A stretch of DNA of 64,000 bases from Escherichia coli (GTDB lineage: Bacteria > Pseudomonadota > Gammaproteobacteria > Enterobacterales > Enterobacteriaceae). Shown here in pieces: positions 1 through 64,000 of the stretch (within the stretch, counting starts at the first letter, position 1; each line of letters starts with the position of its first letter). Location of the stretch: assembly GCF_030384885.1 (NCBI RefSeq), contig NZ_CP128613.1; one strand, written 5' to 3'. The notes beneath the pieces are model-generated. The model was not told the DNA's origin and did not search any database. It saw nothing but the letters and a program-made list of their open reading frames with translations. The translations under genes were made by a program, and so were the position numbers.

Positions 1-732
1 TTCTTTCTCTGTCAGTGAGAAATCCCAGATAGCAAAATTTTCTTCGATACGCTGTTGATGTGTCGATTTCGGAATAACGACCACTCCCCGTTGAATATTC
101 CAACGCAGAATGACTTGAGAAATCGATTTTTGATGGGCATCTGCAATACTCTGAAGCAGATTATTTTCAAAGGGTTTATGTCTTCCACCGCCTAACGGAG
201 CCCATGCTTCAGGCTTCACGTTATAATACTTCATGGTTGCCAGCGCCTCTGGTTGGGCAAAATAGGGATGCAACTCGACCTGGTTGACCATCGGTTTAAC
301 TCTTGCCGTTTCACAAAAGTTCGCCAGAACATGAGGATAGAAATTGGAAACCCCAATTGCTTTTAATTTGCCCTCTTCATAGGCATCTTCGAGTGCACGC
401 CACGCACTGAAATAATCGCGCATAGCCTGGTGCAATAAATAGAGGTCGAAGTATTCTAGTCCCGATTTTTTTAATGACGCTTCAATACCTGCTTTTGCCG
501 TATCCTGATTCAACATATCCTGCACCCACAATTTAGACGTTATAAATAACTCATCTCGGGTACATAAACCTTCAGATATAGCTTCACGAACGGCTTCACC
601 GACGGCATCTTCATTACCGTATACCGCTGCAGTGTCGATGAGTCGATAACCCGTGCGGATAGCGTTCAACACTGACTGTTTGCACACGTTTTTATCGGTA
701 ACCTGAAAAACACCAAATCCCATCATCGGCAT
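1..732 (-). CDS. aldo-keto reductase, partial (C-terminal end runs off the window start)
   Basis: Open frame from ATG at 730-732 down to position 1; N-term MPMMGFGVFQ, internal NQVELHP and LEYFDLYLLHQ motifs, C-terminal IEENFAIWDFSLTEKE; absent from ORF track because open at window edge. Confidence 0.7.
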   Translation of the reverse strand, partial: MPMMGFGVFQVTDKNVCKQSVLNAIRTGYRLIDTAAVYGNEDAVGEAVREAISEGLCTRDELFITSKLWVQDMLNQDTAKAGIEASLKKSGLEYFDLYLLHQAMRDYFSAWRALEDAYEEGKLKAIGVSNFYPHVLANFCETARVKPMVNQVELHPYFAQPEALATMKYYNVKPEAWAPLGGGRHKPFENNLLQSIADAHQKSISQVILRWNIQRGVVVIPKSTHQQRIEENFAIWDFSLTEKE

Positions 733-1013
733 TTTCAGATTGTTACTTAATACGGAAAATTCCACTGTCAGTCCCTCCATTAGGCATGAACAATGAGTCT
801 ACGTTAAAACGTAACCTCAAATTAGTATGTGGATTTTGATATCACTTATGCAAAAAATTCATTAATAATGTAGGACTGAAACCTCTCTATTTTCGGGGAC
901 AACGAAGCAGACGCTACCAGTGCTTTTGCCTTCGCCCTTGCTGTTTTTGATACACTTAGGGCCCAGGGCATAACGAAAATGTGCGATATGACAAAGAATT
1001 AACGGAGAATGTG

Positions 1014-1871
1014 ATGATCAGGCAGAAGATTCTACAGCAGCTCCTGGAGTGGATTGAGTGCAATCTTGAGCACCCTATTTCAATCGAAGATATCGCACAG
1101 AAATCTGGCTACAGCAGACGCAACATCCAGCTTCTGTTCCGAAATTTCATGCATGTGCCTTTGGGAGAATACATTCGCAAACGAAGGCTTTGTCGTGCCG
1201 CCATTCTTGTCCGGCTCACCGCGAAATCTATGCTTGATATTGCACTCTCTTTGCATTTTGATTCACAGCAGTCATTCAGCCGCGAATTTAAAAAGTTATT
1301 CGGCTGCTCTCCCCGTGAATACCGCCACCGTGATTATTGGGATCTCGAAAATATCTTCCCTTCTTTTTTAATACGTCAACAGCAAAAGACGGAGTGTAGA
1401 TTAGTCAACTTTCCTGAGACACCTATTTTTGGCAATTCATTTAAATATGATATTGAAGTGTCGAATAAATCACCGGATGAAGAAGTCAAACTGCGACGTC
1501 ATCATTTAGCCAGATGTATGAAGAATTTTAAGACGGATATCTATTTCGTCTCCACGTTCGAACCGTCAACAAAATCGGTCGATTTGCTCACAGTTGAAAC
1601 TTTTGCCGGTACGGTATGCAAACAAACCGATTCAGAGATGTCGAAAGAGTGGACAATTAACCGAGGACTGTATGCCTCTTTCCGCTATGAAGGTGAGTGG
1701 GAGCACTACCCTGAATGGGCGCGAAACCTCTATCTGATGGAATTACCTGCCAGGGGGTTAGCCAGAGTGAACGGCAGTGATATTGAGCGATTTTATTACA
1801 ATGAAGATTTCGTAGAAAAGGATAGCAATGATGTTGTTTGCGAAATATTTATCCCTGTTCGTCCGGTTTAG
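1014..1871 (+). CDS. ykgA: AraC-family transcriptional regulator
   Basis: ORF 981-1871; internal ATG at 1014 preceded by GGAGA; N-terminal AraC-type HTH-like region; neighbourhood next to eaeH. Confidence 0.55.
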   Translation: MIRQKILQQLLEWIECNLEHPISIEDIAQKSGYSRRNIQLLFRNFMHVPLGEYIRKRRLCRAAILVRLTAKSMLDIALSLHFDSQQSFSREFKKLFGCSPREYRHRDYWDLENIFPSFLIRQQQKTECRLVNFPETPIFGNSFKYDIEVSNKSPDEEVKLRRHHLARCMKNFKTDIYFVSTFEPSTKSVDLLTVETFAGTVCKQTDSEMSKEWTINRGLYASFRYEGEWEHYPEWARNLYLMELPARGLARVNGSDIERFYYNEDFVEKDSNDVVCEIFIPVRPV

Positions 1872-1991
1872 TTATCGCTATGTCTAAATGAATTTATAAC
1901 AAGACTACTGTCAGGCAATTCAATAAATAATGGCGTTGAAGATGTCAACGCCATTATTGTTTATTAGAATGTTACTTTCATACTCTTAATA

Positions 1992-4900
1992 TTATTTCAT
2001 CGCCTCCTCGCCCGTTGCCGTATTGGCATCCACCGCGGTAATGGTCACCGTCACTGGCTTCATTTCGTACCCGCCATAGGTCAGGGCGTTAAATGTGAAC
2101 GTATAGACACCAGGCTTGCTGGTACTAAATGTACGCGTGATTTTTCCGCTCACGAAATGGTCATTTTTCGACGGCAGGAACTGATAATCCTTCTCCGTCA
2201 CCCCTTCCGGCGTCTGAATGTCGACCCACATATTCCCGCCAACGGGGTTATTTGCCGACATCAGGGTCACCTCCAGCTTCGCAGTCGATTTCCCATCCGC
2301 CACCAGAGATTGCACATCAGATGATGCGGCGAGCACCGCGTTTTTATCATCCGCCACGAAACTGGATTCAGCCGTTTTCGTTGATACCTGACCGTTGTCC
2401 TGACTCACTTGCGCCGTAAGTGTATATTTCGCTGCAACAGTCGTGGTGGCGGTGAAAATAGCCTGCCCTTGCTCATTCGTTGTCGCTGTGCCATTCGGTT
2501 CCAGGTTTAACGAAGCCGGGCTGGCGGTCAGCGTCACTTCGCTATCTTTCAACAAATTGTTATTGGCATCAGTCACCGTAACTTTATACGTCTGTTTGGC
2601 TTTGCCATCCGCCACTGCACGGTTGCCAATCACCTCAATACTGGAGATGGTCGCCGTAGTCTTATCCGCCACAAACGTAATGCTCTTCGCGTCTGAAGGC
2701 TGGTTATTTCCTGCTGAAGCCGTGATCTCATACGTTCCGGCAGTCACTGAAACCACCTGCAACTCTGCTTTCCCCTCATCGTTGGCTTTCACCCAGACAT
2801 TATCGCCAGTAAGCGGTTTGACACCCCGGGGCAGATTAAATGTCACCAGAGTTCCTGGAACAGGGTTACCGTTTTTATCCTCAACGGTCGCCGTCAGCGT
2901 AAAGGCATCTTTGCCGTTTGCCACTTTTTGAGCGGCAGTGTCAACCTGCAGGTTTGCCTGACCGGTGCTGGCGTCTGCGTTGAATTTCACCGTGACCGTC
3001 TTCTGAGCATTATTCACTGAGGCCGTGATACTGTGTTCCCCAGCAACGGTTGCTATCAACTCAATGTCCGCTTTACCTGCCGCATTGGTTGTTACTGTAT
3101 TCCCCGTCTTGCTAGTCACACCCTGCGGTAAAGTCAGCGTAACTTCTTGCCCCTGCAACGGGTTACCATAGCTGTCCACGACGGTCAGGGTTACCTGGTT
3201 AGCAGACTGTCCATTTGCCAGTTGGTTATTCACCTTCACCGCCATATCACTGATCACTGCCCGGGAAGCGTCGCCTGCAACATTCAGCACCAATGGCTGA
3301 GCAACGGCATTTTGGCCGTTCACGCGTGGCATGACAGACAACTGACCTGCAGCCGATCCCAGCGTTAAGGTCGACACGTAGACCCCATTACCTTTCTCTG
3401 TCCAGTTTCCTGCTGAAGGACGCTCACTCCCCGTGCTGGCGGCACCGCTAAACACTGGTGCATCTGGCTTCAGCCCGGTGACCGGGTTCCCGTACGCATC
3501 CTTCACGGTGAAGGTGAGTTCCGTCGTCGTTTTAACCGTTGGAGTCTTATTGTCCGCAACAAGCGTAGAGTTCGCTGATGACATCTCCCCGGCGATGACC
3601 GTCAACTGCGCGGCTTCGGTGGCTGCTGGCTGGCCGTTGAAGAGCGGCATGACACGAAGCTCGCCCGTCTTTCCGCCTGTGGTCAACGTAGCAACATAGG
3701 AACCGTCACCTTTTTCGGTCCAACTGGAAATAGTCGCCCCTTCAGAGGCGGTCCCCGTCAAACTTGCCGACAACGAAAGACCACTGATAGCGTTGCCATG
3801 CGCATCTTTCGCCACCAGCGTCACGGTTGTGCTTTCGCCTGCTTTTACGCGATCTGCGGCTACAGACACTGTCGACTGGCCTGAAGATAACGCATCAGCC
3901 ACCACGGTTACTTTTGCCGCGTTTGCTGCCGCGTCCTGCCCATTGAGCTTCGGCATAACCTCTAATTCACCCGCCGTAGAGCCGAGAGTAATTTGCGCAG
4001 TCCACGTCCCATCACCATTATTTGTCCAGCCCGATGCCGTAGAACCTACAGCAGCGGCACCCGCTAATGACGGCGCTTCCGGCGTGAGGCTGGTCACAGG
4101 GTTGTCATAGGCATCTTTTGCCGTCCAGATTGCCGTAACTGTACCGCCAACCACCGGTTTATCAGGATTCAGTGTGATGGACGAATGTGCTGCATCAAGC
4201 GGCCCGGCAACAAACTTCAGCGTTTGTTGTAACGTGCCCAGCTGATACTGCTCGCTGAAGGCACGCACAACAACGTTTCCGGCACGGGTCGAAGAAACCG
4301 TGGCGCTGTAAACCCCTGGTTTTATTTCCGAAATGGCACCAACGGTTACACCATTAGTGTCTTGCGGAACAAGTCGCAGGCGGCTGGCTTCTCCCGTCAC
4401 CGGATTACCCTCGGAGTCCACCGCTGTCAGTGTCAGCGTGTAGGCTTGCTGACCATCAGCAACCACATCACCTGACGGCTCGTTAGCGCTCAGGGTGGAG
4501 TTTGCCACATCCATCATCGTGGCCCGCAGTTCTGCAGTGACAGTTTTGCTCATGTCATCAACGCTAACAGTAATCGTTACCTCACCTGACTGCGTTCCGG
4601 TAGTAAAGACAGACTGATACACCCCTGCTTCAGTTTCGGTGAACTCACCCAGTGTGGGTTTTGCCTGTGATTTAGTGGCCTTCAGGGTACGAGTCACAAT
4701 ATTTCCAGCCGGTTTGAAGGTTAGTTCAGTCTTGATCTGATCTTTCATGCCCGTGACTGGCTGGCCCTCGGCGTCGCGCAGAGACAGCACCAGCGGCTTT
4801 TGCTCATTACCGTTAGCAAGCATTTGAATACTGCTCTGACCGTCAAGCGTTAACGCCGTACGATCGGCGCTCATACCAGCTCCGCTAATAACCACTTCTG

Positions 4901-6245
4901 TCTGCACACGTTTCGAGGCATTGCCTTTGTTATCGTAGGCAACTGCTGAAATCGCATAATAATTGTCTTTGCCTGGACGGTAAGCCGGGAGCGTTACTTG
5001 CCACTGACTACCCTGACCGGTAATTTTGCCACCTTCAGCCAGTAATGACGGCGCTTCCCACTGCACATTTTTCAGTCCGTGAGTTGCTTTGCTGACCACA
5101 AGCCCCAGGGAAACCGTCTGACCGCCCTTGCCTTCAATACGCTCAGGCAGAGCAATACGGATCACTTCAGATTTGCGGTACTCAAGAACGATGTTGTTAT
5201 TACGCTCAACCAGGTCATAGCGGCTGCCTGCCAGCATTCGACGCTCGCGAATGCTGTCTGTATCGAGTTGTTTTTGCAGAGGTTCGCCAATTCGGTAGTT
5301 AACTTCCAGGCCAAAGCGAGTGTCATTCTCACCACTCTTGCCCTGCTTATGCCCGGCGCTCAGTGTCAGAAGAGGCACTGGTGTATAGGTTACCTCGGCA
5401 GAAATAGCATGCGGGTCTTTCTGGCGTTTATCTTTACCAAACAGCCCGACTTCATCGCCATAATACTGCTCATACATCAGGCTTGCGCCAAGCTGCGGCC
5501 AGGCAGGTAAATAGCCCTCAGCACGAATATCCCAGCCATTCGCCGGGCGTTCCTGATAATCCTCAACATCCGGTGATTTTTTCCAGCCAGAAGCCCGGAT
5601 ATAACCATTGGCGCTCAGTTTCAAATAATCACGCCAGTATTCCGCACCAACACCAATGCGGGTATGACTACGGGATAAATCATGATCGATAAAAGTATTC
5701 ACCCCCGCCATCCAGTCATTTCCTGAAAAATGACGCCAGCCAAAACCAATATTTGACTGAGTACGATCGTCGGTACGATGTATTGCCCCCTGAGTGAACA
5801 ACATATTTGTCGGCGTGTCATAAATCGGATAAAGCATTTCCAGCGAAGAGTCCTTCAGCGAGAAATTTTTATCGACATTCAGTTTGACGCGCGCAGTACC
5901 ATATTTCCCGAGCCACTCCTGTATTTCCTGGTTAGCTTTAGCTGTGGCCATTCCGGTAATAAAGTTACGTGTCGCATCGCTATCTGGCTGACTGCTTAAA
6001 AATGTCCCGGCATTTGCGGCAAACGATGCGACATTTTTCTCCACATTATTATCAGCAGCTACCGTGGTATTTTCCATGCTCAACCGTGGCTGAACCGCAT
6101 GCTGCGCGCGTGCTGCCATTACTGGGGTAAAGGTGACAGCGAGTGGGAAAAGAACCTGAACAGAGATATTTGCCCACGCCACGCAGCGGGCCAGAACTGA
6201 ATAACGAAATCGTGGTTGTTTATGACCTGTTTTATAACGTGACAT
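1992..6245 (-). CDS. fdeC: intimin/invasin-like adhesin with beta-barrel anchor and tandem Big domains
   Basis: 1417-aa ORF; N-terminal beta-domain then repeated Ig-like modules (TVTLTA.D..GNP.. repeats); matches recollection of FdeC/EaeH. Confidence 0.85.
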   Translation of the reverse strand: MSRYKTGHKQPRFRYSVLARCVAWANISVQVLFPLAVTFTPVMAARAQHAVQPRLSMENTTVAADNNVEKNVASFAANAGTFLSSQPDSDATRNFITGMATAKANQEIQEWLGKYGTARVKLNVDKNFSLKDSSLEMLYPIYDTPTNMLFTQGAIHRTDDRTQSNIGFGWRHFSGNDWMAGVNTFIDHDLSRSHTRIGVGAEYWRDYLKLSANGYIRASGWKKSPDVEDYQERPANGWDIRAEGYLPAWPQLGASLMYEQYYGDEVGLFGKDKRQKDPHAISAEVTYTPVPLLTLSAGHKQGKSGENDTRFGLEVNYRIGEPLQKQLDTDSIRERRMLAGSRYDLVERNNNIVLEYRKSEVIRIALPERIEGKGGQTVSLGLVVSKATHGLKNVQWEAPSLLAEGGKITGQGSQWQVTLPAYRPGKDNYYAISAVAYDNKGNASKRVQTEVVISGAGMSADRTALTLDGQSSIQMLANGNEQKPLVLSLRDAEGQPVTGMKDQIKTELTFKPAGNIVTRTLKATKSQAKPTLGEFTETEAGVYQSVFTTGTQSGEVTITVSVDDMSKTVTAELRATMMDVANSTLSANEPSGDVVADGQQAYTLTLTAVDSEGNPVTGEASRLRLVPQDTNGVTVGAISEIKPGVYSATVSSTRAGNVVVRAFSEQYQLGTLQQTLKFVAGPLDAAHSSITLNPDKPVVGGTVTAIWTAKDAYDNPVTSLTPEAPSLAGAAAVGSTASGWTNNGDGTWTAQITLGSTAGELEVMPKLNGQDAAANAAKVTVVADALSSGQSTVSVAADRVKAGESTTVTLVAKDAHGNAISGLSLSASLTGTASEGATISSWTEKGDGSYVATLTTGGKTGELRVMPLFNGQPAATEAAQLTVIAGEMSSANSTLVADNKTPTVKTTTELTFTVKDAYGNPVTGLKPDAPVFSGAASTGSERPSAGNWTEKGNGVYVSTLTLGSAAGQLSVMPRVNGQNAVAQPLVLNVAGDASRAVISDMAVKVNNQLANGQSANQVTLTVVDSYGNPLQGQEVTLTLPQGVTSKTGNTVTTNAAGKADIELIATVAGEHSITASVNNAQKTVTVKFNADASTGQANLQVDTAAQKVANGKDAFTLTATVEDKNGNPVPGTLVTFNLPRGVKPLTGDNVWVKANDEGKAELQVVSVTAGTYEITASAGNNQPSDAKSITFVADKTTATISSIEVIGNRAVADGKAKQTYKVTVTDANNNLLKDSEVTLTASPASLNLEPNGTATTNEQGQAIFTATTTVAAKYTLTAQVSQDNGQVSTKTAESSFVADDKNAVLAASSDVQSLVADGKSTAKLEVTLMSANNPVGGNMWVDIQTPEGVTEKDYQFLPSKNDHFVSGKITRTFSTSKPGVYTFTFNALTYGGYEMKPVTVTITAVDANTATGEEAMK

Positions 6246-6795
6246 TGAGATAATTTCCTGATGAACGAATTAACGAACATAGGCAAACACAAATAATGGT
6301 GTCTGCTTGTCAGAAAAGCCGGGGATTTCCCGGTTTCCTTTTCCGCAGAAAAGGAAATACCTTTATGTAAGAAAGTACACCGCCACCTAATATATCCAGT
6401 GTCTGTAGCCACTCATCAGGTGGGTGGGCGCGGGATTATATTTTTATTTATGGGTAAAAATTTAGCTTTTTGTGCAAGTCATTAAATAGATACCTAAGTT
6501 ATATTTCTTACTCTGCGGACAGTGAATAATTCATTATTCAGAGTGAATAATAATGACCTGCTTTTAATTTACCACGATTGGAAATACGTCGAAGTAGGTA
6601 TATACGCCAGGATAAACCGATATATTTTTTTTGGATATTCATTTTCCTTCATCGGACTGTAAATTGCGGGGATATCGAACTTGCACGACTCATCGCAACA
6701 CTCAAACAGATTTATGAATTTCGTTCATAACCCCTGACAAATCCTGCCGTCTAATCGAGCTCTTCCCTTTACGTTATGCTTCTCATGAACGATAA

Positions 6796-7386
<591 letters not shown>

Positions 7387-7578
7387 GCGATTATGCATCT
7401 ACCTATTTACGTCGGTCACTCAGTCAGAGTCTTGCCCATATTCAATGAGGTTCAACACCGCAGCCAATGAAAAGTAGGCCATGCGGGGATTAATAGCATT
7501 ACTCATTAACCAATCGCTCTTTTCATTTACGTGCTCTTTATGTAACGTATTGCTTTTATTGATCTTCCTAGAGTTTGC

Positions 7579-7935
7579 ATGAATAAGAATCTCATCCTCG
7601 CATTTGCATTATTTTCCTTACCTGTATTTGCAGAAGAAGATCTGGGGCCAGGCAAATATGTTTGTGACATTAGGATTTCCAGCCTGGATACCGCTACTCA
7701 AATTCTGTCAAAATCCGCAACAGTTCTCGATAATGGAAACAATTTCATCGTTCAAATGCCAAATGGAGATCAATTGTACTCTCCAGATCTGGAAAATGTT
7801 GATGATGGTATAAAACAAAAAGCAACAATAGGTGGAGTGACATTTATTCGTCGTCCAACTTTTAACGATCGCTTCATCGTGGAAGATGGAAATACAGGAT
7901 TCTTCTATAAGATGCGAAACTGCGAGAAGAAATAA
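7579..7935 (+). CDS. hypothetical secreted protein (signal peptide), low-GC islet
   Basis: 118-aa ORF, N-terminal hydrophobic signal-like segment MNKNLILAFALFSLPVFA; AT-rich composition. Confidence 0.45.
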   Translation: MNKNLILAFALFSLPVFAEEDLGPGKYVCDIRISSLDTATQILSKSATVLDNGNNFIVQMPNGDQLYSPDLENVDDGIKQKATIGGVTFIRRPTFNDRFIVEDGNTGFFYKMRNCEKK

Positions 7936-8223
7936 AGGAAGTTTGATAGCGATATCCTCCTGATTTTCAGGCTTTGTACCTGTTCAAGACTTACAACTAC
8001 AAGCCGCTACGTGTTAACGCCTCCCAAAATAACCACCGTTAACCGTAGCGGCCATAGATACTATTATTTTAGCCACATTACTGGTGATAATGATAATTGA
8101 TATTATGGCCGTATAGAAAATAAGTATTAATTATCAGAAAGTTTATTATGTAAACGCGTCCTAATGATTACGTTATTCCTCTTACCGATATTCGCCCAGA
8201 GCAACCATCAATTACACACATCA

Positions 8224-9150
8224 TTAACTTTCTATTTTTACTCTTTTCTCCACCATAAAATCAATAAAAGCACGAACTTTAGAGGGCATTCTCACCCGTG
8301 ATGAAACATAAATATAAAATCCAGGAAATGAAACAGCCCAATCCTCAAGAATCGGCTGTAACTTGCCCGCATTGATATGTTCAGCGATTGCAAAATCCAG
8401 ATGTTGAATGATACCCGTTCCATTCAGCGCCATTCGTATCATGCTTTCGTCATCATTAGAAATATACTTACCTGAAACCTCTATTTCGAACTCTTCATTA
8501 CCCCCCACAACATTAGAAAACTCCCATGCAGAGAGTGCACCGCTACTTTTATGCCGCAACCGAAGGCAATTATGGTTACTCAGTTCCTGAGGCGTTTCAG
8601 GAATACCGTGTTCTTTTAAATAATCTGGCGATGCCACAGTAACCAGTTTAATAAGCGGAGAAACAGGAACGGCAGTCATATGCTCATCCAGTCCTTGCTC
8701 AAGACGTATGCCCACATCACAGCCGTCCGCAATAATGTTAGATAAACCGTCATCCATAATGAGTTCTATCTTTGTTTTGGGGTAACGAGTAAGAAACTCG
8801 CCAATATGAGGCTCAACAAGCATCCGTGCTGCAACACGGGAGGAATTTATTCTCAACAGGCCTGTAGGTTCAAGTTGGGTATCACCAACATCTTTCAAAG
8901 CATCATCAATTTGCCCCAAAGCCGACACCAGCACTTCATACAGACGCTGTCCTTCCTCAGTAAGCGACATATTGCGGGTCGTACGGTATATCAGCTTGGT
9001 GTTAAGACGTTCCTCAAGAGATTTTAAATTCTGGGACAATGCGGCCCGCGTAATACCCATTTCAGAAGCGGCTCTGGAAAAACTGCCGGCACGAACAATC
9101 AGCGCAAACCAGGCAAGAGAAGGCAAAATTGAAGGCTCTATTTTCATCAT
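8224..9150 (-). CDS. LysR-family transcriptional regulator
   Basis: N-terminal HTH (FSRAASEMGITRAALSQNLKSLEERL) from Met at 9150/9147; ORF-track start at 9243 is probably too far upstream; divergent from hydrolase gene. Confidence 0.75.
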   Translation of the reverse strand: MMKIEPSILPSLAWFALIVRAGSFSRAASEMGITRAALSQNLKSLEERLNTKLIYRTTRNMSLTEEGQRLYEVLVSALGQIDDALKDVGDTQLEPTGLLRINSSRVAARMLVEPHIGEFLTRYPKTKIELIMDDGLSNIIADGCDVGIRLEQGLDEHMTAVPVSPLIKLVTVASPDYLKEHGIPETPQELSNHNCLRLRHKSSGALSAWEFSNVVGGNEEFEIEVSGKYISNDDESMIRMALNGTGIIQHLDFAIAEHINAGKLQPILEDWAVSFPGFYIYVSSRVRMPSKVRAFIDFMVEKRVKIES

Positions 9151-9306
9151 TGTAAACCTTAACTTAACACTGTGATAGATATTAGACCATTGATGATAAC
9201 CAATACAAGTCATACTATTACGCCGTTCTCGATATGAACACAAATGCCAGTTGCGGATAATAGAAATGATATTTAAATCTGTTTAGGCAAATCCCTGGAG
9301 CTTGAA

Positions 9307-10227
9307 ATGAAAACGGTTTCGATAAAACACACTTACTGGGATATAGCTGCTGATATCTATTTCCCTGACGATTTTAATAGTGAAAAAAAGTATCCTGCCA
9401 TTATCAGTGCCCATCCAATTGGAAGCTGCAAAGAACAGACATCGGGTAGTGTGTATGGTGCCGCCCTGGCAAAAGCTGGCTTTATCGTCATTGCTTTTGA
9501 TGCCAGTTTTCAGGGAAGCAGCGGTGGAGAACCGCGTTATCTGGAAGATCCAACAATGCGAGTAAAAGACTTCAGCATTGTCGTTGATTACCTTACCACC
9601 TTACCTTACGTTGATGCCGGGCGTATTGGTGTACTGGGTATTTGTGGTGGAGGTGGATATGCCATTAATGCCGCAATGACAGAACGTCGGATTAAAGCCA
9701 TTGGTACTGTCACGGGTGCAAACTACGGGCGTCTTATGCGTGAGGGATTTACAGCGTTTAATCCTATCGGAGCACTCGAAGCAATGGCGCAACAAAGAAC
9801 AGACGAAGCTAACGGCGCAAAACTTCGCGTAGATGATTTACTCCCCTCTTCTCCGGATGCAGCTCTTGAAGCGGGATTAACAGAAATAGACCTTTTTGAA
9901 GCAACAGAATATTATCGTTCGCCACGAGGCTGTGCGACTAATGGGGTAAATCGTTCGCTATTTTCACATCAGACTGTTGCCGTGGGCTGGGATGCTTTTC
10001 ATCTTGCAGAAGTCCTGTTAACTCAACCACTAATGGTTGTAGTGGGCGATAGAGTGGGCGCTTTTGGTGCCTATCGTGACGGCTGCGAAATTATTGGTCG
10101 TGCAGCCTCAAAACATAAAGAGTTGGTCGTGGTTGAAGGTTATTCACATTACGACCTGTATGATAAGCCAGAACCTGTGAAACAGGCGCTCGATAAATTA
10201 ATTCCTTTTTACAAAACACATTTGTAA
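9307..10227 (+). CDS. alpha/beta hydrolase (dienelactone hydrolase-like)
   Basis: 306-aa ORF with GxCGGG nucleophile-elbow-like motif and late His; RBS GGAG upstream. Confidence 0.7.
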   Translation: MKTVSIKHTYWDIAADIYFPDDFNSEKKYPAIISAHPIGSCKEQTSGSVYGAALAKAGFIVIAFDASFQGSSGGEPRYLEDPTMRVKDFSIVVDYLTTLPYVDAGRIGVLGICGGGGYAINAAMTERRIKAIGTVTGANYGRLMREGFTAFNPIGALEAMAQQRTDEANGAKLRVDDLLPSSPDAALEAGLTEIDLFEATEYYRSPRGCATNGVNRSLFSHQTVAVGWDAFHLAEVLLTQPLMVVVGDRVGAFGAYRDGCEIIGRAASKHKELVVVEGYSHYDLYDKPEPVKQALDKLIPFYKTHL

Positions 10228-10399
10228 TAACCTTGCAGGGAGATTCATTATCTCCCTGAGATTTATCCTTTATTGACTACACAACAATAATGAAATTACT
10301 CAAAAAGAATTCTATTAAAGGAAAAAAGCATCAAAAAGTAGCAACTCAACTTATTAAGATTATACGCATTAAAATCAGATAAACATTTGAGGTATTGTT

Positions 10400-11542
10400 A
10401 TGACAAATAAACACCCATCATTGTTTTCTCCTTTTATGCTGACAGAAAAAATAAAGCTACGTAATCGTATCGTTATGGCCCCTATGACGACCTGGTCAGC
10501 GAATCCTGATGGAACCATCTCTGAGCAAGAACTCGAATTTTATAAACGCCGCTCACAAAATGTTGGTTTAGTAATAACAGGATGTACCTATGTCACGCCA
10601 AGCGGCATTGGGTTTACTCATGAATTTGCCGCATATGACGACCGTTTCATTAACAGCCTTGAAAAGTTAGCAGCGGCAGCCCAAAGTGGGGGTGCTCCGG
10701 CTATTTTGCAGATTTTCCACGCCGGTAATAAAGCCATCCCGGAGCTTGTACCAAATAACGATGTTATTAGTGCCAGCGCATCAAGCGTAAAATCTGGTGA
10801 CTTTATGAAGAGAGTGGTACAAAGCAGGGAAATGACTGAAAACGAAATTCAGGAAACCATTAGAGCATTCGGAGATGTCACAAAAAGGGCGATTAAAGCA
10901 GGTTTTGATGGCATTGAACTTCATGGTGCGCACGGATTCCTTCTACAGAATTTCTTCTCCCCTCTATTTAACCAGCGTAATGACCGATGGGGAGGAGATC
11001 TCGAAGGACGTATGCGCTTCCCGCTGGCCGTATTACAGGAAGTAAAAAATGTAGTCTATGAATATGCGACAAAGCCCTTTGCCATCGGTTACAGAATATC
11101 TCCTGAAGAATCTGCAACAGGGGGGCTGCGGATAGAGGATACTTATAAACTCCTTGATCGGCTCATTTCATCCGGTATTTCGTATATACATACCTCGCTG
11201 GTCAGTATTAACGATAGCTACCCTGTTGAGTCGCCAAATGGCCCCCGAACTATTGAATTGATTTTAAATCATATTGCAGGCAGAGTGCCGGTAATCGCTG
11301 CAGGTAAAATACGCACACCGTCTCAGGCTCAAGAAGCAATTTCCACTGGCCTGCCACTTGTTGCGATCGGTAAAGGGCTGGTGATAAATCCAGAATGGGT
11401 GACTTTAGCTGAATCAGGTAGAGGCCATGAAATTCAAACAACCCTTAATCCACAACTTGTTCCTGAATTAACCATTCCGGATAAACTATGGGATCAAATT
11501 CAGACATCGAAAGGAACTGGCTGGTTTCCGTTAATGGATTAA
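10400..11542 (+). CDS. NADH:flavin oxidoreductase (Old Yellow Enzyme family)
   Basis: 380-aa ORF; RIVMAPMTT.. and HGAHGFLL motifs typical of OYE/NemA-type reductases. Confidence 0.75.
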   Translation: MTNKHPSLFSPFMLTEKIKLRNRIVMAPMTTWSANPDGTISEQELEFYKRRSQNVGLVITGCTYVTPSGIGFTHEFAAYDDRFINSLEKLAAAAQSGGAPAILQIFHAGNKAIPELVPNNDVISASASSVKSGDFMKRVVQSREMTENEIQETIRAFGDVTKRAIKAGFDGIELHGAHGFLLQNFFSPLFNQRNDRWGGDLEGRMRFPLAVLQEVKNVVYEYATKPFAIGYRISPEESATGGLRIEDTYKLLDRLISSGISYIHTSLVSINDSYPVESPNGPRTIELILNHIAGRVPVIAAGKIRTPSQAQEAISTGLPLVAIGKGLVINPEWVTLAESGRGHEIQTTLNPQLVPELTIPDKLWDQIQTSKGTGWFPLMD

Positions 11543-12014
11543 ATATCTATTACTCTCCCGAGAGTAAAACTATCAAACCAATGAGTAACCGATACAGCCT
11601 CGCAAATTCTTTCAGATAATTAACCCGTCACTGCGGCACGTTCTCTCATAAGGCGTGCCTGCTGTGTAATCCAGTATGTATCCGGCATACTTGACGGTTT
11701 AATAGAACTCAATTCCTTTCCCAGGTTACCAACAACGATATCTTGTATAACACCCCAGGAGATACGACATTATGATGAGATGAGGTATGCTCCTCAGCGC
11801 CAATCAACGCCAGGGCTGGGCCAGTTTTGAGATCAGACTCATTCCCGGACTGACTTCAGGCGACATATATCAATGACGTTGGGGCAATAAAAGATAGCCG
11901 ATGTAATACATCTATTCAAATTTGTGATACATGTCAAAAAATTGGTTGACCAAACTCGTTATTTATATAAGGGCACTTACGAAGTGCACTCTTTTTTAAA
12001 GCGAGGAAGTACCA

Positions 12015-12116
12015 ATGAAAGAGAATAAAGTACAGCAAATCAGTCATAAACTGATTAATATCGTTGTTTTTGTCGCAATTGTAGAATACGCCTATTTATT
12101 TCTCCATTTCTATTAA
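12015..12116 (+). CDS. ykgR: small membrane protein (33 aa)
   Basis: ATG at 12015 with GAGGA RBS; MKENKVQQISHKLINIVVFVAIVEYAYLFLHFY; below ORF-track length cutoff; position relative to ykgM fits recollection of ykgR. Confidence 0.4.
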   Translation: MKENKVQQISHKLINIVVFVAIVEYAYLFLHFY

Positions 12117-12452
12117 TAACGGCAATAAACTGTTCACTTCAGTGATATTTAAAATATGCATCCTCTCCCTTTTTTTTAAGTAATTATTATATTCGTGGGG
12201 GAGGAATACACGCTGTCAGGTAATCAATCAAACTGCGATAAATCATCGGCCAGTAAAGTGGAGATAGCCTCCATTCTCGAAAAATTCATACTCTCAGCGA
12301 AACCATCATCAATCACTCATCCAGGCGTTTATGGGAGCGTCGCCAATGGCTGCTAACAATGCCAGACTTCCCCGTTGCCGAAATTCCACATACCACAAAT
12401 GGTCACAGGAATTGGGTGTTGAAATGATTCGGATGAGCATGTATCTTTACGG

Positions 12453-12468
12453 TTATGTTATAACATAA
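12453..12468 (+). promoter_or_regulatory. candidate Zur box (palindrome TTATGTTATAACATAA) overlapping ykgM promoter
   Basis: 16-bp perfect palindrome 10 bp upstream of ykgM start; resembles Zur operator core; ykgM-type L31 paralogues are classically Zur-repressed. Confidence 0.55.
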
Positions 12469-12477
12469 CAGGTAAAA

Positions 12478-12744
12478 ATGATGAAACCCAATATCCATCC
12501 TGAGTATCGTACTGTGGTGTTCCATGACACCAGTGTTGATGAGTACTTTAAAATCGGCTCGACTATCAAAACAGACCGTGAGATTGAGCTGGATGGCGTA
12601 ACGTATCCGTACGTGACAATTGATGTCTCTTCGAAATCGCACCCGTTCTATACAGGGAAGCTGAGAACAGTGGCATCAGAAGGAAATGTTGCACGGTTCA
12701 CCCAACGTTTTGGTCGTTTTGTTAGCACGAAAAAGGGGGCGTGA
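12478..12744 (+). CDS. ykgM: ribosomal protein L31 paralogue (zinc-independent type B)
   Basis: 88-aa [27 protein letters not shown]...; lacks the Cys zinc ribbon. Confidence 0.9.
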
Positions 12745-12884
12745 TGAAAGTCCTTAACTCTCTGCGTACCGCAAAAGAACGCCATCCAGACTGTCAGATT
12801 GTGAAGCGAAAAGGACGGCTGTATGTGATTTGTAAATCTAATCCACGTTTTAAGGCCGTTCAGGGACGTAAGAAAAAGCGTTGA
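12744..12884 (+). CDS. ykgO: ribosomal protein L36 paralogue (46 aa)
   Basis: ATG overlapping ykgM stop (TGATG); [46 protein letters not shown]; not in ORF track (below cutoff). Confidence 0.85.
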
Positions 12885-12935
12885 TTCATAATTCGCCGGA
12901 TTAACGATATTTGTCTGATTAATAATCAGACCGGA

Positions 12936-12974
12936 TTAATGTTGGTGTATTGATTACACCAACATTAATTTTCC
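12936..12974 (+). terminator. rho-independent terminator after ykgMO
   Basis: Perfect 14-15 bp stem ATTAATGTTGGTGTA/TACACCAACATTAAT followed by TTTT. Confidence 0.6.
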
Positions 12975-13206
12975 TGGAAATATATTCTTTAAGTTCATTT
13001 AAAGCCAACTGCCTGACGTTTCTCTCTGAATATTCCATTATATTCATGTTGATTTATTGACCAACTTCTCCCCTGTATGCTGGTATCAACTCTCTTTTAG
13101 ACTGAACAAGCCACTCCGCCCCCTCCCTTTGCGGAGCAGCCTGCATTTACACTCAAACTGTTAAGATGATAAATGTGGTAAATCTGTTGGTACTAACATA
13201 AAACGT

Positions 13207-13437
13207 TTACGCCACAGGAACAGCCTGATCCACCGGTAACCCCATCGCCGACGTTCGAGTGCCAGTTAGAGTAACGCGCACAGATGACTGCACGCAGTGC
13301 CCTGTCAAAGAGGCCATCGTTCCTGTGACAGCTGGCAGCCTTCGTTTAACTTCACTTAATTTGGCTCTTGGGGGGCTTACCGAACAGATGACGTAGTCAC
13401 ACCTATTCAATTTTTCACCACTTATTGGAGTAAACAC
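13207..13437 (-). CDS. hypothetical small protein (possibly ykgL)
   Basis: 76-aa ORF between ykgO and ecpR; no recognisable motif; assignment by position only. Confidence 0.3.
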   Translation of the reverse strand: MFTPISGEKLNRCDYVICSVSPPRAKLSEVKRRLPAVTGTMASLTGHCVQSSVRVTLTGTRTSAMGLPVDQAVPVA

Positions 13438-13900
13438 CCATAACCATTTTGTGCGGCATGTTAATCCATTAAAACACCTTATTGATTGTCAAATCCTCTT
13501 TAATGATGGCCAATAATAGTTTTATGTTCTATTTATTATCATTAAAACTTGTTTTTTTACTAGTCGAGCACAAAACGCATTAAGACTATTCCTAACACCT
13601 CAGGGCAAAGTTCCTGGCTAATATAAAATGTAAGTAAGAATTGAACGTTATATTGCCAATAACCTTATGAAACTGAATGTCTTTTTCTTCTTATCAAAAA
13701 AGCAATATTTTCATTTTTAGTAAATATTGACTTAACCATGGAATTCCTTTTCTGTTCACATATTGACACTCATCAGGAAAAAAACATAAATTTAAGCCCA
13801 ATCGAAAATAATTAAAACTTAATCTCGTTTAACCTATATTGATATGTGCTACGTATCTTATTTACTTCCGATTTACTAACAACACTGAATGTACCTGTAA

Positions 13901-14512
<612 letters not shown>

Positions 14513-14586
14513 ACTCCAGGCAAGTTAGTTTTAAAAAATGACTCACAGGGACATCATGTCCTCAATTTAACTCGGGAAGAAAAGCA

Positions 14587-15174
14587 ATGAAAAAAAAGGT
14601 TCTGGCAATAGCTCTGGTAACGGTGTTTACCGGCATGGGTGTGGCGCAGGCTGCTGACGTAACAGCTCAGGCTGTAGCGACATGGTCGGCAACAGCCAAA
14701 AAAGACACCACCAGTAAACTGGTGGTGACGCCACTCGGTAGCCTGGCGTTCCAGTATGCCGAAGGCATTAAAGGCTTTAACTCACAGAAAGGTCTATTTG
14801 ACGTGGCTATTGAGGGTGACTCAACGGCTACCGCCTTTAAACTGACCTCACGTCTTATCACCAACACCTTAACCCAGTTGGATACCTCAGGTTCCACACT
14901 GAATGTGGGCGTGGATTATAACGGCGCGGCAGTCGAAAAAACTGGCGATACCGTGATGATCGATACCGCCAACGGCGTACTGGGCGGCAACCTTAGCCCG
15001 CTGGCTAACGGTTACAATGCCAGCAATCGTACCACCGCACAGGATGGTTTCACCTTCTCCATCATCAGCGGTACCACCAATGGTACCACCGCAGTAACCG
15101 ATTACAGCACTCTACCGGAAGGCATCTGGAGCGGCGACGTTAGCGTACAGTTCGACGCGACCTGGACCAGTTAA
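14587..15174 (+). CDS. ecpA: E. coli common pilus major subunit
   Basis: 195-aa ORF with signal peptide [22 protein letters not shown]; operon context. Confidence 0.9.
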
Positions 15175-15231
15175 TCTCTCTGATGTACCAGCAGGGGTAG
15201 CCCCCCTGCTTTATTCCTGGACGGAATTGTT

Positions 15232-15900
15232 ATGAAAAAGCACCTTCTGCCTCTCGCTCTGCTGTTTGCCGGAATATCTCCGGCCCATGCGCTGGATGTC
15301 GGCGATATATCATCGTTTATGAACAGTGACAGCAGCACGCTGAGCAAAACAATCAAAAACAGTACCGACAGTGGTCGCCTCATCAATATCCGTCTCGAAC
15401 GGCTCTCTTCACCGCTTGACGACGGGCAGGTTATCGCAATGGACAAGCCGGATGAGTTGCTACTCACTCCCACCAGCTTGCTGCTACCCGCCCAAGCCAG
15501 CGAAGTGATCCGCTTCTTCTATAAGGGACCAGTAGATGAGAAAGAGCGCTATTACCGCATTGTCTGGTTCGATCAGGCCCTCAGTGATGCGCAGCGCGAT
15601 AATGCCAACCGCAGCGCTGTAGCCACTGCTTCCGCCCGCATCGGCACCATTCTGGTCGTCGCCCCCCGCCAGGCGAACTACCGCTTTCAGTACGCCAACG
15701 GCTCCCTGACAAATACAGGAAATGCGACGCTGCGGATCCTCGCCTACGGCCCCTGCCTGAAAGCCGCCAATGGTAAGGAGTGTAAAGAAAACTACTACCT
15801 GATGCCGGGCAAGTCGCGTCGTTTTACCCGCGTGGACACTGCGGATAACAAAGGACGGGTTGCACTTTGGCAGGGTGATAAGTTCATTCCCGTGAAATAG
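15232..15900 (+). CDS. ecpB: pilus chaperone
   Basis: 222-aa ORF, signal peptide, operon context. Confidence 0.85.
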
Positions 15901-15925
15901 ATAGCTGTGCAGATGGATAACGACA

Positions 15926-18451
15926 ATGCCTTTACGACGGTTCTCCCCAGGACTGAAAGCCCAGTTTGCCTTCGGCATGGTCTTTTTGTTCGTTCAGCCC
16001 GATGCCAGCGCTGCTGACATAAGCGCGCAGCAAATAGGTGGGGTGATTATTCCGCAGGCCTTCAGTCAGGCGCTTCAGGACGGCATGAGCGTCCCGCTCT
16101 ATATTCATCTTGCCGGTAGCCAGGGTCGCCAGGACGATCAGCGAATCGGCAGCGCTTTTATCTGGTTGGATGATGGACAGTTACGCATCCGGAAAATACA
16201 GCTGGAAGAGAGTGAAGATAACGCCAGTGTCAGCGAACAAACTCGACAGCAGCTGATGGCTCTGGCGAACACCCCGTTCAATGGGGCCCTTACCATCCCC
16301 CTGACTGACAACGCGCAGTTGGATCTCAGCTTGCGCCAACTGCTGCTGCAGCTGGTAGTCAAGCGCGAAGCACTGGGCACCGTACTACGCTCACGTAGCG
16401 AAGACATCGGGCAATCCAGTGTTAACACCCTCAGCAGTAACCTGAGCTATAACTTCGGCATCTATAACAACCAGTTGCGTAACGGCGGGAACAATACATC
16501 CAGCTATCTGTCGCTAAATAACGTGACAGCACTGCGCGAACATCATGTGGTGCTCGACGGCTCGCTGTATGGGATCGGTAGCGGTCAACAGGACAGTGAA
16601 TTATATAAAGCGATGTATGAACGCGATTTTGCTGGTCACCGATTTGCCGGTGGAATGCTCGACACCTGGAACTTGCAGTCCTTAGGGCCGATGACCGCCA
16701 TTTCAGCAGGGAAGATTTACGGCCTTTCCTGGGGAAACCAGGCCAGCTCCACCATCTTCGACAGCAGCCAGTCGGCCACGCCAGTGATCGCCTTTTTACC
16801 TGCAGCGGGCGAAGTACATCTCACCCGTGATGGGCGGTTACTGAGTGTTCAGAACTTCACCATGGGCAATCATGAAGTGGATACCCGAGGTCTACCGTAC
16901 GGTATTTACGATGTGGAAGTTGAGGTGATCGTTAACGGTCGCGTGATCAGCAAACGCACTCAACGGGTCAATAAGCTGTTTAGCCGGGGGCGCGGTGTCG
17001 GTGCGCCGCTGGCGTGGCAGATATGGGGCGGTAGCTTTCATATGGATCGCTGGTCGGAAAACGGGAAAAAGACGCGACCAGCTAAAGAGAGCTGGCTAGC
17101 AGGTGCCTCGAGCTCCGGCTCACTGAGTACGCTTAGCTGGGCGGCAACGGGATATGGATACGATAATCAGGCGGTGGGTGAAACCCGTCTGACGCTGCCG
17201 CTTGGGGGAGCGATCAACGTTAACCTGCAAAATATGCTGGCCAGTGACAGCTCATGGAGCAGCATCGGCAGCATCAGCGCCACTCTACCGGGAGGCTTTA
17301 GTTCGCTATGGGTTAATCAGGAAAAAACCCGCATTGGCAATCAATTGCGACGTAGCGATGCCGACAACCGTGCAATCGGCGGCACACTCAACCTGAACTC
17401 ACTGTGGTCGAAGCTGGGCACATTCAGCATCAGCTACAATGATGACCGCCGTTACAACAGCCATTATTACACGGCAGATTACTATCAAAATGTCTACAGC
17501 GGTACCTTTGGTTCGCTTGGCCTGCGAGCCGGTATTCAGCGCTATAACAACGGCGACAGCAGCGCCAATACAGGGAAATATATCGCTCTCGATCTCTCGC
17601 TACCTCTGGGCAACTGGTTTAGCGCAGGGATGACCCATCAAAACGGCTACACCATGGCAAACCTGTCAGCACGCAAACAGTTTGATGAAGGGACCATTCG
17701 CACTGTTGGTGCCAATCTGTCACGAGCCATCTCCGGCGATACCGGTGATGACAAAACCCTCAGCGGTGGGGCGTATGCACAGTTCGACGCTCGTTACGCC
17801 AGCGGAACGCTGAACGTCAATAGCGCGGCGGACGGCTACGTCAATACCAACTTAACTGCCAATGGCAGCGTTGGCTGGCAGGGTAAAAACATTGCTGCCA
17901 GCGGGCGGACTGATGGCAACGCCGGGGTGATATTCAATACCGGGCTGGAGGACGACGGTCAGCTCAGCGCCAAAATCAACGGACGGATTTTCCCGCTTAA
18001 CGGCAAGCGCAACTACCTCCCGCTCTCTCCGTATGGGAGATATGAGGTGGAGTTGCAGAACAGCAAAAACTCAATCGACAGCTACGATATCGTCAGCGGC
18101 CGCAAAAGCCATCTGACCCTCTATCCAGGCAATGTCGCCGTCATTGAGCCAGAGGTGAAGCAGATGGTTACCGTCTCCGGTCGTATCCGTGCAGAAGACG
18201 GCACACTGCTGGCTAACGCACGGATTAACAACCATATCGGCCGAACCCGAACCGATGAAAACGGCGAGTTTGTCATGGACGTGGATAAGAAATACCCCAC
18301 TATCGATTTTCGCTACAGTGGCAATAAAACCTGCGAAGTGGCACTGGAACTCGACCAGGCGCGCGGTGCCGTCTGGGTCGGTGATGTGGTCTGCAGCGGC
18401 CTCTCATCGTGGGCGGCGGTGACGCAGACAGGAGAAGAGAATGAGAGTTAA
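15926..18451 (+). CDS. ecpC: pilus usher (outer-membrane)
   Basis: 841-aa ORF, operon context. Confidence 0.85.
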
Positions 18452-20084
18452 CCTACTGATAGCGATGATAATCTTTGCGCTATTCTGGCCAGCAACCGCG
18501 CTCAGAGCTGCAGTGAGCAAAACAACCTGGGCGGATGCACCGGCACGCGAGTTTGTGTTTGTCGAAAACAACTCAGACGACAACTTTTTCGTCACTCCTG
18601 GCGGGGCGCTGGATCCGCGCCTGACCGGTGCCAACCGCTGGACCGGTTTAAAATACACTGGCTCAGGAACCATCTATCAACAAAGCCTCGGCTACATTGA
18701 TAACGGTTACAACACCGGCCTTTATACCAACTGGAAGTTTGATATGTGGCTGGAAAATTCGCCGGTTTCATCTCCTTTAACTGGCTTGCGCTGCATCAAC
18801 TGGTACACAGGGTGTAATATGACCACCAGTCTTATCCTGCCGCAAACCACCGACGCCAGTGGATTTTATGGCGCGACGGTGACCAGCGGCGGCTCGAAGT
18901 GGATGCACGGCATGTTGTCAGACGCGTTTTACCAGTATCTGCAACAAATGCCCGTTGGCAGCAGCTTTACGATGACCATCAATGCCTGCCAAACCTCAGT
19001 GAACTATGACGCCAGCAGCGGCGCGCGCTGTAAGGATCAGGCCTCCGGCAACTGGTATGTTCGCAACGTCACCCATACGAAAGCAGCAAATTTGCGGTTG
19101 ATAAATACCCATTCGCTGGCGGAGGTATTTATCAACAGCGACGGAGTACCGACTCTGGGCGAAGGGAACGCCGACTGCCGGACGCAAACCATCGGCAGCC
19201 GTTCAGGATTAAGTTGTAAGATGGTTAACTATACCCTGCAAACAAACGGGCTCAGCAACACCTCAATCCATATATTCCCGGCGATCGCCAACTCGTCGTT
19301 AGCCTCGGCCGTCGGGGCGTACGATATGCAGTTCAGTCTGAATGGCAGTTCATGGAAACCGGTGAGCAATACCGCCTATTACTACACCTTCAACGAGATG
19401 AAGAGCGCAGACTCGATCTATGTTTTCTTCTCGAGCAACTTCTTTAAGCAGATGGTGAACCTGGGGATCAGCGATATCAACACCAAAGATCTATTCAACT
19501 TTCGCTTTCAGAACACCACATCACCGGAGTCTGGCTGGTATGAATTTTCTACCTCCAACACGCTGATTATCAAACCCCGTGATTTCAGCATCAGTATTAT
19601 CTCCGATGAATATACTCAGACACCGTCGCGAGAGGGATATGTCGGCAGCGGCGAACCGGCACTCGATTTCGGCTATATCGTAACCACCAGCGGTAAAACA
19701 GCTGCCGACGAAGTGCTGATCAAGGTGACCGGACCCGCGCAGGTGATTGGCGGGCGCTCCTATTGTGTCTTCAGCTCCGATGACGGTAAGGCGAAAGTAC
19801 CGTTCCCGGCGACGCTTTCCTTTATTACCCGCAACGGAGCTACAAAAACCTACGATGCCGGGTGCGATGATAGCTGGCGGGATATGACCGATGCGCTGTG
19901 GCTAACCACACCGTGGACTGATATCTCTGGCGAAGTGGGGCAGATGGATAAGACCACAGTCAAATTTTCGATTCCAATGGATAACGCCATTTCGCTGCGT
20001 ACGGTAGATGATAACGGCTGGTTTGGCGAAGTCAGCGCTTCAGGAGAGATTCATGTTCAGGCGACGTGGCGTAACATTAACTAA
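18441..20084 (+). CDS. ecpD: pilus tip adhesin subunit
   Basis: 547-aa ORF overlapping ecpC end, operon context. Confidence 0.85.
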
Positions 20085-20763
20085 GACCCTGCTGACAGTG
20101 GTCTGTATGCTGGCGACACCTTTGACACAGGCGATTTCGGTCGGCAATCTGACTTTTTCACTGCCGTCCGAGACTGACTTTGTCAGCAAACGTGTAGTGA
20201 ATAACAACAAAAGCGCGCGGATATACCGTATTGCCATCAGTGCCATCGATAGTCCAGGCAGCAGTGAATTGCGCACTCGACCGGTGGATGGTGAACTGCT
20301 TTTCGCTCCCCGCCAGCTGGCGTTGCAGGCTGGTGAGAGTGAGTATTTTAAATTTTACTATCATGGTCCACAGGATAACCGCGAGCGCTACTACCGGGTC
20401 TCATTTCGCGAGGTCCCCACTCGCAACCAGACAAGACGCAGCCCAACCGGCGGCGAGGTCAGCACGGAGCCGGTGGTGGTGATGGATACCATTCTGGTAG
20501 TACGACCTCGTCAGGTTCAGTTTAAATGGTCCTTCGACCAGGTGACAGGAACGGTAAGTAACACCGGCAACACGTGGTTTAAGCTACTGATTAAACCAGG
20601 ATGTGATTCGACCGAAGAGGAAGGCGACGCCTGGTATCTACGTCCGGGAGACGTAGTTCATCAGCCTGAGTTACGTCAGCCGGGGAATCATTATCTGGTC
20701 TATAACGACAAATTCATTAAGATTAGCGATTCCTGTCCTGCTAAGCCCCCTTCGGCGGACTAA
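20053..20763 (+). CDS. ecpE: pilus chaperone-like protein
   Basis: Internal Met ([11 protein letters not shown]) gives 236 aa; overlaps ecpD 3' end. Confidence 0.8.
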
Positions 20764-21076
20764 GACTTATCCATCGGACGAGGGAAGAATTCCACCTCAG
20801 AGACTCAAATAATCGTTTAAATGATGTGGAAGCGATCGTCAATGTCACCTGTAATGATGGGCTTTCTCATATGTACACCATAGTGTTCAGGAGACACGGA
20901 AAAGTGCCAGGCAGCCTGCTAACGAGTGGTTTCTTCACGAATTAGTACGTAAAATCGGTAACGGCTGGAAATCATTCAATACTCACACTATCGAAAGTTC
21001 CCCAGCCAACCGCGGTACGTTCTTACATACGATGTACCGCTGTTCTCTTTACGATTTATAGCTGTACTGGTGAATT

Positions 21077-21406
21077 ATGAGCAATCTGAATCCATGCATG
21101 ACGTGTGGTGCCTGTTGTGCATTTTTCCGCGTCTCTTTTTACTGGGCCGAAGCCGACGATGCTGGCGGTACCATTCCCGCCAGGCTCACTGAACAAATAT
21201 CCCCTTTTCACCGATGCATGAGCGGTACCAATCAGAAAAACCCCCGATGTATTGCCCTTGCAGGAACACCGGGCAAAAATGCCTGCTGCACGATATATAA
21301 AAATCGATCGTCCACGTGCAGAGAATTCGCCATGTCTGGTGAGAACGGAGAAGTCAATGAGGCTTGCAATCGTGCAAGAGCTAAATACGGGCTGACACCG
21401 TTATAA
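21077..21406 (+). CDS. ykgJ: Cys-rich ferredoxin-like/zinc-binding protein
   Basis: 109-aa ORF with CxxCxxCC and further Cys clusters. Confidence 0.8.
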
Positions 21407-21654
21407 ATATGCAATAATTAATTGCACTGCCCCGCCAGCTATAATCGCGGGGCTTCGTTTTTCAGGGATAACAAAACCCGAAACTTCTTCCATCTGCCAG
21501 CAACAATGCCTCTTCCTCTATAGTGTTCTCCGGATCTACAGCATCCTGAAGTAGCGCGATGTACTCACTGGCTATCTGCATCAGAAAGTTAAAAACAATG
21601 TTTTTAACCTATAAAAATGGCGCTGTATTTGCGCCATTTTTATCATTCAATGCA

Positions 21655-22269
21655 TTATCTGTTTGAGCCTAAAGGGATCTCAGGGTCTGGCTCATGAGTA
21701 ATTCTGTTTCGTAAATCTCTGCGAATAATTTCAATGGACCAGAACCAGACTAAATGTCCAAAAATTTCAGAAACATTCTCATACCACGGGAGATCAAACA
21801 GAGGTGGCGTCAGTCCCATGAGAGGGAATGAAATCATATGAACAAAAAGTTGGGCTAAAGCACCTGCCAGTAAGCCCTGCCAGAGTTTAATTTTTGGAAA
21901 TACTTCAGCGACCACACAATAACCGACAGCAAACACTATCGAAAAGATAATGTGCGTAACACCAACCCAGTTAAAGACATGCCCGGCAAAGGTATAAACA
22001 GCCGCATTGGGATCTGTCAGCCCCAGCCAGTCTCGAAGAAAAATATACGGAGGATTGAGAAAATTACGGGAGCAATCAATTTGCCCAGCAGCCCTGATTA
22101 ATGATTCCGGGCCACACGCTGCATTAAACATATCCACCGGGCTACGTGGCGGCAATGGAACTTCAGCCCCCCACTTCACAAATGCGGAAACAACGCCAGC
22201 AATTAGCCCAATGAATGCAGCAAGACCATAACGTCTGCGGTTCGGTGGAGTTTGTTCAAATATATTCAT
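21655..22269 (-). CDS. yagU: inner-membrane protein, DUF1440 family
   Basis: 204-aa ORF, multiple hydrophobic segments; matches recollection of YagU. Confidence 0.85.
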
Positions 22270-22475
22270 ATTTACCCTGTTTGTTTCATTATGTTGTACA
22301 CCTCTTCAGGAGTATTCATAAAACAAGATAAATGTAAAGAACTGTATTGTTTTGTATAATGCAATGGTGACTAATCGCCAATTAATATAAGCACCATCAT
22401 TTCTCCATATTTTTATGTTAGAAGTGACAAGGAGAAATGTAATGTTTCTCTCAGAGAATATAAATCATTCCTTTT

Positions 22476-22500
22476 GCCCACCTTAATGGTGGGCTTTTTT
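22476..22500 (+). terminator. rho-independent terminator of a short transcript
   Basis: GCCCACC-TTAA-TGGTGGGC hairpin followed by TTTTTT; extended -10 TGTATAAT at 22353-22360 about 120 nt upstream. Confidence 0.5.
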
Positions 22501-22730
22501 ATGCAAAACCTGAACACCCTGTGGTATTCCCCTGGCATTATCACTTTCGCGATTAACCAACAGCCAGACCAGCAAACACGCCACTACAGGCACAGCAAAA
22601 TCCATCAGGCTTGCCACACCCCATGCGTGCGGCTCAAAGCCGCCCCGCCATGGCATATTAATCCGCTTACCATTTTCGAACAGCTGATTGGTTTAGTCCG
22701 GTGTTTCCCTGCTTGCACTTAAAAATGAGC

Positions 22731-22820
22731 GGATGGGAAACTCTCGAAATGGTTCGTCGATATGCTCACCTTTCAGTCAGGCATTTCACCGCGCACGCGA
22801 GCAAAATCAAAGGCACATGA
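22731..22820 (+). pseudogene. 3' remnant of a second P4-type integrase gene
   Basis: Encodes ..[14 protein letters not shown].. then stop, matching the C-terminus ([14 protein letters not shown]) of the intact integrase at 34943-36106; lies directly beside the left att copy. Confidence 0.6.
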
Positions 22821-22851
22821 GGAGAATGTGGTTGACTTAAAAACGAGGAAA

Positions 22852-22913
22852 CTTATTGATTTAAATGGTGCCGATAATAGGAGTCGAACCTACGACCTTC
22901 GCATTACGAATTA
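22852..22913. repeat. left 62-bp direct repeat (att copy; duplicates 3' part of tRNA-Thr plus 16 bp)
   Basis: Identical to 36105-36166 by direct comparison. Confidence 0.8.
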
Positions 22914-23282
22914 TAAGAATCCGTTTCTAATTCAAAGCATTACCACATCAACACTGCGCTCACACGTCCCACCACATCAAAACATGTAAAGCCTTGCAAG
23001 CCATTGTGAGGCCTTATGTGTCTCAGTTTTGTCCCACCTTGTATTACGACTTGCATAACCAATGAAGATAAACGTGACGACAAACGACGCAGCAGTCTTC
23101 TTTTCTTTCACACTTTCCCCACTCAGCATGCATACCTTCTACTATAACTGTAGTGAATGTCTGTTATGAGCGAGGAGCGGACTATCTTTCTGTGCTAAGC
23201 ACAGAAGTTTAAATTAATAAATAGAGATTAAGATGTTTATTGGTTACATTGATATTTATAATTTGATTGCCTTGAAATTCCT

Positions 23283-23322
23283 AAGCCGAATTCATGACGT
23301 CTTCATCACATGAATTCGGCTT
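23283..23322 (-). terminator. hairpin downstream of the 447-aa cargo gene (possible terminator)
   Basis: Perfect 14-bp stem AAGCCGAATTCATG/CATGAATTCGGCTT, 12-nt loop, about 30 nt past the stop codon; no clean U-run. Confidence 0.35.
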
Positions 23323-23351
23323 ATGCATAATACTAAGTTGGTTTTATTAAG

Positions 23352-24695
23352 TCATTTCTTTGCCGCGCTTTTATTGCACTTCTTACAGCCTTCAATCAAT
23401 TTTTCAGTTATTATATAATAATAAGGAATGTAAATGTTTAACCCGCAAGTTTTAATCGAATCGAAAGCAAGAACTTTCACAATGGATTCTTCTCCATCTT
23501 TCTCCATTAGCAATATATCACTTAAAGGCAAATCATTAGGATTGTAAATCCTCACATCGCCAGGCTGTCTTTCATAGGCTTCGATGTCATCACCTGGTTG
23601 GCCATAGGCTAAATGAGTGGCTTTAATCCAGTTTATTGGTTCAGCATTTTGACACCAGGAGATTATTTTTTCTAATTTTTCAGGTGTGTAAGCTTTTACA
23701 TAATCTCCATGTTTTTCACATCTACCTAGTTCTGAAAAATGGCCCAGGGTGTATTCATAAGAATAATCACCAGCAGTCAATGGTAGTCTAAAGTATTGCT
23801 GAGGCAATGCCTTCTGGACTTTGGTTTTACTCAGCAAATTAAAGGTGATATCATAAAGTTGATATAGACAAACACCCTCTCGATCTGGATATCCATAAGG
23901 CTTGATGTCAGAAAGCATCTCAATATCAGAATTATAAACACTTGCATAATCATCACTTCCAAACATGAAAAAACCTTTTGATAGAATGAATATTGCATTA
24001 GGAAGAACGTTTTTTTCAAAATTCTGCGAGTGAGTTTTTATTTCTTGTACTATGTCCATCCAATCCATATCAGTATCATAGGCGAAGATAATTCCAAAAC
24101 CATTAGTCTGAATTCTCTCCTCTGAATGTATAAATATGTTCTGATTTATACCATGTTTCTTTAGTTTTTTGAATGAGCGGATATTTTCGAAAGCACTTTT
24201 CAGTTCTTTTTTTGTTAGTTTTGACTTAACCTGAATCACACCATAGCAGTACTCCACAGGTAAAACCTCAAAAATTTCCTGTCGCTGCATAAGCGAAAAT
24301 GAATTAAAAGCATCATAAAAAAGAATGTCGATTTCATTACTGAGATGTCCTGAGGTTGACGCTACACGGACACTTGATTTTGAGATGGCATAGCTTTGCG
24401 GTAAGAGTTTATTTTCATTGAAAAAGCATCTTAAGAGTTCCTCTCTGACAGTACCAACATCTCTTGGATGCTTAATATCTTTCGATATTTCAAAATCTTG
24501 AAGCATTTTCCTCTGTAAGTGAATGAACTCCCTTTCAAGACCATAAAATTCTTTATCTTTAGATCTCAGTTTGCTTGCACGAGAAACTTGATCGGATATC
24601 CATTCCTTTGTGCGAGACTCTCTCTCAGCAAAATCATCACGTTGTTTTTTTACAGCACCGGTCAAGCGTTTTCTTGTGTTTTCATTATCGGACAT
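23352..24695 (-). CDS. hypothetical protein, low GC; possible PD-(D/E)xK / Mrr-like nuclease fold
   Basis: 447-aa ORF; motif ..SNEIDILFYD..(about 25 aa)..YGVIQVKSKL reminiscent of a D...(E/Q)xK nuclease core; AT-rich relative to neighbours; no confident family assignment. Confidence 0.55.
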   Translation of the reverse strand: MSDNENTRKRLTGAVKKQRDDFAERESRTKEWISDQVSRASKLRSKDKEFYGLEREFIHLQRKMLQDFEISKDIKHPRDVGTVREELLRCFFNENKLLPQSYAISKSSVRVASTSGHLSNEIDILFYDAFNSFSLMQRQEIFEVLPVEYCYGVIQVKSKLTKKELKSAFENIRSFKKLKKHGINQNIFIHSEERIQTNGFGIIFAYDTDMDWMDIVQEIKTHSQNFEKNVLPNAIFILSKGFFMFGSDDYASVYNSDIEMLSDIKPYGYPDREGVCLYQLYDITFNLLSKTKVQKALPQQYFRLPLTAGDYSYEYTLGHFSELGRCEKHGDYVKAYTPEKLEKIISWCQNAEPINWIKATHLAYGQPGDDIEAYERQPGDVRIYNPNDLPLSDILLMEKDGEESIVKVLAFDSIKTCGLNIYIPYYYIITEKLIEGCKKCNKSAAKK

Positions 24696-25214
24696 AAATT
24701 AACCTTAAGTTGATAAGTTTTGTGGTGAATTTATAAAGCCTGAGGGATAAACATTTATAGTCTATAAGTTACTATTTATTTGAGATAGTAAGCCAATTTT
24801 ATTAGATGAAGAAACGTTCATAACCTCCTCAACTACGTTTCAATCGGCAACATCGGAGAAGTACACTTTGACAATATATAGCATATTGAAGCAGCTGTAA
24901 CTTAGAGCGCGTACACTCAAGATTTCCCGCTGCGGTGATGGCGGACGACTGCGTTTGATAACTCATTTCCCTCACCAACTATCGGACCTGTTCCTGATTG
25001 ATTATCACATTATAATGTGAGCAATGTCCGCTCCTAGCACATAGCAGTTCTAGAGACAATGGCGTAAAGTCATGGAGAATCGGTGGGAGGATATTCAGTT
25101 TCATTCATGCCGAAATACGGTAAAATCTATAACAGATAGAAATCATTCAATATTCGCACTATCAGAAGCTGGCCAGCCAACCGCGCACGATTTTGCATAC
25201 GACATGCTACGGTT

Positions 25215-25814
25215 TCATTTATCTCCGACCGGAAACTTCTTATACAGTGTCGATACACCAACATCATAGATGATCTCCACCTTCTGGCGAGGAACGCCTG
25301 ATGCAATTAATCGCCCGGCCTGCGCCCTTTGTTCTGGTGTAAGTTTGGGACGACGTCCACCAATTCGTCCCTGTGCGCGAGCAACTTCCAGTCCAGCTTT
25401 TGTTCGTTCAACAATCAGTTCTCGTTCCATTTCAGCCAGGGCACCCATCACATGAAAGAAAAAACGCCCCATCGGTGTGCTGGTATCAATAGCATCCGTC
25501 AGGCTGCGAAAATTAACGCCACGTTCGCGCAACTCCTCAACCAGAATGACCAGATGGACAAGCGTGCCGGGACCGGGTTTATTCAGCGCTTCAATCAGGC
25601 GATCGCGCTGGTCAAAGCAGTCATCTCCCACCACATAAGCTGTGATGGACGGGCGGAAAGTGACTTTTCCCAGATCTTCGGTATAGGGCTTGTCGCGGTT
25701 CGGGTATTCATGTGTTTCCACACGGCGACCGGTTCCCGCACTTTCTTCTTCAACCTTAAACGGCACACCTCGAAATGACGCATCCTGAAGCCTGTCTTTC
25801 CACGTCATATACAC
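25215..25814 (-). pseudogene. chimeric ORF: C-terminal half of a Pin/Gin/Hin-family serine DNA invertase fused to a Mu-N-like (DNA circularisation protein) N-terminus
   Basis: C-terminal about 110 aa (VEELRERG..FRSLTD.IDTSTPMGRFFFHVMGALAEMERELIVERT..GGRRPKLT..) matches invertase C-terminus and HTH; catalytic Ser-containing N-terminus missing; first about 85 aa (WKDRLQDASFRGVPF..GRRVETHEYPNRD..EDLG) resembles phage DNA_circ_N proteins. Confidence 0.6.
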
Positions 25815-25869
25815 TCCGAAAATAAAAAAGCCACCTATTAGAAGGTGGCCTTGTAATGAATTTTATTAA

Positions 25870-26400
25870 TTAGCGAGTCAGAAACAACGAATCTTTATAC
25901 TTTTGCTGTTGTTCATTTAAATACTTAGCTGTTTCATCGCTGGCAAATGGAAATATTACCGTATTTTTAGGCATGGTAATTTCTTTTTTGTCCAGCGTCA
26001 GAGTAAACATAGGAACATACTGAGCAGAGTAACGCACCGCAGAAACGAGCTCTAGTTTAGACTCTTCAATAACACTTAAATTATCCAGGCTAACTTTCTC
26101 TTCATCTTTTTTCTTTGACGCATTTAAAGTTTTTATTACTTTATTTAATTTCTCCTGAAAATCCTCCTTAAAGTTTTCAGGATTGCCGTCGACAACAAGA
26201 ATCTGTTCACCCTGATTATCTGGAAAAATAATCTTTGCACTTATCAATTTATTTTCTTTATAAACATCACCAAGTTTTATGGCTCCTCCAGATAACTGAA
26301 TAATATGTTCATCTTTAAAGGAGATGTTGCCAGAGATTATGAGAGATGAAAAAATAGCCGCTGCTCCAAGAATTACACTTGCTGTGATATAGCCTTTCAT
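25870..26400 (-). CDS. hypothetical membrane-anchored/secreted protein, low GC
   Basis: 176-aa ORF with N-terminal hydrophobic segment MKGYITASVILGAAAIFSSLIISG; Lys/Glu-rich; AT-rich. Confidence 0.5.
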   Translation of the reverse strand: MKGYITASVILGAAAIFSSLIISGNISFKDEHIIQLSGGAIKLGDVYKENKLISAKIIFPDNQGEQILVVDGNPENFKEDFQEKLNKVIKTLNASKKKDEEKVSLDNLSVIEESKLELVSAVRYSAQYVPMFTLTLDKKEITMPKNTVIFPFASDETAKYLNEQQQKYKDSLFLTR

Positions 26401-26491
26401 TTTTCGCCTATTAACATTTTTCTAAATGTGCATTAATTCTATCACTCTATTTATGACTTACAACCAGCAATACATGTGAGGGGAATCCTGG

Positions 26492-27623
26492 CTACCAAAA
26501 TCGGGTATAGCCAACATCGTGATTTATATCAATGCCACTGGAGCGTGTTTCCGTAACCCGCATACCTGGTGGCATATTTATAAATGATACCTTGATCTCA
26601 CCATCAACTTTTGGCGCGGTAGCTTTATTAATCATGAAGGGATTCGGGCCTGTGGCATCGGAGGCGTTGTTTGCCTGAGCCGGATCCACCGCCGGATAAG
26701 GAGTGTATCCCCGTGCCGGTATTCCCGTCTTCGATATTGTTGAAGGTGGCGCGATCGGTGTTCTGCACCATGTGCAACGGCACCCGGAACAGACGACAGA
26801 TTTCTTCAAGCTGAAACTTGCGGGTTTCCAGGAACTGGCTGTCCTCGGCGTTCAGCGCCATCGACTTCCAGTCCAGCCCCATCTCAAGGATCATCGGGCG
26901 GTGAGCATTACCAAGCCCGGTGTGACGCTCCTCAAAATCTTTCTTCAGGCGCTCATAAGCCTGATCCGACAGCGTCTGTTCTGTACGCAACACACCCGAC
27001 GTCACCGCGCCATTGCTGAACAGTCTGGCCCCGTGCTCTTCGGTCGCAGCTGCCAGCGATATTGCCTCACGGGCATAGGCGATGGGATTCAGTCCCACCA
27101 GACCGTCCAGCGTCAGCGTGCGCACATGCCAGATATCCTCCTGGCTCAGTACATCCGTGGAGCCATCCGGGAATGTGACCTGATAGACCGGCTCCCAGCT
27201 ACTGTTAAGCTTCGGTACCACACAGCCGGGATCGACGGGCAGCAGTTCAGCCACTTCGCCAAATGCTTTCACTTTGTAGGCGTAAAAGTTTCCCCGCAGG
27301 CACAGACAGGTGACCACCAGCTCCCAGAACTCCTGCGGCGTCATATAGCCATTGGGATGCGTGGAGATCAGCTTATGCAGACGTTCGCCAGTGGCTCTCT
27401 GCTTCAGGCTGCCGTTCAGGTGATACAGGTTGCAGGGCAACATCCCGACCGACTCCGCCAGCACCCTGACACAGGAAAAAACCGCCGTCAGTCGCATGGC
27501 CCGCTGGCTGCTGATCTGCTTTCCGGTATAGGTGTCGTAGGACAACCCGATGGCATCCGCCAGCTCTGCTGGCGTGGTCACCGGTGCGTCACTTTTTCGT
27601 TGAAATAATCCCGAAAAGAACAC
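26492..27623 (-). pseudogene. phage portal protein (HK97-family), frameshifted and 3'-truncated
   Basis: 331-aa ORF with portal-like N-terminus continues in another frame as a 105-aa ORF (26492-26809); normally followed by protease/capsid genes, which are absent. Confidence 0.6.
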
Positions 27624-27805
27624 TATTTACCTCCGCCGACAGACAGCTGTGTACGATCGAGATATCGCGCCACCAGCCACGACCAGAACAGGCACAGCGC
27701 CCCGGCAACAACAAAACCCGCCGGGGGATAAATCAGCCAGGCACCATATGCCAGCAAAAGCGCACCCAGCACGCCCACCAGAGGCGCGAGAATCAGCATG
27801 ATCAT
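27623..27805 (-). CDS. small hydrophobic phage protein
   Basis: 60-aa ORF, two hydrophobic stretches, between terminase and portal. Confidence 0.3.
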
Positions 27806-27816
27806 AATTACCTCAG

Positions 27817-29550
27817 TTAAAGCGAGCGGATCCCGTAGGACTCAATGTGGTCAGACAGCGTGTCTTCTTTCTCGTACAGCATGGCTCTGCCAACCGCCAT
27901 AATCAGCGCAACTGCACCATCGATTTTGTTTTCCGCCTGCTCTTTGACGGGTTTCACCACATCATCGTTACCCGGAATGGTTTTGCCGACCACGTTGCCG
28001 ATACACCAGGTCATGATGGGATTGCCGTCATGATGAAAGCGCCCCGATTCAATTGCCGCTTCCAGCTCTTTCATCGGGTCGGACATGTTGGTGTAGTTCT
28101 GAATGATAGTGATGGGGTTCAGGTCTTCATCAGCAAGGTCATGTGACAACCCGGTCGCCCCGAAGGGGTCGATGGGTGACTCACTGACCGGGCTGATTTT
28201 GTTCGCCGCTTTGGCCTCCTCGAGGATGTAGCGATAATCCACCTCCGCACCATCGGTAACGGTCAGAACGCCCATTTCCACCCATTTCTGAAAGCGTTCG
28301 GCTGTCCGTCGATCTTCATTTTTCTCGACGCTGTACACCGTGTCATACGGTACCCAGAAACGCGGGGCCACACTGTAGTAATGCGTTTTACCGTCAATCT
28401 CGCGGGTATAAAGTCGCGCCATGCTGTTCATATCCAGCTTACGCGCCAGGTCAAAGGCCAGAATGCACGGCTGCCCCTCGAACTGCTCAAGAGTCAGTGA
28501 TTTATCCTCGCATCTCTGCCAGCTCACCAGGTTGAAATACGCCGAACGCGCCGACACCCAGATATTGAGGTGTTTTGTTTTAAAGACGTTTGCCAGACGG
28601 GCGTTATTTTTCGCACGTTGCTGCTGGCTTAACAAAAACTCGCGATAAACCGACACACCGATATTCGGGTTAGCTTTTTCAAGTACCTGCGGGTCGGTCC
28701 AGTCGTCGCCTTCGTCAACGGTATAGATGATCCCGAACAGTTCATCGTTGGGCACCGAGCCGTTGAGCATCTCGATGACTTCCCGCCGTTTGTCGTAGCA
28801 CGGCCCCTCAATGTTGTACCCGGCGGTGGTAATGGCCCACATCAGTGGCTGGCGTCGCGCCCCCATCCCGGTAAGCATCGTGGTGTAAAGCGCATCTGTG
28901 GCGTGCTCGTGATATTCATCCACCACCGCACAGTGGGGTGATGAACCATCACCGGGGTTACCGATCAGCGGTTCAAACCGCGCACCATCCTCCGGACGGT
29001 TCATGTTTGAGGCGTTAACCTCAATCCCGAACGCTTCCGTCAGCATGGGTGTGCGTTTACACATCAGTCGTGCCGGACGAAAGACTTCCCATGCCTGTTT
29101 CTCCGTCGTGGCACCGGAATACACTTCCGCGCCGAACTCGTTATCACAGGCAAAACAATACAGGGCGACACCGGCAGAGATTGCCGATTTGCCGTTCTTA
29201 CGGGGGATTTCGGTATACACCTCACGGAAGCGGCGCAGCCGGGAGCCTTTATTGACCCAGCCAAACGCGCAGCAGATCACAAAGAGCTGCCACGGCTCCA
29301 GCGTGATGGGCATCCTCTTAAATGCCCACTCACCCTTGGTGTGCGGCAACAGCTGAATAAATTTCGCGGCCCGTTCAGCCAGGTCCTTGTCGAAGCGGTA
29401 ACGAAACGACTTACTTTTTTCCTCCATCAGGTCATCAAGATGGCGCTGGCAGGCCTGAATCACAAACTGGCAGGCCACAATCTTTCCGTGCACGACATCA
29501 CGGGCATACTGATTGGCAGCATTTACGTTGGGGTAAGATTTCCGGCTCAT
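27817..29550 (-). CDS. phage terminase large subunit
   Basis: 577-aa ORF with ATPase Walker-like region and C-terminal nuclease region; overlaps small-subunit stop (ATGA). Confidence 0.9.
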
Positions 29551-30050
29551 GATTCGATGATTTTCAGAAACGGGTTAGTGGCTTTCTTCTGCCCCGCCAG
29601 GCCAATCAGACGCTGGCGGCTGCTGGGGTCGAGTCCGAGCATTGCCCCCGTACTGCTCATCTCGGACTCCTGTTCTTTTTTGGCGGTCAGCTCCGGATTT
29701 TTGACCATACCGCCCATTGCACCGGTGATGGTGTTGCCCTGTCTGGCAATATTTTTCACGGCACGTCGCCAGAACTCGTAGGCCACGCACCACCGCTCAA
29801 GCACCGCGAGGTCAGTCACGCACAGCAGGCCCTGACCGCAGAGTTCTTTAGTTGTCAGTTGCCACATGATCGTGGCGAGAGGGAGATCTTCTTCAGCGAA
29901 CCACTCCGGTGGCTCAACACCTTTGATGGGCGTAAAAACAGGTTCATCTTTATTCAGGGCTCGCTTGCCGGGGTTTCCGGCCAGCGCCTTGCGCGCCGTT
30001 GGCTTGGGGCGACGCCCGGAACGCCCCGCCGTTCCAGCCATATGCGGCAC
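29547..30050 (-). CDS. phage terminase small subunit (P27-like)
   Basis: 167-aa ORF, basic N-terminus [22 protein letters not shown], immediately upstream of large subunit. Confidence 0.8.
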
Positions 30051-30166
30051 TCCTGGTTAAATTTCATTTTTCGCGGGTATAAAAAAACGATGGGGCGGGC
30101 AGTCCGGAAGACGTCAGGTCACAGGGATTTGACCCGCCCCTCCCCTCTGGCAGTGGGAACTGGTTC

Positions 30167-30517
30167 TTACTTCAGCCGTTCACGGGCCGTCTTCGCCTTA
30201 TGACACGGCCAGCACAAACTCTGCAGATTACTGTCGACATCAGTGCCGCCATGCGATTTAGGGATGATGTGGTCAACGGTCTTCGCCTCACGCACCACAC
30301 CAGCACGCAGACATAACTGACACAGGCCTTTGTCACGCTTCAGGACACGCGCGCGGATACTGTCCCACTTCGAACCGTAGCCGCGCTGATGACGGGATTG
30401 TCCAGGTTTGTATTGCTTCCAGCCTTCGCTTTTGTGGCTTTCGCAGTAGCCTGAAGGGTCCGTGGTTGTAAAGCGGCAGCCGCGAACACGGCAGGCTTTT
30501 GGGGTTCGTGGGGGCAT
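30167..30517 (-). CDS. HNH endonuclease (phage packaging-associated)
   Basis: 116-aa ORF with CxxC...HIIPKSHGG..D..NLQSLCWPCH HNH motif. Confidence 0.85.
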   Translation of the reverse strand: MPPRTPKACRVRGCRFTTTDPSGYCESHKSEGWKQYKPGQSRHQRGYGSKWDSIRARVLKRDKGLCQLCLRAGVVREAKTVDHIIPKSHGGTDVDSNLQSLCWPCHKAKTARERLK

Positions 30518-31041
30518 ATGTACTCCAATGAAGAAACCAGCGAAATAGCTGCCTTCATTCGTAGTAAACCTTTTTCATCAACGCAGTAATGGATTCTTTG
30601 AAGAGTCGCGATCAATACAACTCACTAATGGAGAGACTTGTCTCACGCATGAGACAAATTTCCCGTTTGATTTAATGGACACTATAGAGGGACAGAATGC
30701 CTTCCTCACTCGAATCACATCAATTAAGGAGGTTCAACATGTTTCATTCCACAAGTCATCAGGCTGTAATTATGGCAGCATCAGTTTGTGCCAAAGACCT
30801 TTTCCGCTTCACTTTGAGCCTGATTCATTTCTACCTGACCGGCTCGCCTCTATCTTTTTAATCCCCGCTTTATCCAAATTGCATTGCCATAATGCCGACA
30901 ACACACTGACATTCAAATCCAGACTACCTCCAATAGTCTGACCGTACACCTATATAGTTTTAATTTTCATCAATCCATTTAACTATCGTTTAATTGTTGT
31001 CACATAGGATTCTGCCGTTTTTAACAATGCAGGATAATAAG

Positions 31042-31335
31042 ATGAAAAAAATGTTGTTTTCTGCCGCTCTGGCAATGCTTATTACAGGATGTGCTCAACA
31101 GACGTTTACTGTTGGAAACAAACCGACAGCAGTAACACCAAAAGAAACCATCACCCATCATTTCTTCGTTTCGGGAATTGGACAGGAGAAAACTGTTGAT
31201 GCAGCCAAAATTTGTGGCGGCGCAGAAAATGTTGTTAAAACAGAAACCCAGCAAACATTCGTAAATGGATTGCTCGGTTTTATTACTTTAGGCATTTATA
31301 CTCCGCTGGAAGCGCGTGTGTATTGCTCACAATAA
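31042..31335 (+). CDS. bor: Bor/Iss-family outer-membrane lipoprotein
   Basis: 97 aa from internal Met; lipobox LITGC; closely matches recollection of lambda Bor. Confidence 0.9.
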   Translation: MKKMLFSAALAMLITGCAQQTFTVGNKPTAVTPKETITHHFFVSGIGQEKTVDAAKICGGAENVVKTETQQTFVNGLLGFITLGIYTPLEARVYCSQ

Positions 31336-31366
31336 TTGCATGAGTTGCCCATCGATATGGGCAGCT

Positions 31367-31828
31367 CTATCTGCACTGCTCATTAATATACTTCTGGGTT
31401 CCTTCCAGTTGTTTTTGCATCGTGATCAGCCTCTCTCTGAGGGTGAAATAATCCCGTTCAGCGGTGTCTGCCAGTCGGGGGGAGGCTGCATTATCCACGC
31501 CGGAGGCGGTGGTGGCTTCACGCACTGACTGACAGACTGCTTTGATGTGCAACCGACGACGACCAGCGGCAACATCATCACGCAGAGCATCATTTTCAGC
31601 TTTCGCATCAGCTAACTCCTTCGTGTATTTTGCATCGAGCGCAGCAACATCACGCTGACGCATCTGCATGTCAGTAATTGCCACGTTCGCCAGCTTCAGT
31701 TCTCTGGCATTTTTGTCGCGCTGGGCTTTGTATGTAATGGCGTTATCACGGTAATGATTAACCGCCCATGACAGACAGACGATGATGCAGATAACCAGAG
31801 CGGAGATAATCGCGGTTAATCTGTTCAT
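31367..31828 (-). CDS. Rz: i-spanin Rz
   Basis: 153-aa ORF, N-terminal TM, coiled-coil; closely matches recollection of lambda Rz. Confidence 0.9.
31426..31608 (-). CDS. Rz1: o-spanin Rz1 (embedded in +1 frame of Rz)
   Basis: 60-aa ORF with lipobox VVGC and proline-rich PPPPP segment, fully inside Rz. Confidence 0.8.
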
Positions 31829-32301
31829 ACCTCAATCTCTCTGACCGTTCCGCCCGCTTCTTTGAATTTTGCAATCAGGCTGTCAGCCTTATGCTCGAAC
31901 TGACCATAACCAGCGCCCGGCAGTGAAGCCCAGATATTGCTGCAACGGTCGATAGCCTGACGAATATCACCGCGATCAATCATCGGTAAAGCGCCACGCT
32001 CTTTAATCTGCTGCAATGCCACTGCGTCCTGGCTTTTGGGGGAGAAGTCTTTCAGGCCAAGCTGCTTACGATAGGAATCCCACCAACGGGAAAGAAGCTG
32101 GTAGCGCCCGGCTGCTGTTGATTTGAGTTTTGGGTTTAGCGTGACAAGTTTGCGAGGGTGATCGGAGTAATCAGTAAATAGCTCTCCGCCTACAATGACG
32201 TCATAACCATGATTTCTGGTTTTCTGCCGTCCGTTATCCGTTCCTTCTGACCATGCCACCATATCGAGGAAAGCTTTACGCTGAGGATTAAGATTTTGCA
32301 T
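31825..32301 (-). CDS. R: endolysin, lambda R-type lytic transglycosylase
   Basis: 158-aa ORF closely matching recollection of lambda R (..[31 protein letters not shown]..). Confidence 0.9.
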
Positions 32302-32605
32302 TTTTCACCCCTGTCAGTCGTTCCCAGAAGTACGTCAGTGCAACCGAACCCATCGCACCACTAATCCCCGCTGTCGCGAGAATCATGTAAATACTGAATC
32401 CACTTTCGATGCTGATCAGGCCACCAATAACACCGGTGAATCCTGATACCACTATCTGAGCCAGAGCATTTATCCAACTCCACGTTGCTTTACTCTGCTT
32501 CACATCTATCAGGTAGCGGACTAGACCGCCCCAACCTGCGATGATCAGCAAAACGAGCCAGAACGCTCCGGCAAGGCTCTCTTTTTCGTGCATATGAATA
32601 GCCAA
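32288..32605 (-). CDS. putative holin
   Basis: 105-aa ORF with hydrophobic helices, overlapping start of endolysin; not lambda S-like. Confidence 0.55.
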   Translation of the reverse strand: MAIHMHEKESLAGAFWLVLLIIAGWGGLVRYLIDVKQSKATWSWINALAQIVVSGFTGVIGGLISIESGFSIYMILATAGISGAMGSVALTYFWERLTGVKNAKS

Positions 32606-32711
32606 TGTTTCGCCGCCGACAAAAGGCCGGGACGTTAAATGTCAGAAATCAGGCTCACGGGGTAATTTAACGACAAAGCACGGAGTTGATGCTCCCCGCA
32701 AGCCTGGAATA

Positions 32712-32734
32712 AAAAAGCCAGCATGTAGCTGGCA
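32712..32734 (-). terminator. intrinsic terminator of short late-promoter transcript (tR'-like)
   Basis: On minus strand GCCAGCTACATGCTGGC hairpin followed by TTTTTT, between Q and the holin. Confidence 0.5.
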
Positions 32735-32914
32735 ACAGAGGGTTAAGCAATATCAACTCAACAGCTGAAGACACCCTGGCTGGGGTACATTGGAAGGATA
32801 CTCACCGCCCAGAAACAGAAAAGCCCAAGGCTTTAAACCTCGAGCTTGAATTTGGATTACTGCCAGTGCGTACAACATTGGCAAAATATCAGATTTATAT
32901 GAAATATATGCTTT

Positions 32915-33604
32915 TTAATCCAGTTTTGCAATATTTTGCTGTGAAAATGTCGCCTTTTGTTTTGAACGTGTTCTCGTTAGAAGCAATAAAGCTTCGCTAT
33001 CAAGCTGTAGAAAAATGTGCTTCATTGCAACCCAGCGTTCAGTGAATGTCTCAGACCAGTTTTTTGATGTCACTCCCACCAGTGACGCCAGTTCCTGGTA
33101 TTCATAAGCCTCACGCCCTGCCAGTTCGCTCTTCACATCCTGTGCCGCCAGCCAGATCAACTTCTTCAGGCGTTCCAGTGTCTTACCTGCAATTTTTCTG
33201 GTACCCAACAGAGTCTTAAACTCGCTCCATGCCCACTGCGTTATGGCAACCTGATGCTCCCAGCGAATATTTTCACTGTAACTCCACAGCAACCATGCTT
33301 TCTGATGCTCATCGAGAGACAGAACAGCGCGGCGCCATGAAGAGGTTGAAAACTCGACCGGACTGATCAGGGCGACAGATGAACCTTTTGCGTACGACTG
33401 TTTACCGGAAATCGGCAGATTATCCAGCATAATAATCTTGCCAGTTACCTCATCCAGAATGCGTCGCTTCTTTCGTTTGTATGTACCAGTATCAAATTGT
33501 GCATGCTCCAGCCAGGCTTCAAGCTGGCCTTTCGTTGCTCCGCTCAAGTCAGCGGTAGCCACCATGAGTTGCTCGCGGACATATTGTAAATATTGGGTAT
33601 TCAT
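32915..33604 (-). CDS. late-gene antiterminator Q-like protein
   Basis: 229-aa ORF directly upstream of the lysis cassette and downstream of rusA; position-based, not lambda-Q-like in sequence. Confidence 0.55.
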   Translation of the reverse strand: MNTQYLQYVREQLMVATADLSGATKGQLEAWLEHAQFDTGTYKRKKRRILDEVTGKIIMLDNLPISGKQSYAKGSSVALISPVEFSTSSWRRAVLSLDEHQKAWLLWSYSENIRWEHQVAITQWAWSEFKTLLGTRKIAGKTLERLKKLIWLAAQDVKSELAGREAYEYQELASLVGVTSKNWSETFTERWVAMKHIFLQLDSEALLLLTRTRSKQKATFSQQNIAKLD

Positions 33605-33737
33605 GCGGCAGCTCCTTTCAGTGTTTTGGCGTAATTCCTCAGTATTCGGTAATCGGTCAAAACAGAACCGGGGAAACGATATAAGCGCAGATGCCCCCAG
33701 CGGTGGCGAAGAAGTTCTGCCATATAAAACTCAAACA

Positions 33738-34100
33738 TCATTCATTCCCCATTTCGGTGATGGTCAGTTCCAGCCTCCCACCTTTGGTAACAGGCATCTT
33801 CACAACACGGTAATCAACGACCTGAGCATCATCCAGCCAGAAACCTGCTTTAGTGAGTGCGTCAAAAGCGGCTTTTTGCAGATTATCCAGGTCACGGCGA
33901 CGGCGATCCGGCATGTGGCACTCAATGCGGATTTTCACAGGCATAGCCAGGCCGATATCCAGCATTGCGTTTTTAATGATTCGGGCGACGTTATCGCGGT
34001 ATGCCTGCCCCTCTGCGCTGACGTGCGTGCGCCCGCGATTATGGCGGTAATAGCGATTATTGCTCGGAGGCCAGGGTAATGTGATGCTGTAGGTATTCAC
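33738..34100 (-). CDS. rusA: Holliday junction resolvase RusA
   Basis: 120-aa ORF matching recollection of RusA (..[31 protein letters not shown]..). Confidence 0.85.
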
Positions 34101-34387
34101 GCCTTAATAACCCCCTCTTTCAGCCAGATAACCTGTGTTCTCGCCATACCTTCCAGCGCGCATTCTTTTGCATATGCAGCATCGACAAAATGTGTGCGGC
34201 GGTCGATTTCGTCGTGGCAGGCAGAACATGCAATGGTGGCAATCAGGTCTGGCGGTTTGGTACCGGTGCCGCACAATCCAGTCAGCCGGATATGTGCCAG
34301 TACAGACGTTTCAGGGTTGCCATTACATACGCCAGGGATTCTTACCTGGCATTCCCGACTACGCGCTGCTTTTCTCAAATCAGCCAT
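34097..34387 (-). CDS. phage protein, Cys-rich (DUF1364/YbcO-like)
   Basis: 96 aa from [10 protein letters not shown]; four Cys; nin-region position. Confidence 0.5.
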
Positions 34388-34550
34388 GATTCCTCCTTGC
34401 TGCCAGTCGCAACCATTTTTTATCAACCAGGCTGGCGGTATATCCGAGCAGTGTTGGTATTTCGGAAGGCTTCAGCTCCGGTTTACGCTTACGACGATTT
34501 GGTACTCTGTAGATGTGTCCGTTCATGACACGAATAAGCGGTGTAGCCAT
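34380..34550 (-). CDS. NinE-like small protein (56 aa)
   Basis: [56 protein letters not shown]; stop overlaps next start; not in ORF track. Confidence 0.45.
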   Translation of the reverse strand: MATPLIRVMNGHIYRVPNRRKRKPELKPSEIPTLLGYTASLVDKKWLRLAARRNHG

Positions 34551-34831
34551 TACGCCTCCTGTTTGTCGCGGAGCTGCTGGAACTCGCAGCTCTGCGGAAT
34601 AGTCAGGTGGCAGCCAATATTCATCGCCCAGGCTTCAACCTTACACAGGAAGACATACATCTCTCCGGTATCAAGATCGGAGGTATGGCGTAACGACTGG
34701 ATAGTGGTGATATCACCGGTTACGACATCAACCAGGTCTTTGGTTTCATAACCGAGATATGTGTGTTTGAGAGCATCTTTTACCCAAGCTGGAGTGGCGA
34801 ACGTTTTACAGGCAACACGCAAAGACCCCAC
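34550..34831 (-). CDS. phage nin-region protein, possibly 5'-truncated
   Basis: 93-aa ORF abutting the integrase upstream region. Confidence 0.35.
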   Translation of the reverse strand: MGSLRVACKTFATPAWVKDALKHTYLGYETKDLVDVVTGDITTIQSLRHTSDLDTGEMYVFLCKVEAWAMNIGCHLTIPQSCEFQQLRDKQEA

Positions 34832-34942
34832 TAAACCAAAATCTCCTTACCTCACAACGCGACAAGCCTGCATTGCGGCGCTTCAGTCTCCGCTGCATAC
34901 TATCAAGGTGAGCGCGGGTGATGGCATAACAGAGGAAAGAAA

Positions 34943-36106
34943 ATGTCACTCTTCCGCAGAAGTGAAATATGGTACGCCAGTTTCACATTGCCGAACGGTA
35001 AAAGATTTAAACAGTCTCTTGGAACAAAGGACAAAAGGCAGGCGACAGAGCTCCATGACAAGCTAAAGGCTGAAGCATGGCGGGTCAGCAAACTTGGTGA
35101 AATACCTGATATGACGTTTGAGGAAGCGTGTGTCAGGTGGCTCGAAGAGAAAGCACATAAGAAATCACTGGACGATGACAAAAGCCGGATCGGATTCTGG
35201 CTTCAACATTTCGCAGGGATGCAACTAAGAGACATCACTGAATCAAAAATTTATTCAGCGATGCAGAAAATGACAAACCGGCGTCATGAGGAAAACTGGA
35301 AACTCAGGGCAGAAGCATGCAGAAAAAAAGGGAAACCTGTTCCAGAATACACGCCAAAACCAGCGTCCGTTGCAACGAAGGCTACGCATCTTTCATTTAT
35401 AAAGGCCCTGCTAAGAGCCGCAGAGCGTGAATGGAAAATGCTGGATAAGGCACCAATTATTAAAGTGCCTCAACCGAAGAATAAACGTATCCGCTGGCTG
35501 GAGCCTCATGAAGCACAAAGGCTGATTGATGAATGTCCGGAGCCATTAAAGTCTGTTGTTGAATTTGCACTGGCAACAGGCTTAAGACGCTCGAACATCA
35601 TCAACCTTGAATGGCAACAAATAGACATGCAGCGCCGGGTGGCATGGATAAACCCGGAAGAGAGTAAATCAAACCGCGCAATTGGCGTTGCGCTGAATGA
35701 TACTGCATGTCGCGTATTGAAAAAACAAATCGGGAATCATCACCGTTGGGTATTTGTATACAAGGAAAGCTGTACCAAACCAGACGGAACGAAAGCGCCA
35801 ACGGTCAGGAAGATGCGGTATGACGCAAACACAGCCTGGAAAGCGGCGCTGAGACGAGCAGGTATTGATGATTTCAGATTTCACGACTTGAGACACACCT
35901 GGGCAAGTTGGCTGGTTCAAGCCGGAGTCCCGTTGTCAGTGTTACAGGAAATGGGAGGCTGGGAGTCTATCGAAATGGTTCGTCGATATGCTCACCTCGC
36001 ACCTAATCACCTTACCGAACATGCACGGCAAATAGACTCGATCCTGAACCCATCGGTCCCAAATTTGTCCCAGTCAAAAAATAAGGAAGGTACTAATGAT
36101 GTGTAA
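34943..36106 (+). CDS. int: tyrosine integrase (P4/DLP12 IntD-like)
   Basis: 387-aa ORF with HDLRHT...YAHL catalytic tail, ending 15 bp before the tRNA 3' end. Confidence 0.9.
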
Positions 36107-36166
36107 CTTATTGATTTAAATGGTGCCGATAATAGGAGTCGAACCTACGACCTTCGCATTACGAAT
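36105..36166. repeat. right 62-bp direct repeat (att copy overlapping tRNA-Thr 3' end)
   Basis: Identical to 22852-22913. Confidence 0.8.
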
Positions 36167-36196
36167 GCGCTGCTCTACCAACTGAGCTATATCGGC
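36121..36196 (-). tRNA. thrW: tRNA-Thr (anticodon CGU)
   Basis: Reverse complement reads GCCGATATAGCTCAGTTGGTAGAGCAGCGCATTCGTAATGCGAAGGTCGTAGGTTCGACTCCTATTATCGGCACCA; cloverleaf-compatible, CCA end. Confidence 0.9.
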
Positions 36197-36310
36197 CCTG
36201 AAAGGACATGTTCACGAGCGTGAATCACGGTGGACAAGGTTAAAACTAACCGGGCGATGCGTCAATGGCCTTGTGAATCAAATGGCTACTTTTGCATCAC
36301 CCGGTTTTAT

Positions 36311-37564
36311 TTACGCACGAATGGTGTAATCACCAATGCCGATCCACTTGTAAGTGGTCAGTGCTTCCAGCCCCATTGGGCCACGCGCGTGGAGTTTTTG
36401 TGTGCTTACCGCCACTTCCGCACCCAGACCAAACTGGCCGCCGTCGGTAAAACGCGTAGAGGCGTTAACGTAAACAGCGGACGAATCCACTTCGTTAACA
36501 AAACGCTGGGCATTACGCATATCGCGGGTCAGGATCGCATCGGAGTGTTGCGTACCGTGTTCACGAATATGGGCGATGGCATCGTCAAGATCGCTGACGA
36601 TTTTGACGTTCAAGTCTAATGACAGGAACTCATCGTCATACTCTTCGGCTTTAACAGCCACCACCTTCGCGGGGCCTGCCTGCAACTGCGCCAGCGCAGT
36701 TGCGTCAGCGTGTAATGTCACGCAGCTTTCCGCCATTTGCTTGCTTAATGCGGGCAGGAAGCTATCTGCGATGTTTTTATTTACCAGCAACGTTTCTACC
36801 GTATTACACGTGCTCGGGCGCTGAGTTTTCGCGTTGACAATCACTTTCAATGCTTCAGCGATCTCTGCACTTTCATCAACGTAAATATGGCATACGCCTA
36901 TACCACCTGTGATTACCGGAATCGTCGACTGTTCGCGGCACAGTTTATGCAACCCAGCCCCGCCGCGTGGGATCAGCATGTCGATGTATTTATCCATACG
37001 CAGCAGTTCACTGACCAGCGCACGGTCAGGATTATCAATCGCCTGCACGGCACCCGCCGGTAAACCGCAGGATTTCAGGGCGTCCTGAATCACCGCCACC
37101 GTTGCAGCGTTAGTGCGACAGGTTTCTTTGCCGCCGCGCAGGATCACCGCGTTACCGGTTTTCAGGCACAGTGAAGCAACATCAACCGTCACGTTCGGGC
37201 GCGCTTCATAAATTACACCAATCACCCCCAGCGGTACGCGACGGCGTTCCAGACGCAGGCCGCTGTCCAGCACCCCGCCATCAATTACCTGCCCCACTGG
37301 ATCGGCGAGGTTACATACCTGGCGCACATCATCGGCAATGCTTTTCAGCCGTGCGGGCGTCAGTGCCAGGCGGTCAAGCATCGCTTCGCTAAGGCCATTG
37401 GCACGCGCGTCAGCAACATCCTGGGCATTAGCATTGAGGATGCTTTCGCTTTGTGCTTCCAGTTCATCGGCGATTTTTTCCAGCACGCGATTTTTTTCGC
37501 GACTGGAGAGTTGCGCTAAATTATACGAGGCTTGCTTCGCGGCAATGCCCATTTGTTCCAGCAT
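36311..37564 (-). CDS. proA: gamma-glutamyl phosphate reductase
   Basis: 417-aa ORF, recognised ProA sequence. Confidence 0.95.
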
Positions 37565-37574
37565 CGGCTGCTCC

Positions 37575-38678
37575 TTAACGGGTAATCATATCATCACGGT
37601 GAACGGCAACCGGGCCGTATTCATATCCCAGTATTGCATCAATTTCTTGCGAGTGATGTCCGGCAATACGGCGTAATGCATCGCTGTTGTAACGACTGAC
37701 GCCGTGGGCGATATCGCGACCTTCAAGGTTGCAAATGCGAATGACTTCACCACGCGAGAAGTTGCCGGTTACGCTTTTAATGCCTTTCGGCAACAGGGAG
37801 CTGCCGCGTTCAAGAATGGCGGCGGTTGCCCCTTCATCTACCGTGATTTCACCCGCAGGCGGCGCACCGAAAATCCAACGTTTGCGGTTTTCAAGCGGAG
37901 TCGCCTGGGCATGGAACAGCGTACCGACGGAAATACCTTCCATCACATCACCAATGACACCCGGCTTACTGCCCGCGGCAATAATGGTGTCGATACCCGC
38001 ACGGCAAGCCACGTCAGCGGCCTGCAATTTAGTGCTCATGCCGCCGGTTCCAAGACCTGAAACGCTATCACCGGCAATCGCGCGCAGTGCGTCATCAATG
38101 CCGTACACATCTTTAATCAGTTCTGCCTGCGGATTGCTACGCGGGTCAGCGGTATACAAACCTTTTTGATCGGTCAGCAACAACAGTTTATCGGCACCTG
38201 CCAGAATCGCCGCCAGTGCCGAAAGGTTATCGTTATCGCCGACTTTAATCTCTGCAGTAGCGACAGCATCGTTCTCATTGATTACCGGAACGATGTTGTT
38301 ATCGAGCAGTGCACGCAAGGTGTCGCGGGCGTTCAGGAAGCGTTCACGGTCCTCCATATCAGCACGAGTTAGCAGCATCTGCCCGACGTGAATACCATAA
38401 ATCGAAAACAGCTGTTCCCACAGTTGAATCAGTCGACTCTGCCCTACCGCCGCCAGAAGTTGTTTCGAGGCGATAGTCGCTGGCAGTTCCGGGTAACCCA
38501 GGTGCTCACGTCCGGCGGCAATCGCACCCGACGTCACAATTACAATCCGATGCCCGGCGGCATGTAGCTGCGCACACTGGCGAACAAGTTCAACGATATG
38601 GGCACGGTTCAGGCGGCGCGATCCGCCTGTTAGCACACTGGTGCCGAGTTTTACCACCAGCGTCTGGCTGTCACTCAT
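37575..38678 (-). CDS. proB: glutamate 5-kinase
   Basis: 367 aa from [16 protein letters not shown]; ORF-track start lies upstream. Confidence 0.95.
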
Positions 38679-38965
38679 GATTCTCTGCCATTCAATTTTA
38701 GGGAAAATGATATCAAACGAACGTTTTAGCAGGACTGTCGCCGGTTGCCAACCATCTGCAAGCAAAGCATGGCGTTTTGTTGCGCGGGATCAGCAAGCGT
38801 AGCGGCAGTTGTTTACGCTTTTATTACAGATTTAATAAATTACCACATTTTAAGAATATCATTAATCTGTAATATATCTTTAACAATCTCAGGTTAAAAA
38901 CTTTCCTGTTTTCAACGGGGCTCTCCCGCTGAATATTCGCGCGTTAATTAAAATCAGGAATGAAA

Positions 38966-40021
38966 ATGAAAAAGAGCACTCTGGCATTAGTGGTGATGGG
39001 CATTGTGGCATCGGCATCCGTACAGGCCGCAGAAATATATAACAAAGACGGTAATAAACTGGATATCTATGGCAAAGTTAAAGCCATGCATTATATGAGC
39101 GATAATGACAGTAAAGATGGCGACCAAAGTTATATTCGTTTTGGTTTTAAAGGCGAAACACAAATTAACGATCAACTGACCGGTTATGGTCGCTGGGAAG
39201 CAGAGTTTGCCGGAAATAAAGCAGAGAGTGATACTGCTCAGCAAAAAACGCGTCTTGCCTTTGCCGGGTTGAAATATAAAGATTTGGGTTCTTTCGACTA
39301 TGGTCGTAACCTGGGGGCGCTGTATGACGTGGAAGCATGGACCGATATGTTCCCGGAATTCGGCGGCGATTCCTCCGCGCAGACCGACAACTTTATGACC
39401 AAACGCGCCAGCGGTCTGGCAACGTATCGGAACACCGACTTCTTCGGCGTTATCGATGGCCTGAACTTAACCCTGCAATATCAAGGAAAAAACGAAAACC
39501 GCGACGTTAAAAAGCAAAACGGTGATGGCTTCGGCACGTCATTGACATATGACTTTGGCGGCAGCGATTTTGCCATTAGTGGGGCCTATACCAACTCCGA
39601 TCGCACCAACGAGCAGAACCTGCAAAGCCGTGGCACGGGCAAGCGTGCAGAAGCATGGGCAACAGGCCTGAAATACGATGCCAATAATATTTACCTGGCA
39701 ACTTTCTATTCTGAAACGCGTAAAATGACGCCAATCTCTGGCGGCTTTGCCAATAAGACGCAGAACTTTGAAGCAGTCGCTCAATACCAATTCGACTTTG
39801 GCCTGCGTCCATCGCTGGGTTATGTCTTATCGAAAGGGAAAGATATTGAGGGCATCGGTGATGAGGATCTGGTCAATTATATTGATATCGGTGCTACATA
39901 TTATTTCAACAAAAATATGTCAGCGTTTGTTGATTATAAAATAAACCAACTGGACAGCGATAACAAATTAAATATTAATAATGATGATATTGTCGCGGTT
40001 GGGATGACCTATCAGTTTTAA
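38966..40021 (+). CDS. phoE: phosphate-starvation outer-membrane porin
   Basis: 351 aa from [21 protein letters not shown]. Confidence 0.95.
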
Positions 40022-40029
40022 TGGAGATT

Positions 40030-40056
40030 GCCGGATGCGGCGCATCCGGCACTTTT
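40030..40056 (+). terminator. phoE terminator
   Basis: GCCGGATGC-GGC-GCATCCGGC hairpin then ACTTTTC. Confidence 0.5.
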
Positions 40057-40059
40057 CAC

Positions 40060-40518
<459 letters not shown>

Positions 40519-41763
40519 TTAACACAATCGTTTTTCGATCCAGCTCGTGATTTCCTGAAGACCTTTGTCAAAATTCCGATACACGGGGTTAAACGGAATC
40601 TCTAACAATTTACCATCAGCAGATGATGAGGTGATTAAGCGAGAGTCCTCTTCCGGGCTGAACGGATCGTTCTTCCAATAGCCTGATAACATTGGCGTTG
40701 GGCAGCGACGGCCCAGCAATCCTTGCACTTTTAATGAATAACGATTCAGTTCCACACGCAACGCTTCATCGGAAGCATCATGCATCCCCAAACGACTCGC
40801 CAGAACGTCAAGATACATTTCCGGCACCTGTTGCTGGCACTTAAAATCACTCAACAGGGTATGAACTACCGGACCAAGACAGGCAACCGCTTTCAGACGC
40901 GGCGATTCAAGATATGCCAGACGCACAGCAACGTTAGCGCCAAAACGGAAACCAAAGGCCGCGACACGGGTGTGATCCACCCACGGGACGTTAGGCAGCG
41001 CCTTTAAGACGTGCTGATGCAACAGGCTGGAGTCCTGGGTGAGCTTCCATTTTGAAGAAAAGCCCACCGACGGCATATCAATAGTCAGCATCGCAATGCC
41101 GCGCGGGGCAAAATAACGTTCATACAGACTGTAATAATCCGTCTGCATCGCATCCAGACCACCACACATTAATACCGTCGGGAACGGGCCATCGCCTTTC
41201 GGCATATGCAAAAAGCCGGTGATGGGCGCACCGCCTGGTACGGTAAACTCCATCTGCCGCATCGTGCCCGGCAGACGTTGGGCGGCCTCTTCATAGGCAC
41301 GGTTTGACAAAGCCTGCGCTTGCTCGGCCAGGTCATCCCCTTTCAGATGAGGATAGGCGGCAATGTTGTACAACGTGGCCGCATGCAGCCAGTGACGACC
41401 ACTGAGTTGTGGATCTTCTTCCGCACAAGCTTTTTGTTGCCACACCATCGCCTGGGTGGCCCATTCATAAATCCAGTTGCCGCCGCGGTAGCCAATCACC
41501 GTATCGTATAAATCATCGTCGGTACGTTCAGCATCGCTCATCACAATACGCGCCTGAACGTCGAGGATTTCACGTGGGTCAATGCCGCGCCAGATCCACA
41601 TCAGACGGTTTATCATGCGATACCAGTGGGGGATGGTTTTACCATCAAGGGCCGACTGCACAGGCGGTTGTGCGCCGTGATTAAAGCGGCGGACTAGCGT
41701 CGAGGTTTCAGGATGTTTAAAGCGGGGTTTGAACAGGGTTTCGCTCAGGTTTGCCTGTGTCAT
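40519..41763 (-). CDS. frsA: fermentation/respiration switch esterase
   Basis: 414-aa ORF recognised. Confidence 0.95.
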
Positions 41764-41854
41764 GGATGCAGCCTCCAGAATACTTACTGGAAACTATTGT
41801 AACCTGCCTGAAGTTAAAAAGAACAACGCCCGGCAGTGCCAGGCGTTGAAAAGA

Positions 41855-42313
41855 TTAGCGACCGGAGATTGGCGGGACGAATACGACGCCCATATCCCAC
41901 GGTTGTTCAATCCAGGTATCTTGTGGGATATCAACAACATAATCATCAACCAGCGGACGACCTGCCGGTTTAGCGAAGATGGTGACAAAGTGCGCTTTTG
42001 GATACATTTCACGAATCGCAACTGCAGTACCGCCGGTATCCACCAGATCATCAATAACGATGAAGCCTTCGCCATCGCCTTCTGCGCGTTTCAGCACTTT
42101 AAGCTCGCGCTGGTTGTCGTGATCGTAGCTGGAAATACAAACGGTATCGACATGACGAATACCCAGTTCACGCGCCAGTAACGCACCCGGTACCAGACCG
42201 CCACGGCTTACGGCAATAATGCCTTTCCATTGTTCAGAAGGCATCAGTCGGCTTGCGAGTTTACGTGCATGGATCTGCAACATGTCCCAGGTGACGATGT
42301 ATTTTTCGCTCAT
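41855..42313 (-). CDS. gpt: xanthine-guanine phosphoribosyltransferase
   Basis: 152-aa ORF recognised. Confidence 0.95.
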
Positions 42314-42573
42314 GTGAAGTGTCCCAGCCTGTTTATCTACGGCTTAAAAAGTGTTCGAGGGGAAAATAGGTTGCGCGAGATTATAGAGATCTGACGCACT
42401 AAAAACCAGTATTTCACATGAGTCCGCGTCTTTTTACGCACAGCCTCTCCCTGACGCGGGATAAAGTGGTATTCTCAAACATATCTCGCAAGCCTGTCTT
42501 GTGTTGACAACATTTTCTGCTAACCCTGTGACCTGCAATACTGTTTTGCGGGTGATCGACAAGGAGACTTAAC

Positions 42574-44031
42574 GTGTCTGAACTGTCTCAATTATCTCCA
42601 CAGCCGCTGTGGGATATTTTTGCCAAAATCTGTTCTATTCCTCACCCGTCCTATCATGAAGAGCAACTCGCTGAATACATTGTTGGTTGGGCAAAAGAGA
42701 AAGGTTTCCATGTCGAACGCGATCAGGTGGGTAATATCCTGATTCGTAAACCTGCTACCGCAGGTATGGAAAATCGTAAACCAGTCGTCTTGCAGGCCCA
42801 CCTCGATATGGTGCCGCAGAAAAATAACGATACCGTGCACGATTTCACTAAAGATCCTATCCAGCCTTATATTGATGGCGAATGGGTTAAAGCGCGCGGT
42901 ACCACGCTGGGCGCGGATAACGGCATTGGTATGGCCTCTGCACTGGCGGTTCTGGCTGACGAAAACGTGGTTCACGGCCCGCTGGAAGTGCTGCTAACCA
43001 TGACCGAAGAAGCCGGTATGGACGGGGCGTTCGGCTTACAGAGCAACTGGTTACAGGCTGACATTCTGATTAACACCGACTCCGAAGAAGAAGGTGAAAT
43101 CTACATGGGTTGTGCTGGGGGTATCGACTTCACCTCCAACCTGCATTTAGATCGTGAAGCCGTTCCGGCTGGTTTTGAAACCTTCAAATTAACCTTAAAA
43201 GGTCTGAAAGGCGGTCACTCCGGCGGTGAAATCCACGTTGGCCTGGGTAACGCGAACAAACTGCTGGTGCGCTTCCTTGCGGGACATGCAGAAGAACTGG
43301 ACCTGCGTCTTATCGATTTCAACGGCGGCACACTGCGTAACGCCATCCCGCGTGAAGCCTTTGCGACCATTGCTGTCGCAGCTGATAAAGTCGACGCGCT
43401 GAAAACGCTGGTGAATACCTATCAGGACATCCTGAAAAACGAGCTGGCAGAGAAAGAGAAAAATCTGGCCTTGTTGCTGGACTCTGTTGCGAACGATAAA
43501 GCTGCCCTGATTGCGAAATCTCGCGATACCTTTATTCGTCTGTTGAACGCCACCCCTAACGGTGTGATCCGCAACTCCGACGTAGCAAAAGGCGTGGTTG
43601 AAACCTCACTGAACGTCGGTGTCGTGACCATGACCGACAACAACGTAGAAATTCACTGCCTGATCCGTTCTCTGATCGACAGCGGTAAAGACTACGTGGT
43701 GAGCATGCTGGATTCGCTGGGTAAACTGGCAGGCGCGAAAACCGAAGCGAAAGGCGCATATCCTGGCTGGCAGCCGGACGCTAATTCTCCGGTGATGCAT
43801 CTGGTACGTGAAACCTATCAGCGCCTGTTCAACAAGACGCCGAACATCCAGATTATTCACGCGGGCCTGGAATGTGGTCTGTTCAAAAAACCGTATCCGG
43901 AAATGGACATGGTTTCTATCGGGCCAACCATCACCGGTCCACACTCTCCGGATGAGCAAGTTCACATCGAAAGCGTAGGCCATTACTGGACACTGCTGAC
44001 AGAACTGCTGAAAGAAATTCCGGCGAAGTAA
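42574..44031 (+). CDS. pepD: cytosol non-specific dipeptidase (aminoacyl-histidine dipeptidase)
   Basis: 485-aa ORF recognised. Confidence 0.95.
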   Translation: MSELSQLSPQPLWDIFAKICSIPHPSYHEEQLAEYIVGWAKEKGFHVERDQVGNILIRKPATAGMENRKPVVLQAHLDMVPQKNNDTVHDFTKDPIQPYIDGEWVKARGTTLGADNGIGMASALAVLADENVVHGPLEVLLTMTEEAGMDGAFGLQSNWLQADILINTDSEEEGEIYMGCAGGIDFTSNLHLDREAVPAGFETFKLTLKGLKGGHSGGEIHVGLGNANKLLVRFLAGHAEELDLRLIDFNGGTLRNAIPREAFATIAVAADKVDALKTLVNTYQDILKNELAEKEKNLALLLDSVANDKAALIAKSRDTFIRLLNATPNGVIRNSDVAKGVVETSLNVGVVTMTDNNVEIHCLIRSLIDSGKDYVVSMLDSLGKLAGAKTEAKGAYPGWQPDANSPVMHLVRETYQRLFNKTPNIQIIHAGLECGLFKKPYPEMDMVSIGPTITGPHSPDEQVHIESVGHYWTLLTELLKEIPAK

Positions 44032-44041
44032 TTACAATAAT

Positions 44042-44071
44042 GTCCACGCCTGCGGGCGTGGACTACTGTTT
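44042..44071 (+). terminator. pepD terminator
   Basis: GTCCACGCC-TGCGG-GCGTGGAC hairpin then T-rich tail. Confidence 0.5.
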
Positions 44072-44078
44072 GAAGCCA

Positions 44079-44321
44079 ATGGCTATCTATATCGAAATAA
44101 CAAAACATTATGAAACTCATGAAAAGGTCGCATATTTATATAGCTGCGACCATATTTCATGGGGAGAATTTCTGATCACCAAAGAAAGTTTTGCGCTGGA
44201 ATCCGTGAAAGAACTTAAGGGTGAAAAGCAGAATTTTTATATGTTCAGAGCCTGGGGCAAAGTCAGGAAAACATACTTAGCCACGGGAGAATTTCCCCAG
44301 GAAACATGTTACGCCGCTTAA
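44079..44321 (+). CDS. hypothetical small protein (low confidence)
   Basis: About 80-aa AT-rich ORF after pepD terminator; no motif. Confidence 0.2.
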   Translation: MAIYIEITKHYETHEKVAYLYSCDHISWGEFLITKESFALESVKELKGEKQNFYMFRAWGKVRKTYLATGEFPQETCYAA

Positions 44322-44329
44322 AGTCAGAA

Positions 44330-44854
44330 TCATTTTTTCACGCGTTTTACATTTACCATTTTAGCATTACGCCTGCACCACATGGCAATGGCGGCAGCTA
44401 CTAATGCCAGTTCCAGTAAAAACGACCAGTGTAATAAAAAATTGAGCCACCACGGATGATGTACCGCCGTAATATGAAAGAGTGCAAAGGGTTGGTTAAC
44501 GAAAGGCATCAACCACCAGATATCACCGACCAGCGTATCAAGCAACAAATGCACAATACCATTCAGGCAAAACACCACGCCCAGCCACGCCGGAAGTTTA
44601 TTCTTCGCAATTGCGGCCCAGACTAATGTCGCCGCCAGCAGAGCAAACCATAATAATGGCCAATGAGACGGGTAAAGATGATGATGTCGTTGCCCGTTAT
44701 CCACCAGATAACACCAGAAGAGATCAAAATCGGGTGCAACGGCCCCGACTAAGCCAATAACCATCGCCCACCGCGCATGACGAGAAATCAGCGGTAGGCG
44801 TTTCACTAAAGTACAAGTTATTAAATATCCAGCCGGAAGATGACCGATAAACAT
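44330..44854 (-). CDS. membrane-bound metal-dependent hydrolase-like protein (YdjM/DUF457-like)
   Basis: Hydrophobic His-rich ORF; start chosen at Met with AAAGGA RBS (alternative Met at 44869). Confidence 0.55.
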   Translation of the reverse strand: MFIGHLPAGYLITCTLVKRLPLISRHARWAMVIGLVGAVAPDFDLFWCYLVDNGQRHHHLYPSHWPLLWFALLAATLVWAAIAKNKLPAWLGVVFCLNGIVHLLLDTLVGDIWWLMPFVNQPFALFHITAVHHPWWLNFLLHWSFLLELALVAAAIAMWCRRNAKMVNVKRVKK

Positions 44855-44916
44855 GACGAATCCTTTCATTTTTGCCCGCCGCTTTCACGAAGAAAACGGC
44901 GGGTGACATTCCTCTA

Positions 44917-45531
44917 TTACACAGCGATAAAAGCCATCCCTGTAAACGTCCGTCGCGGGTTGCCACGTTCAATCTGGTGATGGAACATTCGCCGCTGCGA
45001 TTTCAGCGCCGCGCTATTTTCCTGTCGCTGTTGTTCCAGCTTCCAGGCAATCAGTAATCGCGCCAGCCGTTTGTTAGCATGCTGGCTGCGCTCTGACTGA
45101 ACCTTCACGCTAATCCCGGATGCCAGATGCGTGGCGCGTACCGCCGAGTCGGTTTTATTGACATGTTGACCGCCCGGCCCCGACGAACGCAGCGTCTCAT
45201 AATGGATCGCATCGGATTGCTCCTGCTCATCTGAAGTAAAACGCCCAATGCCCAGAAACCAGTTTTTGCGCCCATGATGAGGGCGATACGGACTCGGACA
45301 AATCCACTGGATAGTGCCACACCAGCTTTCGCTTAGTGCCCATGCGTTGTCGCCATCAAGTGAAACCAGCGCCGAACGCAGTGTGTCAGAGTAGCGACCC
45401 GTTTCTGTTTCCAGCACCGTTACCGCGACGTCTTGTCGGGCAGCTTCTTTAATCAGCCTGTCCAGTGCCTTTTTCACTGCGAGACAACATTCTTCCGGCC
45501 CCTGAGCTGAGGAGAGTTGTAGCAAGATCAT
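44917..45531 (-). CDS. prfH: peptide chain release factor homologue PrfH
   Basis: 204 aa from MILLQ; contains [16 protein letters not shown] (GGQ motif); start overlaps rtcB stop (ATGA). Confidence 0.85.
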
Positions 45532-46667
45532 CCTTTTTTCCCTCCACTGTTTTTGAGCGTCAGCACCGGACGCAGTCGCGCGACAGGAATAATTAAACCG
45601 GCCTGCACCAGACATTGCACCACACTTTCAGCCGATTTATAGGCTTGTGGCGCTTCTTCAAAGATGAGTTGTTTATCGCGACAAATTACCCGACTGCCAA
45701 GTTCAGTACGTGAGAGTTGCGTCGCCGTGTGTTTCGCTGCCAGACGCCCTTTACACTCGGTGCGCCCCCATTTACGCCCTGCCCCATGCGCCAGCGAGTG
45801 GAGCGTTTTTTCGTTCGCAACAGGCTTAACCAGCCAGGAGTAATCACCGCGTGAACCGGGAATAATCACCAGACCGTTGTCATCCGGCGTAGCCCCTTTA
45901 CGGTGTAACCATCCTTGTTGATCGCCGATTCGACATGCGCTAACAAAGTTATGCGCCACATCCAGAACCGAATTTCCGTTGGCCTTAACTTGTTGCATTA
46001 TGCGCAAAGCGATCAGCTGGCGATTAATACGCGCAAACGCCAGCGCATCGTCATGTTCCGCAATATACCGTAGCGCGTCGTCACTGCCTTGAGGCAAACC
46101 ATGATGCGAAAACGAGGCAATATGCCGCTGTAAAATAGACTGCCCCAGCCCCCTCGAGCCGCTATGAACCAGCAGTTGCAGATGCTGCGCATCCAGACCT
46201 GCCAGTGCAAACAGTTCCGCGTCGATGATTTGATCAACTTTTTGCAGTTCTGCGAAGTGGTTTCCGCCACCGATAGAGCCAAGCGCGCAGCGCCACGGAT
46301 GCTGTGCAAACGCTGACGGCAGGTTTTCCTCCAGCCAGCTTTCTTCAGCAACGTCATCCAGCGCAGATAATCGCTTTTCAAACTTATCGGCGTTGTATTT
46401 ACGCGCGAGAATATCTGTTTGCCATAGCGCCATGCCGCAGCCGATATCATTGCCGACCAGTGCCGGGTAAAAACGGCCTACGGAGAAGAACGCTGCGCCA
46501 ATCGGATAGCCGCGTCCGGGGTGTAAATCTGGCATCCCTACTACGCGTTGCATGTCGGGTAAATTTGCCGAGGTGTGTAATTGTTGGATCGCTGAACTCT
46601 CGATCCACAGGTCATCAGATGCGATGGTAAATACCGCATCGGATAAGGGACGAATATATTTGCCCAT
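45528..46667 (-). CDS. rtcB: RtcB-family RNA ligase paired with PrfH (RtcB2-type)
   Basis: 379-aa ORF with RtcB-like His/Cys metal-site motifs (..GGNHFAE.., ..HSGSRG.., ..AHGAGR..); translationally coupled to prfH. Confidence 0.8.
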
Positions 46668-46671
46668 GTAT

Positions 46672-46770
46672 CATTCCATTTATACTCGTCATACTTCAAG
46701 TTGCATGTACTGCGACTGCGTTCGTTCACCCCAGTCACTTACTTTAGTAAGCTCCTGGGGATTCACTCGC
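46672..46770. repeat. ERIC/IRU element
   Basis: Reverse complement reads GTGAATCCCCAGGAGCTTAC.AAGTAAGTGACTGGGGTGAACGAACGCAG..ATGCAACTTGAAGTATGACGAGTATA, matching the ERIC consensus from memory. Confidence 0.65.
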
Positions 46771-46984
46771 TTGTCGCCTTCCTGCAACTCGAATTATTTA
46801 GAGTATATAAATATAAAAATCAAGAAATGGCAGACGAATCCAGGGCAAGAAAAAAAGAATTAATCCTGGAAAGGTCTGCAAAGAGTCATTGATAAAGGAT
46901 TTTTCATGATTTACCTCCTTGCAGTTTGTGGAATAAGAAAACGCGCACATATTAGGCGGGCGTTATTTTCATTGCAAGCTGGAT

Positions 46985-47437
46985 TTAGTGTTGCGGTTTA
47001 TATCGCATATGAAAATTAGTAAACCACGCTCCCCGGCATTCAACGCGCTGCTGCTTAACTGTCTGAAAACCATAACGTTCAAAAAAGGGTTTTGCGGTTA
47101 TGCTGGCATCTACCGTAAGTTCGGATTCAGACTTAATCAAAGGTTTTAACAAAGCGCTGGCAACCCCGCAGCGGTTGTATTTCGGATCAACAAATAACAT
47201 ATCGATATAATGCTCAATGCAGGTAATAAAGCCGACCAGTTGTGTATTAATAACCGCAACCCGCACTTGTGATTTCGCGAGTTTCTCTTTCCATCGATGT
47301 TCATCAATCTGCGCCCAGGCGGCAATTTGTTGTGGTGAATAATGCTGACTAGCGGTCATCGTAACCGCTCTAATAAAAATAGCGCATAGTTGCTGAAAAT
47401 CGCCAGGCTGATAGTTCCTTATTTGTATATTATTCAT
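46985..47437 (-). CDS. yafP: GNAT-family acetyltransferase
   Basis: 150-aa ORF; start overlaps dinB stop. Confidence 0.85.
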
Positions 47438-48489
47438 AATCCCAGCACCAGTTGTCTTTCCATTTGCGGATCAAGCAACGTCACATGCAGCCCCACCAGT
47501 CGCACACCGCGCCCGCCACGGCGTTCATCCCAGGTTTTACGCGCAGTGGCGATCAAGTCAGCTTTATTCAGCCGCGGCCAGACGTGTTCCTGGGTGGTTT
47601 GCTGAAAATCGTCGAACTTTAATTTCACCCCCTGGCGGGCAATCAGTAAATCAGGTTTTACCTTTGCCAGACGACGTTCAAGTTCCGGGTACAACCGCTC
47701 GATGATCGCTTCACATTCAGACCAGTGATGAATATCTTCCGCCATCGTGCGTTCTACACCGACGGATTTTCGCAACCTTTCGCTGTTAACGTCGCGCTCG
47801 TCAATGCCCTGACTACGCTCCCACAAAATGCGGCCAAATTTGCCAAAGCGTTTAAGCAATGTCACCAGATCACACTTTTGTACATCGCCGCAGGTTCGTA
47901 GCCCCATCGCTTCCAGTTTTGCCGCCGAGACTTTGCCGACACCGGGAATTTTTGCCAGCGGTAAGGTTTGCAGAAATGCCGGAACTTCTGCTGGCGTAAT
48001 CACAAACTGACCGTTGGGTTTATTCATGTCTGAGGCGATTTTGGCGAGAAACTTGACCGGCGCAACGCCCGCAGACGCCGTCAGTTGCAGCTCGTTGAAG
48101 ATCGTCTGGCGGATTTCCTGAGCGATAAGGGTCGCAGAGCCGTGGCAATGGACACTATCGGTGACGTCGAGATAGGCTTCATCCAGTGACAGCGGCTCAA
48201 TACGCGATGTGTAGCGAGAGAAGATTTCGCGGATATGATTTGACGCTTCTTTGTAGGCGTCAAAGCGCCCTGGAAGCAAGGTGAGATGCGGACACAGTTT
48301 GAGCGCCATGCCGGTTGGCATTGCGCTACGCACGCCAAATTTACGCGCAGGATAATTGGCGGTGCTGATCACCCCCCGGCGTTCGCGGCTGCCGCCAATA
48401 GCAATAGGGATATCGCGCAGGGCGGGATTGTCGCGCATCTCCACCGCGGCGAAAAAGCAGTCCATATCCACATGAATGATTTTACGCAT
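47434..48489 (-). CDS. dinB: DNA polymerase IV (Y-family)
   Basis: 351-aa [29 protein letters not shown]... Confidence 0.95.
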
Positions 48490-48503
48490 TGCTCACCTCT
48501 CAA

Positions 48504-48523
48504 TACTGGTAAAGTATACAGTG
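48504..48523 (-). promoter_or_regulatory. LexA (SOS) box of dinB
   Basis: Minus strand reads CACTGTATACTTTACCAGTA (CTGT-N8-ACAG class) 15-35 bp upstream of dinB start. Confidence 0.7.
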
Positions 48524-48559
48524 ATTTCAGAGTTTGAGAAATGCGTAAAGATTCAGCAT

Positions 48560-49138
48560 TTAACGCGTTCGCTGCGAAAGCACCTGCTGCTTATCCAGCT
48601 TTTTCACCAACGGCTGCACCACTTTATCGCCATGCTGACCAAAATATTGATACAACGTATCGGACGCGCTTTTGGTGAGCACCATAATCTCAATGCGCCG
48701 ATTGCCCGCGCTTTGTGGATTTTTGGCATCCAGCAGCATCTGGTCCGCCATTGCGCTCACCCGCGCTTCGCCCTGTAACACCGGCTGCAACTGGCGGTCC
48801 ACCGCGCCGCCGGAAAGTGCGGTGCGTTTGTCCAGCATCTGCGTGAGCGCCGTACCCTGCGCCTGCCCGCTCTTACGCTGGCTATGACGATAATCGAGCA
48901 ATTGCTGCTCCAGTTGCCCGAGATAGTGATCCGCCTGCTGCAACGTGGTGAGCTGATCGTTAAGCTGCACGCTGTAACGCTGCGGGCGAGTGGTAATCAG
49001 CGGCGAGGCCGGATATTCACTCGCCGTCGCCGGGAGCTTTTGCCGCACCGCCTGAGTGGGCGCAACGGTTGACGACGATACCGCAGCGCTATGCGCGCCG
49101 CCGGTGGCGAGTGATGAAGATGTAAGTCCGACCTGCAT
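48560..49138 (-). pseudogene. remnant ORF carrying a MotB/OmpA-type C-terminal motif (LafU/MbhA-like), probably a deletion-fusion product
   Basis: 192-aa ORF ending ..NRRIEIMVLTKS.. (OmpA-like peptidoglycan-binding signature) but lacking MotB N-terminal TM region; sits where the flagellin/motor (laf) cluster would be. Confidence 0.45.
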
Positions 49139-49154
49139 ACTGTTCCTGAAAGAG

Positions 49155-50084
49155 TTAGAGAACGCTGAACAAATTCAACTCACTCACCTTCGAGTAAGTC
49201 TTGAGGGTAGCTTCCATTGCCACTTCCAGTCCGGTAAAGGTGATCGACGCCGGGCCGTAATCGAGATCCTGCAATGAACCAATCAACTCATCATTAGAGG
49301 TAGAGATATCGGTCTGCGCATCGCTCAGCATCGACATGGTGTTTTGTGTCTCGCCGAGCGACGCAATCGAGGCGTTGAGGTCGTCCGAGGCGGTGTCCAC
49401 CACATTAACGGCGTTTTGAATATCGCTTTGTACCTGCGGATCTGCCGGGTCAACGTTAGGGTTTTGCAACTCCTGCGACAGGGCATTGAGCGTGTTGAGC
49501 ACATCTAAATTGCTGCCAAAGAAATCGCTCGCCGCCACGTTGGTGTCTACTTCGACGCCGTTCGACACCGTAGTCTGGCGATGGTCGCTGTTACCCTGAT
49601 AGCTGTAGCGATCGGTCACGCCATCACCGTCATCGTCCACCGCCACAATCGGCGGTTGATCGTTGATAGTGCCGCCAAAGACGTAATGCCCGTCTTCATC
49701 CTGATAGTTGAGCGCCGCCACCATCGATTCGGTTAGCGACTCAATATCCTGACCGAGGCTTGCCAGCGAATCGGCGGTATTGGTGCCGTTCGCTGCTTCC
49801 AGCAGGTCGTCGCGCACCGCCAGCAGGCTGTTGTTGACGCCATCAAGAATGGATTCCTGCTGGCTTAAGCCCGCCGACGCGGAGTCGATATTGCTCTGAT
49901 ACTGCTCAATCGCCGACTGCTGGCGGTTCAACTGGGTGATACGTGTGGCGGCGATAGGATCATCCGATGGCTGCAAAATTTCCTTGCCGGTTGCCATCTG
50001 CTCGACCACGTGCGCCAGTTCGCCAGAAAGATTATTAAAACTTTGCGTCATCGAGACGTAGGTTTGTTGGGTGGTTACTCGCAT
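49155..50084 (-). CDS. lfgL: flagellar hook-associated protein 3 (lateral system)
   Basis: FlgL-like N-terminus from MRVTTQQ; flagellin-type terminal helices. Confidence 0.8.
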   Translation of the reverse strand: MRVTTQQTYVSMTQSFNNLSGELAHVVEQMATGKEILQPSDDPIAATRITQLNRQQSAIEQYQSNIDSASAGLSQQESILDGVNNSLLAVRDDLLEAANGTNTADSLASLGQDIESLTESMVAALNYQDEDGHYVFGGTINDQPPIVAVDDDGDGVTDRYSYQGNSDHRQTTVSNGVEVDTNVAASDFFGSNLDVLNTLNALSQELQNPNVDPADPQVQSDIQNAVNVVDTASDDLNASIASLGETQNTMSMLSDAQTDISTSNDELIGSLQDLDYGPASITFTGLEVAMEATLKTYSKVSELNLFSVL

Positions 50085-50098
50085 TTTCGCGCTCCCGC

Positions 50099-51475
50099 TT
50101 AGCTGCACATTTCCAGCACCGAATCAAAAATCTCGGCCCCGGCGGAAATGACTTTCAGATTGGCTTCATAAATTTGTTGATAGGTGATCAGGTTCACCGC
50201 CTCTTCGTCCATGCTGACGCCGCTGACGCTGCTCTGCTGGTTTTGCGCCTCAGAATAGACATTGGACGCAGCGGTCACTTCGGTCTGGTTTTGCTGAGTG
50301 TAAATGCCAATATTGCTGATGATCGACGAGCACGCTTGCCCGACCGTCACGCTGCCGAGGTTGGCTATCTCCAGCGGCTCAGTGGAGATGTTGATCAGCG
50401 CCTGCAGGTTGTCGCTGTTGCCGCTTTCGTCCGGCGAACTGGAGAACGCCAGTTCATCGGCGGTGATATCCGGGTTAACGGTCAGCGGGCCATCGGCATT
50501 ACTGGCATCGTAAATAAACAGCGGCTCGCCGGGGTTACCGTTGAGATCATAGCCCTGCGCCAGCTGATTGTTGACCGCATCGGCGAACTGCGACGCCATG
50601 CTGTTGATGGTGTCGGTCAGCGGCGTCAGCACGTCGTTTTGATAATCAAAAAGTGCGCCTAATGAACCGCCGGTATCGGTGGTCATGGTCGAGGTCGTTC
50701 CGGCAAAGGTCAGTGTCATCGTTGGCGTGCCATCGGCGTTGGTTTCCAGCGCGATGGTCGAACTTTGCTGCCCGCTCACCAGCGGCTGACCGTTTTGCAG
50801 GGTGACGTTGTAGTTGCCCTGGTCGTCGATATTGACCTGCACATCCATCATTCCGCTGAGTTCTTCCACCATCTGATCACGAGCGTCATACAGCGCGGAG
50901 GCGTTATCACCGTTGGCTTCGGCCTGGGCGATTTGCTGGTTATAGCTGGCGATGCCGCTGGTGAGCGTATTGATTTGCGACACCATCGCCTGCTGCTGGC
51001 TGATGATTTCTGTGCTTTGCGAGTCGATGTAATCGAGCGTGTTATCGATACGCAACGACAGCGCCCCGGCTTCGCTGATCACCTGCTCGCGCAGGGCAGA
51101 ATCATCGGGGCTGGTGGTCGCTTCGTTGAGGGCCGCGAAAAAGTTATCGAACCCGCCGCTCAGGCTACTGTTATCGTCGCTCAATACCGCTTCCAGTTGC
51201 GTGAGATACCCTTGCTGGGTGTTGTAATAGCCGTAATCGCTGGCGGCATACCACACCTGATTCACCTGATACTGGTTGGAGACGCGACGAATGCTGTCCA
51301 CCTGTACACCGTTTCCGGCGCTGTTCGGCGAACCGCCGCTGGCACCGATGGTGCTGATCTCCGCCACCTGGCGGGTGTAGCCCGTGGTCATGGCGTTAGC
51401 GGTGTTTTGCGCCGTGACGTTCAGCTCCACCTGCGCCGTTGATGCGCCGCTGTAGCCGATGTTAATCATGTCCAT
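50099..51475 (-). CDS. lfgK: flagellar hook-associated protein 1 (lateral system)
   Basis: 458-aa ORF; FlgK-like N-terminus ..AQNTANAMTTGYTRQ.. Confidence 0.85.
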   Translation of the reverse strand: MDMINIGYSGASTAQVELNVTAQNTANAMTTGYTRQVAEISTIGASGGSPNSAGNGVQVDSIRRVSNQYQVNQVWYAASDYGYYNTQQGYLTQLEAVLSDDNSSLSGGFDNFFAALNEATTSPDDSALREQVISEAGALSLRIDNTLDYIDSQSTEIISQQQAMVSQINTLTSGIASYNQQIAQAEANGDNASALYDARDQMVEELSGMMDVQVNIDDQGNYNVTLQNGQPLVSGQQSSTIALETNADGTPTMTLTFAGTTSTMTTDTGGSLGALFDYQNDVLTPLTDTINSMASQFADAVNNQLAQGYDLNGNPGEPLFIYDASNADGPLTVNPDITADELAFSSSPDESGNSDNLQALINISTEPLEIANLGSVTVGQACSSIISNIGIYTQQNQTEVTAASNVYSEAQNQQSSVSGVSMDEEAVNLITYQQIYEANLKVISAGAEIFDSVLEMCS

Positions 51476-51544
51476 GTTGGATCCTTACCGGTAAATCGTG
51501 CCGGATAAAAGCGGCGTGAAGTTGGGGATTCTTAAGTTCCGTAA

Positions 51545-51895
<351 letters not shown>

Positions 51896-51896
51896 C

Positions 51897-52196
51897 TCAT
51901 TTATGCTTCGGCGACAACTGCTTCACAATCATCGCCGCGATCCCTATCCCGTGCTGCTGCGCCAGGGTGTTACACAACTCATCGTCATAAAACCCCTGCA
52001 TCATGCGCACCGAATCGCTGTTAAATGGGTTATCTTTCGAATCAAACAACTCGTTGGTTTTACGCATCTCTTTCAGCATGTTGCGTAAAAAAATCGCCTC
52101 AAACTGTTCGGCGGCCTGCTTAATATCATTGGCCTGAACCTTCGGCCCCATTAACGCATCGCTGCCGTCAATCCCGCCGCTGGCGTTGACTTTCAT
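51897..52196 (-). CDS. lfgJ: FlgJ-like rod-binding protein, short form without muramidase domain
   Basis: 99-aa ORF; ..QFEAIFLRNMLKEMRKT.. aligns with FlgJ N-terminal rod-binding domain. Confidence 0.7.
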   Translation of the reverse strand: MKVNASGGIDGSDALMGPKVQANDIKQAAEQFEAIFLRNMLKEMRKTNELFDSKDNPFNSDSVRMMQGFYDDELCNTLAQQHGIGIAAMIVKQLSPKHK

Positions 52197-53296
52197 CAGA
52201 TCACCTCCAGGTCGGCATCCAGCGCGCCCGCTTCATGCAGCGCCTGCAAAATCGACATAATGTCGTCCGGCGTTGCGCCTAAACTGTTCAGCGCATTGAC
52301 CAGCGTTTTCAGGCTGCTCGACTCCGGCAAACTCACCACGCCCGGACGGGCATGATTCACCGCGATATTGCTCTGCGGCGTTACCGCCGTACGCCCGCCC
52401 GCAAAGGCATTCGGCTGGCTGACGTTGCTGGTTTCGTTAATTGAGACGGTCAGGCTGCCGTGCGACACCGCCGCCGCGTGCAGCGCGATGCCATCGCCCA
52501 TCACCACCGTACCGGTACGCGAGTTAAACACCACGCGGGCGCGGATTTTCTCCGCCTGCACCTGCACATCATCCAGTTGCGACATAAACGCCACCCGCGC
52601 GCCGGGGCTGGTGGGCGCACGCACGGTGACGTTGGTGGAACTCTGCGCCGTGGCAATGCCGCCAAACGAAGCGTTGATCGCCGCCGCAATGTTGTTGGCG
52701 TCTTTAAACGACGGGCGTTTCAGGTTAAGCGTGATGGTGTCGCCCATCTGAAAATCGCTGGGGATTTCGCGCTCCACCGTCGCGCCATTGGGGATTAACC
52801 CGGCGGTCGGCGTATTAACCGTTACGCTCGAGCCGCTGGCCCCGGTGGCATTCATCCCGCCCACCACCACACTTCCCTGCGCCAGGGCATACACTTCGCC
52901 ATCTGCGCCGTGCAACTGGGTCAGCAGCAAGGTGCCGCCGCGAATACTTTTGGCATCGCCAATCGACGAGACGGTGACATCAATAGTCTGCCCACGCGAG
53001 TACATCGGCGGCAACGTGGCGCTCACCGCCACCGCGGCGACGTTTTTCACCTTCGGGTCGATTTTATTTGGCAACTGCACGCCAAACTGGCGCAGCATAT
53101 TGGTGATGGTCTGGTTGGTGAATTTGACCTGGTTTTTATCGCCCGTACCGTCGAGGCCGACCACCAGGCTGTAGCCGACCAGTTGGTTTTCACGCACGCC
53201 CTGTACGTTGACCAGCGACTCCAGCGATTGCGCCAGCGCCACGCCAGGTAGCGCCAGGCTTACGGCTACCATCACCGTTTTTATCCAGTTTTGCAT
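52196..53296 (-). CDS. lfgI: flagellar P-ring protein
   Basis: FlgI-like; start at Met with GGAGAG RBS giving signal peptide [22 protein letters not shown]. Confidence 0.9.
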
Positions 53297-53310
53297 TGCA
53301 CTCTCCGGCA

Positions 53311-53976
53311 TTAAATCGGGAACAGAGGATGGTTAAACAGCCGGGTCAGCCAGCCTGCGGCGTTGGCGTCGCTTAACGCGCCACGTCCGGCATAGGAGAT
53401 ACGGGCGTCGGCGATCCGCTGGGAAGAAACCGAGTTGTCATTCTGGATATCGTCGGCGCGCACCAGGCCGCTTAAGCGGATGTACTCATCGCCCTGATTG
53501 AGGGTGAGCCATTTCTCGCCGCGAATTTCCAGGATGCCGTTGGGCTGCACCGCATGGACGGAAACAGTGATCTCCCCGCGCAGACTGTTCTGCTGCTGGG
53601 ACGTGGCGCTGCCGTCAAAGTCGCGGTTGGCGTCGATGGAGCCGGAGAGGTTATTTTTGGTGTGACCAAATACCGTTGGCGCGGTGATATCGACGCTGTT
53701 GCTTTTGCCGAAATTGGTTTTCGCCTGTTTGCTCGACTGGGTCGATTCTTCGAGGATCACCGTCAGGATATCGCCCACGCGATAAGCCCGCCGATCGGCG
53801 GTTAGCGACCAGTTGTAGCCCGTTTCAAACACGCCCCCGGCACGCCCGTCTGCCGGAGGCGGCGCTTCGGTTTTCGGTGGCGCAAAGTATGCGTCGTCTT
53901 TTTTGACCAGAATGGCCTGCGATTCACACCCGCTAAGCAGGGGAAGCAGCGCCACCAGCCAGAGATAATTTTTCAC
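53311..53976 (-). CDS. lfgH: flagellar L-ring lipoprotein
   Basis: 221-aa ORF with lipobox LLSGC. Confidence 0.9.
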
Positions 53977-54045
53977 GTTCTGCCTGTTTAGTGTTGCAGG
54001 CCACGGGGTGGCCGGTTGTTTGGTGGGTTGGAGCGGGTTTGTTCC

Positions 54046-54158
54046 CCCTCACCCTAACCCTCTCCCCAAAGGGGCGAGGGGACCGATCGAGCGCGTTTTT
54101 ACATCGTGCTCCACTTTTCTCCCTCTCCCTGTGGGAGAGGGCCGGGGTGAGGGCATCA
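54046..54158. repeat. about 112-bp GC-rich palindromic intergenic repeat, copy 1
   Basis: Terminal inverted motifs CCCCTCACCC...GGGTGAGGG and internal hairpin CCCTCTCCC-TGT-GGGAGAGGG; reverse complement of copy at 61282-61392. Confidence 0.65.
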
Positions 54159-54179
54159 GGCCGCACCGCCCTTAACGCC

Positions 54180-54965
54180 TTACAGCGTCTGACTGATGTA
54201 CTGCAACATATCGTCCGCCGCCGACACCATTTTGGCGTTCATCTCGTAGGCACGTTGCACCGTAATCATCGCCACCATTTCGTTGACGATATCCACGTTC
54301 GAGCCTTCGAGCGCATTGTCCTGCAAGGTGCCAAGCCCATCTTCGCCCGGTACGCCTTCGGTCGGCTGACCGCTGGCGGCGGTTTCCAGATAGAGGTTGT
54401 CACCCTCGGCAGAAAGCCCCGCCGGGTTGGCGAAGTTGACCAGCGTCAGTTGCCCTAACTCGGTCACGTCGCTGTCGCCAGGTAAGATAGCCGTCACCGT
54501 GCCGTCCTCACCAAACGCAACATTCGTCGCCCCCGCCGGAACGTCGATTTCCGGCTGTAACGGCAAGCCCTGCGAGTTGGTCAGCACGCCGTCGGCGTTC
54601 ACCTGCAAGTTGCCGTCGCGGGTATAGGCGATATCGCCGTTGGCCTTTTGCACCTGCAAAAACCCCTGCCCCATAATGGCGACATTCATCGCGTTGTCGG
54701 TGGTTTCGACGTTGCCTTCGGTAAAGGTTTTCTGAGTGCCGACAATGCGCACGCCGCTACCGAATTGCAGCCCGGTCGGCATGATGTTGTTCTGGTCGAG
54801 CATCGCGCCCGGCGCTTCCTGGGTCTGGTAGAACAGATCCTGAAACATCACCCGGTCGCGCTTGAAGCCGGTGGTGTTAACGTTGGCGATGTTGTTGGCA
54901 ATCGCGCTCATTTCAGCATCCTGCGCCGAGAGGCCGGTTTTGCTGATCCATAATGCTGCGTTCAT
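54180..54965 (-). CDS. lfgG: flagellar distal rod protein
   Basis: 261 aa from MNAALWISKTGL; ORF-track extension upstream runs into a REP element. Confidence 0.85.
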   Translation of the reverse strand: MNAALWISKTGLSAQDAEMSAIANNIANVNTTGFKRDRVMFQDLFYQTQEAPGAMLDQNNIMPTGLQFGSGVRIVGTQKTFTEGNVETTDNAMNVAIMGQGFLQVQKANGDIAYTRDGNLQVNADGVLTNSQGLPLQPEIDVPAGATNVAFGEDGTVTAILPGDSDVTELGQLTLVNFANPAGLSAEGDNLYLETAASGQPTEGVPGEDGLGTLQDNALEGSNVDIVNEMVAMITVQRAYEMNAKMVSAADDMLQYISQTL

Positions 54966-54984
54966 GGTGGTAAATTCCGTGTTA

Positions 54985-55140
<156 letters not shown>

Positions 55141-55143
55141 CGG

Positions 55144-55881
55144 TTACGAGCCGCGCAATAAGCGGTTGCCCGCGTCGCTGATATCTTCGGCGGTTTTCAT
55201 CATTTTGATCTGCGCTTCAAACTGGCGGTTCATGGCGATGGACGACATCATTTCGCTCACCGCCGAGACGTTGCTGCCCTCGAGAAAACCGCCGCTGACT
55301 TTGATGTTTTCATCACGCTGGGCCGGAACGCCGTCGCTAGTCACCAGCATCCCTTCAGGATTTTTCGCCAGGTTAGCAACCGGGATATCCACCAGCTTCA
55401 GGCGGTCGATATCCATCGTGGCGGTCACGTCACCGTCATCGGGCGTCACCGACAGCGTGCCGTCGCTGCCAAACGAGGCAATGGCGTTCGGCGGCAGAAT
55501 GATCGGGCCGTTATCCCCCAGTACCAGATTGCCGTCGATGGTCAGTTGCCCCTGATCGTCCTGCTGAATGTTGCCGTTGCGGGTATAAACTTCGTTGCCG
55601 TTTTTATCCTGCACCGCAATGTAACCCGCCCCCTGAATCGCCACGTCCAGCGGGCGTTCGGTTTTCTCCGCCACACCCGTGCTGTCGTTCACGCCGCTGG
55701 CCCCTTCCTGCGCCATATAGCGCGTGTCGAAGCCGCCGCCTTTCACCTTGTCGTTGGTCGCCATCGCCATATCGGCGCGAAAACCGTTGGTGTTGACGTT
55801 CGCCAGGTTGTTGGCGCTAATTTGCTGCTCGTACAACGTCTGAGAAGCCCCGCTCAGGGCGGTATAAATCAAGCGATCCAT
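55144..55881 (-). CDS. lfgF: flagellar proximal rod protein
   Basis: 245-aa FlgF-like ORF; start overlaps lfgE stop. Confidence 0.9.
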   Translation of the reverse strand: MDRLIYTALSGASQTLYEQQISANNLANVNTNGFRADMAMATNDKVKGGGFDTRYMAQEGASGVNDSTGVAEKTERPLDVAIQGAGYIAVQDKNGNEVYTRNGNIQQDDQGQLTIDGNLVLGDNGPIILPPNAIASFGSDGTLSVTPDDGDVTATMDIDRLKLVDIPVANLAKNPEGMLVTSDGVPAQRDENIKVSGGFLEGSNVSAVSEMMSSIAMNRQFEAQIKMMKTAEDISDAGNRLLRGS

Positions 55882-57083
55882 TACATTGCCTGGAACAGCG
55901 CGTCATCGAGCTGTGTGCTGGTGGCGATAACTTTGGTGTTGGCCTGATAGTTACGCTGGGCGGTCATCAGGTTAACCAGTTCGCTGGTGATATCGACGTT
56001 AGAGCTTTCGAGCACACCGGACGACAGCGTGCCGCAGGTGCCGGAGCCGGGAACGCCAATCAGTGGCGTGCCGGATTCCCCGGTTTGTACCCATGCGGTG
56101 CCGCTCACTGCCTCCAGGCCGTTTTCATTCGGGAAAGTCGCCAGCACCACTTGGCCCTGCAACATGCGCTCGCCGTTGCTGTAGGTGGCGTAAACTTTGC
56201 CATCGTCATCAACCTGCACACCGTTTTGCGTGGCGGAAGCGTAACCGTTGGCGGAGTTGGTGGTGACAGAAAATTCAGAACCGTATTGCGTACAGGTGGA
56301 GTAATCGACGGTCAAATCGATGGGCGCGGCGGCGTCGGTCTGAAACTCAATGGTCTGCGGCGTAGTTGGCGAGGTCAGTTTTCCGGTATTCGGGTCGAAG
56401 GTTAAGGTCGTCGCCGGAACACCAGTCTGCTGCTGACCGTCGAAGGTGTACTGCACTTCCCAGGTGTTATCGCTGGTTTTGGTGAAGTACTGGCATACCG
56501 AGTGTTCGTTACCTAATGAGTCATACACCGTGGTGGTGTAGCTGTCGGTGTACGAACTGCTGTTGGTCGGATCGAACGGCACGGTAGTGCGGTCGATAGC
56601 GTCGTCACTGGCATCGAAGTTGGCGGTAAAGGTCAGGCTGCTGCTGGCCTGCGCCGGGATATTGCCGGTTTTGATCTGGATATCCGTCACCGTACCGGTT
56701 TGCAAAGTGCCGCTGTCATCGACCGGATAGCCCTGCAAATAAGCGCCCGAGGCGTTAACGATATAGCCGTCTTTGTCCGTTTCAAACGATCCGGCGCGGG
56801 TATAAGAGATGTTGCCTGCGCTGTCGCACATCACAAAAAAGCCGTCGTCGTTAATCGCCAGATCCAGCGCATTACCGGTGGAGACCAGCGAACCGCCGCG
56901 CGAAATACTTTGCGCGGTGCCCGCCACGCTGACGCCCATTGCCTGGCTTCCGGCATACATGGCTGAAAACTGGGTAGTCATCGACTTATACCCCACCGTT
57001 CCGGCGTTAGCGATGTTGTTACTGATCCCGTCCAGCTGTTCGTTAACGGCATTCAGCCCCGTTGCGGCAATTTCATAACTCAT
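55881..57083 (-). CDS. lfgE: flagellar hook protein
   Basis: 400-aa FlgE-like ORF. Confidence 0.9.
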   Translation of the reverse strand: MSYEIAATGLNAVNEQLDGISNNIANAGTVGYKSMTTQFSAMYAGSQAMGVSVAGTAQSISRGGSLVSTGNALDLAINDDGFFVMCDSAGNISYTRAGSFETDKDGYIVNASGAYLQGYPVDDSGTLQTGTVTDIQIKTGNIPAQASSSLTFTANFDASDDAIDRTTVPFDPTNSSSYTDSYTTTVYDSLGNEHSVCQYFTKTSDNTWEVQYTFDGQQQTGVPATTLTFDPNTGKLTSPTTPQTIEFQTDAAAPIDLTVDYSTCTQYGSEFSVTTNSANGYASATQNGVQVDDDGKVYATYSNGERMLQGQVVLATFPNENGLEAVSGTAWVQTGESGTPLIGVPGSGTCGTLSSGVLESSNVDITSELVNLMTAQRNYQANTKVIATSTQLDDALFQAM

Positions 57084-57106
57084 TGTTTCTTCCTGTTAAT
57101 TGATTC

Positions 57107-57820
57107 TTACGCCACATCACTGTCGGCATCGGGTACGCCAAACTGGCTAATCATGGTGAACGGCACTTCGCCCACACCTGCAACGTTGAGCACCGGAGAG
57201 CTGCCGTCGAGCGGGATACGTACATCCTCCACTTCGCCGGAGACTTCAATCGGTACCTCTTCTTCCCCGGTGTTGGTCACCACCGAAACGTCGTAATCAC
57301 CCGGCGGGATGCCGTAATCCGCCGGATTAATCGAGAAATCAACCTGGCCTGGTCCAACCGACGAACTCCCTTCCGGGATCAGCGAGACGGTGTAGTCATC
57401 GCCCGCGGCATCGGTAAAGTGGAGTTCGGCGGTGGTACAGGCGTCGTCCAGTGTGGCGCGACCGTTAATGGTCTGGTCACTCACCTGCAAGGCGGTGGTC
57501 TGCACCATAATGTCGTCGCCCACCAGGTTGCCGAGCGCCATCACCTGAATGTTGCTCATCAGCACCGCGTTGGTATTGGCCTGCACGCTCATCTCTTCCA
57601 TCATCGCCACCTGCGCCATCGACGAAAGCTGGTCGATATATTCGGTGGCATCGGTCGGGTCGGTCGGGTCCTGGTTTTGGATCTCGGCGACAAACAGCGT
57701 CAGGAAAGTATCGACGGGCGAGCTATCGCTGCTGCTTGTCGTGTCGCTGGCCGCCACGTTGTTGCTTTCCGCCGTGGCGGTCGGCTGCGGCGATTGCGCA
57801 TTCAGCGCCAGGGTATTCAT
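57107..57820 (-). CDS. lfgD: flagellar hook capping/assembly protein
   Basis: 237-aa FlgD-like ORF. Confidence 0.85.
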   Translation of the reverse strand: MNTLALNAQSPQPTATAESNNVAASDTTSSSDSSPVDTFLTLFVAEIQNQDPTDPTDATEYIDQLSSMAQVAMMEEMSVQANTNAVLMSNIQVMALGNLVGDDIMVQTTALQVSDQTINGRATLDDACTTAELHFTDAAGDDYTVSLIPEGSSSVGPGQVDFSINPADYGIPPGDYDVSVVTNTGEEEVPIEVSGEVEDVRIPLDGSSPVLNVAGVGEVPFTMISQFGVPDADSDVA

Positions 57821-58251
57821 CAGGCTTCTCCCAGTTTCAGCAGGCTTTGCTGCATACTTTTCACGTTGTTGAGCACATCGACATTGGTTTCAAAATCGCG
57901 CGAAGCCGACATCATGTCCGCCATCTGTTCCACCACGTTGACGTCGGGATACCAGACATCGCCGTTGGCATCCGCCAGCGGCGAATGCGGTTCATAGCGT
58001 TTCAGCGCCCCGCCGGTTTGCAGCACGTCCTGCACCTGCACGCTGGCGCCGTCAATGGCATGACGATGCGTTCCCGCCAGCAAACTGTGGTGATACACCG
58101 CGGCAAACACCGGGCTGCGTGCTTTATACGCCTGCGCCTCGCTGCTGGCGGGCGCATTGGCATTCGCCAGGTTACTGGCGACGGTATTCAGACGCAGCGT
58201 TTGCGCCGTCATCGCCGAGCCGGAAATCTGATAGATATCAGTAAATGACAT
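57820..58251 (-). CDS. lfgC: flagellar proximal rod protein
   Basis: 143-aa FlgC-like ORF. Confidence 0.9.
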   Translation of the reverse strand: MSFTDIYQISGSAMTAQTLRLNTVASNLANANAPASSEAQAYKARSPVFAAVYHHSLLAGTHRHAIDGASVQVQDVLQTGGALKRYEPHSPLADANGDVWYPDVNVVEQMADMMSASRDFETNVDVLNNVKSMQQSLLKLGEA

Positions 58252-58253
58252 GC

Positions 58254-58589
58254 TTATTTCCCTTCAATGGCCTCTCTGATACCGCTGATTTGCAGATTCA
58301 GAAAGGTCAGACTGCTTTGATAATCCATACTATTTTGTGAAAACCGCGCCTGTTCGCTGTTCAGTTCCACGGTGTTACCATCTTCCGACGGCTGCATCGG
58401 CACGCGGTACTGCACATCCACCGCCGCGTTATTTGCCCGTTGCATCTCCCTGGCAAAATCAATATCTTTAGCCTTGAAATTTGGCGTATCGACATTCGCC
58501 AGATTCGCAGTCAGTAGCTCGGTCCTCTCAAGACGTAACTTCACTGCCTGCGGATGTACTCCCAATGCTTGCTGAAAACTGATCCCCAT
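58254..58589 (-). CDS. lfgB: flagellar proximal rod protein
   Basis: FlgB-like; start at MGISFQQ because a sigma-54 promoter occupies the longer ORF's first codons. Confidence 0.8.
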   Translation of the reverse strand: MGISFQQALGVHPQAVKLRLERTELLTANLANVDTPNFKAKDIDFAREMQRANNAAVDVQYRVPMQPSEDGNTVELNSEQARFSQNSMDYQSSLTFLNLQISGIREAIEGK

Positions 58590-58624
58590 TTCTTGCGTCA
58601 CTCCCGCTTCAATCCGCATACGCT

Positions 58625-58641
58625 AAGCAATCGCTGTGCCA
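58625..58641 (-). promoter_or_regulatory. sigma-54 (-24/-12) promoter for lfgB operon
   Basis: Minus strand reads TGGCAC-AGCGA-TTGCT, exact -24 GG / -12 GC spacing. Confidence 0.55.
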
Positions 58642-58670
58642 ATTTTTAAGTGACTGATGAGAAAGGGTTT

Positions 58671-59408
58671 ATGAGTTTTCAATTTTGCAGGCGGAAGTTG
58701 TATTTCCTCCTGGCGCTGGCCTTACCGGGCTACGCCGCCGTCCATCCCGTGCAACATAGCGCGCGGGAACAAGTCAACGCCCAGGTGCTGAATGCCGCGA
58801 GCCAGCAGATTGAATCGCTGGCGCAACAGCGGCAGTGGCATGACTATCGCTACACCTTTAAGGTCTACATTCCCTCGCAGATTGCGACCGCCGCGCCCTG
58901 CGCTACGGCCCCCGGCGTCACGCTGACTTCGCCTGCGGAAATCGCTCTCAACCGGATGAACTTCACCGTCAGTTGCCCGCAAAGCTGGCAGATGAACGTT
59001 GCGGTGCGCCCGGATGTTCTGGTGCCGGTGGTGATGGCGAAGTCACTGGTTGCCCGCGATACGCCGCTCACGGCAAATGATGTGGAGCTGAAGCCCTACA
59101 ACGTCAGCGCCCAGCGGCGGGATGTGCTGATGGATCTCAATGAAGCGATTGGTTTAAGCAGCAAACATGCCCTGCAACCAGGCAGGCCGCTTACCAAAGA
59201 AGAACTGGTTTCGCCAGTGCTGATCGAGCGCGATCAGCCGGTGATGATTGTTTACCAGAGCGCGGGGATCACCGCCTCGATGCCCGGCGTGGCGCTGAAA
59301 AATGGTCGCAAAGGGGAAATGGTGAAAGTACGTAACGCCAGCAGTCAGCGGGTCATTAGCGCAATAGTGGCGGAAAGCGGCGTGGTGACAACGGTAAGCG
59401 CGGAGTAA
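58671..59408 (+). CDS. lfgA: flagellar P-ring assembly chaperone
   Basis: FlgA-like ORF, signal peptide from internal Met; divergent from lfgB. Confidence 0.75.
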   Translation: MSFQFCRRKLYFLLALALPGYAAVHPVQHSAREQVNAQVLNAASQQIESLAQQRQWHDYRYTFKVYIPSQIATAAPCATAPGVTLTSPAEIALNRMNFTVSCPQSWQMNVAVRPDVLVPVVMAKSLVARDTPLTANDVELKPYNVSAQRRDVLMDLNEAIGLSSKHALQPGRPLTKEELVSPVLIERDQPVMIVYQSAGITASMPGVALKNGRKGEMVKVRNASSQRVISAIVAESGVVTTVSAE

Positions 59409-59488
59409 TTTACGCAGGCGATTAAAGTTTTGCCGCCTGTTAACCGCTTTACCGGAGTAACACACCTTCAAACAGAGACGAGGTTGCG

Positions 59489-59764
59489 ATGAAAATCACC
59501 CCGACTATGCCAGGCAATCGCCCGACAGCCACAACGGCAGGCTCCAGCCAGCCGCGCAAAACTACGGCGACCACCACGACGCTCAGCGCCGACGACATTA
59601 CCCAGGCGGGATTGCAGTCTGCCCAGCAAACGCTGAACGACCAGCAAGAGAGCGATATCGACAGCGATAAAGTGGCGCAAATGCAGGCGATGCTGGCGTC
59701 CGGCAGCCTGCAAGTGGACACCGAACAGTTAGCCAGCGACATGCTGAGTTTTTTCCAGAACTAA
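59489..59764 (+). CDS. lfgM: anti-sigma-28 factor FlgM-like
   Basis: 91-aa ORF, Thr/Gln-rich, C-terminal amphipathic helix pattern. Confidence 0.7.
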   Translation: MKITPTMPGNRPTATTAGSSQPRKTTATTTTLSADDITQAGLQSAQQTLNDQQESDIDSDKVAQMQAMLASGSLQVDTEQLASDMLSFFQN

Positions 59765-59776
59765 GAGGCCGATGAA

Positions 59777-60205
59777 GTGAGTATCCGGTTACAACAGGTG
59801 AAGGCGTTGTTGCAGGGAATTCGTGACGACGACGCACTGTACGATTCCCTGCGCGAACTTCTCCAGCGTCAGCGGATCTGCATGATTCGCCGCGCCAGTG
59901 AAGAGTTGATGGCGGTAAACGACGAGATAACGCAGCACTATGAGCAGTTGCATGGGCATAGCCATCAGCGGCACAGCCTGCTGCAACTGCTGGGTGTCAG
60001 CGTAAATCGTGACGGTCTGGCGCAGGTGTTTGCCTGGCTTCCGGCGGTACAAAAAGCGGCAGCACAACAGTTGTGGCAACGCCTGGAGCAAAAAACGGAA
60101 CGCTGCAAAGCCTATAACGATAAAAACGGCGAGCTGTTGATTCGTCAGTATGAATTTATTCAGTCTTTTTTAGGCAGCGAAGCGGATTTTCTGTATCAGG
60201 AATAA
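59777..60205 (+). CDS. lfgN: FlgN-like export chaperone
   Basis: 142-aa ORF, GTG start, follows lfgM. Confidence 0.65.
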   Translation: MSIRLQQVKALLQGIRDDDALYDSLRELLQRQRICMIRRASEELMAVNDEITQHYEQLHGHSHQRHSLLQLLGVSVNRDGLAQVFAWLPAVQKAAAQQLWQRLEQKTERCKAYNDKNGELLIRQYEFIQSFLGSEADFLYQE

Positions 60206-60331
60206 CGCGAATACCTTCCCCATAGCGGAAACGGATTTTCCGCCTGATTTCCAATCCTTTGTTTTTGATGAAAAAAAATCCCGGCACGCTTATTGCACAT
60301 CCTGCACAGCATTAAAGACTGGAAGCCACCT

Positions 60332-61261
60332 ATGAGTTTTATTGAATGTTACGAACCGGAATATGTGCGCAATTTTATGGCGCAATATCCCGATTCGCCT
60401 TTATACGTCCGCAAGGTGTGGAAGAATGAGATTCGCCAGAGCCTGGCATTGACCGATATTGCCAGTTGCAAAGCAGTGCTCAACGATGCCAGGGCCTTTG
60501 AATTACAGCTTACCTATCGCCCTGTGGAAGAAAATGCCGCAGCACTCTCCGCGCGCGATGCGATAGTAAACCAGATAATTTTGAGCACCCTCACGCTCCC
60601 GGATTTAACCCCAGAGCTTTCACTGTATGCCGTCGGTATCCTGCTCTCCCGCGCCAATAAAATGCCGGGCAGAGACGGCGACACTCTTGCCCGGCTGACA
60701 ACGCTGCCGCAGGCGCTGGCCGATCACGCACAAAAAGGCACGCTACAGGCACAGTTCGCCCAGCTACCGCCCGTGCCACAGCTGGCGCGCCAACTGGTGA
60801 CACTGCTCGGCAGTTGTGCGTTTGACTGGTCGATTCTGCCAGAAAGCCCGCGCAAAGCCTCGCTACCGTTGCAGGTGACTTTGCTGACGCTGCACGACGC
60901 CAACAGCGAAGCCCTGTTACAGCATCAGCTTCAGACGCAGTGGCAAACCACCTGGCAACAGCATTTTGCCACCGCGCCGTGGATGATGCGTAACTGGCTG
61001 ATTTACCGCGTTTACCACGATGTGATTGGGCAGACTGACGGGGCGGATTATTGCCCGCTGGTGTGCGATTTTTACCTCATCCGCACGTTAATCAGTTTAT
61101 GGACGCTGGATGATTCACCGCTGCGGCAGGAGGATATTTTCGCCCTCTTCGCGGTGTTTGAACGCTGGCGAGTGAGTGAAAATGCGCTGTTAGTTCGCCA
61201 GCAAATTCAGTCGTTATGTGCCGCCGAGCCGCTGCTTTCAGCGTTTTCGCTGCTTACATGA
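60332..61261 (+). CDS. hypothetical protein associated with lateral flagellar locus
   Basis: ORF 60293-61261 (TTG-initiated in track); first ATG at 60332; no motif. Confidence 0.45.
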   Translation: MSFIECYEPEYVRNFMAQYPDSPLYVRKVWKNEIRQSLALTDIASCKAVLNDARAFELQLTYRPVEENAAALSARDAIVNQIILSTLTLPDLTPELSLYAVGILLSRANKMPGRDGDTLARLTTLPQALADHAQKGTLQAQFAQLPPVPQLARQLVTLLGSCAFDWSILPESPRKASLPLQVTLLTLHDANSEALLQHQLQTQWQTTWQQHFATAPWMMRNWLIYRVYHDVIGQTDGADYCPLVCDFYLIRTLISLWTLDDSPLRQEDIFALFAVFERWRVSENALLVRQQIQSLCAAEPLLSAFSLLT

Positions 61262-61281
61262 ATCGCTCTGTGCGCGCTGAT

Positions 61282-61392
61282 GCCCCTCACCCCGGCCCTC
61301 TCCCACAGGGAGAGGGAGAAAACCTGCGCCCAATTCAGCACCACGCTCGATCGGTCCCCTCGCCCCTTCGGGGAGAGGGTTAGGGTGAGGGG
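61282..61392. repeat. about 112-bp GC-rich palindromic intergenic repeat, copy 2 (inverted relative to copy 1)
   Basis: Reverse complement aligns with 54046-54158. Confidence 0.65.
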
Positions 61393-61451
61393 CAAAGCGC
61401 GCATAGCGCCTCCTAACCCATCACATTCACCCACTAACTCACCCAAACACC

Positions 61452-63923
61452 ATGCCAACACCAAGCATCATCAAAACACTCGCCACCCACCGCGAAAAAC
61501 CGTTCGTCAGCGTCGTCACGCCAACCTGGAACCGCGGCGCATTCCTCCCGTACCTGCTCTATATGTACCGCTATCAGAACTACCCGGCAGACCGCCGCGA
61601 ACTGATCATCCTCGACGACTCACCGCAAAGCCATCAACACATCATCGACCGCCTGACCAATGGCACACCGGAAGCCTTTAACATCCGCTACATCCATCAC
61701 CCGGAAAAACTGCCGCTGGGCAAAAAACGCAATATGCTCAACGAACTGGCGAGCGGCGAATATATCCTCTGCATGGATGACGACGACTACTACCCGGCAG
61801 ATAAAATCTCCTGGACCATCGCCATGATGCAAAAACACCGGGCGCTGATCTCTGGTTCCGACCAGATCCCCATCTGGTACAGCCATATCAACCGCATCTT
61901 TCAAAGCCGCAGCTTTGGCCCGCATAACATCCTCAACGGCACCTTTTGTTATCACCGTAACTACCTGAAAAAGCACCGTTACGATGACGATTGCAATTTA
62001 GGCGAAGAGAAAAGTTTCACCGACAATTTCAGCGTTAACCCGCTACAACTGCCCAGCGAACGCACCATTTTGTGTATCTCGCATAGCCACAACACCTTTG
62101 ATAAAGATTTTATTCTTGGGGCCAGCACGCCTGTAAATGCCGAACTGAGCGATATCGTCAGCGATCCGCTGCTACGCAATGCTTATCTGAGTCTGCATAA
62201 CGCCACGCATCACCAGGGGATCAACCATCAGGCGATCGATCAGATAGTTGTTGTGAATCTGGATAAACGCCCGGATCGTTTACGGCAGATCCGTGAAGAG
62301 CTGGCATTGCTGCATATTCCGCCTGAAAAAATTACCCGCCTTGCCGCCTGTGAAGATGAAAACGGTCAACGGGGCCGCCGCCTGTCGCACTTGCAGGCGC
62401 TACGCCTGGCGCAACAGCACAGCTGGCAAAATTACCTGCTGCTGGAAGATGACGCGGTTATTCTCAAGCAGGAGAAACATATTCAGGTACTGAACACGCT
62501 GCTGGCGAGCCTGGCGAAAATCCCCTGGCAGGTGATGATCCTTGGTGGCGAAATTTCGCAAGGAACAATGCTAAAAAGCCTGCCGGGGCTGGTGCACGCG
62601 CGGGACTGCCGCAAAGTGTGCGCTTATCTGGTGAACAGTCGTTACTACCCACAACTGGCGCAGCAGATGGGCAACGATGAGCACTCGCTGGAAGACGGCT
62701 GGCAGCCACTGCTACGCGCCGACAAATGGCTGGCCTGTTACCCGAGTATTTGTTACCAGCGACCGGGCTTTAGCGATATCGAGAAAAAAGCGACCGATAA
62801 CATCATTCACTATTTCAATAAGTTACCCATAGCCACAAAGCCATCCGCATTACCCATCGCCGACACCATCGGCTTTTTAATGGAAACCTCATTCCACTAC
62901 GCGCTCTATCGCCCAATCATCACCGCCCTACAGGCGCAGGGGCAAAGTTGCACACTGGTAATCAACGATCGCGTGTTTAAACCGTTTCTGGATGAAATGC
63001 TGGCGACGCTAAAAAGCATCGACGATCCGCAGCTTAAAGGTATGCGCTTGTCTGAAATGCAGGCACACGGTCAGCGGGTGAAATGCCTGGTCAGCCCCTA
63101 CCACACACCCGCGCTCAATGGCCTTTCACCCGTGAACATCCGCGCCATGTACGGCTTAGCCAAAGAAACGTGGAACCACGCCGACTGGAACCGTTTTTAT
63201 CAACGCATTTTGTGTTACAGCCACTACAGCCAGCAGGCGCTGGCGCACCTCAGCAGCGCGAAAGTGGTCGGCAACCCACGCTTCGACGCCTGGCATAACG
63301 GCACGTTTGACCGCGCCCTGCCGGAAAATATCCAACCCGATTCCCGTAAACCTACGGTGCTCTACGCCCCCACGTTTGGCGCATTAAGCTCCCTGCCCCA
63401 CTGGGCAGAAAAATTGGGGCGCTTGAGCGGTGATGTGAACCTGATTTGCAAACTGCACCACGGTACCTGCTCGCGCCCGGAAGAAGCCGCATCGCTAACC
63501 CAGGCACGCAGGCATTTAAAACAGTGCACCAACTCAGCCCAGCACACACTGGCGCAGCTGGCAAAGGCCGATTACGTGCTCACCGATAACAGCGGCTTTA
63601 TTTTCGATGCTATCCACGTTGATAAGCGAGTGATCCTGCTCGACTTTCCGGGTATGACGGAACTGCTCGACGGTGAGAAAAGTTACTCCACGGCGGAGAG
63701 CGCTGACCAGCGGATTCGCGAAATATTGCCGGTGGCTCATGATATGGCTGAGCTGCGTTACTTATTGTCAGAGGCGTTTGACTGGGGGGCGGTACAGGCG
63801 CGGCTTACGGAGATTCGCCATCACTATTGTGACGCGTTTATGGATGGCAAGGCGGGAGAACGGGCGGCGATGGTGGTTGTGGAGGCGCTGGCGGGCAAGG
63901 AACCGTCAGGAATATGTCGATAA
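61452..63923 (+). CDS. multidomain glycosyltransferase (GT2-like, GT25-like and TagF-like glycerophosphotransferase modules)
   Basis: 823-aa ORF; N-terminal VVTPTWNRG..LDDSP..CMDDDD (GT-A/DXD); middle VVNLDKRPDRL (GT25-like); C-terminal region TagB/F-like. Confidence 0.65.
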   Translation: MPTPSIIKTLATHREKPFVSVVTPTWNRGAFLPYLLYMYRYQNYPADRRELIILDDSPQSHQHIIDRLTNGTPEAFNIRYIHHPEKLPLGKKRNMLNELASGEYILCMDDDDYYPADKISWTIAMMQKHRALISGSDQIPIWYSHINRIFQSRSFGPHNILNGTFCYHRNYLKKHRYDDDCNLGEEKSFTDNFSVNPLQLPSERTILCISHSHNTFDKDFILGASTPVNAELSDIVSDPLLRNAYLSLHNATHHQGINHQAIDQIVVVNLDKRPDRLRQIREELALLHIPPEKITRLAACEDENGQRGRRLSHLQALRLAQQHSWQNYLLLEDDAVILKQEKHIQVLNTLLASLAKIPWQVMILGGEISQGTMLKSLPGLVHARDCRKVCAYLVNSRYYPQLAQQMGNDEHSLEDGWQPLLRADKWLACYPSICYQRPGFSDIEKKATDNIIHYFNKLPIATKPSALPIADTIGFLMETSFHYALYRPIITALQAQGQSCTLVINDRVFKPFLDEMLATLKSIDDPQLKGMRLSEMQAHGQRVKCLVSPYHTPALNGLSPVNIRAMYGLAKETWNHADWNRFYQRILCYSHYSQQALAHLSSAKVVGNPRFDAWHNGTFDRALPENIQPDSRKPTVLYAPTFGALSSLPHWAEKLGRLSGDVNLICKLHHGTCSRPEEAASLTQARRHLKQCTNSAQHTLAQLAKADYVLTDNSGFIFDAIHVDKRVILLDFPGMTELLDGEKSYSTAESADQRIREILPVAHDMAELRYLLSEAFDWGAVQARLTEIRHHYCDAFMDGKAGERAAMVVVEALAGKEPSGICR

Positions 63924-64000
63924 AATTCGATTTTTTAAACATGTCGTTGGAATACGTTTATGCCATCGACATGTTTTGGCGATATGTCGAAAAAACGCGA

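Follow-up and report, generated by a model that had tools for sequence, protein, structure and literature searches.

What is the compact unit, running from a promoter-like motif to a terminator, that lies beside yagU in this Escherichia coli chromosome? An earlier note, made from the letters alone, had described it at 22353-22500 as a candidate small RNA or leader-peptide transcript. We followed it up in the whole stretch of 64,000 nt of which it is a part (the window, to which all positions refer). The most likely reading, which we hold tentatively at a probability of roughly 45%, is a low-abundance, non-coding, Hfq-associated base-pairing RNA of prophage origin.

The segment 22270-22860 was a 100% match to the chromosome of E. 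coli strain 2013C-4282. The local gene order was ecpE, ykgJ (21077-21406, plus strand), EcsR2/IS009 (21449-21649, minus strand), yagU (21655-22269, minus strand), the candidate unit, a 57-aa ORF, an integrase fragment and a thrW repeat. EcsR2/IS009 (Rfam RF02111) is a known sRNA and was recognized with 199.6 bits in the Rfam covariance search. The acid-resistance gene yagU adjoins the unit. Its predicted divergent promoter (22301-22338, minus strand; -35 TTTACA at 22338-33, -10 AATACT at 22316-11, start at ~22301) lies back-to-back with the candidate plus-strand promoter. The main K-12 Cappable-seq start, 302183(+), is found 32 nt upstream of what we take to be the K-12 yagU ATG. The K-12 coordinate assumed for yagU is consistent with the position given for EcsR2 in PMC4350180.

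On the other side of the unit, the minus strand carries the 57-aa ORF (22483-22656), annotated by PGAP as hypothetical protein WP_010360345.1 in the 100%-identical strain 2013C-4282. The earlier expectation that no annotated gene would be found here was therefore wrong in part, namely for the opposite strand. The ORF is the C-terminal remnant of a 96/97-aa membrane protein, the product of a lambdoid b-region gene that follows the tail-fibre genes of phage 21, lambda-like phages and the BL21 Rac prophage. Next to it we recognized a C-terminal fragment of a lambdoid-type tyrosine integrase (22701-22820, plus strand), a pseudogene similar at its C-terminus to the intact integrase at 34943-36106. 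A 62-nt att repeat follows, with the 3' 46 nt of thrW (22850-22911, minus strand), identical to 36105-36166. The intact tRNA-Thr(CGU) gene thrW was detected by ARAGORN at 36121-36196 only, adjoining proA and proB. Between the two thrW repeats there is a degraded 13-kb lambdoid prophage, with integrase, Q, Rz, terminase and portal genes. A minus-strand GCCCACCA resembling a tRNA 3' end was dropped as a candidate, ARAGORN and Rfam having found nothing there.

The spacer, the unit and its flank have a homolog in a phage. The segment 22276-22682 was collinear with the CDT-I lambdoid prophage of PEC41, with 80% identity over 408 nt and no break at 22431, and 32 nt from the yagU 5' end (22215-22246) recurred there, upstream of cdtA. 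The gene order in the PEC41 prophage is tail-fibre genes, 96-aa gene, terminator, spacer and cdtABC, the last in the slot that yagU occupies in the window. Beyond yagU, the ORF that underlies EcsR2 carries the annotation of a tail fiber assembly protein in CH4811. Phage remnants are present on both sides of yagU, pointing toward a single ancient lambdoid remnant at thrW that extends from yagU through the integrase fragment. Collinear prophage homology was found together with an integrase fragment and a flanking thrW 3' repeat, as expected of a lambdoid remnant. On these sequence grounds, the unit is an original part of the old lambdoid prophage block at thrW.

In lambdoid phages, a moron is a cargo gene that has come to lie among the phage genes, equipped with a promoter and a factor-independent terminator of its own (the concept of Hendrix and Juhala). 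The likeness at this locus is that yagU and the cdtABC genes of PEC41 sit in the same slot downstream of the 96/97-aa gene, with the same upstream spacer. The terminator at 22476-22500 is not the moron's own, because it points away from the cargo gene.

The two halves of the region differ in their distribution. The first 160 nt after yagU (22270-22430) were found in ~4840 of 5426 complete E. coli genomes, and the segment from 22431 onward in 1299 of the 5426 (~24%). The carriers sampled include the B2 strains CFT073, Nissle 1917, ST131 and E2348/69, and also CE10 and IAI39. The pao-carrying strains examined, E. coli C and S21, were without the segment, and in them yagU is followed by the divergent paoABC operon. 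Homology with the pao-carrying K-12-type strains stops at 22431-22435, inside the AAGGAG motif of the unit. This stop, together with the presence of the downstream segment in 1299 genomes only, would fit a deletion of paoABCD-yagP that fused a core (paoA) promoter to an unrelated island terminator, producing an accidental transcript. Such a fusion was our initial hypothesis. It was dropped once the collinearity across the supposed joint emerged, and we now regard it as very improbable: collinearity with the PEC41 prophage begins at the yagU 5' end, takes in the spacer, the ORF and the terminator, and extends into the 96-aa gene. Because this collinearity spans 22431, it is the K-12-type arrangement that has the breakpoint, and the one in the window is unbroken. 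The prophage origin thus explains the K-12 versus B2 breakpoint at the yagU locus.

Among the carriers, the segment is nearly invariant. The 86 nt from 22431 to 22516, comprising ribosome-binding site, ORF, terminator and 16 more bases, were 100% identical in 1279 of 1299 genomes. Taken separately, most of the ORF (22436-22475) was without any difference in 1289 of 1296 genomes, and for the terminator part this held in 1288 of 1299. For the 86 nt beyond 22516, identity of at least 99% was reached in one genome only. We do not take the invariance as proof of selection, because the right flank can undergo gene conversion from its prophage paralogs, polymorphism in the left flank is unusually high (~10%) and the genome set is clonal. 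The pattern may reflect unusually diverged flanks and not selection. The 1299 genomes had 1363 matching places, ~64 genomes carrying an extra one. These extra places match the segment at its terminator end; with the ORF part by itself there was a single one. None of the extra places was within 20 kb of yagU. The one example of this type that we reached was PEC41, which lacks a yagU-linked copy and carries the CDT-I prophage copy at 91.9% identity.

The best defined part of the unit is its 3' end. A strong intrinsic terminator had been proposed at 22476-22500 (plus strand), and both its exact position and its strength were confirmed. Its stem (22476-82 / 22488-94) has the arms GCCCACC and GGTGGGC, seven base pairs of which six are G-C, closing the 5-nt loop TTAAT. 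The hairpin is followed by TTTTTTAT, with the T6 tail at 22495-22500. Its folding energy is -15.2 kcal/mol (z -4.3), a value reached by none of 200 shuffles. A strict scan of the 64-kb window gave only four distinct plus-strand terminators, this one being among the strongest. On the minus strand the hairpin runs into AAAAGGAATG, indicating that termination is unidirectional. The tail reads UUUUUUAU and the hairpin is preceded by the U-rich single-stranded CAUUCCUUUU, so that the long U tail and the U-rich stretch typical of Hfq-dependent sRNAs are both present. In the PEC41 phage paralog, the stem and the T-tract were unchanged and two of the five loop bases differed; a change confined to the loop is the pattern expected of a functional hairpin.

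Other sources of the terminator were considered and rejected. In other taxa there was one exact 27/29-mer match, in Methylophaga, to a generic terminator after an unrelated gene and with dissimilar flanks. The one "viral" contig that matched was E. coli chromosome. The phage collection gave no match to 22425-22549.

For the 5' end, the earlier note had read an extended -10, TGTATAAT. The hexamer TATAAT is indeed present at 22355-60 (plus strand), but it is not an extended -10, since the TG abuts it at -14/-13 and not at -15/-14, as in TGnTATAAT. Its best -35 was ATGTAA, with three of six matches, and the site was not called in the consensus promoter scan. At this base composition, chance alone would put ~0.39 perfect TATAAT hexamers on each strand of a 206-nt segment, so that the one in the AT-rich spacer is no more than chance. 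It is also a minority allele. The segment 22330-22400, which holds the TATAAT allele, was identical in 19 of 4893 genomes and had 80-90% identity in 4767 of them. Most strains, including the B2, F and C-type strains, read TATAAC, followed by four hypervariable bases, and the PEC41 paralog reads CATAAG at this position. The TATAAT allele was also found in the pao-positive strain S21, and is therefore not tied to the downstream segment. E2348/69 has TATAAC, and its RNA fragments start 2-3 nt past the hexamer, showing that the hexamer is not the promoter in that strain. As a general promoter the site is doubtful. In the strain of the window, the TATAAT allele would, if anything, strengthen transcription or add a start near 22367. 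An alternative -10-like hexamer, TATTGT at 22345-50 (plus strand), does not vary among the alleles or in the phage paralog, and would set the start at ~22356-22358, which fits the 5' boundary of the RNA given below. What counts against the Hfq-sRNA reading here is that the -10 of the earlier note is a rare allele and that no good -35 was found for either candidate -10, TATTGT or TATAAT.

An RNA from the orthologous locus has been recovered on Hfq in enteropathogenic E. coli (EPEC). In the Hfq RIL-seq data of EPEC E2348/69, an unnamed entry, yagU.E2348C_0240.IGR, lies on the strand opposite yagU, with a longest U tract of 6 (PMC8550237, tables S3, S5 and S7). Under the activating condition it was represented by 50 chimeric fragments, all as RNA2, the sRNA-like position. 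Its partners were SroC (36 fragments, p 4.7e-9) and the LEE mRNA escC (14 fragments, p 1.6e-19) (PMC8550237). Under the non-activating condition, 12 fragments had it as RNA1 with the prophage sRNA candidate E2348C_1409.E2348C_1408.IGR (PMC8550237). The site given for this prophage sRNA is GGCAAGG, flanked by UGUUAGAAGU and AGAAAUGUAA (PMC8550237, table S7), and it overlaps the AAGGAG motif at 22429-22434.

We moved the RIL-seq coordinates from E2348/69 to the window by exact or near-exact sequence match. E2348/69 positions 273198-273220 correspond exactly to 22478-22500, 273198-273234 to 22464-22500, and 273231-273336 to 22362/3-22467. The fragments place the 3' end of the RNA at the last T of the tail (22500) and its start at or before 22362, the 5'-most position being 22362/3 as transferred from E2348/69. 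The Hfq-associated RNA thus covers 22362-22500 on the plus strand and is at least 139 nt long, its true 5' end lying at or upstream of 22362. The "small RNA" half of the earlier proposal is supported by these Hfq-bound fragments, which in the E2348/69 ortholog lie on the same strand and extend from ~2 nt past the hexamer to the end of the tail. Hfq association in vivo was found for the E2348/69 ortholog, and all transcript evidence comes from that other strain; the strain of the window would presumably make the same RNA.

In the EPEC study, an sRNA was recognized operationally by having more than half of its fragments as RNA2, a U tract of at least 4, at least three partners, and more than 67% of the partners in CDS or 5'UTR (PMC8550237). 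The yagU-side RNA agreed with three of these, with 50 of 62 fragments as RNA2, a U tract of 6 and three partners. Only one of the three partners is a CDS or 5'UTR, which left it outside the authors' 13 predicted sRNAs (PMC8550237). Two further points weigh against the Hfq-sRNA reading. The RNA is scarce, with 62 chimeric fragments versus thousands for established sRNAs, and many terminator tails bind Hfq, so that association alone is no proof of function.

The predicted structure resembles that of Hfq-dependent sRNAs. The segment 22367-22502 folds at -33.7 kcal/mol (z -3.9), and a consensus fold was built from five sequences, among them one diverged homolog only. A first hairpin was predicted at 22397-22427 in the MFE, centroid and consensus folds, and lies in the part of the unit that is common to K-12-type strains. 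A second one, at 22431-22451, was predicted in the consensus fold, where GGAGAAAU pairs with GUUUCUCU over 8 bp; this pairing would sequester the Shine-Dalgarno motif and the AUG of the short ORF. Between the second hairpin and the terminator there is an A/U-rich stretch ending in CCUUUU (22452-22475), unpaired in the folds and putatively the Hfq-binding and seed region. With one diverged homolog, none of the 27 pairs, those of hairpins 1 and 2 included, showed a compensatory change, so that comparative support is confined to the terminator.

In a windowed duplex search, the best pairing with escC was at 22448-22471, with -18.1 kcal/mol versus -14.9 +/- 2.4 for the null, a weak signal matched by 10% of the shuffles. 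The position of this duplex falls in the unpaired stretch, adjoining the chimera coordinate. For SroC, the windowed search gave a duplex no better than those of shuffles, and whole-length RNAduplex runs against SroC and escC were uninformative. The Rfam search, a check named in the earlier note, gave no family at gathering score over the unit. Sub-threshold overlaps were JA04 (22.8 bits versus 81), MicA (22.1 versus 41), RyhB (19.6 versus 55) and Hrs1 (20.4 versus 56.4), with E-values of 0.9-3.6, and are generic terminator resemblances.

The second half of the earlier proposal concerned translation. The 14-codon ORF MFLSENINHSFCPP with its AAGGAG ribosome-binding site, its last codons lying in the terminator stem, was found as described (22442-22486, plus strand; ATG at 22442, TAA at 22484-86), the motif at 22429-22434 being 7 nt upstream of the ATG. 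That it was the only reading frame did not hold up: there are an in-frame ATG at 22415 (23 aa), an ATG-TAA pair at 22437-42, and the 57-aa minus-strand ORF over the terminator. The terminator stem has the CPP codons of MFLSENINHSFCPP as its 5' arm, with the stop codon falling in the loop. This geometry would suit a leader-peptide attenuator, in which translation of the ORF to the loop stop blocks the terminator and allows read-through to a downstream gene, and a C-terminal Pro-Pro-stop is a context of slow termination. The leaders trpL, pheL, hisL and pyrL likewise combine a short ORF and a ribosome-binding site with an end overlapping an intrinsic terminator. Unlike these, the unit has no downstream operon, no antiterminator, no regulatory codons and no ORF conservation in its homolog. 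There is no co-oriented gene to be controlled: downstream are the minus-strand remnant, the integrase fragment and the att site, and PEC41 likewise has its next gene on the other strand. No competing helix was predicted, the MFE, centroid and consensus folds all keeping the terminator, and the sole upstream similarity, ATGGTGAC at 22364-71, is missing from the common allele. The ORF has no repeated codons of a regulatory kind, and in the PEC41 paralog its stop codon is gone and the frame extends to 32 aa, with the stop-in-loop geometry lost. We consider the attenuator reading, and with it the "leader peptide" of the earlier note, close to refuted. The same ORF could make the RNA an mRNA for the 14-aa peptide, possibly in addition to a regulatory role, with the prophage sRNA regulating it at its ribosome-binding site. 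SgrS/SgrT, Spot 42/SpfP and AzuCR are such dual-function sRNAs, and share with the unit an Hfq-associated RNA bearing a short ORF and a ribosome-binding site; unlike theirs, this ORF has 14 codons only, its ribosome-binding site is predicted to be structured and its translation is putative. The spacing of the AAGGAG motif, the near-identity of 22436-22475 among carriers, and the target-like (RNA1) behaviour of the EPEC RNA at an assigned site overlapping the Shine-Dalgarno motif all favour translation. Against it stand the predicted 8-bp hairpin that encloses the Shine-Dalgarno motif and the AUG, and the decay of the ORF elsewhere. In the PEC41 paralog AAGGAG has become AAAGAG, and three of the 14 residues are changed versus one synonymous change, a comparison by which the ORF is not conserved as a coding sequence. 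A 24-nt deletion in Z1323HEC0477 takes out the start codon, and E2348/69 has F2S in the ORF and an A-to-G change beside the ribosome-binding site. Neither hydrophobicity nor any other recognisable feature marks the peptide, and its 23-aa in-frame form was absent from a collection of 15 billion proteins by exact look-up and has never been annotated. Translation is therefore poorly supported, and we hold a small-protein or dual-function gene to be unlikely.

A stronger competitor, which we see as possible and nearly as likely as the Hfq-sRNA reading, keeps the transcript and takes away its function. The phage-derived terminator would halt wrong-way transcription that leaves the promoter region of yagU (or cdt) antisense to the phage late/b-region genes, and the short RNA would be a by-product without function in trans, held on Hfq via its U-tail only. 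In the chromosome and in PEC41 alike, the terminator stands between the promoter region of a cargo gene and an oppositely oriented phage gene, as an insulator should. Weak and variable promoter signals, low RIL-seq counts for an RNA not called an sRNA there, and covariation that is absent outside the terminator point the same way. Three distinct, statistically significant Hfq-mediated partners, with all fragments as RNA2 in one condition, are less easily explained by a by-product. The sequence ahead of the hairpin, with the single-stranded stretch in it, varies as little as the hairpin does. Furthermore, the genes once protected are now pseudogenes, yet the element is intact in ~1280 genomes.

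Prophage-encoded Hfq-binding sRNAs are a known class, with EcOnc/AgvB/AsxR of EHEC, DicF and IpeX as examples. In EPEC, PasA-D belong to the same class (Pearl Mizrahi et al. 2021, PMC8550237; bioRxiv 10.64898/2026.05.13.724894). The yagU-side RNA resembles the Pas/EcOnc-type sRNAs in its location in a lambdoid prophage (here a remnant) near cargo genes, in a size within ~80-170 nt, in its 3' stem-loop with poly-U, and in a patchy distribution among E. coli lineages. Like the Pas RNAs, it was recovered on Hfq, in the same RIL-seq experiment (PMC8550237). Unlike PasA, PasC, PasD1 and PasD2, which had 1237-4983 fragments in the activating condition, it has 62 fragments and three partners, and is unnamed and unvalidated. 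It also differs in lying in a fully decayed remnant, classed by the authors as core genome, and was listed apart as an unnamed intergenic RNA (PMC8550237). In the literature on yagU and sRNAs we found only EcsR2, on the other side of yagU. EcsR2 is located in the yagU-ykgJ spacer and had homologs in 66 of 66 RefSeq E. coli genomes examined (Raghavan et al. 2015, PMC4350180). Both RNAs adjoin yagU and overlap phage remnants; the new one is of different sequence and strand, occurs in ~24% of complete genomes, and is not EcsR2. So far, it appears as an unnamed row of a supplementary table (PMC8550237) only.

We propose the following for the preferred, Hfq-dependent reading. An ancient lambdoid remnant at thrW would have supplied the unit, together with yagU as a cargo ("moron") gene. 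From the strand opposite yagU, a transcript of ~140 nt would be made between the yagU promoter and the b-region gene remnant, ending at the terminator. Its build would be that of an Hfq-dependent sRNA, with two 5' hairpins, the A/U-rich single strand ending in CCUUUU, the GC-rich terminator hairpin and a U6 tail. The RNA may act as a regulator or as a sponge or target, pairing probably through a putative seed at 22448-22475. A more far-reaching version, which we regard as speculative and improbable, is a prophage-born dual-function Hfq RNA, both regulator and source of the 14-aa peptide. Carriers of the segment, including B2 strains, would all have it, and the K-12/C-type strains examined, which carry pao, would be without it. 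Through this RNA the acid-induced yagU locus would be tied to the SroC/GcvB sponge network and, where the strain is attaching-effacing, also to the LEE type III secretion gene escC. The TATAAT allele would then be a natural up-promoter variant.

Even if the RNA is noise, one annotation is corrected, the 57-aa "hypothetical protein" being a gene remnant. If it is functional, the carriers, including the B2 strains CFT073, Nissle 1917, ST131 and E2348/69, would have an uncharacterised Hfq-dependent RNA, and with it a lineage-specific post-transcriptional layer hidden from work on K-12. In CDT-I prophages, the same spacer precedes the cdtABC toxin operon. In the chromosome, small transcripts arise from phage debris to either side of yagU: EcsR2 in one case, the new RNA in the other. 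The locus is a clear example of how decayed prophages leave promoter-terminator modules that turn into small RNA genes. Its interest is modest: an element absent from the K-12/C-type strains examined and invariant in carriers, it illustrates the birth of an sRNA from phage debris.

Around the 5' end of the RNA region beside yagU (22362-22500, +, a putative Hfq-associated sRNA), the four bases directly 3' of TATAA differed between all haplotype groups (22360-22364 in the window), with conserved sequence on either side of this hypervariable stretch. They read TGCA in this window, whose place is taken by CCAC among B2 and F strains; E. coli C has CAAG, and the phage paralog from the E. coli PEC41 prophage has GAAG. 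Further into the RNA region, at 22431-22435, two arrangements part: that of the window, which is collinear with the phage, and that of E. coli C and S21, the strains examined that carry pao. Beyond this breakpoint, E. coli C and S21 had ~260 unrelated nt, followed by paoABC. With the breakpoint at this position, the initial ~65 nt of the RNA region would form part of the region upstream of paoA.

The 14-codon ORF (22442-22486) was hit by a natural 24-nt deletion in E. coli Z1323HEC0477 (about 1490-1501 in its locus, equivalent to window positions 22443-22466). The deletion takes out the start and the first eight codons, and leaves the terminator (22476-22500) intact. The terminator core recurred as an exact 28-nt match in the marine gammaproteobacterium Methylophaga sp. 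41_12_T18 (2287-2314), located after an unrelated gene and with dissimilar flanks. We take this match as convergence of generic terminator sequence.

On the far side of yagU (21655-22269, -), Rfam gave a full-length match to IS009 (RF02111) at 21449-21649 (-), with 199.6 bits and an E value of 1.4e-49. This match corresponds to EcsR2, a published sRNA of the yagU-ykgJ spacer (PMC4350180). Within EcsR2 lies a 39-aa ORF (21462-21581, -), for which the annotation in strain CH4811 is tail fiber assembly protein. A symmetrical hairpin, TGGCGC-N7-GCGCCA (21618-21636), was located between EcsR2 and the end of yagU; it has an A-run on one side and a T-run on the other, and scored as a terminator on both strands.

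A younger prophage remnant was recognized at the tRNA gene thrW. Two perfect 62-nt direct repeats (22850-22911 and 36105-36166), each made up of 46 nt from the 3' end of thrW and a further 16 nt, enclose a degraded 13-kb lambdoid prophage. Strain 2013C-4282, identical otherwise, is without this insert. The prophage encoded an integrase (34943-36106), Q (32915-33604), Rz and both terminase subunits, small and large, and its portal gene was truncated. The product of the cargo gene closest to its attR end (23352-24695, -) is 447 aa long and contains a DUF6602 domain (E value 4.6e-23). In a 199-aa ORF (25215-25814, -), residues 9-87 match a phage DNA-circularisation N-terminal domain and are followed by the C-terminal half of a resolvase/invertase domain with its HTH; the ORF looks like a fusion from an internal deletion within the prophage.

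In the CDT-I lambdoid prophage of E. coli PEC41, the spacer 5' of cdtA (NZ_CM168023; 4740-5070 in the extracted locus) showed homology to the spacer that holds the yagU promoter, and a piece of ~32 nt from the 5' coding end of yagU was retained there. Because a yagU-type spacer and a 5' piece of yagU precede cdtA, cdtABC takes the place in this prophage that yagU has in the chromosome. The correspondence indicates that yagU arrived as phage cargo (a moron gene) and that cdtA may use a yagU-type promoter.

Follow-up and report, generated by a model that had tools for sequence, protein, structure and literature searches.

The tRNA gene thrW is a known integration hotspot (PMC7545054), and a 46-bp att core has been published for the phages SfI, SfII, SfV, SfX and P22 (PMC3636060). 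Experiments showed that phage SfI integrates at the attL of an SfX prophage already present at thrW, which results in tandem prophages (PMC3306764). The insertion site of the vat island in strain CFT073 has also been described (PMC6592367), and the intF gene of K-12 has been classed as 'opposite divergent' ('OD') (PMC2951348).

The stretch of DNA analysed here (the window; 64,000 nucleotides of the Escherichia coli contig NZ_CP128613.1, assembly GCF_030384885.1) carries the E. coli thrW locus in the reverse orientation to that of K-12, with thrW, encoding tRNA-Thr(CGU), as the sole tRNA gene detected by ARAGORN. An earlier note on this DNA had recognised an integrase 3' fragment beside the att copy distal to thrW and had read it as the tail of a P4-type integrase, left by a second island that had been deleted at a later stage. 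Combining alignments, phage and prophage comparisons and a survey of other E. coli chromosomes, we consider it likely, with a probability of roughly 0.85, that this fragment (int') is a non-functional scar left by an older lambdoid prophage for which thrW was the attachment site, and that an SfII-like phage was later inserted beside it. The features of the locus are as follows.

21655-22269, minus strand: yagU, an ORF forming the distal chromosomal flank of the thrW hotspot, annotated as yagU at the matching place in strain 2013C-4282.
22430-22549, no strand assigned: a 120-bp segment between the upstream region of yagU and the phage-derived DNA, with no match in K-12 or in the phage collection.
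22550-22682, minus strand: 3' fragment of a phrog_1443 gene, a lambdoid-phage b-region gene of function not known, with its 5' part missing.
22682-22865, plus strand: int', an integrase pseudogene tail, comprising the last ~68 codons of a gene assigned to the HK542/mEp213/SfX-type integrases specific for thrW.
22744-22771, plus strand: a 28-bp block identical to 35970-35997 in the resident integrase gene, forming a direct repeat 13.2 kb apart.
22866-22911, minus strand: distal att core, the 3' half that thrW originally had, now displaced, and the junction of the resident prophage far from its integrase gene.
22912-36104, no strand assigned: resident defective SfII/SfV-like lambdoid prophage of 13,193 bp, absent from 2013C-4282.
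34943-36106, plus strand: resident integrase gene, encoding 387 aa, of the P22/SfII type.
36121-36196, minus strand: thrW (ARAGORN and core match), of which the 3' 46 bp (36121-36166) form the proximal att core and came with the resident prophage.
36311-37564, minus strand: proA, an ORF forming the chromosomal flank on the thrW side, annotated as proA in 2013C-4282.

Exact copies of the 46-bp att core occur only twice in the window (22866-22911 and 36121-36166), where none would be expected by chance, and both match the published core exactly. The exact duplicated block is longer, being 62 bp in length (22850-22911, identical to 36105-36166) and comprising the core and a further 16 bp. ARAGORN found no tRNA at the distal core copy. 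The resident integrase gene stops 14 bp short of the 3' end of thrW, and the last two bases of its stop codon lie inside the 62-bp block. Comparison with strain 2013C-4282 demonstrated that its chromosome matches 16300-22911 and 36105-42166 of the window, with one mismatch in 12.6 kb and with the two matches overlapping by 62 bp. In this strain the scar is located directly on an intact thrW and the resident prophage is missing. The window is therefore equivalent to that chromosome with a 13,193-bp insertion (22912-36104), and the resident 13.2-kb element did not make the scar. Since the bases of the distal core belong to the intact thrW in 2013C-4282, this core represents the 3' half that thrW had before the insertion moved it away. 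It arose from the integration of the resident prophage, and it is not a relic of an older element, as had been proposed when it was described as a pseudo-tRNA repeat left by the earlier occupant. The true boundaries of the insertion at thrW are accordingly those at 22912-36104, between the two 46-bp cores. In principle, strains with an empty site could be precise excisants instead of representing never-occupied sites.

The occurrence of the scar without the resident element, together with the varied occupants found beside it in other strains, indicates that the scar predates the resident element and does not depend on it. The reading of the tail as the footprint of an earlier occupant of thrW, on the distal side of the present element, is thus confirmed, and thrW has been occupied serially. 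The proposed order of events, in which a second island was deleted later, does not hold, as the older element had already been reduced to a scar on an intact thrW; of the two elements at this known hotspot, the one closer to thrW came later. A present tandem array would need three copies of the core, whereas two are present, and the older element amounts to a ~430-bp scar devoid of a far att site; the locus is therefore a degraded former series, not a present tandem array.

The reading frame at 22701-22820 (39 codons) encodes a conserved C-terminal integrase segment with the catalytic tyrosine (..RYAHL..), which aligns at the end of full-length integrases. The 14-residue catalytic-Tyr motif lies within this in-frame piece at 22731-22772, starting at the very position claimed for it. 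BLASTP with HK542 Int gave 22 identical residues out of 29 (aa 335-363 of 386, E 9e-14), compared to 18 out of 29 with the resident Int (aa 336-364, E 1e-10, tblastn in a small local search); judged by these alignments, int' is the better match to HK542 Int. A 49-aa translation of int' returned no Pfam match at E <= 0.1, covering only the last part of the 172-position PF00589 profile. The fragment had been described as encoding the last about 30 residues of an integrase. The reading frame is real, but the integrase-derived DNA is longer, extending over 22682-22865 (~68 codons) in three frames that are split by a 2-bp deletion near 22722 and a 29-bp deletion after ~22810, and the stop codon TAA has changed to AAA. 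Over this length, from 22682 to the end of the tRNA gene, int' is colinear with the int 3' ends of HK542 and of the prophage in strain HCP8S3_I1, with 159-161 identities in 184-185 ungapped columns, corresponding to ~87% identity to the 3' end of HK542/mEp213/SfX-type int genes. Similarity to the resident int gene is confined to 49 bp at 87.8% identity (22723-22771 versus 35949-35997), within which the longest exact common stretch is 28 bp; DNA alignment revealed no likeness outside these 49 bp. The suggested identity of about 85% to the intact integrase gene therefore holds for the 49-bp stretch and fails beyond it. In its VRRYAHL-coding block, int' is identical to the SfII type, the corresponding residues of HK542 being VQRYAHL. 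In other genomes, this DNA is labelled 'integrase, frameshifted, incomplete' by PGAP, and int' has no role as a gene.

The phages matching the DNA of int' include HK542, mEp213, mEp043, mEpX2, HK446, HK75, ECP1 and Shigella phage SfX, and in several of the corresponding records an attP is described as 'similar to thrW and ptwF'. Among full-length relatives located at thrW, the closest is encoded by the lambdoid prophage of strain HCP8S3_I1, in which kil, recT, gp157 and an HTH gene are neighbours of int. At 56% identity to each other, HK542 Int and the resident Int belong to one family. With its 3' end, int' runs directly up to the exact 46-bp core matching the 3' half of thrW and is convergent with it, as is the case for thrW-specific lambdoid integrases. 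On the strength of these comparisons, int' is assigned as the tail of an HK542/mEp213/SfX-type lambdoid integrase specific for thrW. The alignments to integrase 3' ends (HK542, HCP8S3 and part of the resident int) were thus significant, as the earlier note had anticipated. An intact integrase encoding the 15-residue motif (with VRH following) was absent from IMG/VR, in which degenerate-codon scans recovered nothing but this scar, on an E. coli-derived contig, and the GTDB species representatives gave 0 matches for the scar junction and 0 for the coding motif, offering no sign of the scar beyond E. coli. The exact parent allele of int' was therefore not identified in these two collections.

Considering the position of an integrase tail outside the distal att copy, and the presence of a distal thrW core copy (ptwF) in K-12 as well, one might suppose that a P4-type island of the intF/ptwF style once lay in tandem with the present island and was later deleted, leaving int' and its own pseudo-tRNA repeat. 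We regard this as very unlikely. No similarity was found between int' and P4 Int (BLASTP E 1.9, with the alignment in the wrong region), nor was there any significant similarity between int' and IntF (E 30) or between HK542 Int and IntF (E 0.25). The PF13356 arm domain is present in K-12 IntF and is named for P4 Int in the annotation of the P4 record itself, whereas the nearest full-length relatives of int', the lambdoid integrases of HK542, HCP8S3 and SfII, are without it, and both HCP8S3 Int and the SfII-type resident Int contain PF00589 only. In int' itself, the N-terminal ~320 codons of what would have been a protein of about 385 aa are deleted, including the part in which an arm domain would lie. 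The arrangement of the att site also differs, as the attP core of P4 (4078-4097) is upstream of int (3926 to 2607), on its 5' side, while in the window the core follows the 3' end of int', an arrangement unlike that of P4 and of intF-ptwF (PMC2951348). The P4-type label was therefore rejected. The likeness to intF was likewise abandoned, IntF being unrelated and facing ptwF with its 5' end whereas int' faces the core with its 3' end; what remains of that comparison is the distal partial copy of thrW found in both. Furthermore, with the scar seated on an intact thrW in the near-identical 2013C-4282, its decay needed no present element, and the distal core is half of the old thrW instead of a second relic.

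The left side of the scar bears on how the older lambdoid prophage may have been lost. yagU and the first 160 bp upstream of it share 96.8% identity with K-12, and the homology to K-12 stops at 22429. When 22400-22700 was searched against the phage database, only 22550-22682 was matched, with 87-89% DNA identity to the 3' end of the phrog_1443 gene in 47 Escherichia phages and also in prophages (PHROG profile positions 61-96 of 97, E 2.6e-13). In phage Lambda_2E9 this gene has the tail-fibre genes on one side and the b-region cargo, attP and int on the other, so that in a prophage it would be expected near the end opposite to int and on the opposite strand. In the window, the 3' remnant of phrog_1443 (minus strand) meets the 3' remnant of int' (plus strand) at ~22680, and this 3'-3' junction suggests that one internal deletion removed nearly the whole older prophage. 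The adjoining 120-bp segment (22430-22549) is conserved together with the scar in other E. coli genomes and contains a terminator-like hairpin with a T-run at 22476-22504 on the plus strand; it may be the last piece of the b (cargo) region of the old prophage. K-12 holds yagP-paoABCD (297308-302829, 5.5 kb) in place of window 22430-22811, and either a loss of pao in the scar lineage or a gain in K-12 would account for this difference. A search of the window for a third att core, allowing up to 12 mismatches, gave none that could mark where the old prophage once ended on its far side.

Based on these observations, a history of the locus can be proposed. The integrase of the older phage would have been of the HK542/mEp213/SfX kind, and the 3' end of its gene would have lain directly against the 46-bp att core. 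A single internal deletion may have fused the 3' end of int (plus strand) to the 3' end of phrog_1443 (minus strand) with loss of essentially the whole interior, and a further event, which we infer, would have removed the remaining b region and the far att site to leave ~430 bp between yagU and thrW. The int tail was then presumably degraded by small deletions and loss of the stop codon. The SfII-like phage would have entered the thrW core later by Int-mediated recombination, at a time when thrW was still flanked by the old int tail and the site resembled an int-side prophage junction. In doing so, it would have given thrW a new 3' half and shifted the old 3' half, together with the scar, 13.2 kb away. 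Most genes of the newer prophage, and the N-terminal half of its Xis, have disappeared since then.

Among the 5,426 complete genomes in the collection, the scar was found in roughly a fifth of the E. coli genomes, most being without it, and in 93 complete genomes it is contiguous with thrW-proA. The survey of thrW in other genomes suggested by the earlier note thus returned both empty scar sites and varied occupants. The left part of the scar is matched at >=95% identity by ~1,140 records; the window-type scar occurs in 175 genomes, and a chimeric scar is the commoner form (~1,000 E. coli genomes). Between scar and thrW, the occupants elsewhere comprise a prophage with Mu-like tail genes in LR-62-2, IS debris and a second integrase remnant in E2348/69, and the vat island in CFT073. 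An E2348/69 derivative contains two integrase remnants in series between yagU and thrW (local 7288-7446 and 10263-10778) with IS debris between them, indicating that at least two former occupants were stacked at one site. A third state of the scar is seen in K-12, where ~65 bp of an HK542-type int tail lie just outside ptwF (NC_000913.3 297209-297307), including part of the 29 bp deleted in the window and joined to the yagP flank. The distal core at 22866-22911 is homologous to this K-12 region, including 44 bp beyond the core. Comparison with K-12 intF-ptwF thus gave an unrelated intF but an HK542-type int tail at the flank of ptwF. The K-12 tail is a separate scar, lying outside intF and the annotated CP4-6.

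Such a distribution, with the scar in about a fifth of complete genomes, could be taken to mean that the scar is kept for a function, either as a terminator or regulatory context for thrW or as an arm-type region that makes thrW a better landing site for P22/SfII phages; integration into an attL-like thrW site has indeed been shown for SfI into SfX (PMC3306764). We consider this improbable, given that most E. coli genomes do without the scar, that frameshifts, deletions and internal stops have accumulated in it in a lineage-specific manner, and that 22682-22865, the part downstream of thrW, contains no terminator-like site.

Shigella phage SfII and Escherichia phage phi458 encode an Int 100% identical to the resident one, and the integrases of the P22 group are ~90% identical to it. 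Homology to SfII was detected at 34809-36166 (98.7%), beginning at codon 60 of the 145 codons of xis (34761-35066, with the junction at ~34809), and also at 22850-23036, which is the other attP arm, so that both attP arms are SfII-like. As SfII homology begins at codon 60, the Xis lacks its N-terminal DNA-binding part, and the resident prophage is probably unable to excise unaided, as judged from the truncated reading frame. Besides int and the truncated xis, Pfam analysis revealed RusA, Q, HNH, TerS, TerL, a truncated portal, a DNA_circ_N::resolvase fusion ORF and a DUF6602 protein, and annotations of prophages matching the element indicate lysis genes including a GH24 lysozyme. No gtr genes are present in the element. 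Prophages elsewhere match 61% of the resident element, and none of the complete genomes in the collection contains as much as 80%. The element is a deleted SfII-like prophage, and the 'island' at thrW should be annotated as a defective SfII-like prophage.

Three further observations concern the interior of this prophage. The 199-aa ORF at 25215-25814 (minus strand) combines the N-terminus of a Mu-like DNA circularisation protein (PF07157) with the C-terminal half of a resolvase/invertase (PF00239 and HTH_7), and it looks like a deletion fusion within the prophage. At the distal end, where SfII has gtrA/gtrB/gtrII, a 447-aa DUF6602 protein is encoded at 23352-24695 (minus strand), which may be a cargo gene. 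A stretch of ~270 bp inside the distal prophage end (22912-23182) is common to 12 genomes including LR-62-2, whose thrW prophage is much larger and carries Mu-like tail genes; this suggests that the window element is a deletion derivative of the LR-62-2 kind of phage.

The direct repeat formed by int' and the resident int gene (28 bp exact, 49 bp at 88%, 13.2 kb apart) raises the question of whether the scar has served as a recombination handle. A crossover inside the 28-bp block would remove an SfII-type prophage independently of Int and of Xis, the latter being truncated in the resident prophage, and a chimeric scar would stay behind, so that repeats shared with later P22/SfII-type int genes would allow such deletion in general, with the ~1,000 chimeric scars being crossover products and the window representing the precursor state. 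The chimeric scars of these genomes have the form predicted for a crossover in the 28-bp block. Of the informative sites in E2348/69 and CFT073, all those left of the block agree with the window scar and almost all those right of it with the resident int, giving one clean switch. A crossover in this block, together with the HK542-type tail also found in K-12, would make the window type ancestral by parsimony, and the exchange may have run from window-type to chimeric. We put this idea forward tentatively, at somewhat less than even odds. If it is true, homologous deletion of later prophages mediated by a scar would be a modest idea on how hotspots are cleared. The evidence that the scar recombined with the integrase genes of later arrivals is the only mildly new point of this analysis.

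The same repeats, namely the exact duplication of 62 bp and the 49-bp stretch at 88% identity to the resident int, could also be explained if int' and the distal core belonged to the resident element itself, for example through a partial self-duplication of int-attP at integration or by a later rearrangement. This is highly improbable, as int' follows the HK542 type and not the SfII type outside the 49 bp, and the scar occurs without the element in 2013C-4282, and in a total of 93 genomes, as well as beside unrelated occupants in other strains; the empty-site comparison with 2013C-4282 ruled it out. Finally, the suspicion that a frame of 39 codons undetected by Pfam is a chance ORF with a fortuitous motif is refuted by the match to HK542 Int at the exact C-terminal position (E 9e-14), by DNA homology that stays colinear over 184 bp up to the att core and by independent PGAP pseudogene calls in several genomes.

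We therefore retain the reading of int' as a lambdoid prophage scar beside a younger, SfII-like arrival. The feature is an ordinary prophage scar, already annotated by PGAP as an integrase pseudogene, and nothing in it challenges the current understanding of the locus; its value lies mainly in correct annotation and in the history of the site, for which the scar states (window-type, chimeric and K-12-type) provide a convenient lineage marker.

In comparison with known systems, the closest likeness is to the thrW-integrating lambdoid phages such as HK542, mEp213 and SfX, which likewise have an int 3' end abutting the 46-bp thrW core in colinear DNA; unlike their int genes, int' keeps only the last ~68 codons, broken by two deletions and with its stop lost. 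The scars beside the vat island in CFT073 and in E2348/69 share the same phrog_1443' junction and the same left part of int' (~94% identical). These two change to an SfII/P22-type tail inside the 28-bp block, whereas the scar of the window keeps its HK542-type tail and the 29-bp deletion. CP4-6 of K-12 occupies the same thrW hotspot, with a distal thrW core copy (ptwF) and an HK542-type int tail scar outside it. IntF itself, a 465-aa protein that contains the PF13356 arm domain, has no relation to int', its gene lying on the minus strand with the start next to the right end of CP4-6, and the K-12 int tail adjoins yagP-paoABCD whereas int' of the window adjoins phrog_1443' and yagU. The tandem of SfX and SfI in S. 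flexneri (PMC3306764) follows the same order as proposed here, in that a second phage with the same core enters the thrW-proximal attL and the older one is pushed away. Unlike that tandem, the older partner in the window had already been reduced to ~430 bp before the newer one arrived, and the newer element is without gtr genes and is itself defective.

Follow-up and report, generated by a model that had tools for sequence, protein, structure and literature searches.

Evidence for a probably immobilised SfII/e14-type prophage remnant at the tRNA gene thrW of Escherichia coli

What occupies the roughly 13.3 kb between two direct repeats beside the threonine tRNA gene thrW of this Escherichia coli strain, and how did it acquire its present form? 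The gene thrW is a textbook integration hotspot, and a first-pass annotation of the window, i.e. the whole stretch of 64 kb analyzed here, had called the block a degraded mosaic prophage bounded by att-derived repeats. This view is upheld by an empty site in the near-clonal strain E. coli 2013C-4282. In our assessment, the block is very probably the locked-in remnant of a temperate phage of about 38 kb from the SfII/SfV/SfI/e14 group that was integrated at thrW and reduced by three microhomology deletions.

The boundaries of the element are defined by the tRNA gene, two repeat copies, a phage arm and an older integrase scar:

36121..36196, minus strand: thrW, tRNA-Thr(CGU), intact (ARAGORN, Rfam)
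36105..36166: attL, the right copy of the 62-bp repeat, with the core at 36121-36166, i.e. the 3' 46 nt of thrW
22850..22911: attR, the left copy, with the core at 22866-22911 and a 16-bp arm (22850-22865) shared with the older scar
22912..23182: phage P arm adjoining attR; in free SfII, SfI, SfIV and SfV, its first ~125 bp form one uninterrupted stretch with int and core
22682..22849, plus strand: older thrW-type integrase scar (~35 codons of the 3' end, readable in frame 1 and with the catalytic-Tyr motif RRYAH, plus 3' spacer), outside the element and directly left of the left repeat

thrW is the single tRNA gene called by ARAGORN in the window, and Rfam adds only the IS009 sRNA, which lies outside the element. 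A repeat search of the window returned an exact 62-nt direct repeat (22850-22911 and 36105-36166) that combines 46 nt of the tRNA 3' end (36121-36166) with 16 nt downstream (36105-36120), the very composition first described. Its exact identity and the position of the right copy hold as well, whereas the left copy, previously placed at 22852-22913, was off by 2 bp. The published 46-nt att core occurs at exactly two sites in the window (22866-22911 and 36121-36166), both with 0 mismatches, where shuffled sequences predict 0.00. Joining the two prophage ends yields a virtual attP of 791 nt that is found contiguously, at 97.6-98.9% identity, in SfII, SfI, SfIV and SfV, spanning their annotated attP. 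As had been noticed early on, the integrase abuts the tRNA gene: its reading frame on the plus strand stops 14 nt from the tRNA 3' end.

That the repeat is longer than the published core is accounted for by the scar. Its segment 22723-22807 shares 73% identity with the 3' end of the resident int (35949-36033), and the scar matches the int-attP region of SfX, HK542 and mEp213 at 74%. In 2013C-4282, where PGAP annotates it as a partial integrase, the same scar directly adjoins a complete thrW. Judging from these alignments, only 46 of the 62 repeated bases constitute the recombination core, the other 16 being a phage arm common with the older integrase scar. What lay downstream of thrW before the insertion would have been the residue of a related but older integrase whose 16-bp spacer was the same, and the phage would have entered via Int-mediated recombination between attP and the 46-bp core at the thrW 3' end. 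The arm is repeated at both ends because the phage inserted beside this scar, and end-to-end identity extends to 62 bp because the scar had the same spacer. Experiments have shown that a thrW phage can integrate at the attL of a thrW phage already in residence (PMC3306764). The layered att site shows that the hotspot has been reused.

Over 35.6 kb, namely positions 1-22911 and 36105-48761, the window differs from 2013C-4282 by 2 mismatches and 1 gap. In that strain, the same flanks enclose the 62 bp in single copy with nothing between; hence, the window carries a 13,255-bp insertion, and the proposed strain-specific occupancy of thrW is borne out. The int-thrW junction seen in the window is present in 958 of 5,426 complete E. 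coli genomes (about 18%). The polymorphism could reflect either a recent gain with fast decay in the present strain or a precise loss in 2013C-4282. If the gain was recent, three deletions in succession are not entirely easy to reconcile with flanks that are nearly identical.

The gene inventory, to which searches against Pfam and PHROGs contributed, is as follows:

23352..24695, minus strand: DUF6602 cargo gene, GC ~35%, 447 aa; NucC-like nuclease fold of the PD-(D/E)xK type plus a Cys/His domain at the C terminus
25215..25814, minus strand: in-frame DNA-circularisation/PinE fusion ORF (Pfam DNA_circ_N, Resolvase positions 79-144 and HTH_7; joint mapping)
25870..26400, minus strand: low-GC moron of 176 aa, function unassigned (phrog_5485), between the tape-measure and DNA-circularisation genes
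26493..26729, minus strand: tape-measure remnant, C-terminal 79 codons kept, ending at joint D2
26728..27623, minus strand: portal gene, cut after residue 299 (Pfam Phage_portal positions 2-251 of 321); the ORF continues to 26628 in foreign sequence
27623..27805, minus strand: ymfR-like small membrane protein (PHROGs)
27817..29550, minus strand: terminase large subunit (TerL), 577 aa, full length (Pfam)
29547..30050, minus strand: terminase small subunit (TerS, P27 family), full length (Pfam)
30092..30101, minus strand: probable cos overhang TGCCCGCCCC, between the HNH and TerS genes, exactly the SfI cos 10-mer (PMC3636060)
30167..30517, minus strand: terminase-associated HNH endonuclease (Pfam)
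31027..31335, plus strand: Bor/Iss serum-resistance lipoprotein gene (Pfam Lambda_Bor), 100% identical to an MB15 gene annotated iss
31367..32605, minus strand: lysis cassette, all full length (holin 32288-32605, GH24 endolysin 31825-32301, Rz 31367-31828, embedded Rz1 31426-31608)
32915..33604, minus strand: antiterminator Q, full length, with terminator-like hairpins downstream (32847-32821 and 32733-32717)
33601..34807, minus strand: nin block (ylcG 33601-33741, rusA 33738-34100, ybcO 34097-34387, ninE 34380-34550, truncated ybcN/ninB 34550-34807)
34807..35066, plus strand: xis, truncated; at the 5' end it lacks 30 of 116 codons, which made up the helix-turn-helix part, and with them a start codon of its own
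34943..36106, plus strand: P22/SfII-type tyrosine integrase, intact, 387 aa (Pfam Phage_integrase), identical to SfII Int at 387 of 387 residues

The two databases confirm NinE, YbcO, RusA, Q, holin, endolysin, Rz, Bor, HNH, TerS, TerL and a truncated portal, so that the nin-region genes, rusA, Q, the intact lysis cassette, bor, the HNH-TerS-TerL block and the broken portal listed in the first-pass annotation all stand. The absences stated there hold likewise: no repressor, replication, capsid or tail-tube/sheath genes were found in the element. Overlooked at that stage were the truncated xis, the tape-measure, DNA-circularisation and pinE fragments, two low-GC cargo genes, the cos site and the older integrase remnant outside the left repeat. 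A 10-mer match is weak by itself, but the position of the probable cos site is as expected. The fusion ORF, a product of the deletion D1 described below, comprises ~87 N-terminal aa of the DNA-circularisation protein (baseplate hub) followed in frame by the C-terminal half of PinE, an invertase, with its HTH; the catalytic-Ser region of PinE is not included. NCBIfam gave no name for the DUF6602 protein, the 176-aa ORF or a 57-aa ORF, and PADLOC returned no match for the 176-aa ORF or the fusion ORF. The approximately 15 retained genes are all full length and free of frameshifts, with protein identities of 93-100% to intact relatives.

Phages of the SfII/SfV/SfI/e14 group have a P22-type integrase and a lambdoid early region; their heads are of the HK97 type and their contractile tails of the Mu type. 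The integrase, the att core and the contiguous attP of the element are those of the SfII/SfV/SfI-type lambdoid myoviruses that target thrW. The cos packaging and Mu-type tail module is likewise represented: TerS, TerL and the N-terminal part of the portal match SfII at about 97% on the nucleotide level, and the tape-measure and DNA_circ fragments stand in the expected order, the remainder of the module being deleted. With ~25.3 kb gone and Xis truncated, a complete inducible genome is not present; the element is a remnant of this family rather than a functional member.

All segments are colinear and in order with the intact thrW prophages of MB15 and EH10-18-47 at 94-99% nucleotide identity. 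Compared with the intact 38.5-kb prophage of EH10-18-47, three gaps of 7,153, 8,237 and 9,936 bp are found at the joints D1 (25553-25556, microhomology GATG), D2 (26728-26729, TC) and D3 (34807-34809, TAC), respectively. Every joint coincides with truncated genes, namely portal, tape measure, DNA_circ, pinE, ybcN and xis. The truncated portal is 99.7% identical to an intact portal across its 299 aa, and only the C-terminal ~85 codons of ybcN/ninB are left, ending at D3. The sizes balance (38.5 kb minus 25.3 kb gives 13.2 kb), and the entire present structure is accounted for by three deletions (7.2, 8.2 and 9.9 kb) that each show a microhomology of 2-4 bp. D1 accounts for the loss of the baseplate, the invertible tail-fibre segment and the 5' half of pinE. 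With D2 went head and tail, the 3' part of the portal gene and most of the tape-measure gene, whereas D3 removed the whole early region from ybcN through the first 30 codons of xis. Left in place are attL, attR and Int, all of them intact, a complete late block (nin, Q, lysis, bor/iss), HNH-cos-TerS-TerL and the two low-GC cargo genes. Internal deletion is the expected fate of prophages.

The insertion, its origin from a phage, the logic of the att sites and the three deletions are shown by these comparisons, whereas effects on mobility, expression and the host are inferred from them. Self-excision is unlikely because there is no functional Xis, the first 30 residues being gone, and no cII- or pL-driven int expression; excision PCR is hence predicted to be negative unless Xis is supplied. 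The lysis genes are presumably silent because pR-driven Q expression has been lost. Probably, the only genes that matter to the host are autonomously expressed morons, i.e. Bor/Iss (serum resistance) and the DUF6602 putative nuclease, a candidate for phage defence. A scan for promoter-like sequences found 14 sites versus 17.8 expected from shuffles, i.e. fewer than in shuffled sequence, and is therefore no guide to expression.

The slot between attR and pinE in which the DUF6602 gene lies is filled by gtrABC in SfII, by mcrA in e14 and by a gene for a DUF262 protein in MB15. The DUF6602 family is widespread (at least 330 homologues) and uncharacterised. A tblastn search with DUF6602 against 50,697 phage records gave no match, and the family is therefore known only from prophages and islands. 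The predicted protein has the fold of NucC, an effector of CBASS and type III CRISPR systems. In contrast to NucC, it carries an extra C-terminal domain of ~160 aa with invariant Cys/His, the usual E-x-K motif is an invariant Q-x-K, and no cyclase or CRISPR partner gene lies adjacent: neither a CD-NTase nor a Cas10 cyclase was found near the gene, whose neighbours are attR and the truncated pinE, or in four other contexts. The 'Damona' DUF6602 defence cassette is comparable by the shared domain alone. Conceivably, though this is a tentative reading, DUF6602 is a cyclase-independent NucC-fold nuclease in which the Cys/His C-terminal domain replaces cyclic-nucleotide sensing, and which was preserved by selection as a single-gene anti-phage defence during prophage decay. 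DUF6602 would then be the selected part because it is retained in two independent remnants, the second being an IS3-truncated remnant of ~5 kb in MB06171 that keeps DUF6602, xis and int, with 100% nucleotide identity in the DUF6602 block.

The remnant as a whole may have been domesticated, with DUF6602 (defence), Bor/Iss (serum resistance) and possibly the Q-lysis cassette kept by selection. Domestication would explain why the retained genes are all full length, and the MB06171 remnant as well as the presence of McrA and the DUF262 protein in the same slot of e14 and MB15 speak in its favor. However, recent deletions, which the near-clonal strain with the empty site suggests, would leave intact reading frames just as well, and DUF6602 and int sit at opposite prophage ends, so that internal deletions spare both by geometry alone. 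We consider domestication rather doubtful.

Could the three joints instead be assembly artefacts, i.e. collapsed or mis-joined contigs of an intact prophage of ~38 kb? None of them was found in any of the 5,426 complete genomes, in which the best matches break exactly at the joints, and the evidence comes from one assembled sequence. Mis-assemblies, however, occur at long repeats and not at microhomologies of 2-4 bp within unique genes, segment order and orientation are preserved throughout, and e14 of K-12 has decayed in the same style, with a chimeric ymfN as well as portal and baseplate fragments. An artefact is accordingly very improbable. It should be added that any genome sharing a deletion joint would have ranked above the matches that break there.

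Still less credence is given to a phage satellite of the PICI or cf-PICI-like type that retains int, cos, TerS/TerL and HNH for hijacking helper particles. A size of 13.3 kb together with int, cos, HNH, TerS and TerL superficially resembles cos-type satellites, yet no replication, primase, AlpA or capsid-redirection genes were detected with Pfam and PHROGs, all segments follow the order of full-length prophages colinearly, a gene is interrupted at each boundary by a short-microhomology joint, xis is truncated, and the architecture occurs in no other genome, whereas satellites form conserved families. On gene content and colinearity, the PICI/cf-PICI identity was rejected. Finally, ancestral chromosomal sequence, named from the outset as a case that would overturn the prophage reading, here in the form of a CP4-6-like island as suggested by the presence of CP4-6 at the same tRNA gene in K-12 (correctly stated in the first-pass annotation), is refuted for practical purposes by the clean empty site of the near-clonal strain, and the block has no CP4-6 content, its match to K-12 being limited to the att half-site region.

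Taken together, the 13.3-kb prophage remnant at thrW is unremarkable, a presumably immobilised vestige of a phage family well known from E. coli and Shigella, and its only mildly unusual feature is an uncharacterised nuclease-fold gene where relatives carry surface-antigen or restriction genes. The question as posed is of little consequence, given a known hotspot, common SfII/e14-type prophages and expected decay. Nevertheless, the locus provides a clean worked example, with a base-exact empty site, three microhomology joints and a layered att site, and the cargo slot, with its NucC fold and C-terminal domain but no signalling partner, is the one place that may repay experiments.

Among known elements, CP4-6 of K-12 shares the tRNA target, the att half-site and the same ~35-bp older scar beyond its distal end. 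It is nonetheless unrelated, being a 34-kb element that has no genes in common with the present one and carries its IntF (466 aa) at the far end; only the att region aligns with K-12 (259-305 kb), and neither a P4-type IntF nor CP4-6 genes are part of the element. The likeness to DLP12/lambda modules noted at first sight holds for about 3.5 of the 13.3 kb, that is, the nin block of ybcN, ninE, ybcO, rusA and ylcG (33600-34809, 97.9% to DLP12) and bor-Rz (93%), whereas the packaging genes are of the e14/SfV type (97.5% to e14) and int and attP of the SfII type. DLP12 itself resides at argU with a related integrase (intD; 72% nucleotide identity), a different Q, holin and endolysin, and no HNH/TerS/TerL of the same type; membership was rejected. 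The Shigella flexneri serotype-converting myoviruses SfII, SfI, SfIV and SfV share the identical 46-bp att core, attP arms at 97.6-98.9%, the cos 10-mer and the int-attP-cargo layout (PMC3636060). They differ in having gtrABC or oac in place of the DUF6602 gene (the element showed no homologue of gtr or oac and is thus no serotype-converting phage), and the element resides in E. coli and, with ~25 kb deleted, is not a viable phage. The prophage e14 of K-12 sits in icd by means of a different integrase, intE, keeps its repressor region, can excise and carries mcrA and lit as cargo. Yet, it is of the same phage type and decay style, with terminase and portal fragments, ymfR and pinE, 97.5% identity over the segment 27216-28953, and, in the interval from pinE to the att end, mcrA as a defence gene of the nuclease type, precisely the slot that DUF6602 holds here.

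An integrase gene ends 14 nt from thrW, the only tRNA gene of the window, in line with the first-pass annotation of an integrase abutting the tRNA.

36121-36196, minus strand: tRNA-Thr(CGU), thrW
34943-36106, plus strand: integrase ORF, 387 aa

A repeat search of the window returned an exact 62-nt direct repeat at 22850-22911 (attR) and 36105-36166 (attL), whose right copy combines the 3'-terminal 46 nt of the tRNA with the 16 nt beyond it. The repeat, this composition and the right-hand coordinates had been annotated correctly at first pass, while the left copy had been placed 2 bp off (22852-22913). The flanks represent the K-12 region in inverted orientation with 95-96% identity, ecpD-ecpE-ykgJ-yagU lying to the left of the element and thrW-proA-proB-phoE to its right. 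An Rfam IS009 sRNA match (141.5 bits; 21500-21649, minus strand) adjoins yagU and is cut by the edge of the searched region. The proposed whole-genome comparison revealed an empty site in the near-clonal E. coli 2013C-4282 (NZ_CP027579.1), which shows 2 mismatches to window 1-22911, none and one gap to 36105-48761, and a single copy of the 62-bp sequence that is present twice in the window. Hence, the difference at thrW amounts to exactly 13,255 bp, with the repeat at its borders, and the absence of this block from 2013C-4282 excludes that it is ancestral core sequence. The int-thrW junction recurs in 958 of 5,426 complete E. coli genomes, and occupancy of thrW by SfII-type phages is thus common. 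The alignment with 2013C-4282 ends at 48761. From 48762 to 64000, the window harbors a Flag-2 (lateral flagella) gene cluster whose best matches among complete E. coli genomes reach only ~93% identity; 2013C-4282 has just lafU and an flhA fragment at this position. Besides thrW, this cluster marks a further recent structural divergence of the two strains.

Between the repeats, Pfam and PHROGs identified a truncated portal, YmfR, TerL, TerS and an HNH endonuclease on the packaging side, followed by the lysis and late genes (Bor, Rz, a GH24 endolysin, a LydA-type holin and Q), the nin side (RusA, YbcO, NinE and a truncated NinB/YbcN) and, next to thrW, a truncated excisionase and the integrase. 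Two small genes add to this inventory.

31426-31608: Rz1, embedded in Rz
33601-33741: ylcG

In the phage collection, the best matches were the thrW-integrating Shigella phages SfII, SfIV and SfI, followed by Salmonella ST64B. The SfII integrase is identical to that of the element at all 387 residues. Moreover, the 46-nt att core described for SfI, SfII, SfV, SfX and P22 (PMC3636060) occurs exactly twice in the window (22866-22911 and 36121-36166; 0.00 expected), and a virtual attP, in which window 35501-36166 is fused to 22912-23500, runs uninterrupted over 791 nt in SfII, SfI, SfIV and SfV (97.6-98.9% identity), where it spans the annotated attP. Integrase, att core and virtual attP together tie the element to the thrW-integrating Sf phage group. 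A candidate cos site, the single exact copy of the SfI overhang TGCCCGCCCC at 30092-30101, is as a 10-mer match alone weak evidence; it lies between the HNH and TerS genes, the position expected for cos. The DLP12/lambda-like label of the first-pass annotation fits about a quarter of the element: the DLP12 nin block is 97.9% and bor-Rz 93% identical, with the DLP12 integrase being a 72% relative. In e14, the portal-TerL segment is 97.5% and pinE 88% identical, and the best single label is SfII/SfV/e14-type. CP4-6, correctly named at first pass as the K-12 occupant of thrW, is an unrelated element of 34 kb. With these refinements, the original reading as a degraded prophage at thrW is borne out, and the element adds one more case to a well-known kind.

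How the prophage decayed can be read from intact-looking relatives, which occupy thrW in the same orientation in two complete E. coli genomes, MB15 and EH10-18-47, the latter with the same cargo genes as the window element. All window segments align to EH10-18-47 in order and with 94-99% identity, separated by three gaps.

Joint 25553-25556: deletion D1, 7,153 bp, with one end within pinE and the other at codon ~87 of the DNA-circularisation gene, removing the invertible tail-fibre segment and the baseplate genes in between
Joint 26728-26729: deletion D2, 8,237 bp, comprising the tail and head genes together with most of the tape-measure gene and the part of the portal gene past codon 299
Joint 34807-34809: deletion D3, 9,936 bp, with one end within ybcN and the other at codon 30 of xis, removing the genes for replication, immunity and recombination

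Microhomologies are present at all three joints (GATG at D1, TC at D2, TAC at D3), and subtracting 25.3 kb from the 38.5 kb between the att sites of EH10-18-47 yields the observed size of the element. D1 is in frame and generated a chimeric ORF, as seen from Pfam, PHROGs and joint mapping.

25215-25814, minus strand: D1 chimeric ORF, 199 aa

In it, the N-terminus of the baseplate hub (DNA_circ_N) is joined to the C-terminal PinE half with its HTH, and the invertase part bearing the catalytic serine is missing. Genes clear of the joints are full length, and their proteins are 93-100% identical to those of the intact relatives. None of the 5,426 complete genomes shares any of the three joints, since the best matches stop exactly there and a sharer would outrank them.

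In its present state, the element retains attL, attR and Int, while Xis lacks its N-terminal 30 residues and start codon, and the early promoters and cII are deleted. Excision of lambda and P22 requires Xis. By analogy, the truncated Xis and the lost early promoters and cII predict that excision would depend on Xis provided by a related phage. Since Q has lost its transcription from pR, the lysis genes are probably silent. Some lambdoid phage genes have promoters of their own and are expressed in lysogens; the genes of this class in the element, bor/iss and the two low-GC morons, are probably the ones relevant to the host. The near-identical flanks indicate that the difference to 2013C-4282 at thrW is recent, and two explanations for it remain. 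Either an intact phage entered the window lineage and quickly lost three blocks, or the common ancestor was lysogenic and 2013C-4282 was cured by Int/Xis while the prophage was intact; in the latter case, the window lineage would have locked its prophage in by deletion.

The integration site itself has a longer history. Close to the left repeat, on its outer side, the stretch 22723-22807 resembles the 3' end of the resident int (73% identity) and translates into an integrase C-terminus; the int-attP region of SfX, HK542 and mEp213 shows ~74% identity to 22682-22865.

22682-22849: 3' end of an older integrase (scar)
22483-22656, minus strand: 57-aa ORF adjoining the scar, matching PHROGs of unknown function

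In 2013C-4282, where its annotation reads partial integrase, the scar directly follows a complete thrW. The phage thus entered a thrW already followed by the attL-side arm of an older, related element; for SfI, integration into the attL of an SfX prophage already in place is known from experiment (PMC3306764). This arm carried the same 16-nt spacer as the incoming phage, which extends the identity of the two ends 16 nt past the 46-nt core. K-12, MB15 and EH10-18-47 also have the last ~38 bp of the scar, on the far side of the distal att half-site, and the scar is hence old. Homology to K-12 breaks at 22429/22430, leaving a layered scar at 22430-22849. Furthermore, yagP-paoABCD is located beside the scar position in K-12, MB15, MB06171 and EH10-18-47 and is absent from the window lineage.

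The interval between attR and pinE varies among relatives of the element.

MB15 (L003), 5788-7677: DUF262 protein
ECONIH1 (L016), 8853-10223: FRG-domain protein
LR-62-2 (L015), 8722-14330: BRO-N, ImmA and GIY-YIG genes
K-12 e14 (L019), 15347-16180, pinE to att end: mcrA
Window, 23352-24695, minus strand: DUF6602 protein, 447 aa (Pfam; GC ~35%)

Outside this interval, the window has a further low-GC ORF of 176 aa (25870-26400, minus strand), which is flanked by the tape-measure and DNA-circularisation genes and belongs to phrog_5485, a family of unknown function. This ORF has a hydrophobic N-terminus and is 99.9% conserved in many E. coli prophages. At its position, MB15 carries an OB-fold gene on the opposite strand, which makes this a second moron slot. 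MB06171 (L004, NZ_CM129888.1 3726228-3731456) harbors at thrW an independent, IS3-truncated remnant of ~5 kb from the same phage type (attR, DUF6602, IS3, DUF4222, xis, int, thrW) whose 2.2-kb DUF6602 block shows 100% identity to that of the window.

Of the whole element, only the DUF6602 cargo gene might merit further study. Its position at the prophage end would alone spare it from internal deletions. The protein matches the PADLOC PD_DExK and NucC models as well as the sequences of solved NucC structures (7zgv, E 7e-9), and combines the entire NucC fold with a C-terminal domain of ~160 aa. An alignment of 30 homologues (47-83% identity) shows invariant H76-P-R-D79, E121, D123, E148 and Q155-x-K157, together with C326, H329, C348, C437 and C440 in the C-terminal part. 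Homologues of ~450 aa number at least 330 across Proteobacteria, with none in 50,697 sequenced phage records. No cyclase gene was found near DUF6602 in the window, Serratia, E. coli-island or Pseudomonas-prophage contexts. In Pseudomonas asiatica (L013, 7001-11587), a homologue directly follows the tail genes at a prophage tail end, three genes from a DUF4365+Crr6 gene. Judged from sequence, a defence role for DUF6602 is plausible.

Compared with known systems, SfII carries gtrABC (gtrA-gtrB-gtrII) in the attR-pinE slot, between pinE and the att end, where the element has DUF6602. The E-V-K motif of NucC is replaced by Q-V-K (Q-x-K) in the DUF6602 family. Finally, a DUF6602 integron cassette, 'Damona', has been reported as anti-phage, and DUF4365+Crr6 as a further such system, 'Divona' (preprint 10.1101/2024.07.02.601686); 'Damona' and the window cargo gene have the DUF6602 domain in common.

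Follow-up and report, generated by a model that had tools for sequence, protein, structure and literature searches.

The chimeric open reading frame described here lies in a prophage remnant within the window, by which we mean the whole 64,000-nucleotide stretch of Escherichia coli DNA that was analysed. The element spans 13.3 kb between the two copies of a perfect 62-bp direct repeat, the attR copy at 22850..22911 and its partner at 36105-36166, which overlaps tRNA-Thr(CGT) at 36121-36196; an integrase gene adjoins, and the integration site is tRNA-Thr (thrW). The gene order, as seen in contigs that are identical at the nucleotide level, reads integrase, NinE, YbcO, RusA, YlcG, Q, lysis genes, Bor, HNH, small and large terminase subunits, followed by the scars. 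Just outside attR, an 85-nt stretch (22723-22807) shares 73% identity with the integrase gene's 3' end (35949-36033) and appears to have been left by an older element that occupied this tRNA-Thr site.

Two gene remnants on the minus strand mark a scar upstream of the chimera. The 5' part of a portal gene (26728..27623; about 298 of ~408 codons, with PF04860 on residues 47-299) runs directly into the 3' remnant of a tape-measure gene (26492..26729), of which the last ~78 codons are left and whose counterpart in the intact relative L001 occupies 12938-14770; portal homology stops at 26728 and tape-measure homology at 26729, with a 2-nt overlap. By joining portal codon ~298 to the tape measure, this second scar has removed all head, connector, sheath and tube genes, and because of it and the 13.3-kb size of the remnant, we conclude that the prophage carrying the chimera is heavily decayed. 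The adjoining stretch of the window, 25555-26729, matches L001 12001-13175 at 99.8%.

Between the tape-measure remnant and the chimera lies a 176-aa AT-rich gene (25870..26400, minus strand; 32-34% GC) with an N-terminal hydrophobic segment, which many, not all, relatives carry in the gap separating the tape measure from the DNA circularization gene and which had no match in Pfam or PADLOC. With a promoter-like site of its own (26463-26436) and a strong intrinsic terminator (25827..25852, minus strand; a 10-bp stem followed by a T run) that ends it ~20 nt before the chimera start, it looks like a cargo gene expressed in lysogeny. No convincing promoter was found between this terminator and the start of the chimera. 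On the other side, the variable slot downstream of pinE, which holds Avs2, GmrSD or a GIY-YIG protein in relatives, is occupied by a gene for a 447-aa AT-rich DUF6602 protein (23352-24695, minus strand), which in its N-terminal part matches the PADLOC models of PD-(D/E)xK / NucC-like nucleases (E 2e-27) and is thus a candidate defence nuclease; the chimera itself matched no PADLOC model.

The chimeric ORF (25215..25808, minus strand) encodes 197 aa plus stop, and the exact protein is recorded as HBA5946383.1 under the label 'recombinase family protein'. Its native start is the ATG at 25808, preceded by GGAG 5 nt upstream. The original prediction had placed the ORF at 25215-25814, and a minus-strand ORF is indeed present there, but its GTG start at 25814 would add two codons, and an exact protein look-up returned no record for this 199-aa form, whereas the 197-aa form is on record. 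Pfam profiles divide the product into three parts, namely DNA_circ_N (PF07157) on residues 9-87 (E 4e-30), Resolvase (PF00239) on residues 85-150 (E 2e-20) and HTH_7 on residues 153-195 (E 4e-10). The N-terminal part also matches the sequence of PDB 9ki1, 'DNA circularization protein N' (E 1e-7), and the C-terminal part aligns to residues 67-181 of Gin (PDB 3uj3/4m6f; E 1e-49). An N-terminus of about 85 residues resembling the Mu N protein, followed by the C-terminal half and HTH of a Pin-type invertase, had been proposed from the sequence, and this anatomy was borne out: 84/85 N-terminal residues are identical to the 442-aa DNA circularization protein of L002, and 108 of the C-terminal 116 residues match PinE from its residue 69 on. 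Residues 1-85 thus equal DNA circularization protein 1-85, and residues 86-197 equal PinE 73-184, with the His codon at the junction common to both.

Comparison with the intact relatives (L001, NZ_CP098211; L002, NZ_CP104123; L006, NZ_CP063499; L007, NZ_CP128609) showed where the two halves come from. In these prophages one strand carries, in this order, the gene for the DNA circularization protein (442 aa), five baseplate genes, tail-fibre genes, the invertible P segment and, last, pinE. Codons 1-84 of the DNA circularization (Mu N-like) gene are retained in the window at 25557..25808 (minus strand), with 100% nucleotide identity to L001 and 99.6% to L002, and the 3' part of pinE, coding for PinE 73-184 plus stop and comprising alpha-D to the E-helix and HTH_7, lies at 25215..25552 (minus strand); from 25552 downward the window shares 99% identity with the 3' half of pinE in L002 and L006. 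The junction itself was located by alignment at 25553..25556, GATG on the plus strand and CATC on the coding strand, within the shared His85 codon; it had been expected near 25555-25565, an agreement far beyond chance. In a three-way alignment, the junction microhomology measured 4 nt when the L002 allele was the reference and 2 nt with that of L001. In the intact relatives, 6.9-7.3 kb separate the two halves (6,934 bp in L002, with L001 and L006 similar), and in this interval lie the remainder of the tail gene, the genes for baseplate and tail fibres, the P segment flanked by its two crossover sites, and codons 1-72 of pinE. Missing from the chimera are accordingly ~357 residues of the DNA circularization protein (1-85 of 442 kept), and the baseplate genes that follow this gene in L001, L002 and L006 are absent at the locus. 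Collinear flanks on both sides, missing intervening genes, a sharp breakpoint and short microhomology at the junction together identify a deletion scar joining two same-strand genes, as had been proposed.

The same comparison bears on whether the ORF could instead represent a natural two-domain protein family, a reading for which we found no point in favour and whose probability is negligible. Among the best 120 of 3,504 homologues, none carried both PF07157 and PF00239, the 90% cluster of the chimera has six members that are all truncated DNA circularization N-termini, and intact parental genes exist for both sides of the sharp breakpoint; the family reading was therefore refuted. In Mu-like tails, the full-length DNA circularization protein N has ~440-495 aa, and its gene stands after that for the tape measure and before the baseplate genes; of this protein the chimera keeps the conserved N-terminal domain of ~88 residues (PF07157; PDB 9ki1) and lacks the rest.

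The junction is real and inherited within a rare lineage of three to four assemblies. It is nucleotide-identical in at least three E. coli assemblies (GCA_017755465.1, GCA_036346665.1 and SRR18593988), and the identity across these three carriers extends to 100% over 20.6 kb, 100% over 11.9 kb and a single mismatch over 8.9 kb. The two halves stood side by side in 0/5,426 complete E. coli genomes, about half of which hold one half or the other, and a scan of species-representative genomes with the 41-nt junction gave no match. Literature searches gave nothing specific on this chimera. An assembly or sequencing artefact has some precedent, as a number of database 'fusions' are of that kind, e.g., P0229, whose tail LSLIHI is translated Nextera adapter read-through; nevertheless, the same junction in the same 20-kb context recurs in independent NCBI assemblies and in a separate sequencing run, and a k-mer graph misjoin is impossible from an overlap of 2-4 nt, which makes this explanation highly improbable.

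What the deletion removed from the invertase can be read directly from the alignments. The Resolvase match begins only at profile position 79 and covers positions 79-144 of 145, confirming the predicted absence of the catalytic serine region; no part of PinE ahead of residue 72/73 survives, neither the Ser nucleophile nor the DRLGR motif, and the MLIGYVRVST...DRLGRS region displayed by intact PinE sequences is likewise absent. The E-helix and the C-terminal HTH_7 of the DNA-invertase subfamily are present. Compared with the PinE / P-segment system of e14-like prophages, the C-terminal 112 residues remain 93-98% identical to PinE alleles and the chimera likewise adjoins the variable cargo slot downstream of pinE, but residues 1-72 are lost, and with them the Ser nucleophile and Arg cluster; no invertible segment is left, nor either of its crossover sites. 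The crossover sites of L001, L002, L006 and L007 (TTCTCCCAAACCAACGTTTATGAAAA and its partner) fall inside the deleted interval. When these sites were sought in the window with up to 3 mismatches, there was no match, nor was there any match in the window to the core pattern AAACCNNSGTTT. In Gin and Hin, the recombinational enhancer sits in the 5' coding region, and because the 5' part of pinE is deleted, the enhancer, if positioned as in Gin/Hin, would be gone as well.

The retained part of pinE has also changed. Relative to the L001 gene three codons differ, one of them synonymous and the other two giving W148R and A165E (PinE numbering). Among 119 aligned representatives of homologue clusters, 118 have W at position 148, and at position 165 A occurs in 114 and G in the other 5; all other residues of the Pin part are common states. 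Both replacements thus fall at near-invariant HTH positions, which fits relaxed constraint, two changes being too few for a formal selection test. The isolated Hin DNA-binding domain binds hix half-sites, and it is on this ground that the chimera product was thought still able to bind crossover sites without recombining them. The HTH homologous to that 52-residue domain (PDB 1hcr) is kept in the chimera but mutated at two near-invariant positions, as it is relative to Gin of phage Mu (PDB 3uj3, 4m6f). Given these replacements, the loss of the cis sites and of the pinE promoter region, and the terminator upstream, the binding idea, though conceivable in principle, is left unsupported; the search for intact pin genes and gix-like sites proposed along with it yielded no pix-like site and no second pin-like gene within the window.

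These observations also weigh on a related reading, in which the product would be a working, catalytically dead Pin derivative, expressed by read-through, that binds sites or pairs with the invertases of other prophages and so locks or modulates their switches. The ORF is intact and in frame behind a good native RBS, the E-helix and a recognisable HTH_7 are kept, and the promoter-like site of the upstream AT-rich gene could supply some transcript by terminator read-through. Action in trans has a parallel in the paralogue PinQ, which can act on the P segment of another prophage, e14 (PMC12529663). Against it stand the two replacements at near-invariant HTH positions, the terminator upstream combined with the lack of an own promoter, the lack of pix sites within the window, and the restriction to a rare lineage (3-4 assemblies, 0/5,426 complete genomes), and we regard a working derivative as improbable. 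A product that has no catalytic half, a damaged HTH and no promoter of its own is, we infer, without function.

We therefore consider the chimeric ORF to be, very probably, a functionless pseudogene that arose from one illegitimate deletion inside the prophage at tRNA-Thr. This loss of ~6.9 kb, as sized on the closest intact relative, brought codon 85 of the DNA circularization gene up to pinE codon 72/73 through 2-4 nt of microhomology, the in-frame outcome being a matter of chance. Along with the remainder of the tail gene went the genes for baseplate and tail fibres, the P segment including its two 26-bp sites, the sequence preceding pinE and the catalytic portion of the invertase. Deletions anchored at the same site mix in-frame (P0002) and out-of-frame products, the latter with short tails (P0005, P0006), and nothing points to selection for frame. 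Serine invertases use quasi-sites, and a deletion made by Pin itself at a secondary crossover-like site was considered on that account. It is, however, contradicted by the junction sequences: one breakpoint falls within pinE codon 72, away from any crossover site, both flanks are unlike the 26-bp site, and related deletions at a second hotspot (nt ~127 of the DNA circularization gene, see below) end 47-80 nt from the pix core and not within it. This origin was rejected as exceedingly unlikely.

The scar is one of several of its kind. Other deletion fusions in the same prophage family likewise join a DNA circularization N-terminus to a downstream gene via 2-6 nt of microhomology, with the baseplate J C-terminus (P0002/L010), gp46 (P0172), a later part of the same gene by internal deletion (P0005/L008) or a tail fibre (P0006/L009) as partner, and in P0032 a tail-fibre N-terminus is joined to Pin 76-184; among the fusions found, the window chimera is the only join of the DNA circularization gene to pinE. 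The members of its 90% cluster are other truncated DNA circularization N-termini that diverge at the same residue. At the DNA level, three further independent deletions (L008, L009 and L010), in different alleles and prophage contexts, have left ends at most 5 nt from that of the window, and right ends within the same gene (L008), in a tail-fibre gene (L009) and at the end of baseplate J (L010), with 3-6 nt of microhomology at their junctions (CACC, CATCCG, CCATC).

To map left ends more broadly, residues 1-85 were used as a query, which returned 76 short N-terminal fragments, and classification of their tails against an intact prophage gave ~26 distinct junction events. Four of these begin at nt 101-108 of the gene, about 13 at nt 121-132, 2 at nt 236-241, 6 at nt 248-262 and 1 at nt ~302, the window junction (25553-25556) corresponding to nt ~254. 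The stretch from nt 133 to 235 contains none of the ~26 left ends, yet truncations of the frameshift type are scattered across it. The concentration of 13/26 events within one 10-nt window was reached in 0 of 10,000 uniform simulations; all products returned by the protein search were short, a source of bias in the right ends, and no bias was identified that would sharpen the left-end peaks. In a control, the baseplate gpP-like gene, 6/12 events fell at nt 136-141, as reached in 1 of 10,000 simulations. Per genome such events are rare, with broken complete records found by 120-nt probes in 1/1,089 and 6/958 cases. Individual entries call for caution: the heads ending in ...TTDYLQQC (P0020, P0022, P0026) look like a translated sequence that we take to be the end of IS26, joined to pinE at three different codons, and P0007 carries an internal duplication.

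The nt ~127 site could be followed at the DNA level. Two events there (L012/L013 and L014/L015) occurred in alleles that are 3 SNPs apart within 37 nt, and both end in CCCTATA^ (here and below, ^ stands at the joint or cut). In the complete genome L016 (NZ_CP069571) the same position was used as a right end (...CAGACT^ACCGAAG), so that this site of the DNA circularization gene acts as both left and right end. L012/L013 (ERZ28619092, ERR11504306) join codon 42 of the DNA circularization gene to a point ~80 nt inside the P segment, and the remnant keeps one crossover site and an intact pinE, i.e., an invertase without anything to invert.

Several candidate causes of the hotspots were examined and set aside. 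Hairpin-induced slippage is unsupported, as the predicted folding of the DNA circularization gene over its first 375 nt is no stronger than that of shuffled sequences (z -0.63). An excess of downstream matching 5-7-mers does not account for the sites, with counts at or below the gene average, and a YCGR (McrA-like) motif fitted the DNA circularization hotspots but failed at the main hotspot of the control gene. Literature searches for known deletion hotspots gave nothing specific.

A further candidate is encoded by the prophage itself. Next to the terminase genes lies a gene for a zinc-ribbon HNH endonuclease of 116 aa (30167..30517, minus strand), which aligns end to end with the HNH protein of Geobacillus virus E2 (PDB 5h0m; E 5e-12), like N.phiGamma a terminase-associated zinc-ribbon HNH nickase. 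Both of these are reported to be strand-specific nickases that cut CG^GT (= AC^CG), with ACCC/ACTG/ATCG as relaxed sites (PMC3592412). With ACCG/CGGT as published, 22/38 junction events fall in a stretch reaching from 7 nt 5' of a cut to 1 nt 3' of it, such stretches covering 12.6% of the sequence, and with ACCS/SGGT 31/38 events lie near cut positions versus 21.6% coverage; both figures come from a post hoc test with a specificity borrowed from homologues, which may not be that of the E. coli enzyme, and on junction events that are not fully independent of microhomology constraints. In L009 and P0219, which have different left ends, the right end falls at one and the same site, CATCCG^GTGCC. 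The breakpoint of the window fits the relaxed ACCC/TCCG form only (CCAC^CCGA or CCATC^CGA). Site-specific breakage, with the prophage HNH nickase as the candidate enzyme, followed by microhomology-mediated rejoining, is a possible but rather doubtful explanation of the recurrent breakpoints, which may not be random. According to this model, the nickase would nick prophage DNA, and microhomology-mediated rejoining would then yield deletions at recurring sites.

Taken alone, the chimera is an ordinary object of little weight, another in-frame scar left as a prophage decays. Its database label is misleading, since the protein recorded as HBA5946383.1 cannot recombine, and this calls for caution in annotation and in counts of 'recombinases' beside defence islands. 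The pattern of recurrent breakpoints is the one aspect that could carry more weight. If deletion endpoints do recur at nucleotide precision across independent lineages, prophage decay would be partly sequence-directed, and if the HNH nickase were their cause, decay in this family would be partly channelled by a phage-encoded enzyme and not random.

What the first reader, a model, noticed from the sequence alone, without database searches (positions are those of the whole stretch)
25870..26400. Second low-GC cargo gene: membrane-anchored 176-aa protein, possible superinfection-exclusion factor
N-terminal hydrophobic anchor followed by a Lys/Glu-rich soluble domain, AT-rich, located beside the pin fragment in place of head/tail genes. 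Small membrane-anchored prophage proteins in this position often block DNA injection by incoming phages. No recognisable family.
Basis: inference. Interest (0 to 1): 0.4.

Follow-up and report, generated by a model that had tools for sequence, protein, structure and literature searches.

The report
Prophage moron encoding membrane-anchored periplasmic protein
This is a real, conserved add-on gene ("moron") of an e14/SfV-like prophage that makes a small inner-membrane-anchored protein facing the periplasm; it probably helps the lysogen keep other phages out, but that function is unproven and the gene is otherwise an ordinary example of its kind.

Summary
The ORF is real: 25870-26400, minus strand, 176 aa, GC 0.34 against 0.55-0.58 in its flanks. 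It is identical to E. coli WP_000679479.1 and under purifying selection (dN/dS about 0.07-0.25).

It did not replace the head and tail genes. It sits in its native slot between the tape-measure gene and the Mu gp43-like "DNA circularization" hub gene of an e14/SfV-like myovirus prophage. Two deletions (portal to tape measure; hub gene to pin) removed the structural genes on either side and left a 1.2-kb block.

In related E. coli prophages this slot is empty or holds one of at least five other AT-rich cassettes, each ending in its own terminator. One alternative is a membrane-anchored OB-fold protein that PHROGs annotates as "superinfection exclusion Sie-like".

The protein has no Pfam, NCBIfam or PADLOC match. 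It belongs to PHROG 5485 (unknown function) and a family of about 79 clusters. The model (pLDDT 89) shows an N-terminal TM helix and an alpha/beta domain with no solved structural neighbour. A remote lipoprotein homologue and the positive-inside rule place that domain in the periplasm.

Divergent homologues recur next to tape-measure genes. Superinfection exclusion is the best guess (about 0.4), supported only by circumstantial evidence.

The parts
25870..26400 (-). Coding sequence of the 176-aa protein, identical to WP_000679479.1 and a member of PHROG 5485.
   Evidence: ORF list. 100% DNA identity to annotated hypothetical-protein genes in 170-plus E. coli genomes. PHROG 5485 match at E 3.8e-108. 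Purifying selection.
26332..26394 (-). Codons for the N-terminal transmembrane anchor, residues about 3-23.
   Evidence: Kyte-Doolittle maximum 2.1. AlphaFold helix 3-23. The N-terminal flank is more positive than the C-terminal flank in 64 of 72 family members, which indicates N-in/C-out topology.
25888..26307 (-). Codons for the folded alpha/beta domain, residues about 32-171, predicted to be periplasmic.
26436..26463 (-). Sigma-70 promoter-like site (TTGTAA, 16-nt spacer, TG-n-TAGAAT) inside the cassette, upstream of the gene.
   Evidence: Consensus scan, 9 of 12 matches with an extended -10 TG. Comparable or better sites lie upstream of some homologues, for example 11 of 12 in L096. This is a consensus match only, not shown to be functional.
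25819..25852 (-). Rho-independent terminator of the cassette: a 10-bp GC-rich hairpin followed by a T-run. It lies just upstream of the ribosome-binding site of the hub gene.
   Evidence: Terminator scan. All seven tail-module-resident homologues examined, and the same-strand alternative cassettes at this slot, end in their own hairpin and T-run.
26492..26729 (-). Remnant of the tape-measure gene (last ~79 codons). It is fused upstream, by deletion, to the portal gene remnant.
   Evidence: Intact prophages align to window 25555-26729 only; portal genes align from 26728 onward. Annotation of the intact prophage in E. coli S51.
25555..25808 (-). Remnant of the Mu gp43-like hub gene (first ~85 codons, DNA_circ_N domain). 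It is fused in frame, by deletion, to the 3' part of pin.
   Evidence: Pfam DNA_circ_N on residues 9-87, followed by Resolvase and HTH_7. Alignment break at window ~25555.
25215..25554 (-). C-terminal part of the pin invertase gene. It forms the 3' part of the chimeric ORF and marks the downstream deletion junction.
   Evidence: Pfam Resolvase profile positions 79-144 plus HTH_7. pinE matches to window 25480-25556.
26730..27623 (-). N-terminal part of the portal gene, marking the upstream deletion junction.
   Evidence: Pfam Phage_portal, profile positions 2-251 of 321. Portal matches start at window 26728.

Best explanation
**What it is.** The gene is a phage moron. It is an autonomous, AT-rich cassette of about 680 bp containing a promoter-like site, one gene and its own terminator. 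It lies between the tape-measure gene and the Mu gp43-like hub ("DNA circularization") gene of an e14/SfV-like contractile-tailed prophage.

**Its product.** The protein is a bitopic inner-membrane protein. It has a short cytoplasmic N-terminus, one transmembrane helix (residues ~3-23) and a mildly acidic alpha/beta domain of about 145 residues in the periplasm.

**Most likely function (inferred).** It is expressed from the repressed, and here defective, prophage. It acts as an entry-level exclusion factor. Its periplasmic domain would interfere with the step at which the tail tip, tape-measure or hub proteins of an incoming phage cross the periplasm and open the inner membrane for DNA delivery. 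This is how the unrelated HK97 gp15 moron behaves.

**What is shown and what is not.**
- Shown: gene reality, moron architecture, dispensability for virion formation, family membership, purifying selection.
- Predicted: membrane anchoring and periplasmic orientation.
- Inferred only: expression in lysogens, and any exclusion activity or target.
For: **Moron architecture**
- Related E. coli prophages have the tape-measure and hub genes directly adjacent, separated by a 60-bp spacer with a hairpin. Others carry one of six different inserts at exactly this point.
- GC is 0.34 against 0.55 or more in the flanks. Homologues are also AT-rich relative to their loci: 0.34-0.40 against 0.45-0.55.
- The cassette has its own terminator, as do all seven tail-module-resident homologues examined.
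- A promoter-like site with an extended -10 lies upstream.

**Real and functional**
- 79 family clusters, all about 175 aa.
- dN/dS of 0.07-0.26.
- The gene has stayed in the same slot down to 30% identity. It evolves faster than the sheath, tube and baseplate genes and about as fast as the tape measure.

**Topology**
- TM helix 3-23.
- The N-terminal flank is the more positive in 64 of 72 members, and the soluble domain is net acidic.
- The only structural neighbour is a remote homologue in Pseudomonas phage ventosus. It is a lipoprotein with a canonical lipobox (LLTGC) in place of the TM helix, so its domain is extracytoplasmic.

**Functional hints**
- Of the five other cargo types at the slot, one has a TM anchor, one a signal peptide and one a lipobox. 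One of the five, the TM-anchored OB-fold protein, matches PHROG 8545, annotated "superinfection exclusion Sie-like", at E 2.8e-49.
- The distant homologue P0085 lies 30 bp upstream of another PHROG 8545 member.
- Homologues sit directly after a tape-measure gene (e14/SfV-like modules and L111), directly before one (L026/L027), one gene away from one (L010), or among baseplate genes (L110).
- HK97 gp15 is also a tail-operon moron beside the tape-measure gene. It inserts into the inner membrane and blocks DNA entry in a tail-dependent way (PMC3594210).
- The gene survives intact in at least three differently deleted prophage remnants: this window, CFSAN061772 and SCU-118.
Against: - **The "Sie-like" label is untested.** It is a database annotation of unknown experimental basis on a neighbouring family.
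- **Guilt by association is weak.** Moron slots carry genes of many functions. One alternative cargo (bPH_1, no TM helix) is not obviously an envelope protein.
- **Adjacency to tape-measure genes may not be functional.** It may simply reflect where tail operons tolerate insertions. Three of about eight independent contexts are not in tail modules (L011, L112, L113).
- **Retention in remnants is anecdotal.** About 173 of 178 E. coli carriers have at least 1 kb of intact flank on each side of the gene, and one genome has a 5'-truncated copy.
- **Promoter evidence is at chance level.** The scan found 2 sites where 3.0 are expected.
- **No cultured phage carries the gene.** None in the GenBank phage collection has it, so no phenotype data exist.
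Confidence: 0.4

Rival explanations
1. It is a lysogenic-conversion envelope factor that benefits the host in a way unrelated to phage entry. Examples would be protection against serum, colicins, tailocins or envelope stress, or altered surface properties, in the manner of the lambda Bor/Iss lipoproteins or Lom.
For: - The moron architecture and periplasm-facing anchor are the same as under the best explanation.
- Morons are known to carry such functions (PMC3594210).
- Other cargo types at the slot include a secreted protein and a lipoprotein of unknown function.
- The SCU-118 remnant also keeps iss nearby.
Against: - No similarity to Bor/Iss, Lom, immunity proteins or any Pfam family.
- The recurrent placement beside tape-measure genes and the link to a Sie-like family point to a phage-related role.
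Confidence: 0.25
2. It is a membrane-anchored abortive-infection or sensor-type defence protein. It would act after DNA entry, for example by collapsing membrane integrity when it detects an infecting phage, as membrane-anchored Abi proteins such as PdpSau or AbiP do.
For: - It is a single-gene, prophage-encoded, membrane-anchored cargo.
- Membrane-anchored prophage defence proteins of this kind are documented (PMC10127798).
- It is adjacent to other defence-like cargo in this window: a DUF6602/PD-(D/E)xK protein with a NucC-like match.
Against: - The predicted topology puts the folded domain in the periplasm, not the cytoplasm where Abi sensors meet phage products.
- The domain is acidic, unlike the positively charged nucleic-acid-binding C-termini of PdpSau and AbiP.
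- PADLOC gives no hit.
Confidence: 0.15
3. It serves the phage's own lytic cycle. It could be an accessory to tail or baseplate assembly, DNA ejection or lysis (spanin- or antiholin-like), transcribed with the late tail operon.
For: - It has the same orientation as the tail operon and sits inside it.
- It has been retained at the same slot down to 30% identity and co-diverges with the module.
- A type II membrane anchor is also a feature of i-spanins.
Against: - About 900 of roughly 1,100 E. coli genomes with this tail module lack the gene. Their slot is empty or holds unrelated cargo, so it is dispensable for virion production.
- It is followed by its own terminator and has deviant composition.
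- The fold is a globular alpha/beta domain, not a coiled coil. There is no partner o-spanin, and the lysis cassette lies elsewhere.
- The gene remains intact in remnants that can no longer make virions.
Confidence: 0.08
4. It is a decaying or spurious ORF with no current function, which survived by chance between two deletions.
For: - It lies in a heavily deleted prophage remnant.
- It has no annotated function.
- One genome carries a truncated copy.
Against: - The reading frame is intact and identical to the copy in intact prophages.
- The family has 79 clusters of conserved length and architecture.
- dN/dS is 0.07-0.26.
- The structure prediction is confident.
Confidence: 0.02

Closest known systems
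HK97 gp15 moron (YebO-like superinfection-exclusion protein; Cumby et al. 2012, summarised in PMC3594210)
   Same: - Both are single-gene morons with deviant composition and their own terminator.
- Both are inserted in the tail operon directly beside the tape-measure gene.
- Both products are small proteins with an N-terminal membrane anchor.
- gp15 is proven to be expressed from the prophage and to block DNA entry in a tail-dependent manner. That is the model proposed here.
   Different: - There is no sequence similarity (BLASTP E 17).
- gp15 is 62 aa with essentially no folded extramembrane domain. This protein is 176 aa with an alpha/beta periplasmic domain of about 145 residues.
- gp15 lies upstream of the tape-measure gene in a siphovirus. 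This gene lies downstream of it in a Mu-type contractile-tail module.
- No phenotype is known for this protein.
PHROG 8545, annotated "superinfection exclusion Sie-like" (TM-anchored tRNA_anti-like OB-fold proteins, Pfam PF12869)
   Same: - It occupies the very same slot between the tape-measure and hub genes in other E. coli prophages, as an alternative cassette.
- It has an N-terminal TM anchor, is AT-rich and is of similar size.
- A member lies immediately downstream of a distant homologue of this protein in L011.
   Different: - It has a different fold (OB-fold against an alpha/beta sandwich) and no sequence relationship.
- In E. coli it is encoded on the opposite strand.
- I could not trace the experimental basis of the Sie-like label.
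Lipoprotein CNR37_00111 (UniProt A0A2H4P829) of the lytic Pseudomonas phage ventosus
   Same: - It is the only significant structural neighbour (Foldseek E 1.8e-6, TM-score 0.56/0.67).
- It shares the motif that follows the membrane anchor (TIIHTRSAVVNVGEVTAE against the family consensus NIIxTTNGxVxLGxVYxE). The family profile matches it weakly: 11.9 bits, E 2.3e-5 against only three candidate sequences.
- It is a phage-encoded protein anchored in the envelope.
   Different: - It is anchored by a lipid (lipobox LLTGC) rather than by a TM helix.
- It is 144 aa.
- It is encoded among early or middle genes of a 97-kb virulent phage, not in a tail operon.
- Its function is unknown.
Classical entry-exclusion proteins: P22 SieA, T4 Imm and Sp, T5 Llp and the Cor lipoproteins
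   Same: They are phage-encoded proteins of the inner membrane, periplasm or outer membrane that stop superinfecting phages at the receptor or DNA-entry step. This is the functional class proposed here.
   Different: - No similarity is detectable through PHROGs, Pfam or PADLOC.
- Their architectures differ: SieA and Imm are polytopic, Sp is a soluble helical protein, and Llp and Cor are small lipoproteins.
- I did not compare the sequences individually.

Membership tests
Phage moron (Juhala/Hendrix definition) | It is inserted between two genes that are adjacent in related phage genomes. | tested here: met
   In CE10, O157:H7, UTI89 and many other genomes the tape-measure and DNA_circ genes are separated by only 60 bp. 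Roughly 16% of about 1,100 genomes with this module carry the 176-aa gene.
Phage moron (Juhala/Hendrix definition) | Its base composition deviates from that of the neighbouring phage genes. | tested here: met
   GC is 0.34 against 0.55-0.59 in the flanks. Homologues are also AT-rich relative to their loci.
Phage moron (Juhala/Hendrix definition) | It has its own terminator. | tested here: met
   A 10-bp hairpin and T-run lie at 25852-25819. All seven tail-module homologues examined and the same-strand alternative cassettes have one.
Phage moron (Juhala/Hendrix definition) | It has its own promoter and is expressed from the repressed prophage. | tested here: inconclusive
   Only a consensus match was found: 9 of 12 positions with an extended -10 in the window, and 11 of 12 in L096. 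The scan count does not exceed that of shuffled sequence. Expression cannot be tested with these tools.
PHROG 5485 (phage protein family of unknown function) | A full-length profile match. | tested here: met
   E 3.8e-108, residues 1-176 against profile positions 1-176. The 30%-identical homologue P0044 also matches, at E 1.4e-27.
HK97 gp15 / YebO family | Sequence homology to gp15 or YebO. | tested here: not met
   BLASTP gives E 17. Pfam and NCBIfam give no hit.
Superinfection-exclusion proteins (functional class) | It blocks infection or DNA entry by superinfecting phage when expressed in the host. | not testable with these tools
   This requires plaquing, adsorption and DNA-entry assays.
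Superinfection-exclusion proteins (functional class) | It is located in the cell envelope. | tested here: inconclusive
   Localisation is predicted only. The evidence is the TM helix, the positive-inside bias in 64 of 72 members and a remote lipoprotein homologue.
Known anti-phage defence systems (PADLOC-DB v2) | A profile match to any catalogued defence protein. | tested here: not met
   No families matched at E up to 1.
i-spanin (Rz-type) | A type II N-terminal TM anchor. | tested here: inconclusive
   The anchor and N-in/C-out orientation are predicted, not demonstrated.
i-spanin (Rz-type) | A periplasmic coiled-coil domain, a partner o-spanin lipoprotein gene, and a location in the lysis cassette. 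| tested here: not met
   The fold is a globular alpha/beta domain. The neighbours are tail genes, and the lysis genes are annotated elsewhere in related prophages.
Virion structural or morphogenetic protein of Mu-type tails | It is present in all functional members of the tail module, or is homologous to a known tail or baseplate protein. | tested here: not met
   Most prophages with the same module lack it. It has no Pfam or PHROG tail annotation.

The most novel reading that the evidence does not exclude
The PHROG 5485 family would be a previously unrecognised and widespread class of entry-exclusion protein specific to contractile-tailed temperate phages. Its periplasmic alpha/beta domain, which has no solved structural relative, would recognise the ejected tape-measure or hub proteins of incoming phages. 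The family would be kept beside, and would co-evolve with, the tape-measure gene so that the carrier phage's own specificity is matched. The slot between the tape-measure and hub genes would then be a dedicated hotspot for interchangeable entry-blocking cassettes facing the envelope.
Probability: 0.2. Interest if true: 0.6.

Novelty: new member of a known kind. Interest (0 to 1): 0.35.

Why it matters
**If the exclusion hypothesis holds:**
- It would add a structurally new family to the short list of proteins known to block phage genome delivery at the inner membrane. That step is still poorly understood, especially for Mu-type contractile tails.
- It would define the junction between the tape-measure and hub genes of e14/SfV-like prophages as a cargo hotspot that can be mined for envelope-level defences.
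- About 3% of complete E. coli genomes carry the gene, so it could affect susceptibility to therapeutic or temperate phages.

**If it does not hold:** this is simply one more well-delimited moron of unknown function, which is a common finding.

Tried and rejected
**Searches that found nothing**
- Pfam, NCBIfam and PADLOC scans of the protein found no family.
- tblastn against 50,697 GenBank phage genomes gave no match, so no cultured carrier phage is known.
- A profile search against PDB sequences gave only chance matches; the best, E 0.044, covers only the TM helix and the ~30 residues after it.
- The afdb50 Foldseek library was unavailable.
- BLASTP against HK97 gp15 showed no similarity.
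- The literature holds nothing on WP_000679479 and nothing useful on tRNA_anti-like phage proteins. The HK97 gp15 primary paper is not held.

**Ideas tested and downgraded or rejected**
- Selective retention in decayed prophages was tested by counting genomes with intact 1-kb flanks. About 173 of 178 carriers have intact flanks, so retention in remnants rests on only 3-4 cases.
- Insertions of equal length with no DNA match in some genomes turned out to be unrelated 164-aa and 225-aa cargo, not a divergent allele of this gene.
- A spanin, structural or assembly role was rejected (see the rival explanations).
- A cleavable signal peptide was considered. An AXA motif at residues 13-15 lies in mid-helix and is not conserved in homologues, so a stable anchor is more likely. 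Neither SignalP nor TMHMM was available.

**Scans that could not run**
- The search for related loci with the broad alignments A2 and A3 failed because they have no conserved stretch to search with.

Full report
**Observation**

The reported ORF exists as described. It runs from ATG at 26400 to TAA at 25870 on the minus strand and encodes 176 aa. No competing ORF lies on the other strand. Its GC content is 0.343. The neighbouring phage genes are at 0.55-0.59 and the whole window at 0.50.

Residues about 5-23 are strongly hydrophobic. The rest of the protein is rich in Lys and Glu (21 K, 14 E) and close to neutral overall. Next to the gene is a chimeric ORF at 25215-25814. It joins the N-terminal DNA_circ_N domain of a Mu gp43-like protein to the C-terminal half of a Pin-type resolvase.

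**Where the gene really sits**

The DNA is 100% identical to a gene annotated as hypothetical protein WP_000679479.1, and 178 of 5,426 complete E. coli genomes carry the gene.

In an intact prophage (E. coli S51) the gene lies inside the late operon of an e14/SfV-like myovirus that has HK97-type head genes and a Mu-type contractile tail. Its position is between the tape-measure gene and the "DNA circularization protein" gene, the Mu gp43-like hub.

In the window, intact prophages align only to 25555-26729. Beyond 26728 the sequence continues as a portal gene, and below 25556 as pinE. Two deletions therefore removed the structural genes:
- One of about 8 kb, from the portal gene to the tape-measure gene.
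- One of about 6 kb, from the hub gene to pin.

They left a 1.2-kb block centred on this gene. It is at its native place.

No complete E. coli RefSeq genome has exactly this arrangement. Differently deleted remnants that keep the gene intact exist in CFSAN061772 and in SCU-118/CPE35.

**It is a moron in a variable cargo slot**

About 1,100 E. coli genomes carry this tail module. Most have the tape-measure and hub genes separated by only 60 bp, which contain a hairpin terminator. About 173 carry the 176-aa gene.

Other genomes carry a different insert at the same point:
- a 125-aa bPH_1 protein;
- a 148-aa TM-anchored tRNA_anti-like OB-fold protein, on the opposite strand;
- a 164-aa protein with a signal peptide;
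- a 225-aa lipoprotein;
- a 5'-truncated copy of the present gene.

Every cassette begins at the last codons of the tape-measure gene. All are AT-rich (GC 0.31-0.42). The same-strand ones end with their own GC-rich hairpin and T-run, just before the conserved ribosome-binding site of the hub gene.

In the window the terminator lies at 25852-25819. A promoter-like site (TTGTAA, 16-nt spacer, TG-n-TAGAAT) lies at 26463-26436. The terminator recurs downstream of all seven divergent tail-module homologues examined. Promoter-like sites vary in quality, from 6 to 11 of 12 matches.

The gene is therefore dispensable for virion formation and has the classical moron anatomy described for HK97 (PMC3594210).

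**The protein family**

Pfam, NCBIfam and PADLOC give nothing. PHROG 5485 (unknown function) matches end to end at E 3.8e-108.

A word-indexed search found only enterobacterial relatives, in Leclercia and Lelliottia, at 52-58% identity. An exhaustive profile search found 79 clusters, nearly all about 175 aa with the same architecture. The most conserved columns, at least 90% identical across the 43-sequence alignment, are:
- a G-x(3)-L-G-x(2)-Y-x-E motif just after the anchor (G39, L43, G44, Y47, E49);
- Y124, P130 and L134 in the C-terminal sheet.

The gene is under purifying selection. dN/dS is 0.07-0.2 in informative pairs and about 0.26 among E. coli alleles.

Homologues at 53% identity (Leclercia and Lelliottia prophages) and at 30% identity (L009) occupy the same slot. 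Their identity to the E. coli copy is lower than that of most tail genes:

| Protein | S51 vs L002 | S51 vs L006 | S51 vs L009 |
|---|---|---|---|
| This protein | 53% | 53% | 30% |
| Sheath | 75% | 75% | 62% |
| Tube | 86% | 78% | 81% |
| GpP baseplate protein | 81% | 82% | 51% |
| DNA_circ hub protein | 68% | 72% | 45% |
| Tape measure | 36% | 76% | 22% |

The gene is thus a long-term resident that evolves fast, about as fast as the tape measure.

**Structure and topology**

With a 43-sequence alignment AlphaFold gives a confident model (pLDDT 88.8). It has a TM helix at residues 3-23 and a short linker. An alpha/beta domain follows, with strands at 32-72 and 114-143 and helices at 74-93 and 149-171.

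A lipid-anchored homologue implies that the domain lies outside the cytoplasm. The positive-inside rule agrees: the N-terminal flank is the more positive in 64 of 72 members, and the soluble domain is net acidic, averaging -4.4. I therefore predict a type II (N-in, C-out) inner-membrane protein with a periplasmic domain. This is a prediction, not a demonstration.

**Hints to function**

Three independent lines of circumstantial evidence point towards phage entry.

1. **An alternative occupant of the slot is annotated as an exclusion protein.** The OB-fold alternative matches PHROG 8545, "superinfection exclusion Sie-like" (E 2.8e-49), and PHROG 15667, "superinfection exclusion". Of the five other cargo types, one has a TM anchor, one a signal peptide and one a lipobox; the bPH_1 protein and the truncated copy have none.
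2. **A distant homologue neighbours the same family.** P0085 in L011 lies 30 bp upstream of another PHROG 8545 member, with no terminator between them.
3. **Divergent homologues recur next to tape-measure genes in unrelated tail modules.**
   - Directly downstream of one in L111.
   - Directly upstream of one in L026/L027.
   - One gene away in L010.
   - Between the baseplate hub and a baseplate assembly gene in L110.
   - Three other contexts are not in tail modules: L011, L112 near a DNA polymerase gene, and L113 near a repressor-like regulator and a methyltransferase.

The best-studied parallel is HK97 gp15. It is a moron beside the tape-measure gene whose small inner-membrane product blocks DNA entry in a tail-dependent way (PMC3594210). 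Recent work also shows membrane-bound defence proteins acting on tape-measure proteins during injection (PMC13190303), and prophage morons that target tape-measure proteins (PMC10884400).

None of these proteins is related to the present one. BLASTP against gp15 gives E 17.

**Verdict**

It remains circumstantial. The rivals are:
- another lysogenic-conversion role in the envelope (about 0.25);
- an abortive-infection type of membrane defence (about 0.15);
- a role in the phage's own lytic cycle (about 0.08; disfavoured because most related prophages lack the gene);
- no function (about 0.02; contradicted by conservation).

As a kind of thing it is familiar: a new member of the class of moron-encoded envelope proteins. 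What is new is a fold with no solved relative and a well-defined cargo hotspot. Interest is moderate to low.

Noticed in passing
window 23352-24695 (-): A second AT-rich cargo gene (GC about 0.34) encodes a 447-aa protein. It has a DUF6602 domain (Pfam E 4.6e-23) and PADLOC matches to a PD-DExK model (E 2e-27) and to NucC-like effector nucleases (E 1e-16 to 1e-17). In other E. coli genomes it lies next to an intact pinE. In strain S51 the same position beyond pinE holds a LEM-3-like GIY-YIG protein instead. The region beyond pin therefore looks like a second variable slot for nuclease-type defence candidates.
   Followed up: partly
window 25215-25814 (-): An in-frame chimeric ORF joins the first ~85 codons of the DNA_circ_N hub gene to the C-terminal catalytic half and HTH of Pin invertase. 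The deletion junction is at about 25555, and 2-4 bases are shared by both parents. The real start is probably ATG 25808, not the GTG at 25814.
   Followed up: partly
window 26492-27623 (-): A deletion junction at about 26728/26729 joins the portal N-terminal part to the last ~79 codons of the tape-measure gene. CFSAN061772 and SCU-118 have analogous portal/tape-measure deletions with different breakpoints, so related prophages have decayed independently.
   Followed up: partly
window 22300-23182: This stretch matches E. coli genes annotated as integrase at about 95.6% identity, yet the window has only short fragmented ORFs here. It is probably an integrase pseudogene at the prophage end next to yagU (21655-22269).
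   Followed up: no
L013-L016 and L108-L109 (E. coli prophages), same slot as window 25815-26491: Five other cargo types occupy the junction between the tape-measure and hub genes. They include a 164-aa secreted protein (PHROG 8976), a 225-aa lipoprotein (PHROG 1353) and a bPH_1 protein (PHROG 7115), all of unknown function. The junction is a small hotspot worth a systematic survey.
   Followed up: partly
L021 (E. coli CFSAN061772), locus 2216-4892: In this remnant the truncated hub gene directly abuts a type II restriction endonuclease and a cytosine methyltransferase at the ssrA site. The retained moron therefore sits in a small defence island.
   Followed up: no
window 36121-36196 (-): A tRNA-Thr (CGT) gene is the only tRNA found between 20 and 45 kb. 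It may be the attachment site at the other end of the prophage region.
   Followed up: no

Follow-up and report, generated by a model that had tools for sequence, protein, structure and literature searches.

An apparent frameshift in a prophage portal gene is very probably the scar of an 8,237-bp deletion in a decayed element at thrW of Escherichia coli

What had been described in an earlier note as a portal gene broken by a frameshift is, with high confidence, the scar of an 8,237-bp deletion (measured against intact relatives) which joined the front of the portal gene to the end of a tape-measure gene in a decayed prophage at thrW. The scar lies at 26728/26729 of the 64-kb stretch of E. coli DNA that was analysed (the window), and the same element carries two further deletions. 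The correct record for the locus would be a portal pseudogene truncated by deletion together with an orphan 3' fragment of a tape-measure gene, and not a portal with a frameshift that might vanish on resequencing; the element is to be classed as defective through three deletions. Taken by itself the portal lesion brings no new biology and its value is mainly one of annotation, while the element as a whole is one more example of stepwise decay among e14/SfI prophages, for which the breakpoints are exact and a sister genome has the site empty.

As had been reported, two open reading frames are in place on the minus strand, one of 331 aa (26628-27623) and one of 105 aa (26492-26809), and the ORF list has them overlapping in different frames. 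The 331-aa product belongs to the HK97-family portals, with a match to PF04860 at E=2.5e-81 (273.8 bits, cut-off 39.1) and a score for TIGR01537 of 187.8 bits that passes the curated family cut-off of 112. The truncation of the portal was also confirmed, as the match covers only profile positions 2-251 of 321 in PF04860 and 3-266 of 343 in TIGR01537, the latter being covered from 3 to 343 by the intact relative, so that the 331-aa frame does not qualify as a full-length portal. The portal of the L1PEag1 prophage (413 aa) is matched essentially without difference by residues 1-299, and thereafter the similarity is gone. The portal gene remnant (26729..27623, minus strand; PF04860, TIGR01537 and blastn) comprises 895 nt, equal to codons 1-298 of 413 and one additional nucleotide, and past the junction the portal frame runs through tape-measure DNA for 33 nonsense codons to a stop at 26628. 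With 298 portal residues, 33 nonsense residues and the last 28% of the protein lost, the 331-aa product is best read as a pseudogene, and the extent of the truncation points to a loss of portal function.

The 105-aa reading frame, which had been taken for the continuation of the portal, showed no similarity to the intact portal in an alignment (best E=1.3) and gave no match in Pfam or NCBIfam. Instead, its residues 28-105 are the end of a tape-measure protein, matching positions 533-610 of 610 in the one from the L1PEag1 prophage (76 of 78 identical, 97%; E=9e-56), and PHROGs assigned it to phrog_17727, tail length tape measure, at positions 370-440 of 443 and hence at the C-terminal end of the profile. 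The tape-measure gene remnant (26492..26728, minus strand) holds the last 78 codons and the stop and is shifted by +1 against the portal frame, and the retained tape-measure DNA amounts to 238 nt. Residues 1-27 are similar to neither portal nor tape measure; this stretch (26729..26809, minus strand) is portal DNA read out of frame from a TTG, and it forms the first 27 codons of the mechanically derived frame without being a gene segment. Judged by these alignments, the 105-aa frame is an orphaned tape-measure C-terminus with a chance upstream extension. The two frames are not consecutive parts of one protein. A small insertion or deletion near 26700-26810 that splits one portal gene in two would agree with two frames overlapping on the same strand, in adjacent registers and at precisely this place, but the second frame is tape measure and not portal, portal codons 300-413 are missing from the window, and the DNA alignment jumps by 8,237 bp at 26728/26729. 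The change of frame is this deletion junction and no indel in a continuous gene, and we rejected the single-gene frameshift as next to impossible.

Prophages of E. coli L1PEag1, HZ13, PSS-16 and C11 served as intact references for the deletion sizes. In a three-way alignment of the window with both sides of the L1PEag1 prophage, the window agreed with the tape-measure side as far as ...CCCGTC and with the portal side beginning at TCTTCGAT..., and only the dinucleotide TC (26728-26729) is common to both. This first junction (J1, 26728..26729) corresponds to positions 21177 (window 26729) and 29413 (window 26728) of the L1PEag1 contig, and blastn aligned window 26728-30739 with L1PEag1 29413-33426. 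The missing DNA measures 8,237 bp against both L1PEag1 and HZ13, a size that, like those of the other deletions, is relative to relatives which are 97-99% identical mosaics and not to the direct ancestor; the search turned up no direct ancestor in which this very prophage is still intact. Collinear blastn alignments to three or four intact relatives agreed on the breakpoints and on the 8,237-bp gap. Megablast against complete E. coli genomes and phages gave the same picture, with homology to portal, ymfR and terminase starting at 26728 and homology to tape-measure, hypothetical and DNA-circularisation genes ending at 26729. In an intact relative the two flanks map, collinearly, to points far apart, and in the window they meet with nothing inserted. 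Positions, deletion sizes and the recurrence of the junction described below are direct observations, and the shared dinucleotide suggests microhomology-mediated illegitimate recombination as the mechanism.

According to the annotation of the relatives, the block deleted at J1 contained the 3' end of the portal gene, the prohead protease (HK97 family) and major capsid protein, the head-tail connector and closure proteins, on the tail side the terminator, sheath, tube and a tail assembly protein, three small proteins with no assigned role (one of them DUF2635), and tape-measure codons 1-532, which are 87% of that gene. Relocation of these genes within the window was considered and rejected, since neither blastn nor tblastn detected any of them elsewhere in the 64 kb. 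The earlier claims that protease, capsid and tail genes are missing downstream, and that the prophage is incapable of building particles, are supported, the portal being truncated and the lost head and tail genes absent from the whole window.

The earlier note had also left room for a sequencing error, to be recognised by a continuous portal frame on resequencing. The exact 331-aa chimeric product was found on contigs of four sequencing runs (ERR2987533, SRR18593988, SRR20168666 and SRR17241515; Logan assemblies), and their identity to the window is 99.99-100% across J1 and, where they reach that far, also across both other junctions (J2 and J3, see below). Over 9.9-16.6 kb, with J1 and J2 included, the window is matched at 100% identity by GCA_017755465.1 and GCA_036346665.1, both from NCBI, and J1 itself is 100% identical in all six independent assemblies. 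A false junction from a collapsed or mis-joined assembly might have been suspected from its rarity, as neither GTDB species representatives nor metagenome contigs contained the junction 34-mer and J1 was spanned by none of 5,426 complete E. coli genomes. Against this stand the identical junction and neighbouring sequence in assemblies from different read sets, and the mere 2 nt common to both sides at the junction, which leave no repeat able to cause a mis-join. Because an identical junction was obtained in independent assemblies of different read sets, a sequencing or assembly error is excluded for practical purposes at the level of assembled contigs, and we regard an artefact as extremely improbable; exact-protein look-ups were what led to its rejection.

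Two more deletions, of about 7.15 kb and 12.2 kb, had gone unmentioned, as had the tape-measure and DNA-circularisation stubs and an intact 176-aa reading frame downstream of the portal fragment. At J2 (25553-25556), which shows a GATG microhomology, 7,144-7,167 bp are missing compared with the relatives, a stretch that comprises the genes for baseplate and tail fibre as well as the 5' portion of pin. The result is an in-frame chimera (25215..25808, minus strand; 197 aa by gene callers), identified by Pfam, blastp and alignment of the junction, in which residues 1-85 of the DNA-circularisation protein are followed by residues about 73-184 of the Pin invertase (its C-terminal 112). Pfam reported DNA_circ_N, Resolvase (profile 79-144 only) and HTH_7; the chimera keeps the HTH of Pin and its catalytic N-terminus is gone. 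At J3 (34807..34809), 12,246 bp are missing versus the intact thrW prophage of PSS-16, where blastn aligned window 26728-34809 with contig positions 10229-18311 and window 34807-36563 with 30555-32311. This deletion removed the recombination (exo/bet/gam), immunity (repressor) and O/P-like replication genes, which together are the whole early region, and fused what remains of ybcN (first 66 codons lost) to what remains of an Xis-like HTH gene beside int (first 30 codons lost). J3 was present on at least 11 contigs. When the chimeric J2 and J3 proteins were used as queries, intermediates with only one or two of the three deletions were not found, and only the same allele was recovered.

The complete defective prophage spans 13.3 kb (22850..36166). 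At either end lies a perfect direct repeat of 62 bp (22850-22911 and 36105-36166), obtained by a repeat search, and the pair forms the att sites. The right repeat overlaps tRNA-Thr(CGT), thrW (36121-36196, minus strand), a full-length integrase gene precedes it (34943-36106, plus strand), and proA, proB and phoE lie beyond this side of the prophage. The element is thus inserted in tRNA-thrW beside proA with the 3' end of the tRNA duplicated as the 62-bp repeats. Phage SfI likewise integrates at tRNA-thrW next to proA, which makes the site in the window the thrW site of SfI and its relatives (PMC3636060). Together the three deletions (8.2, about 7.15 and 12.2 kb against the relatives) account for a loss of 27.6 kb, and adding them to the remaining 13.3 kb gives approximately 41 kb, which is how large an intact member of the family is. 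Among complete genomes, that of E. coli 2013C-4282 comes closest; it has 2 differences within window 1-22911, shows essentially no divergence over 36105-48761, and carries a single copy of the 62-mer (48188-48249 of its contig), representing an empty thrW site. As this genome is near-identical and yet empty at thrW, the remnant is a precise att-bounded insertion that is polymorphic between near-identical backbones. The lineage of 2013C-4282 may never have been lysogenised, or the element may have been lost via Int or the 62-bp repeats. Just outside the left repeat, an 85-nt remnant of the 3' end of another integrase gene (22723-22807; 73% identical to the resident int) was observed. It was left by an earlier integration at thrW and is present also at the empty site of 2013C-4282.

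The genes outside the deletions are in good condition. The packaging module (27623..30517, minus strand) consists of the YmfR membrane protein (27623-27805), the large terminase (27817-29550), a P27-family small terminase (29547-30041) and an HNH endonuclease (30167-30517), all on the minus strand and all full length by Pfam and tblastn. It is followed at 31042..34550 by full-length genes for a Bor/Iss lipoprotein (plus strand), Rz/Rz1, lysozyme, holin, the Q antiterminator, YlcG, RusA, DUF1364 and NinE, which were assigned by tblastn against the PSS-16 prophage, the annotation of the relative, and gene calls with Pfam on a matching contig. In tblastn with the PSS-16 prophage proteins, YmfR, both terminases, HNH, Bor/Iss, Rz, lysozyme, holin, Q, YlcG, RusA, DUF1364, NinE and the integrase all aligned free of gaps and stops, in agreement with the earlier statement that terminase and lysis genes are retained.

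Cargo genes were retained as well. A 447-aa DUF6602 protein is encoded at 23352-24695 (minus strand; about 34% GC; PADLOC and Pfam), and its N-terminus carries a PD-(D/E)xK/NucC-like nuclease domain (PADLOC PD_DExK E=2e-27, NucC E=1.7e-16), making it a candidate stand-alone defence nuclease. The gene occupies the att-proximal cargo position, where Shigella phages of the same family carry gtr genes for O-antigen modification. The 176-aa frame (25870..26400, minus strand; about 34% GC, with a hydrophobic N-terminus by eye) is intact and sits between the tape-measure and DNA-circularisation genes, the same place as in intact relatives. It gave no match in Pfam, NCBIfam or PADLOC, its sole assignment being phrog_5485 (E=3.8e-108), a family without an assigned function. 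In related prophages the corresponding slot was seen to hold the 176-aa frame (about 173 genomes), a 'PH domain' or 'OB-fold' gene, another hypothetical gene, or nothing.

Among known systems, the closest parallel is found in e14 of K-12, which belongs to the same phage family (about 97% DNA identity in portal, ymfR and terminase), has a portal 5' fragment fused by deletion to a tail-module gene, and has likewise kept remnants of the Pin invertase and tail fibre. In contrast to the window element, e14 occupies another chromosomal site with its own integrase (intE/xisE), joins 408 nt of portal to baseplate J where the window joins 895 nt to the tape-measure gene, and has kept its immunity region but a large terminase without N-terminus, whereas in the window the immunity region is lost and the terminase intact. 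Portal, ymfR and terminase share 97-98% DNA identity with SfII, SfIV, SfI and ST64B and 87% with phiP27, and this packaging and morphogenesis module is collinear with intact E. coli prophages, which, together with the thrW site, assigns the element to the lambdoid myovirus prophages of the SfI/SfII/SfV/e14 type. For SfI, cos packaging and morphogenesis genes organised like those of e14, SfV, ST64B and phiP27 have been described (PMC3636060). SfI, SfII, SfIV, SfV, ST64B and phiP27 are complete inducible phages of 38-41 kb, whereas the window element lacks 27.6 kb. The prophages of HZ13, L1PEag1, C11 and PSS-16 are collinear with every retained segment at 97-99.9% identity but have full head, tail, baseplate and early gene sets; the one in PSS-16 also resides at thrW/proA, and the intact one in HZ13 has the same cargo end with DUF6602 and pinE. 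A further remnant, located next to ssrA in CFSAN061772, resembles the window in that the 3' part of a tape-measure gene is fused straight to a portal fragment, and the intact 176-aa frame and a DNA-circularisation stub come next, but it differs in the lengths joined (408 nt of portal and 978 nt of tape measure), in its site and in an internal deletion of the large terminase. Both independent remnants, the one in the window and the one in CFSAN061772, have kept the 176-aa frame with the stubs of both flanking genes.

Phages of the SfI/SfII/SfV/ST64B/e14 group combine a head of the HK97 type and a contractile tail with lambdoid early genes, and the decay of prophages by large deletions is well known. 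The history that we propose starts with a temperate phage of this group, about 41 kb in size, which would have entered the chromosome at thrW, beside proA. An illegitimate recombination at a microhomology of 2 nt would then have taken out 8,237 bp and placed tape-measure codon 533, in the +1 frame, behind portal codon 298/299, and two further clean deletions (about 7.15 and 12.2 kb) would have completed the decay. What the window contains is ordinary prophage decay as in K-12 e14, and a kind of feature that is already known.

Recombination between two co-resident prophages, rather than a deletion within one, could also have produced J1, and the best matches on both sides do differ: 25553-26729 is 99.9% identical to C11, whereas 26728-34809 is matched best by PSS-16 at 97.1%, in a family that is strongly mosaic (PMC3636060). 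Order and orientation of all segments are nevertheless those of a single intact prophage, e.g. that of HZ13, and with 2 nt shared the event would be illegitimate either way and the loss of head and tail genes the same outcome; we consider an origin from two prophages unlikely. A further reading is an element that is maintained in a functional state, being helper-dependent, mobile or kept for its cargo, with the portal fragment a by-product and not the result of random decay, and we hold this to be improbable too. It would explain why int, both att sites, terminase, HNH, the lysis cassette and the cargo are held and all non-deleted genes intact, why presence and absence differ between backbones only 2 SNPs apart in 22.9 kb, why the low-GC cargo (DUF6602/NucC-like nuclease, phrog_5485 frame and Bor/Iss) was spared throughout, and why the CFSAN061772 remnant independently kept the phrog_5485 frame between its stubs. 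However, a regulator, a replication gene and a capsid-redirecting gene are all absent, the Xis-like gene is truncated, and the early promoters that normally drive Q, and thereby the late operon, would have been deleted; loss through the 62-bp repeats and a lineage that was never lysogenised would explain the empty site of 2013C-4282 equally well. The element also does not conform to a phage satellite (PICI, cf-PICI or P4-like), as 22850-36166 contains no regulator, replication or helper-redirecting genes and the early region is deleted at J3. In a wider form, the polymorphism between backbones about 1e-4 per site apart, the retention of int, both att sites and the intact terminase/HNH and lysis genes, and the three spared cargo genes, among them the membrane-like phrog_5485 frame, could be taken to indicate a remnant that was recently active or under selection, with deletions shaped to keep a possibly anti-phage cargo and with excision or mobilisation by a related phage still within reach; this we regard as doubtful. 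Simple decay by three deletions within one prophage is the reading that we prefer.

Comparison of the remnants revealed a shared breakpoint that concerns e14 and CFSAN061772 rather than the window. Both keep exactly the first 408 nt of the portal (within 2-4 nt of microhomology), equivalent to window position 27216, with the breakpoint at contig position 5001 in K-12 e14 and 7798 in CFSAN061772 and with different partners, baseplate J and tape measure respectively. The flanks to their right share just 97.3% identity, which does not exceed the average within the family, so that nothing points clearly to recent common descent; the survey contained almost only the K-12 type. The shared breakpoint may reflect a deletion hot spot or an old shared event. 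Outside the prophage, the window contains a lateral-flagella (Flag-2) cluster from 48762 to 64000, for which the best E. coli matches reach only 94.5% identity; in 2013C-4282 this cluster is deleted, with lafU beside a truncated flhA.
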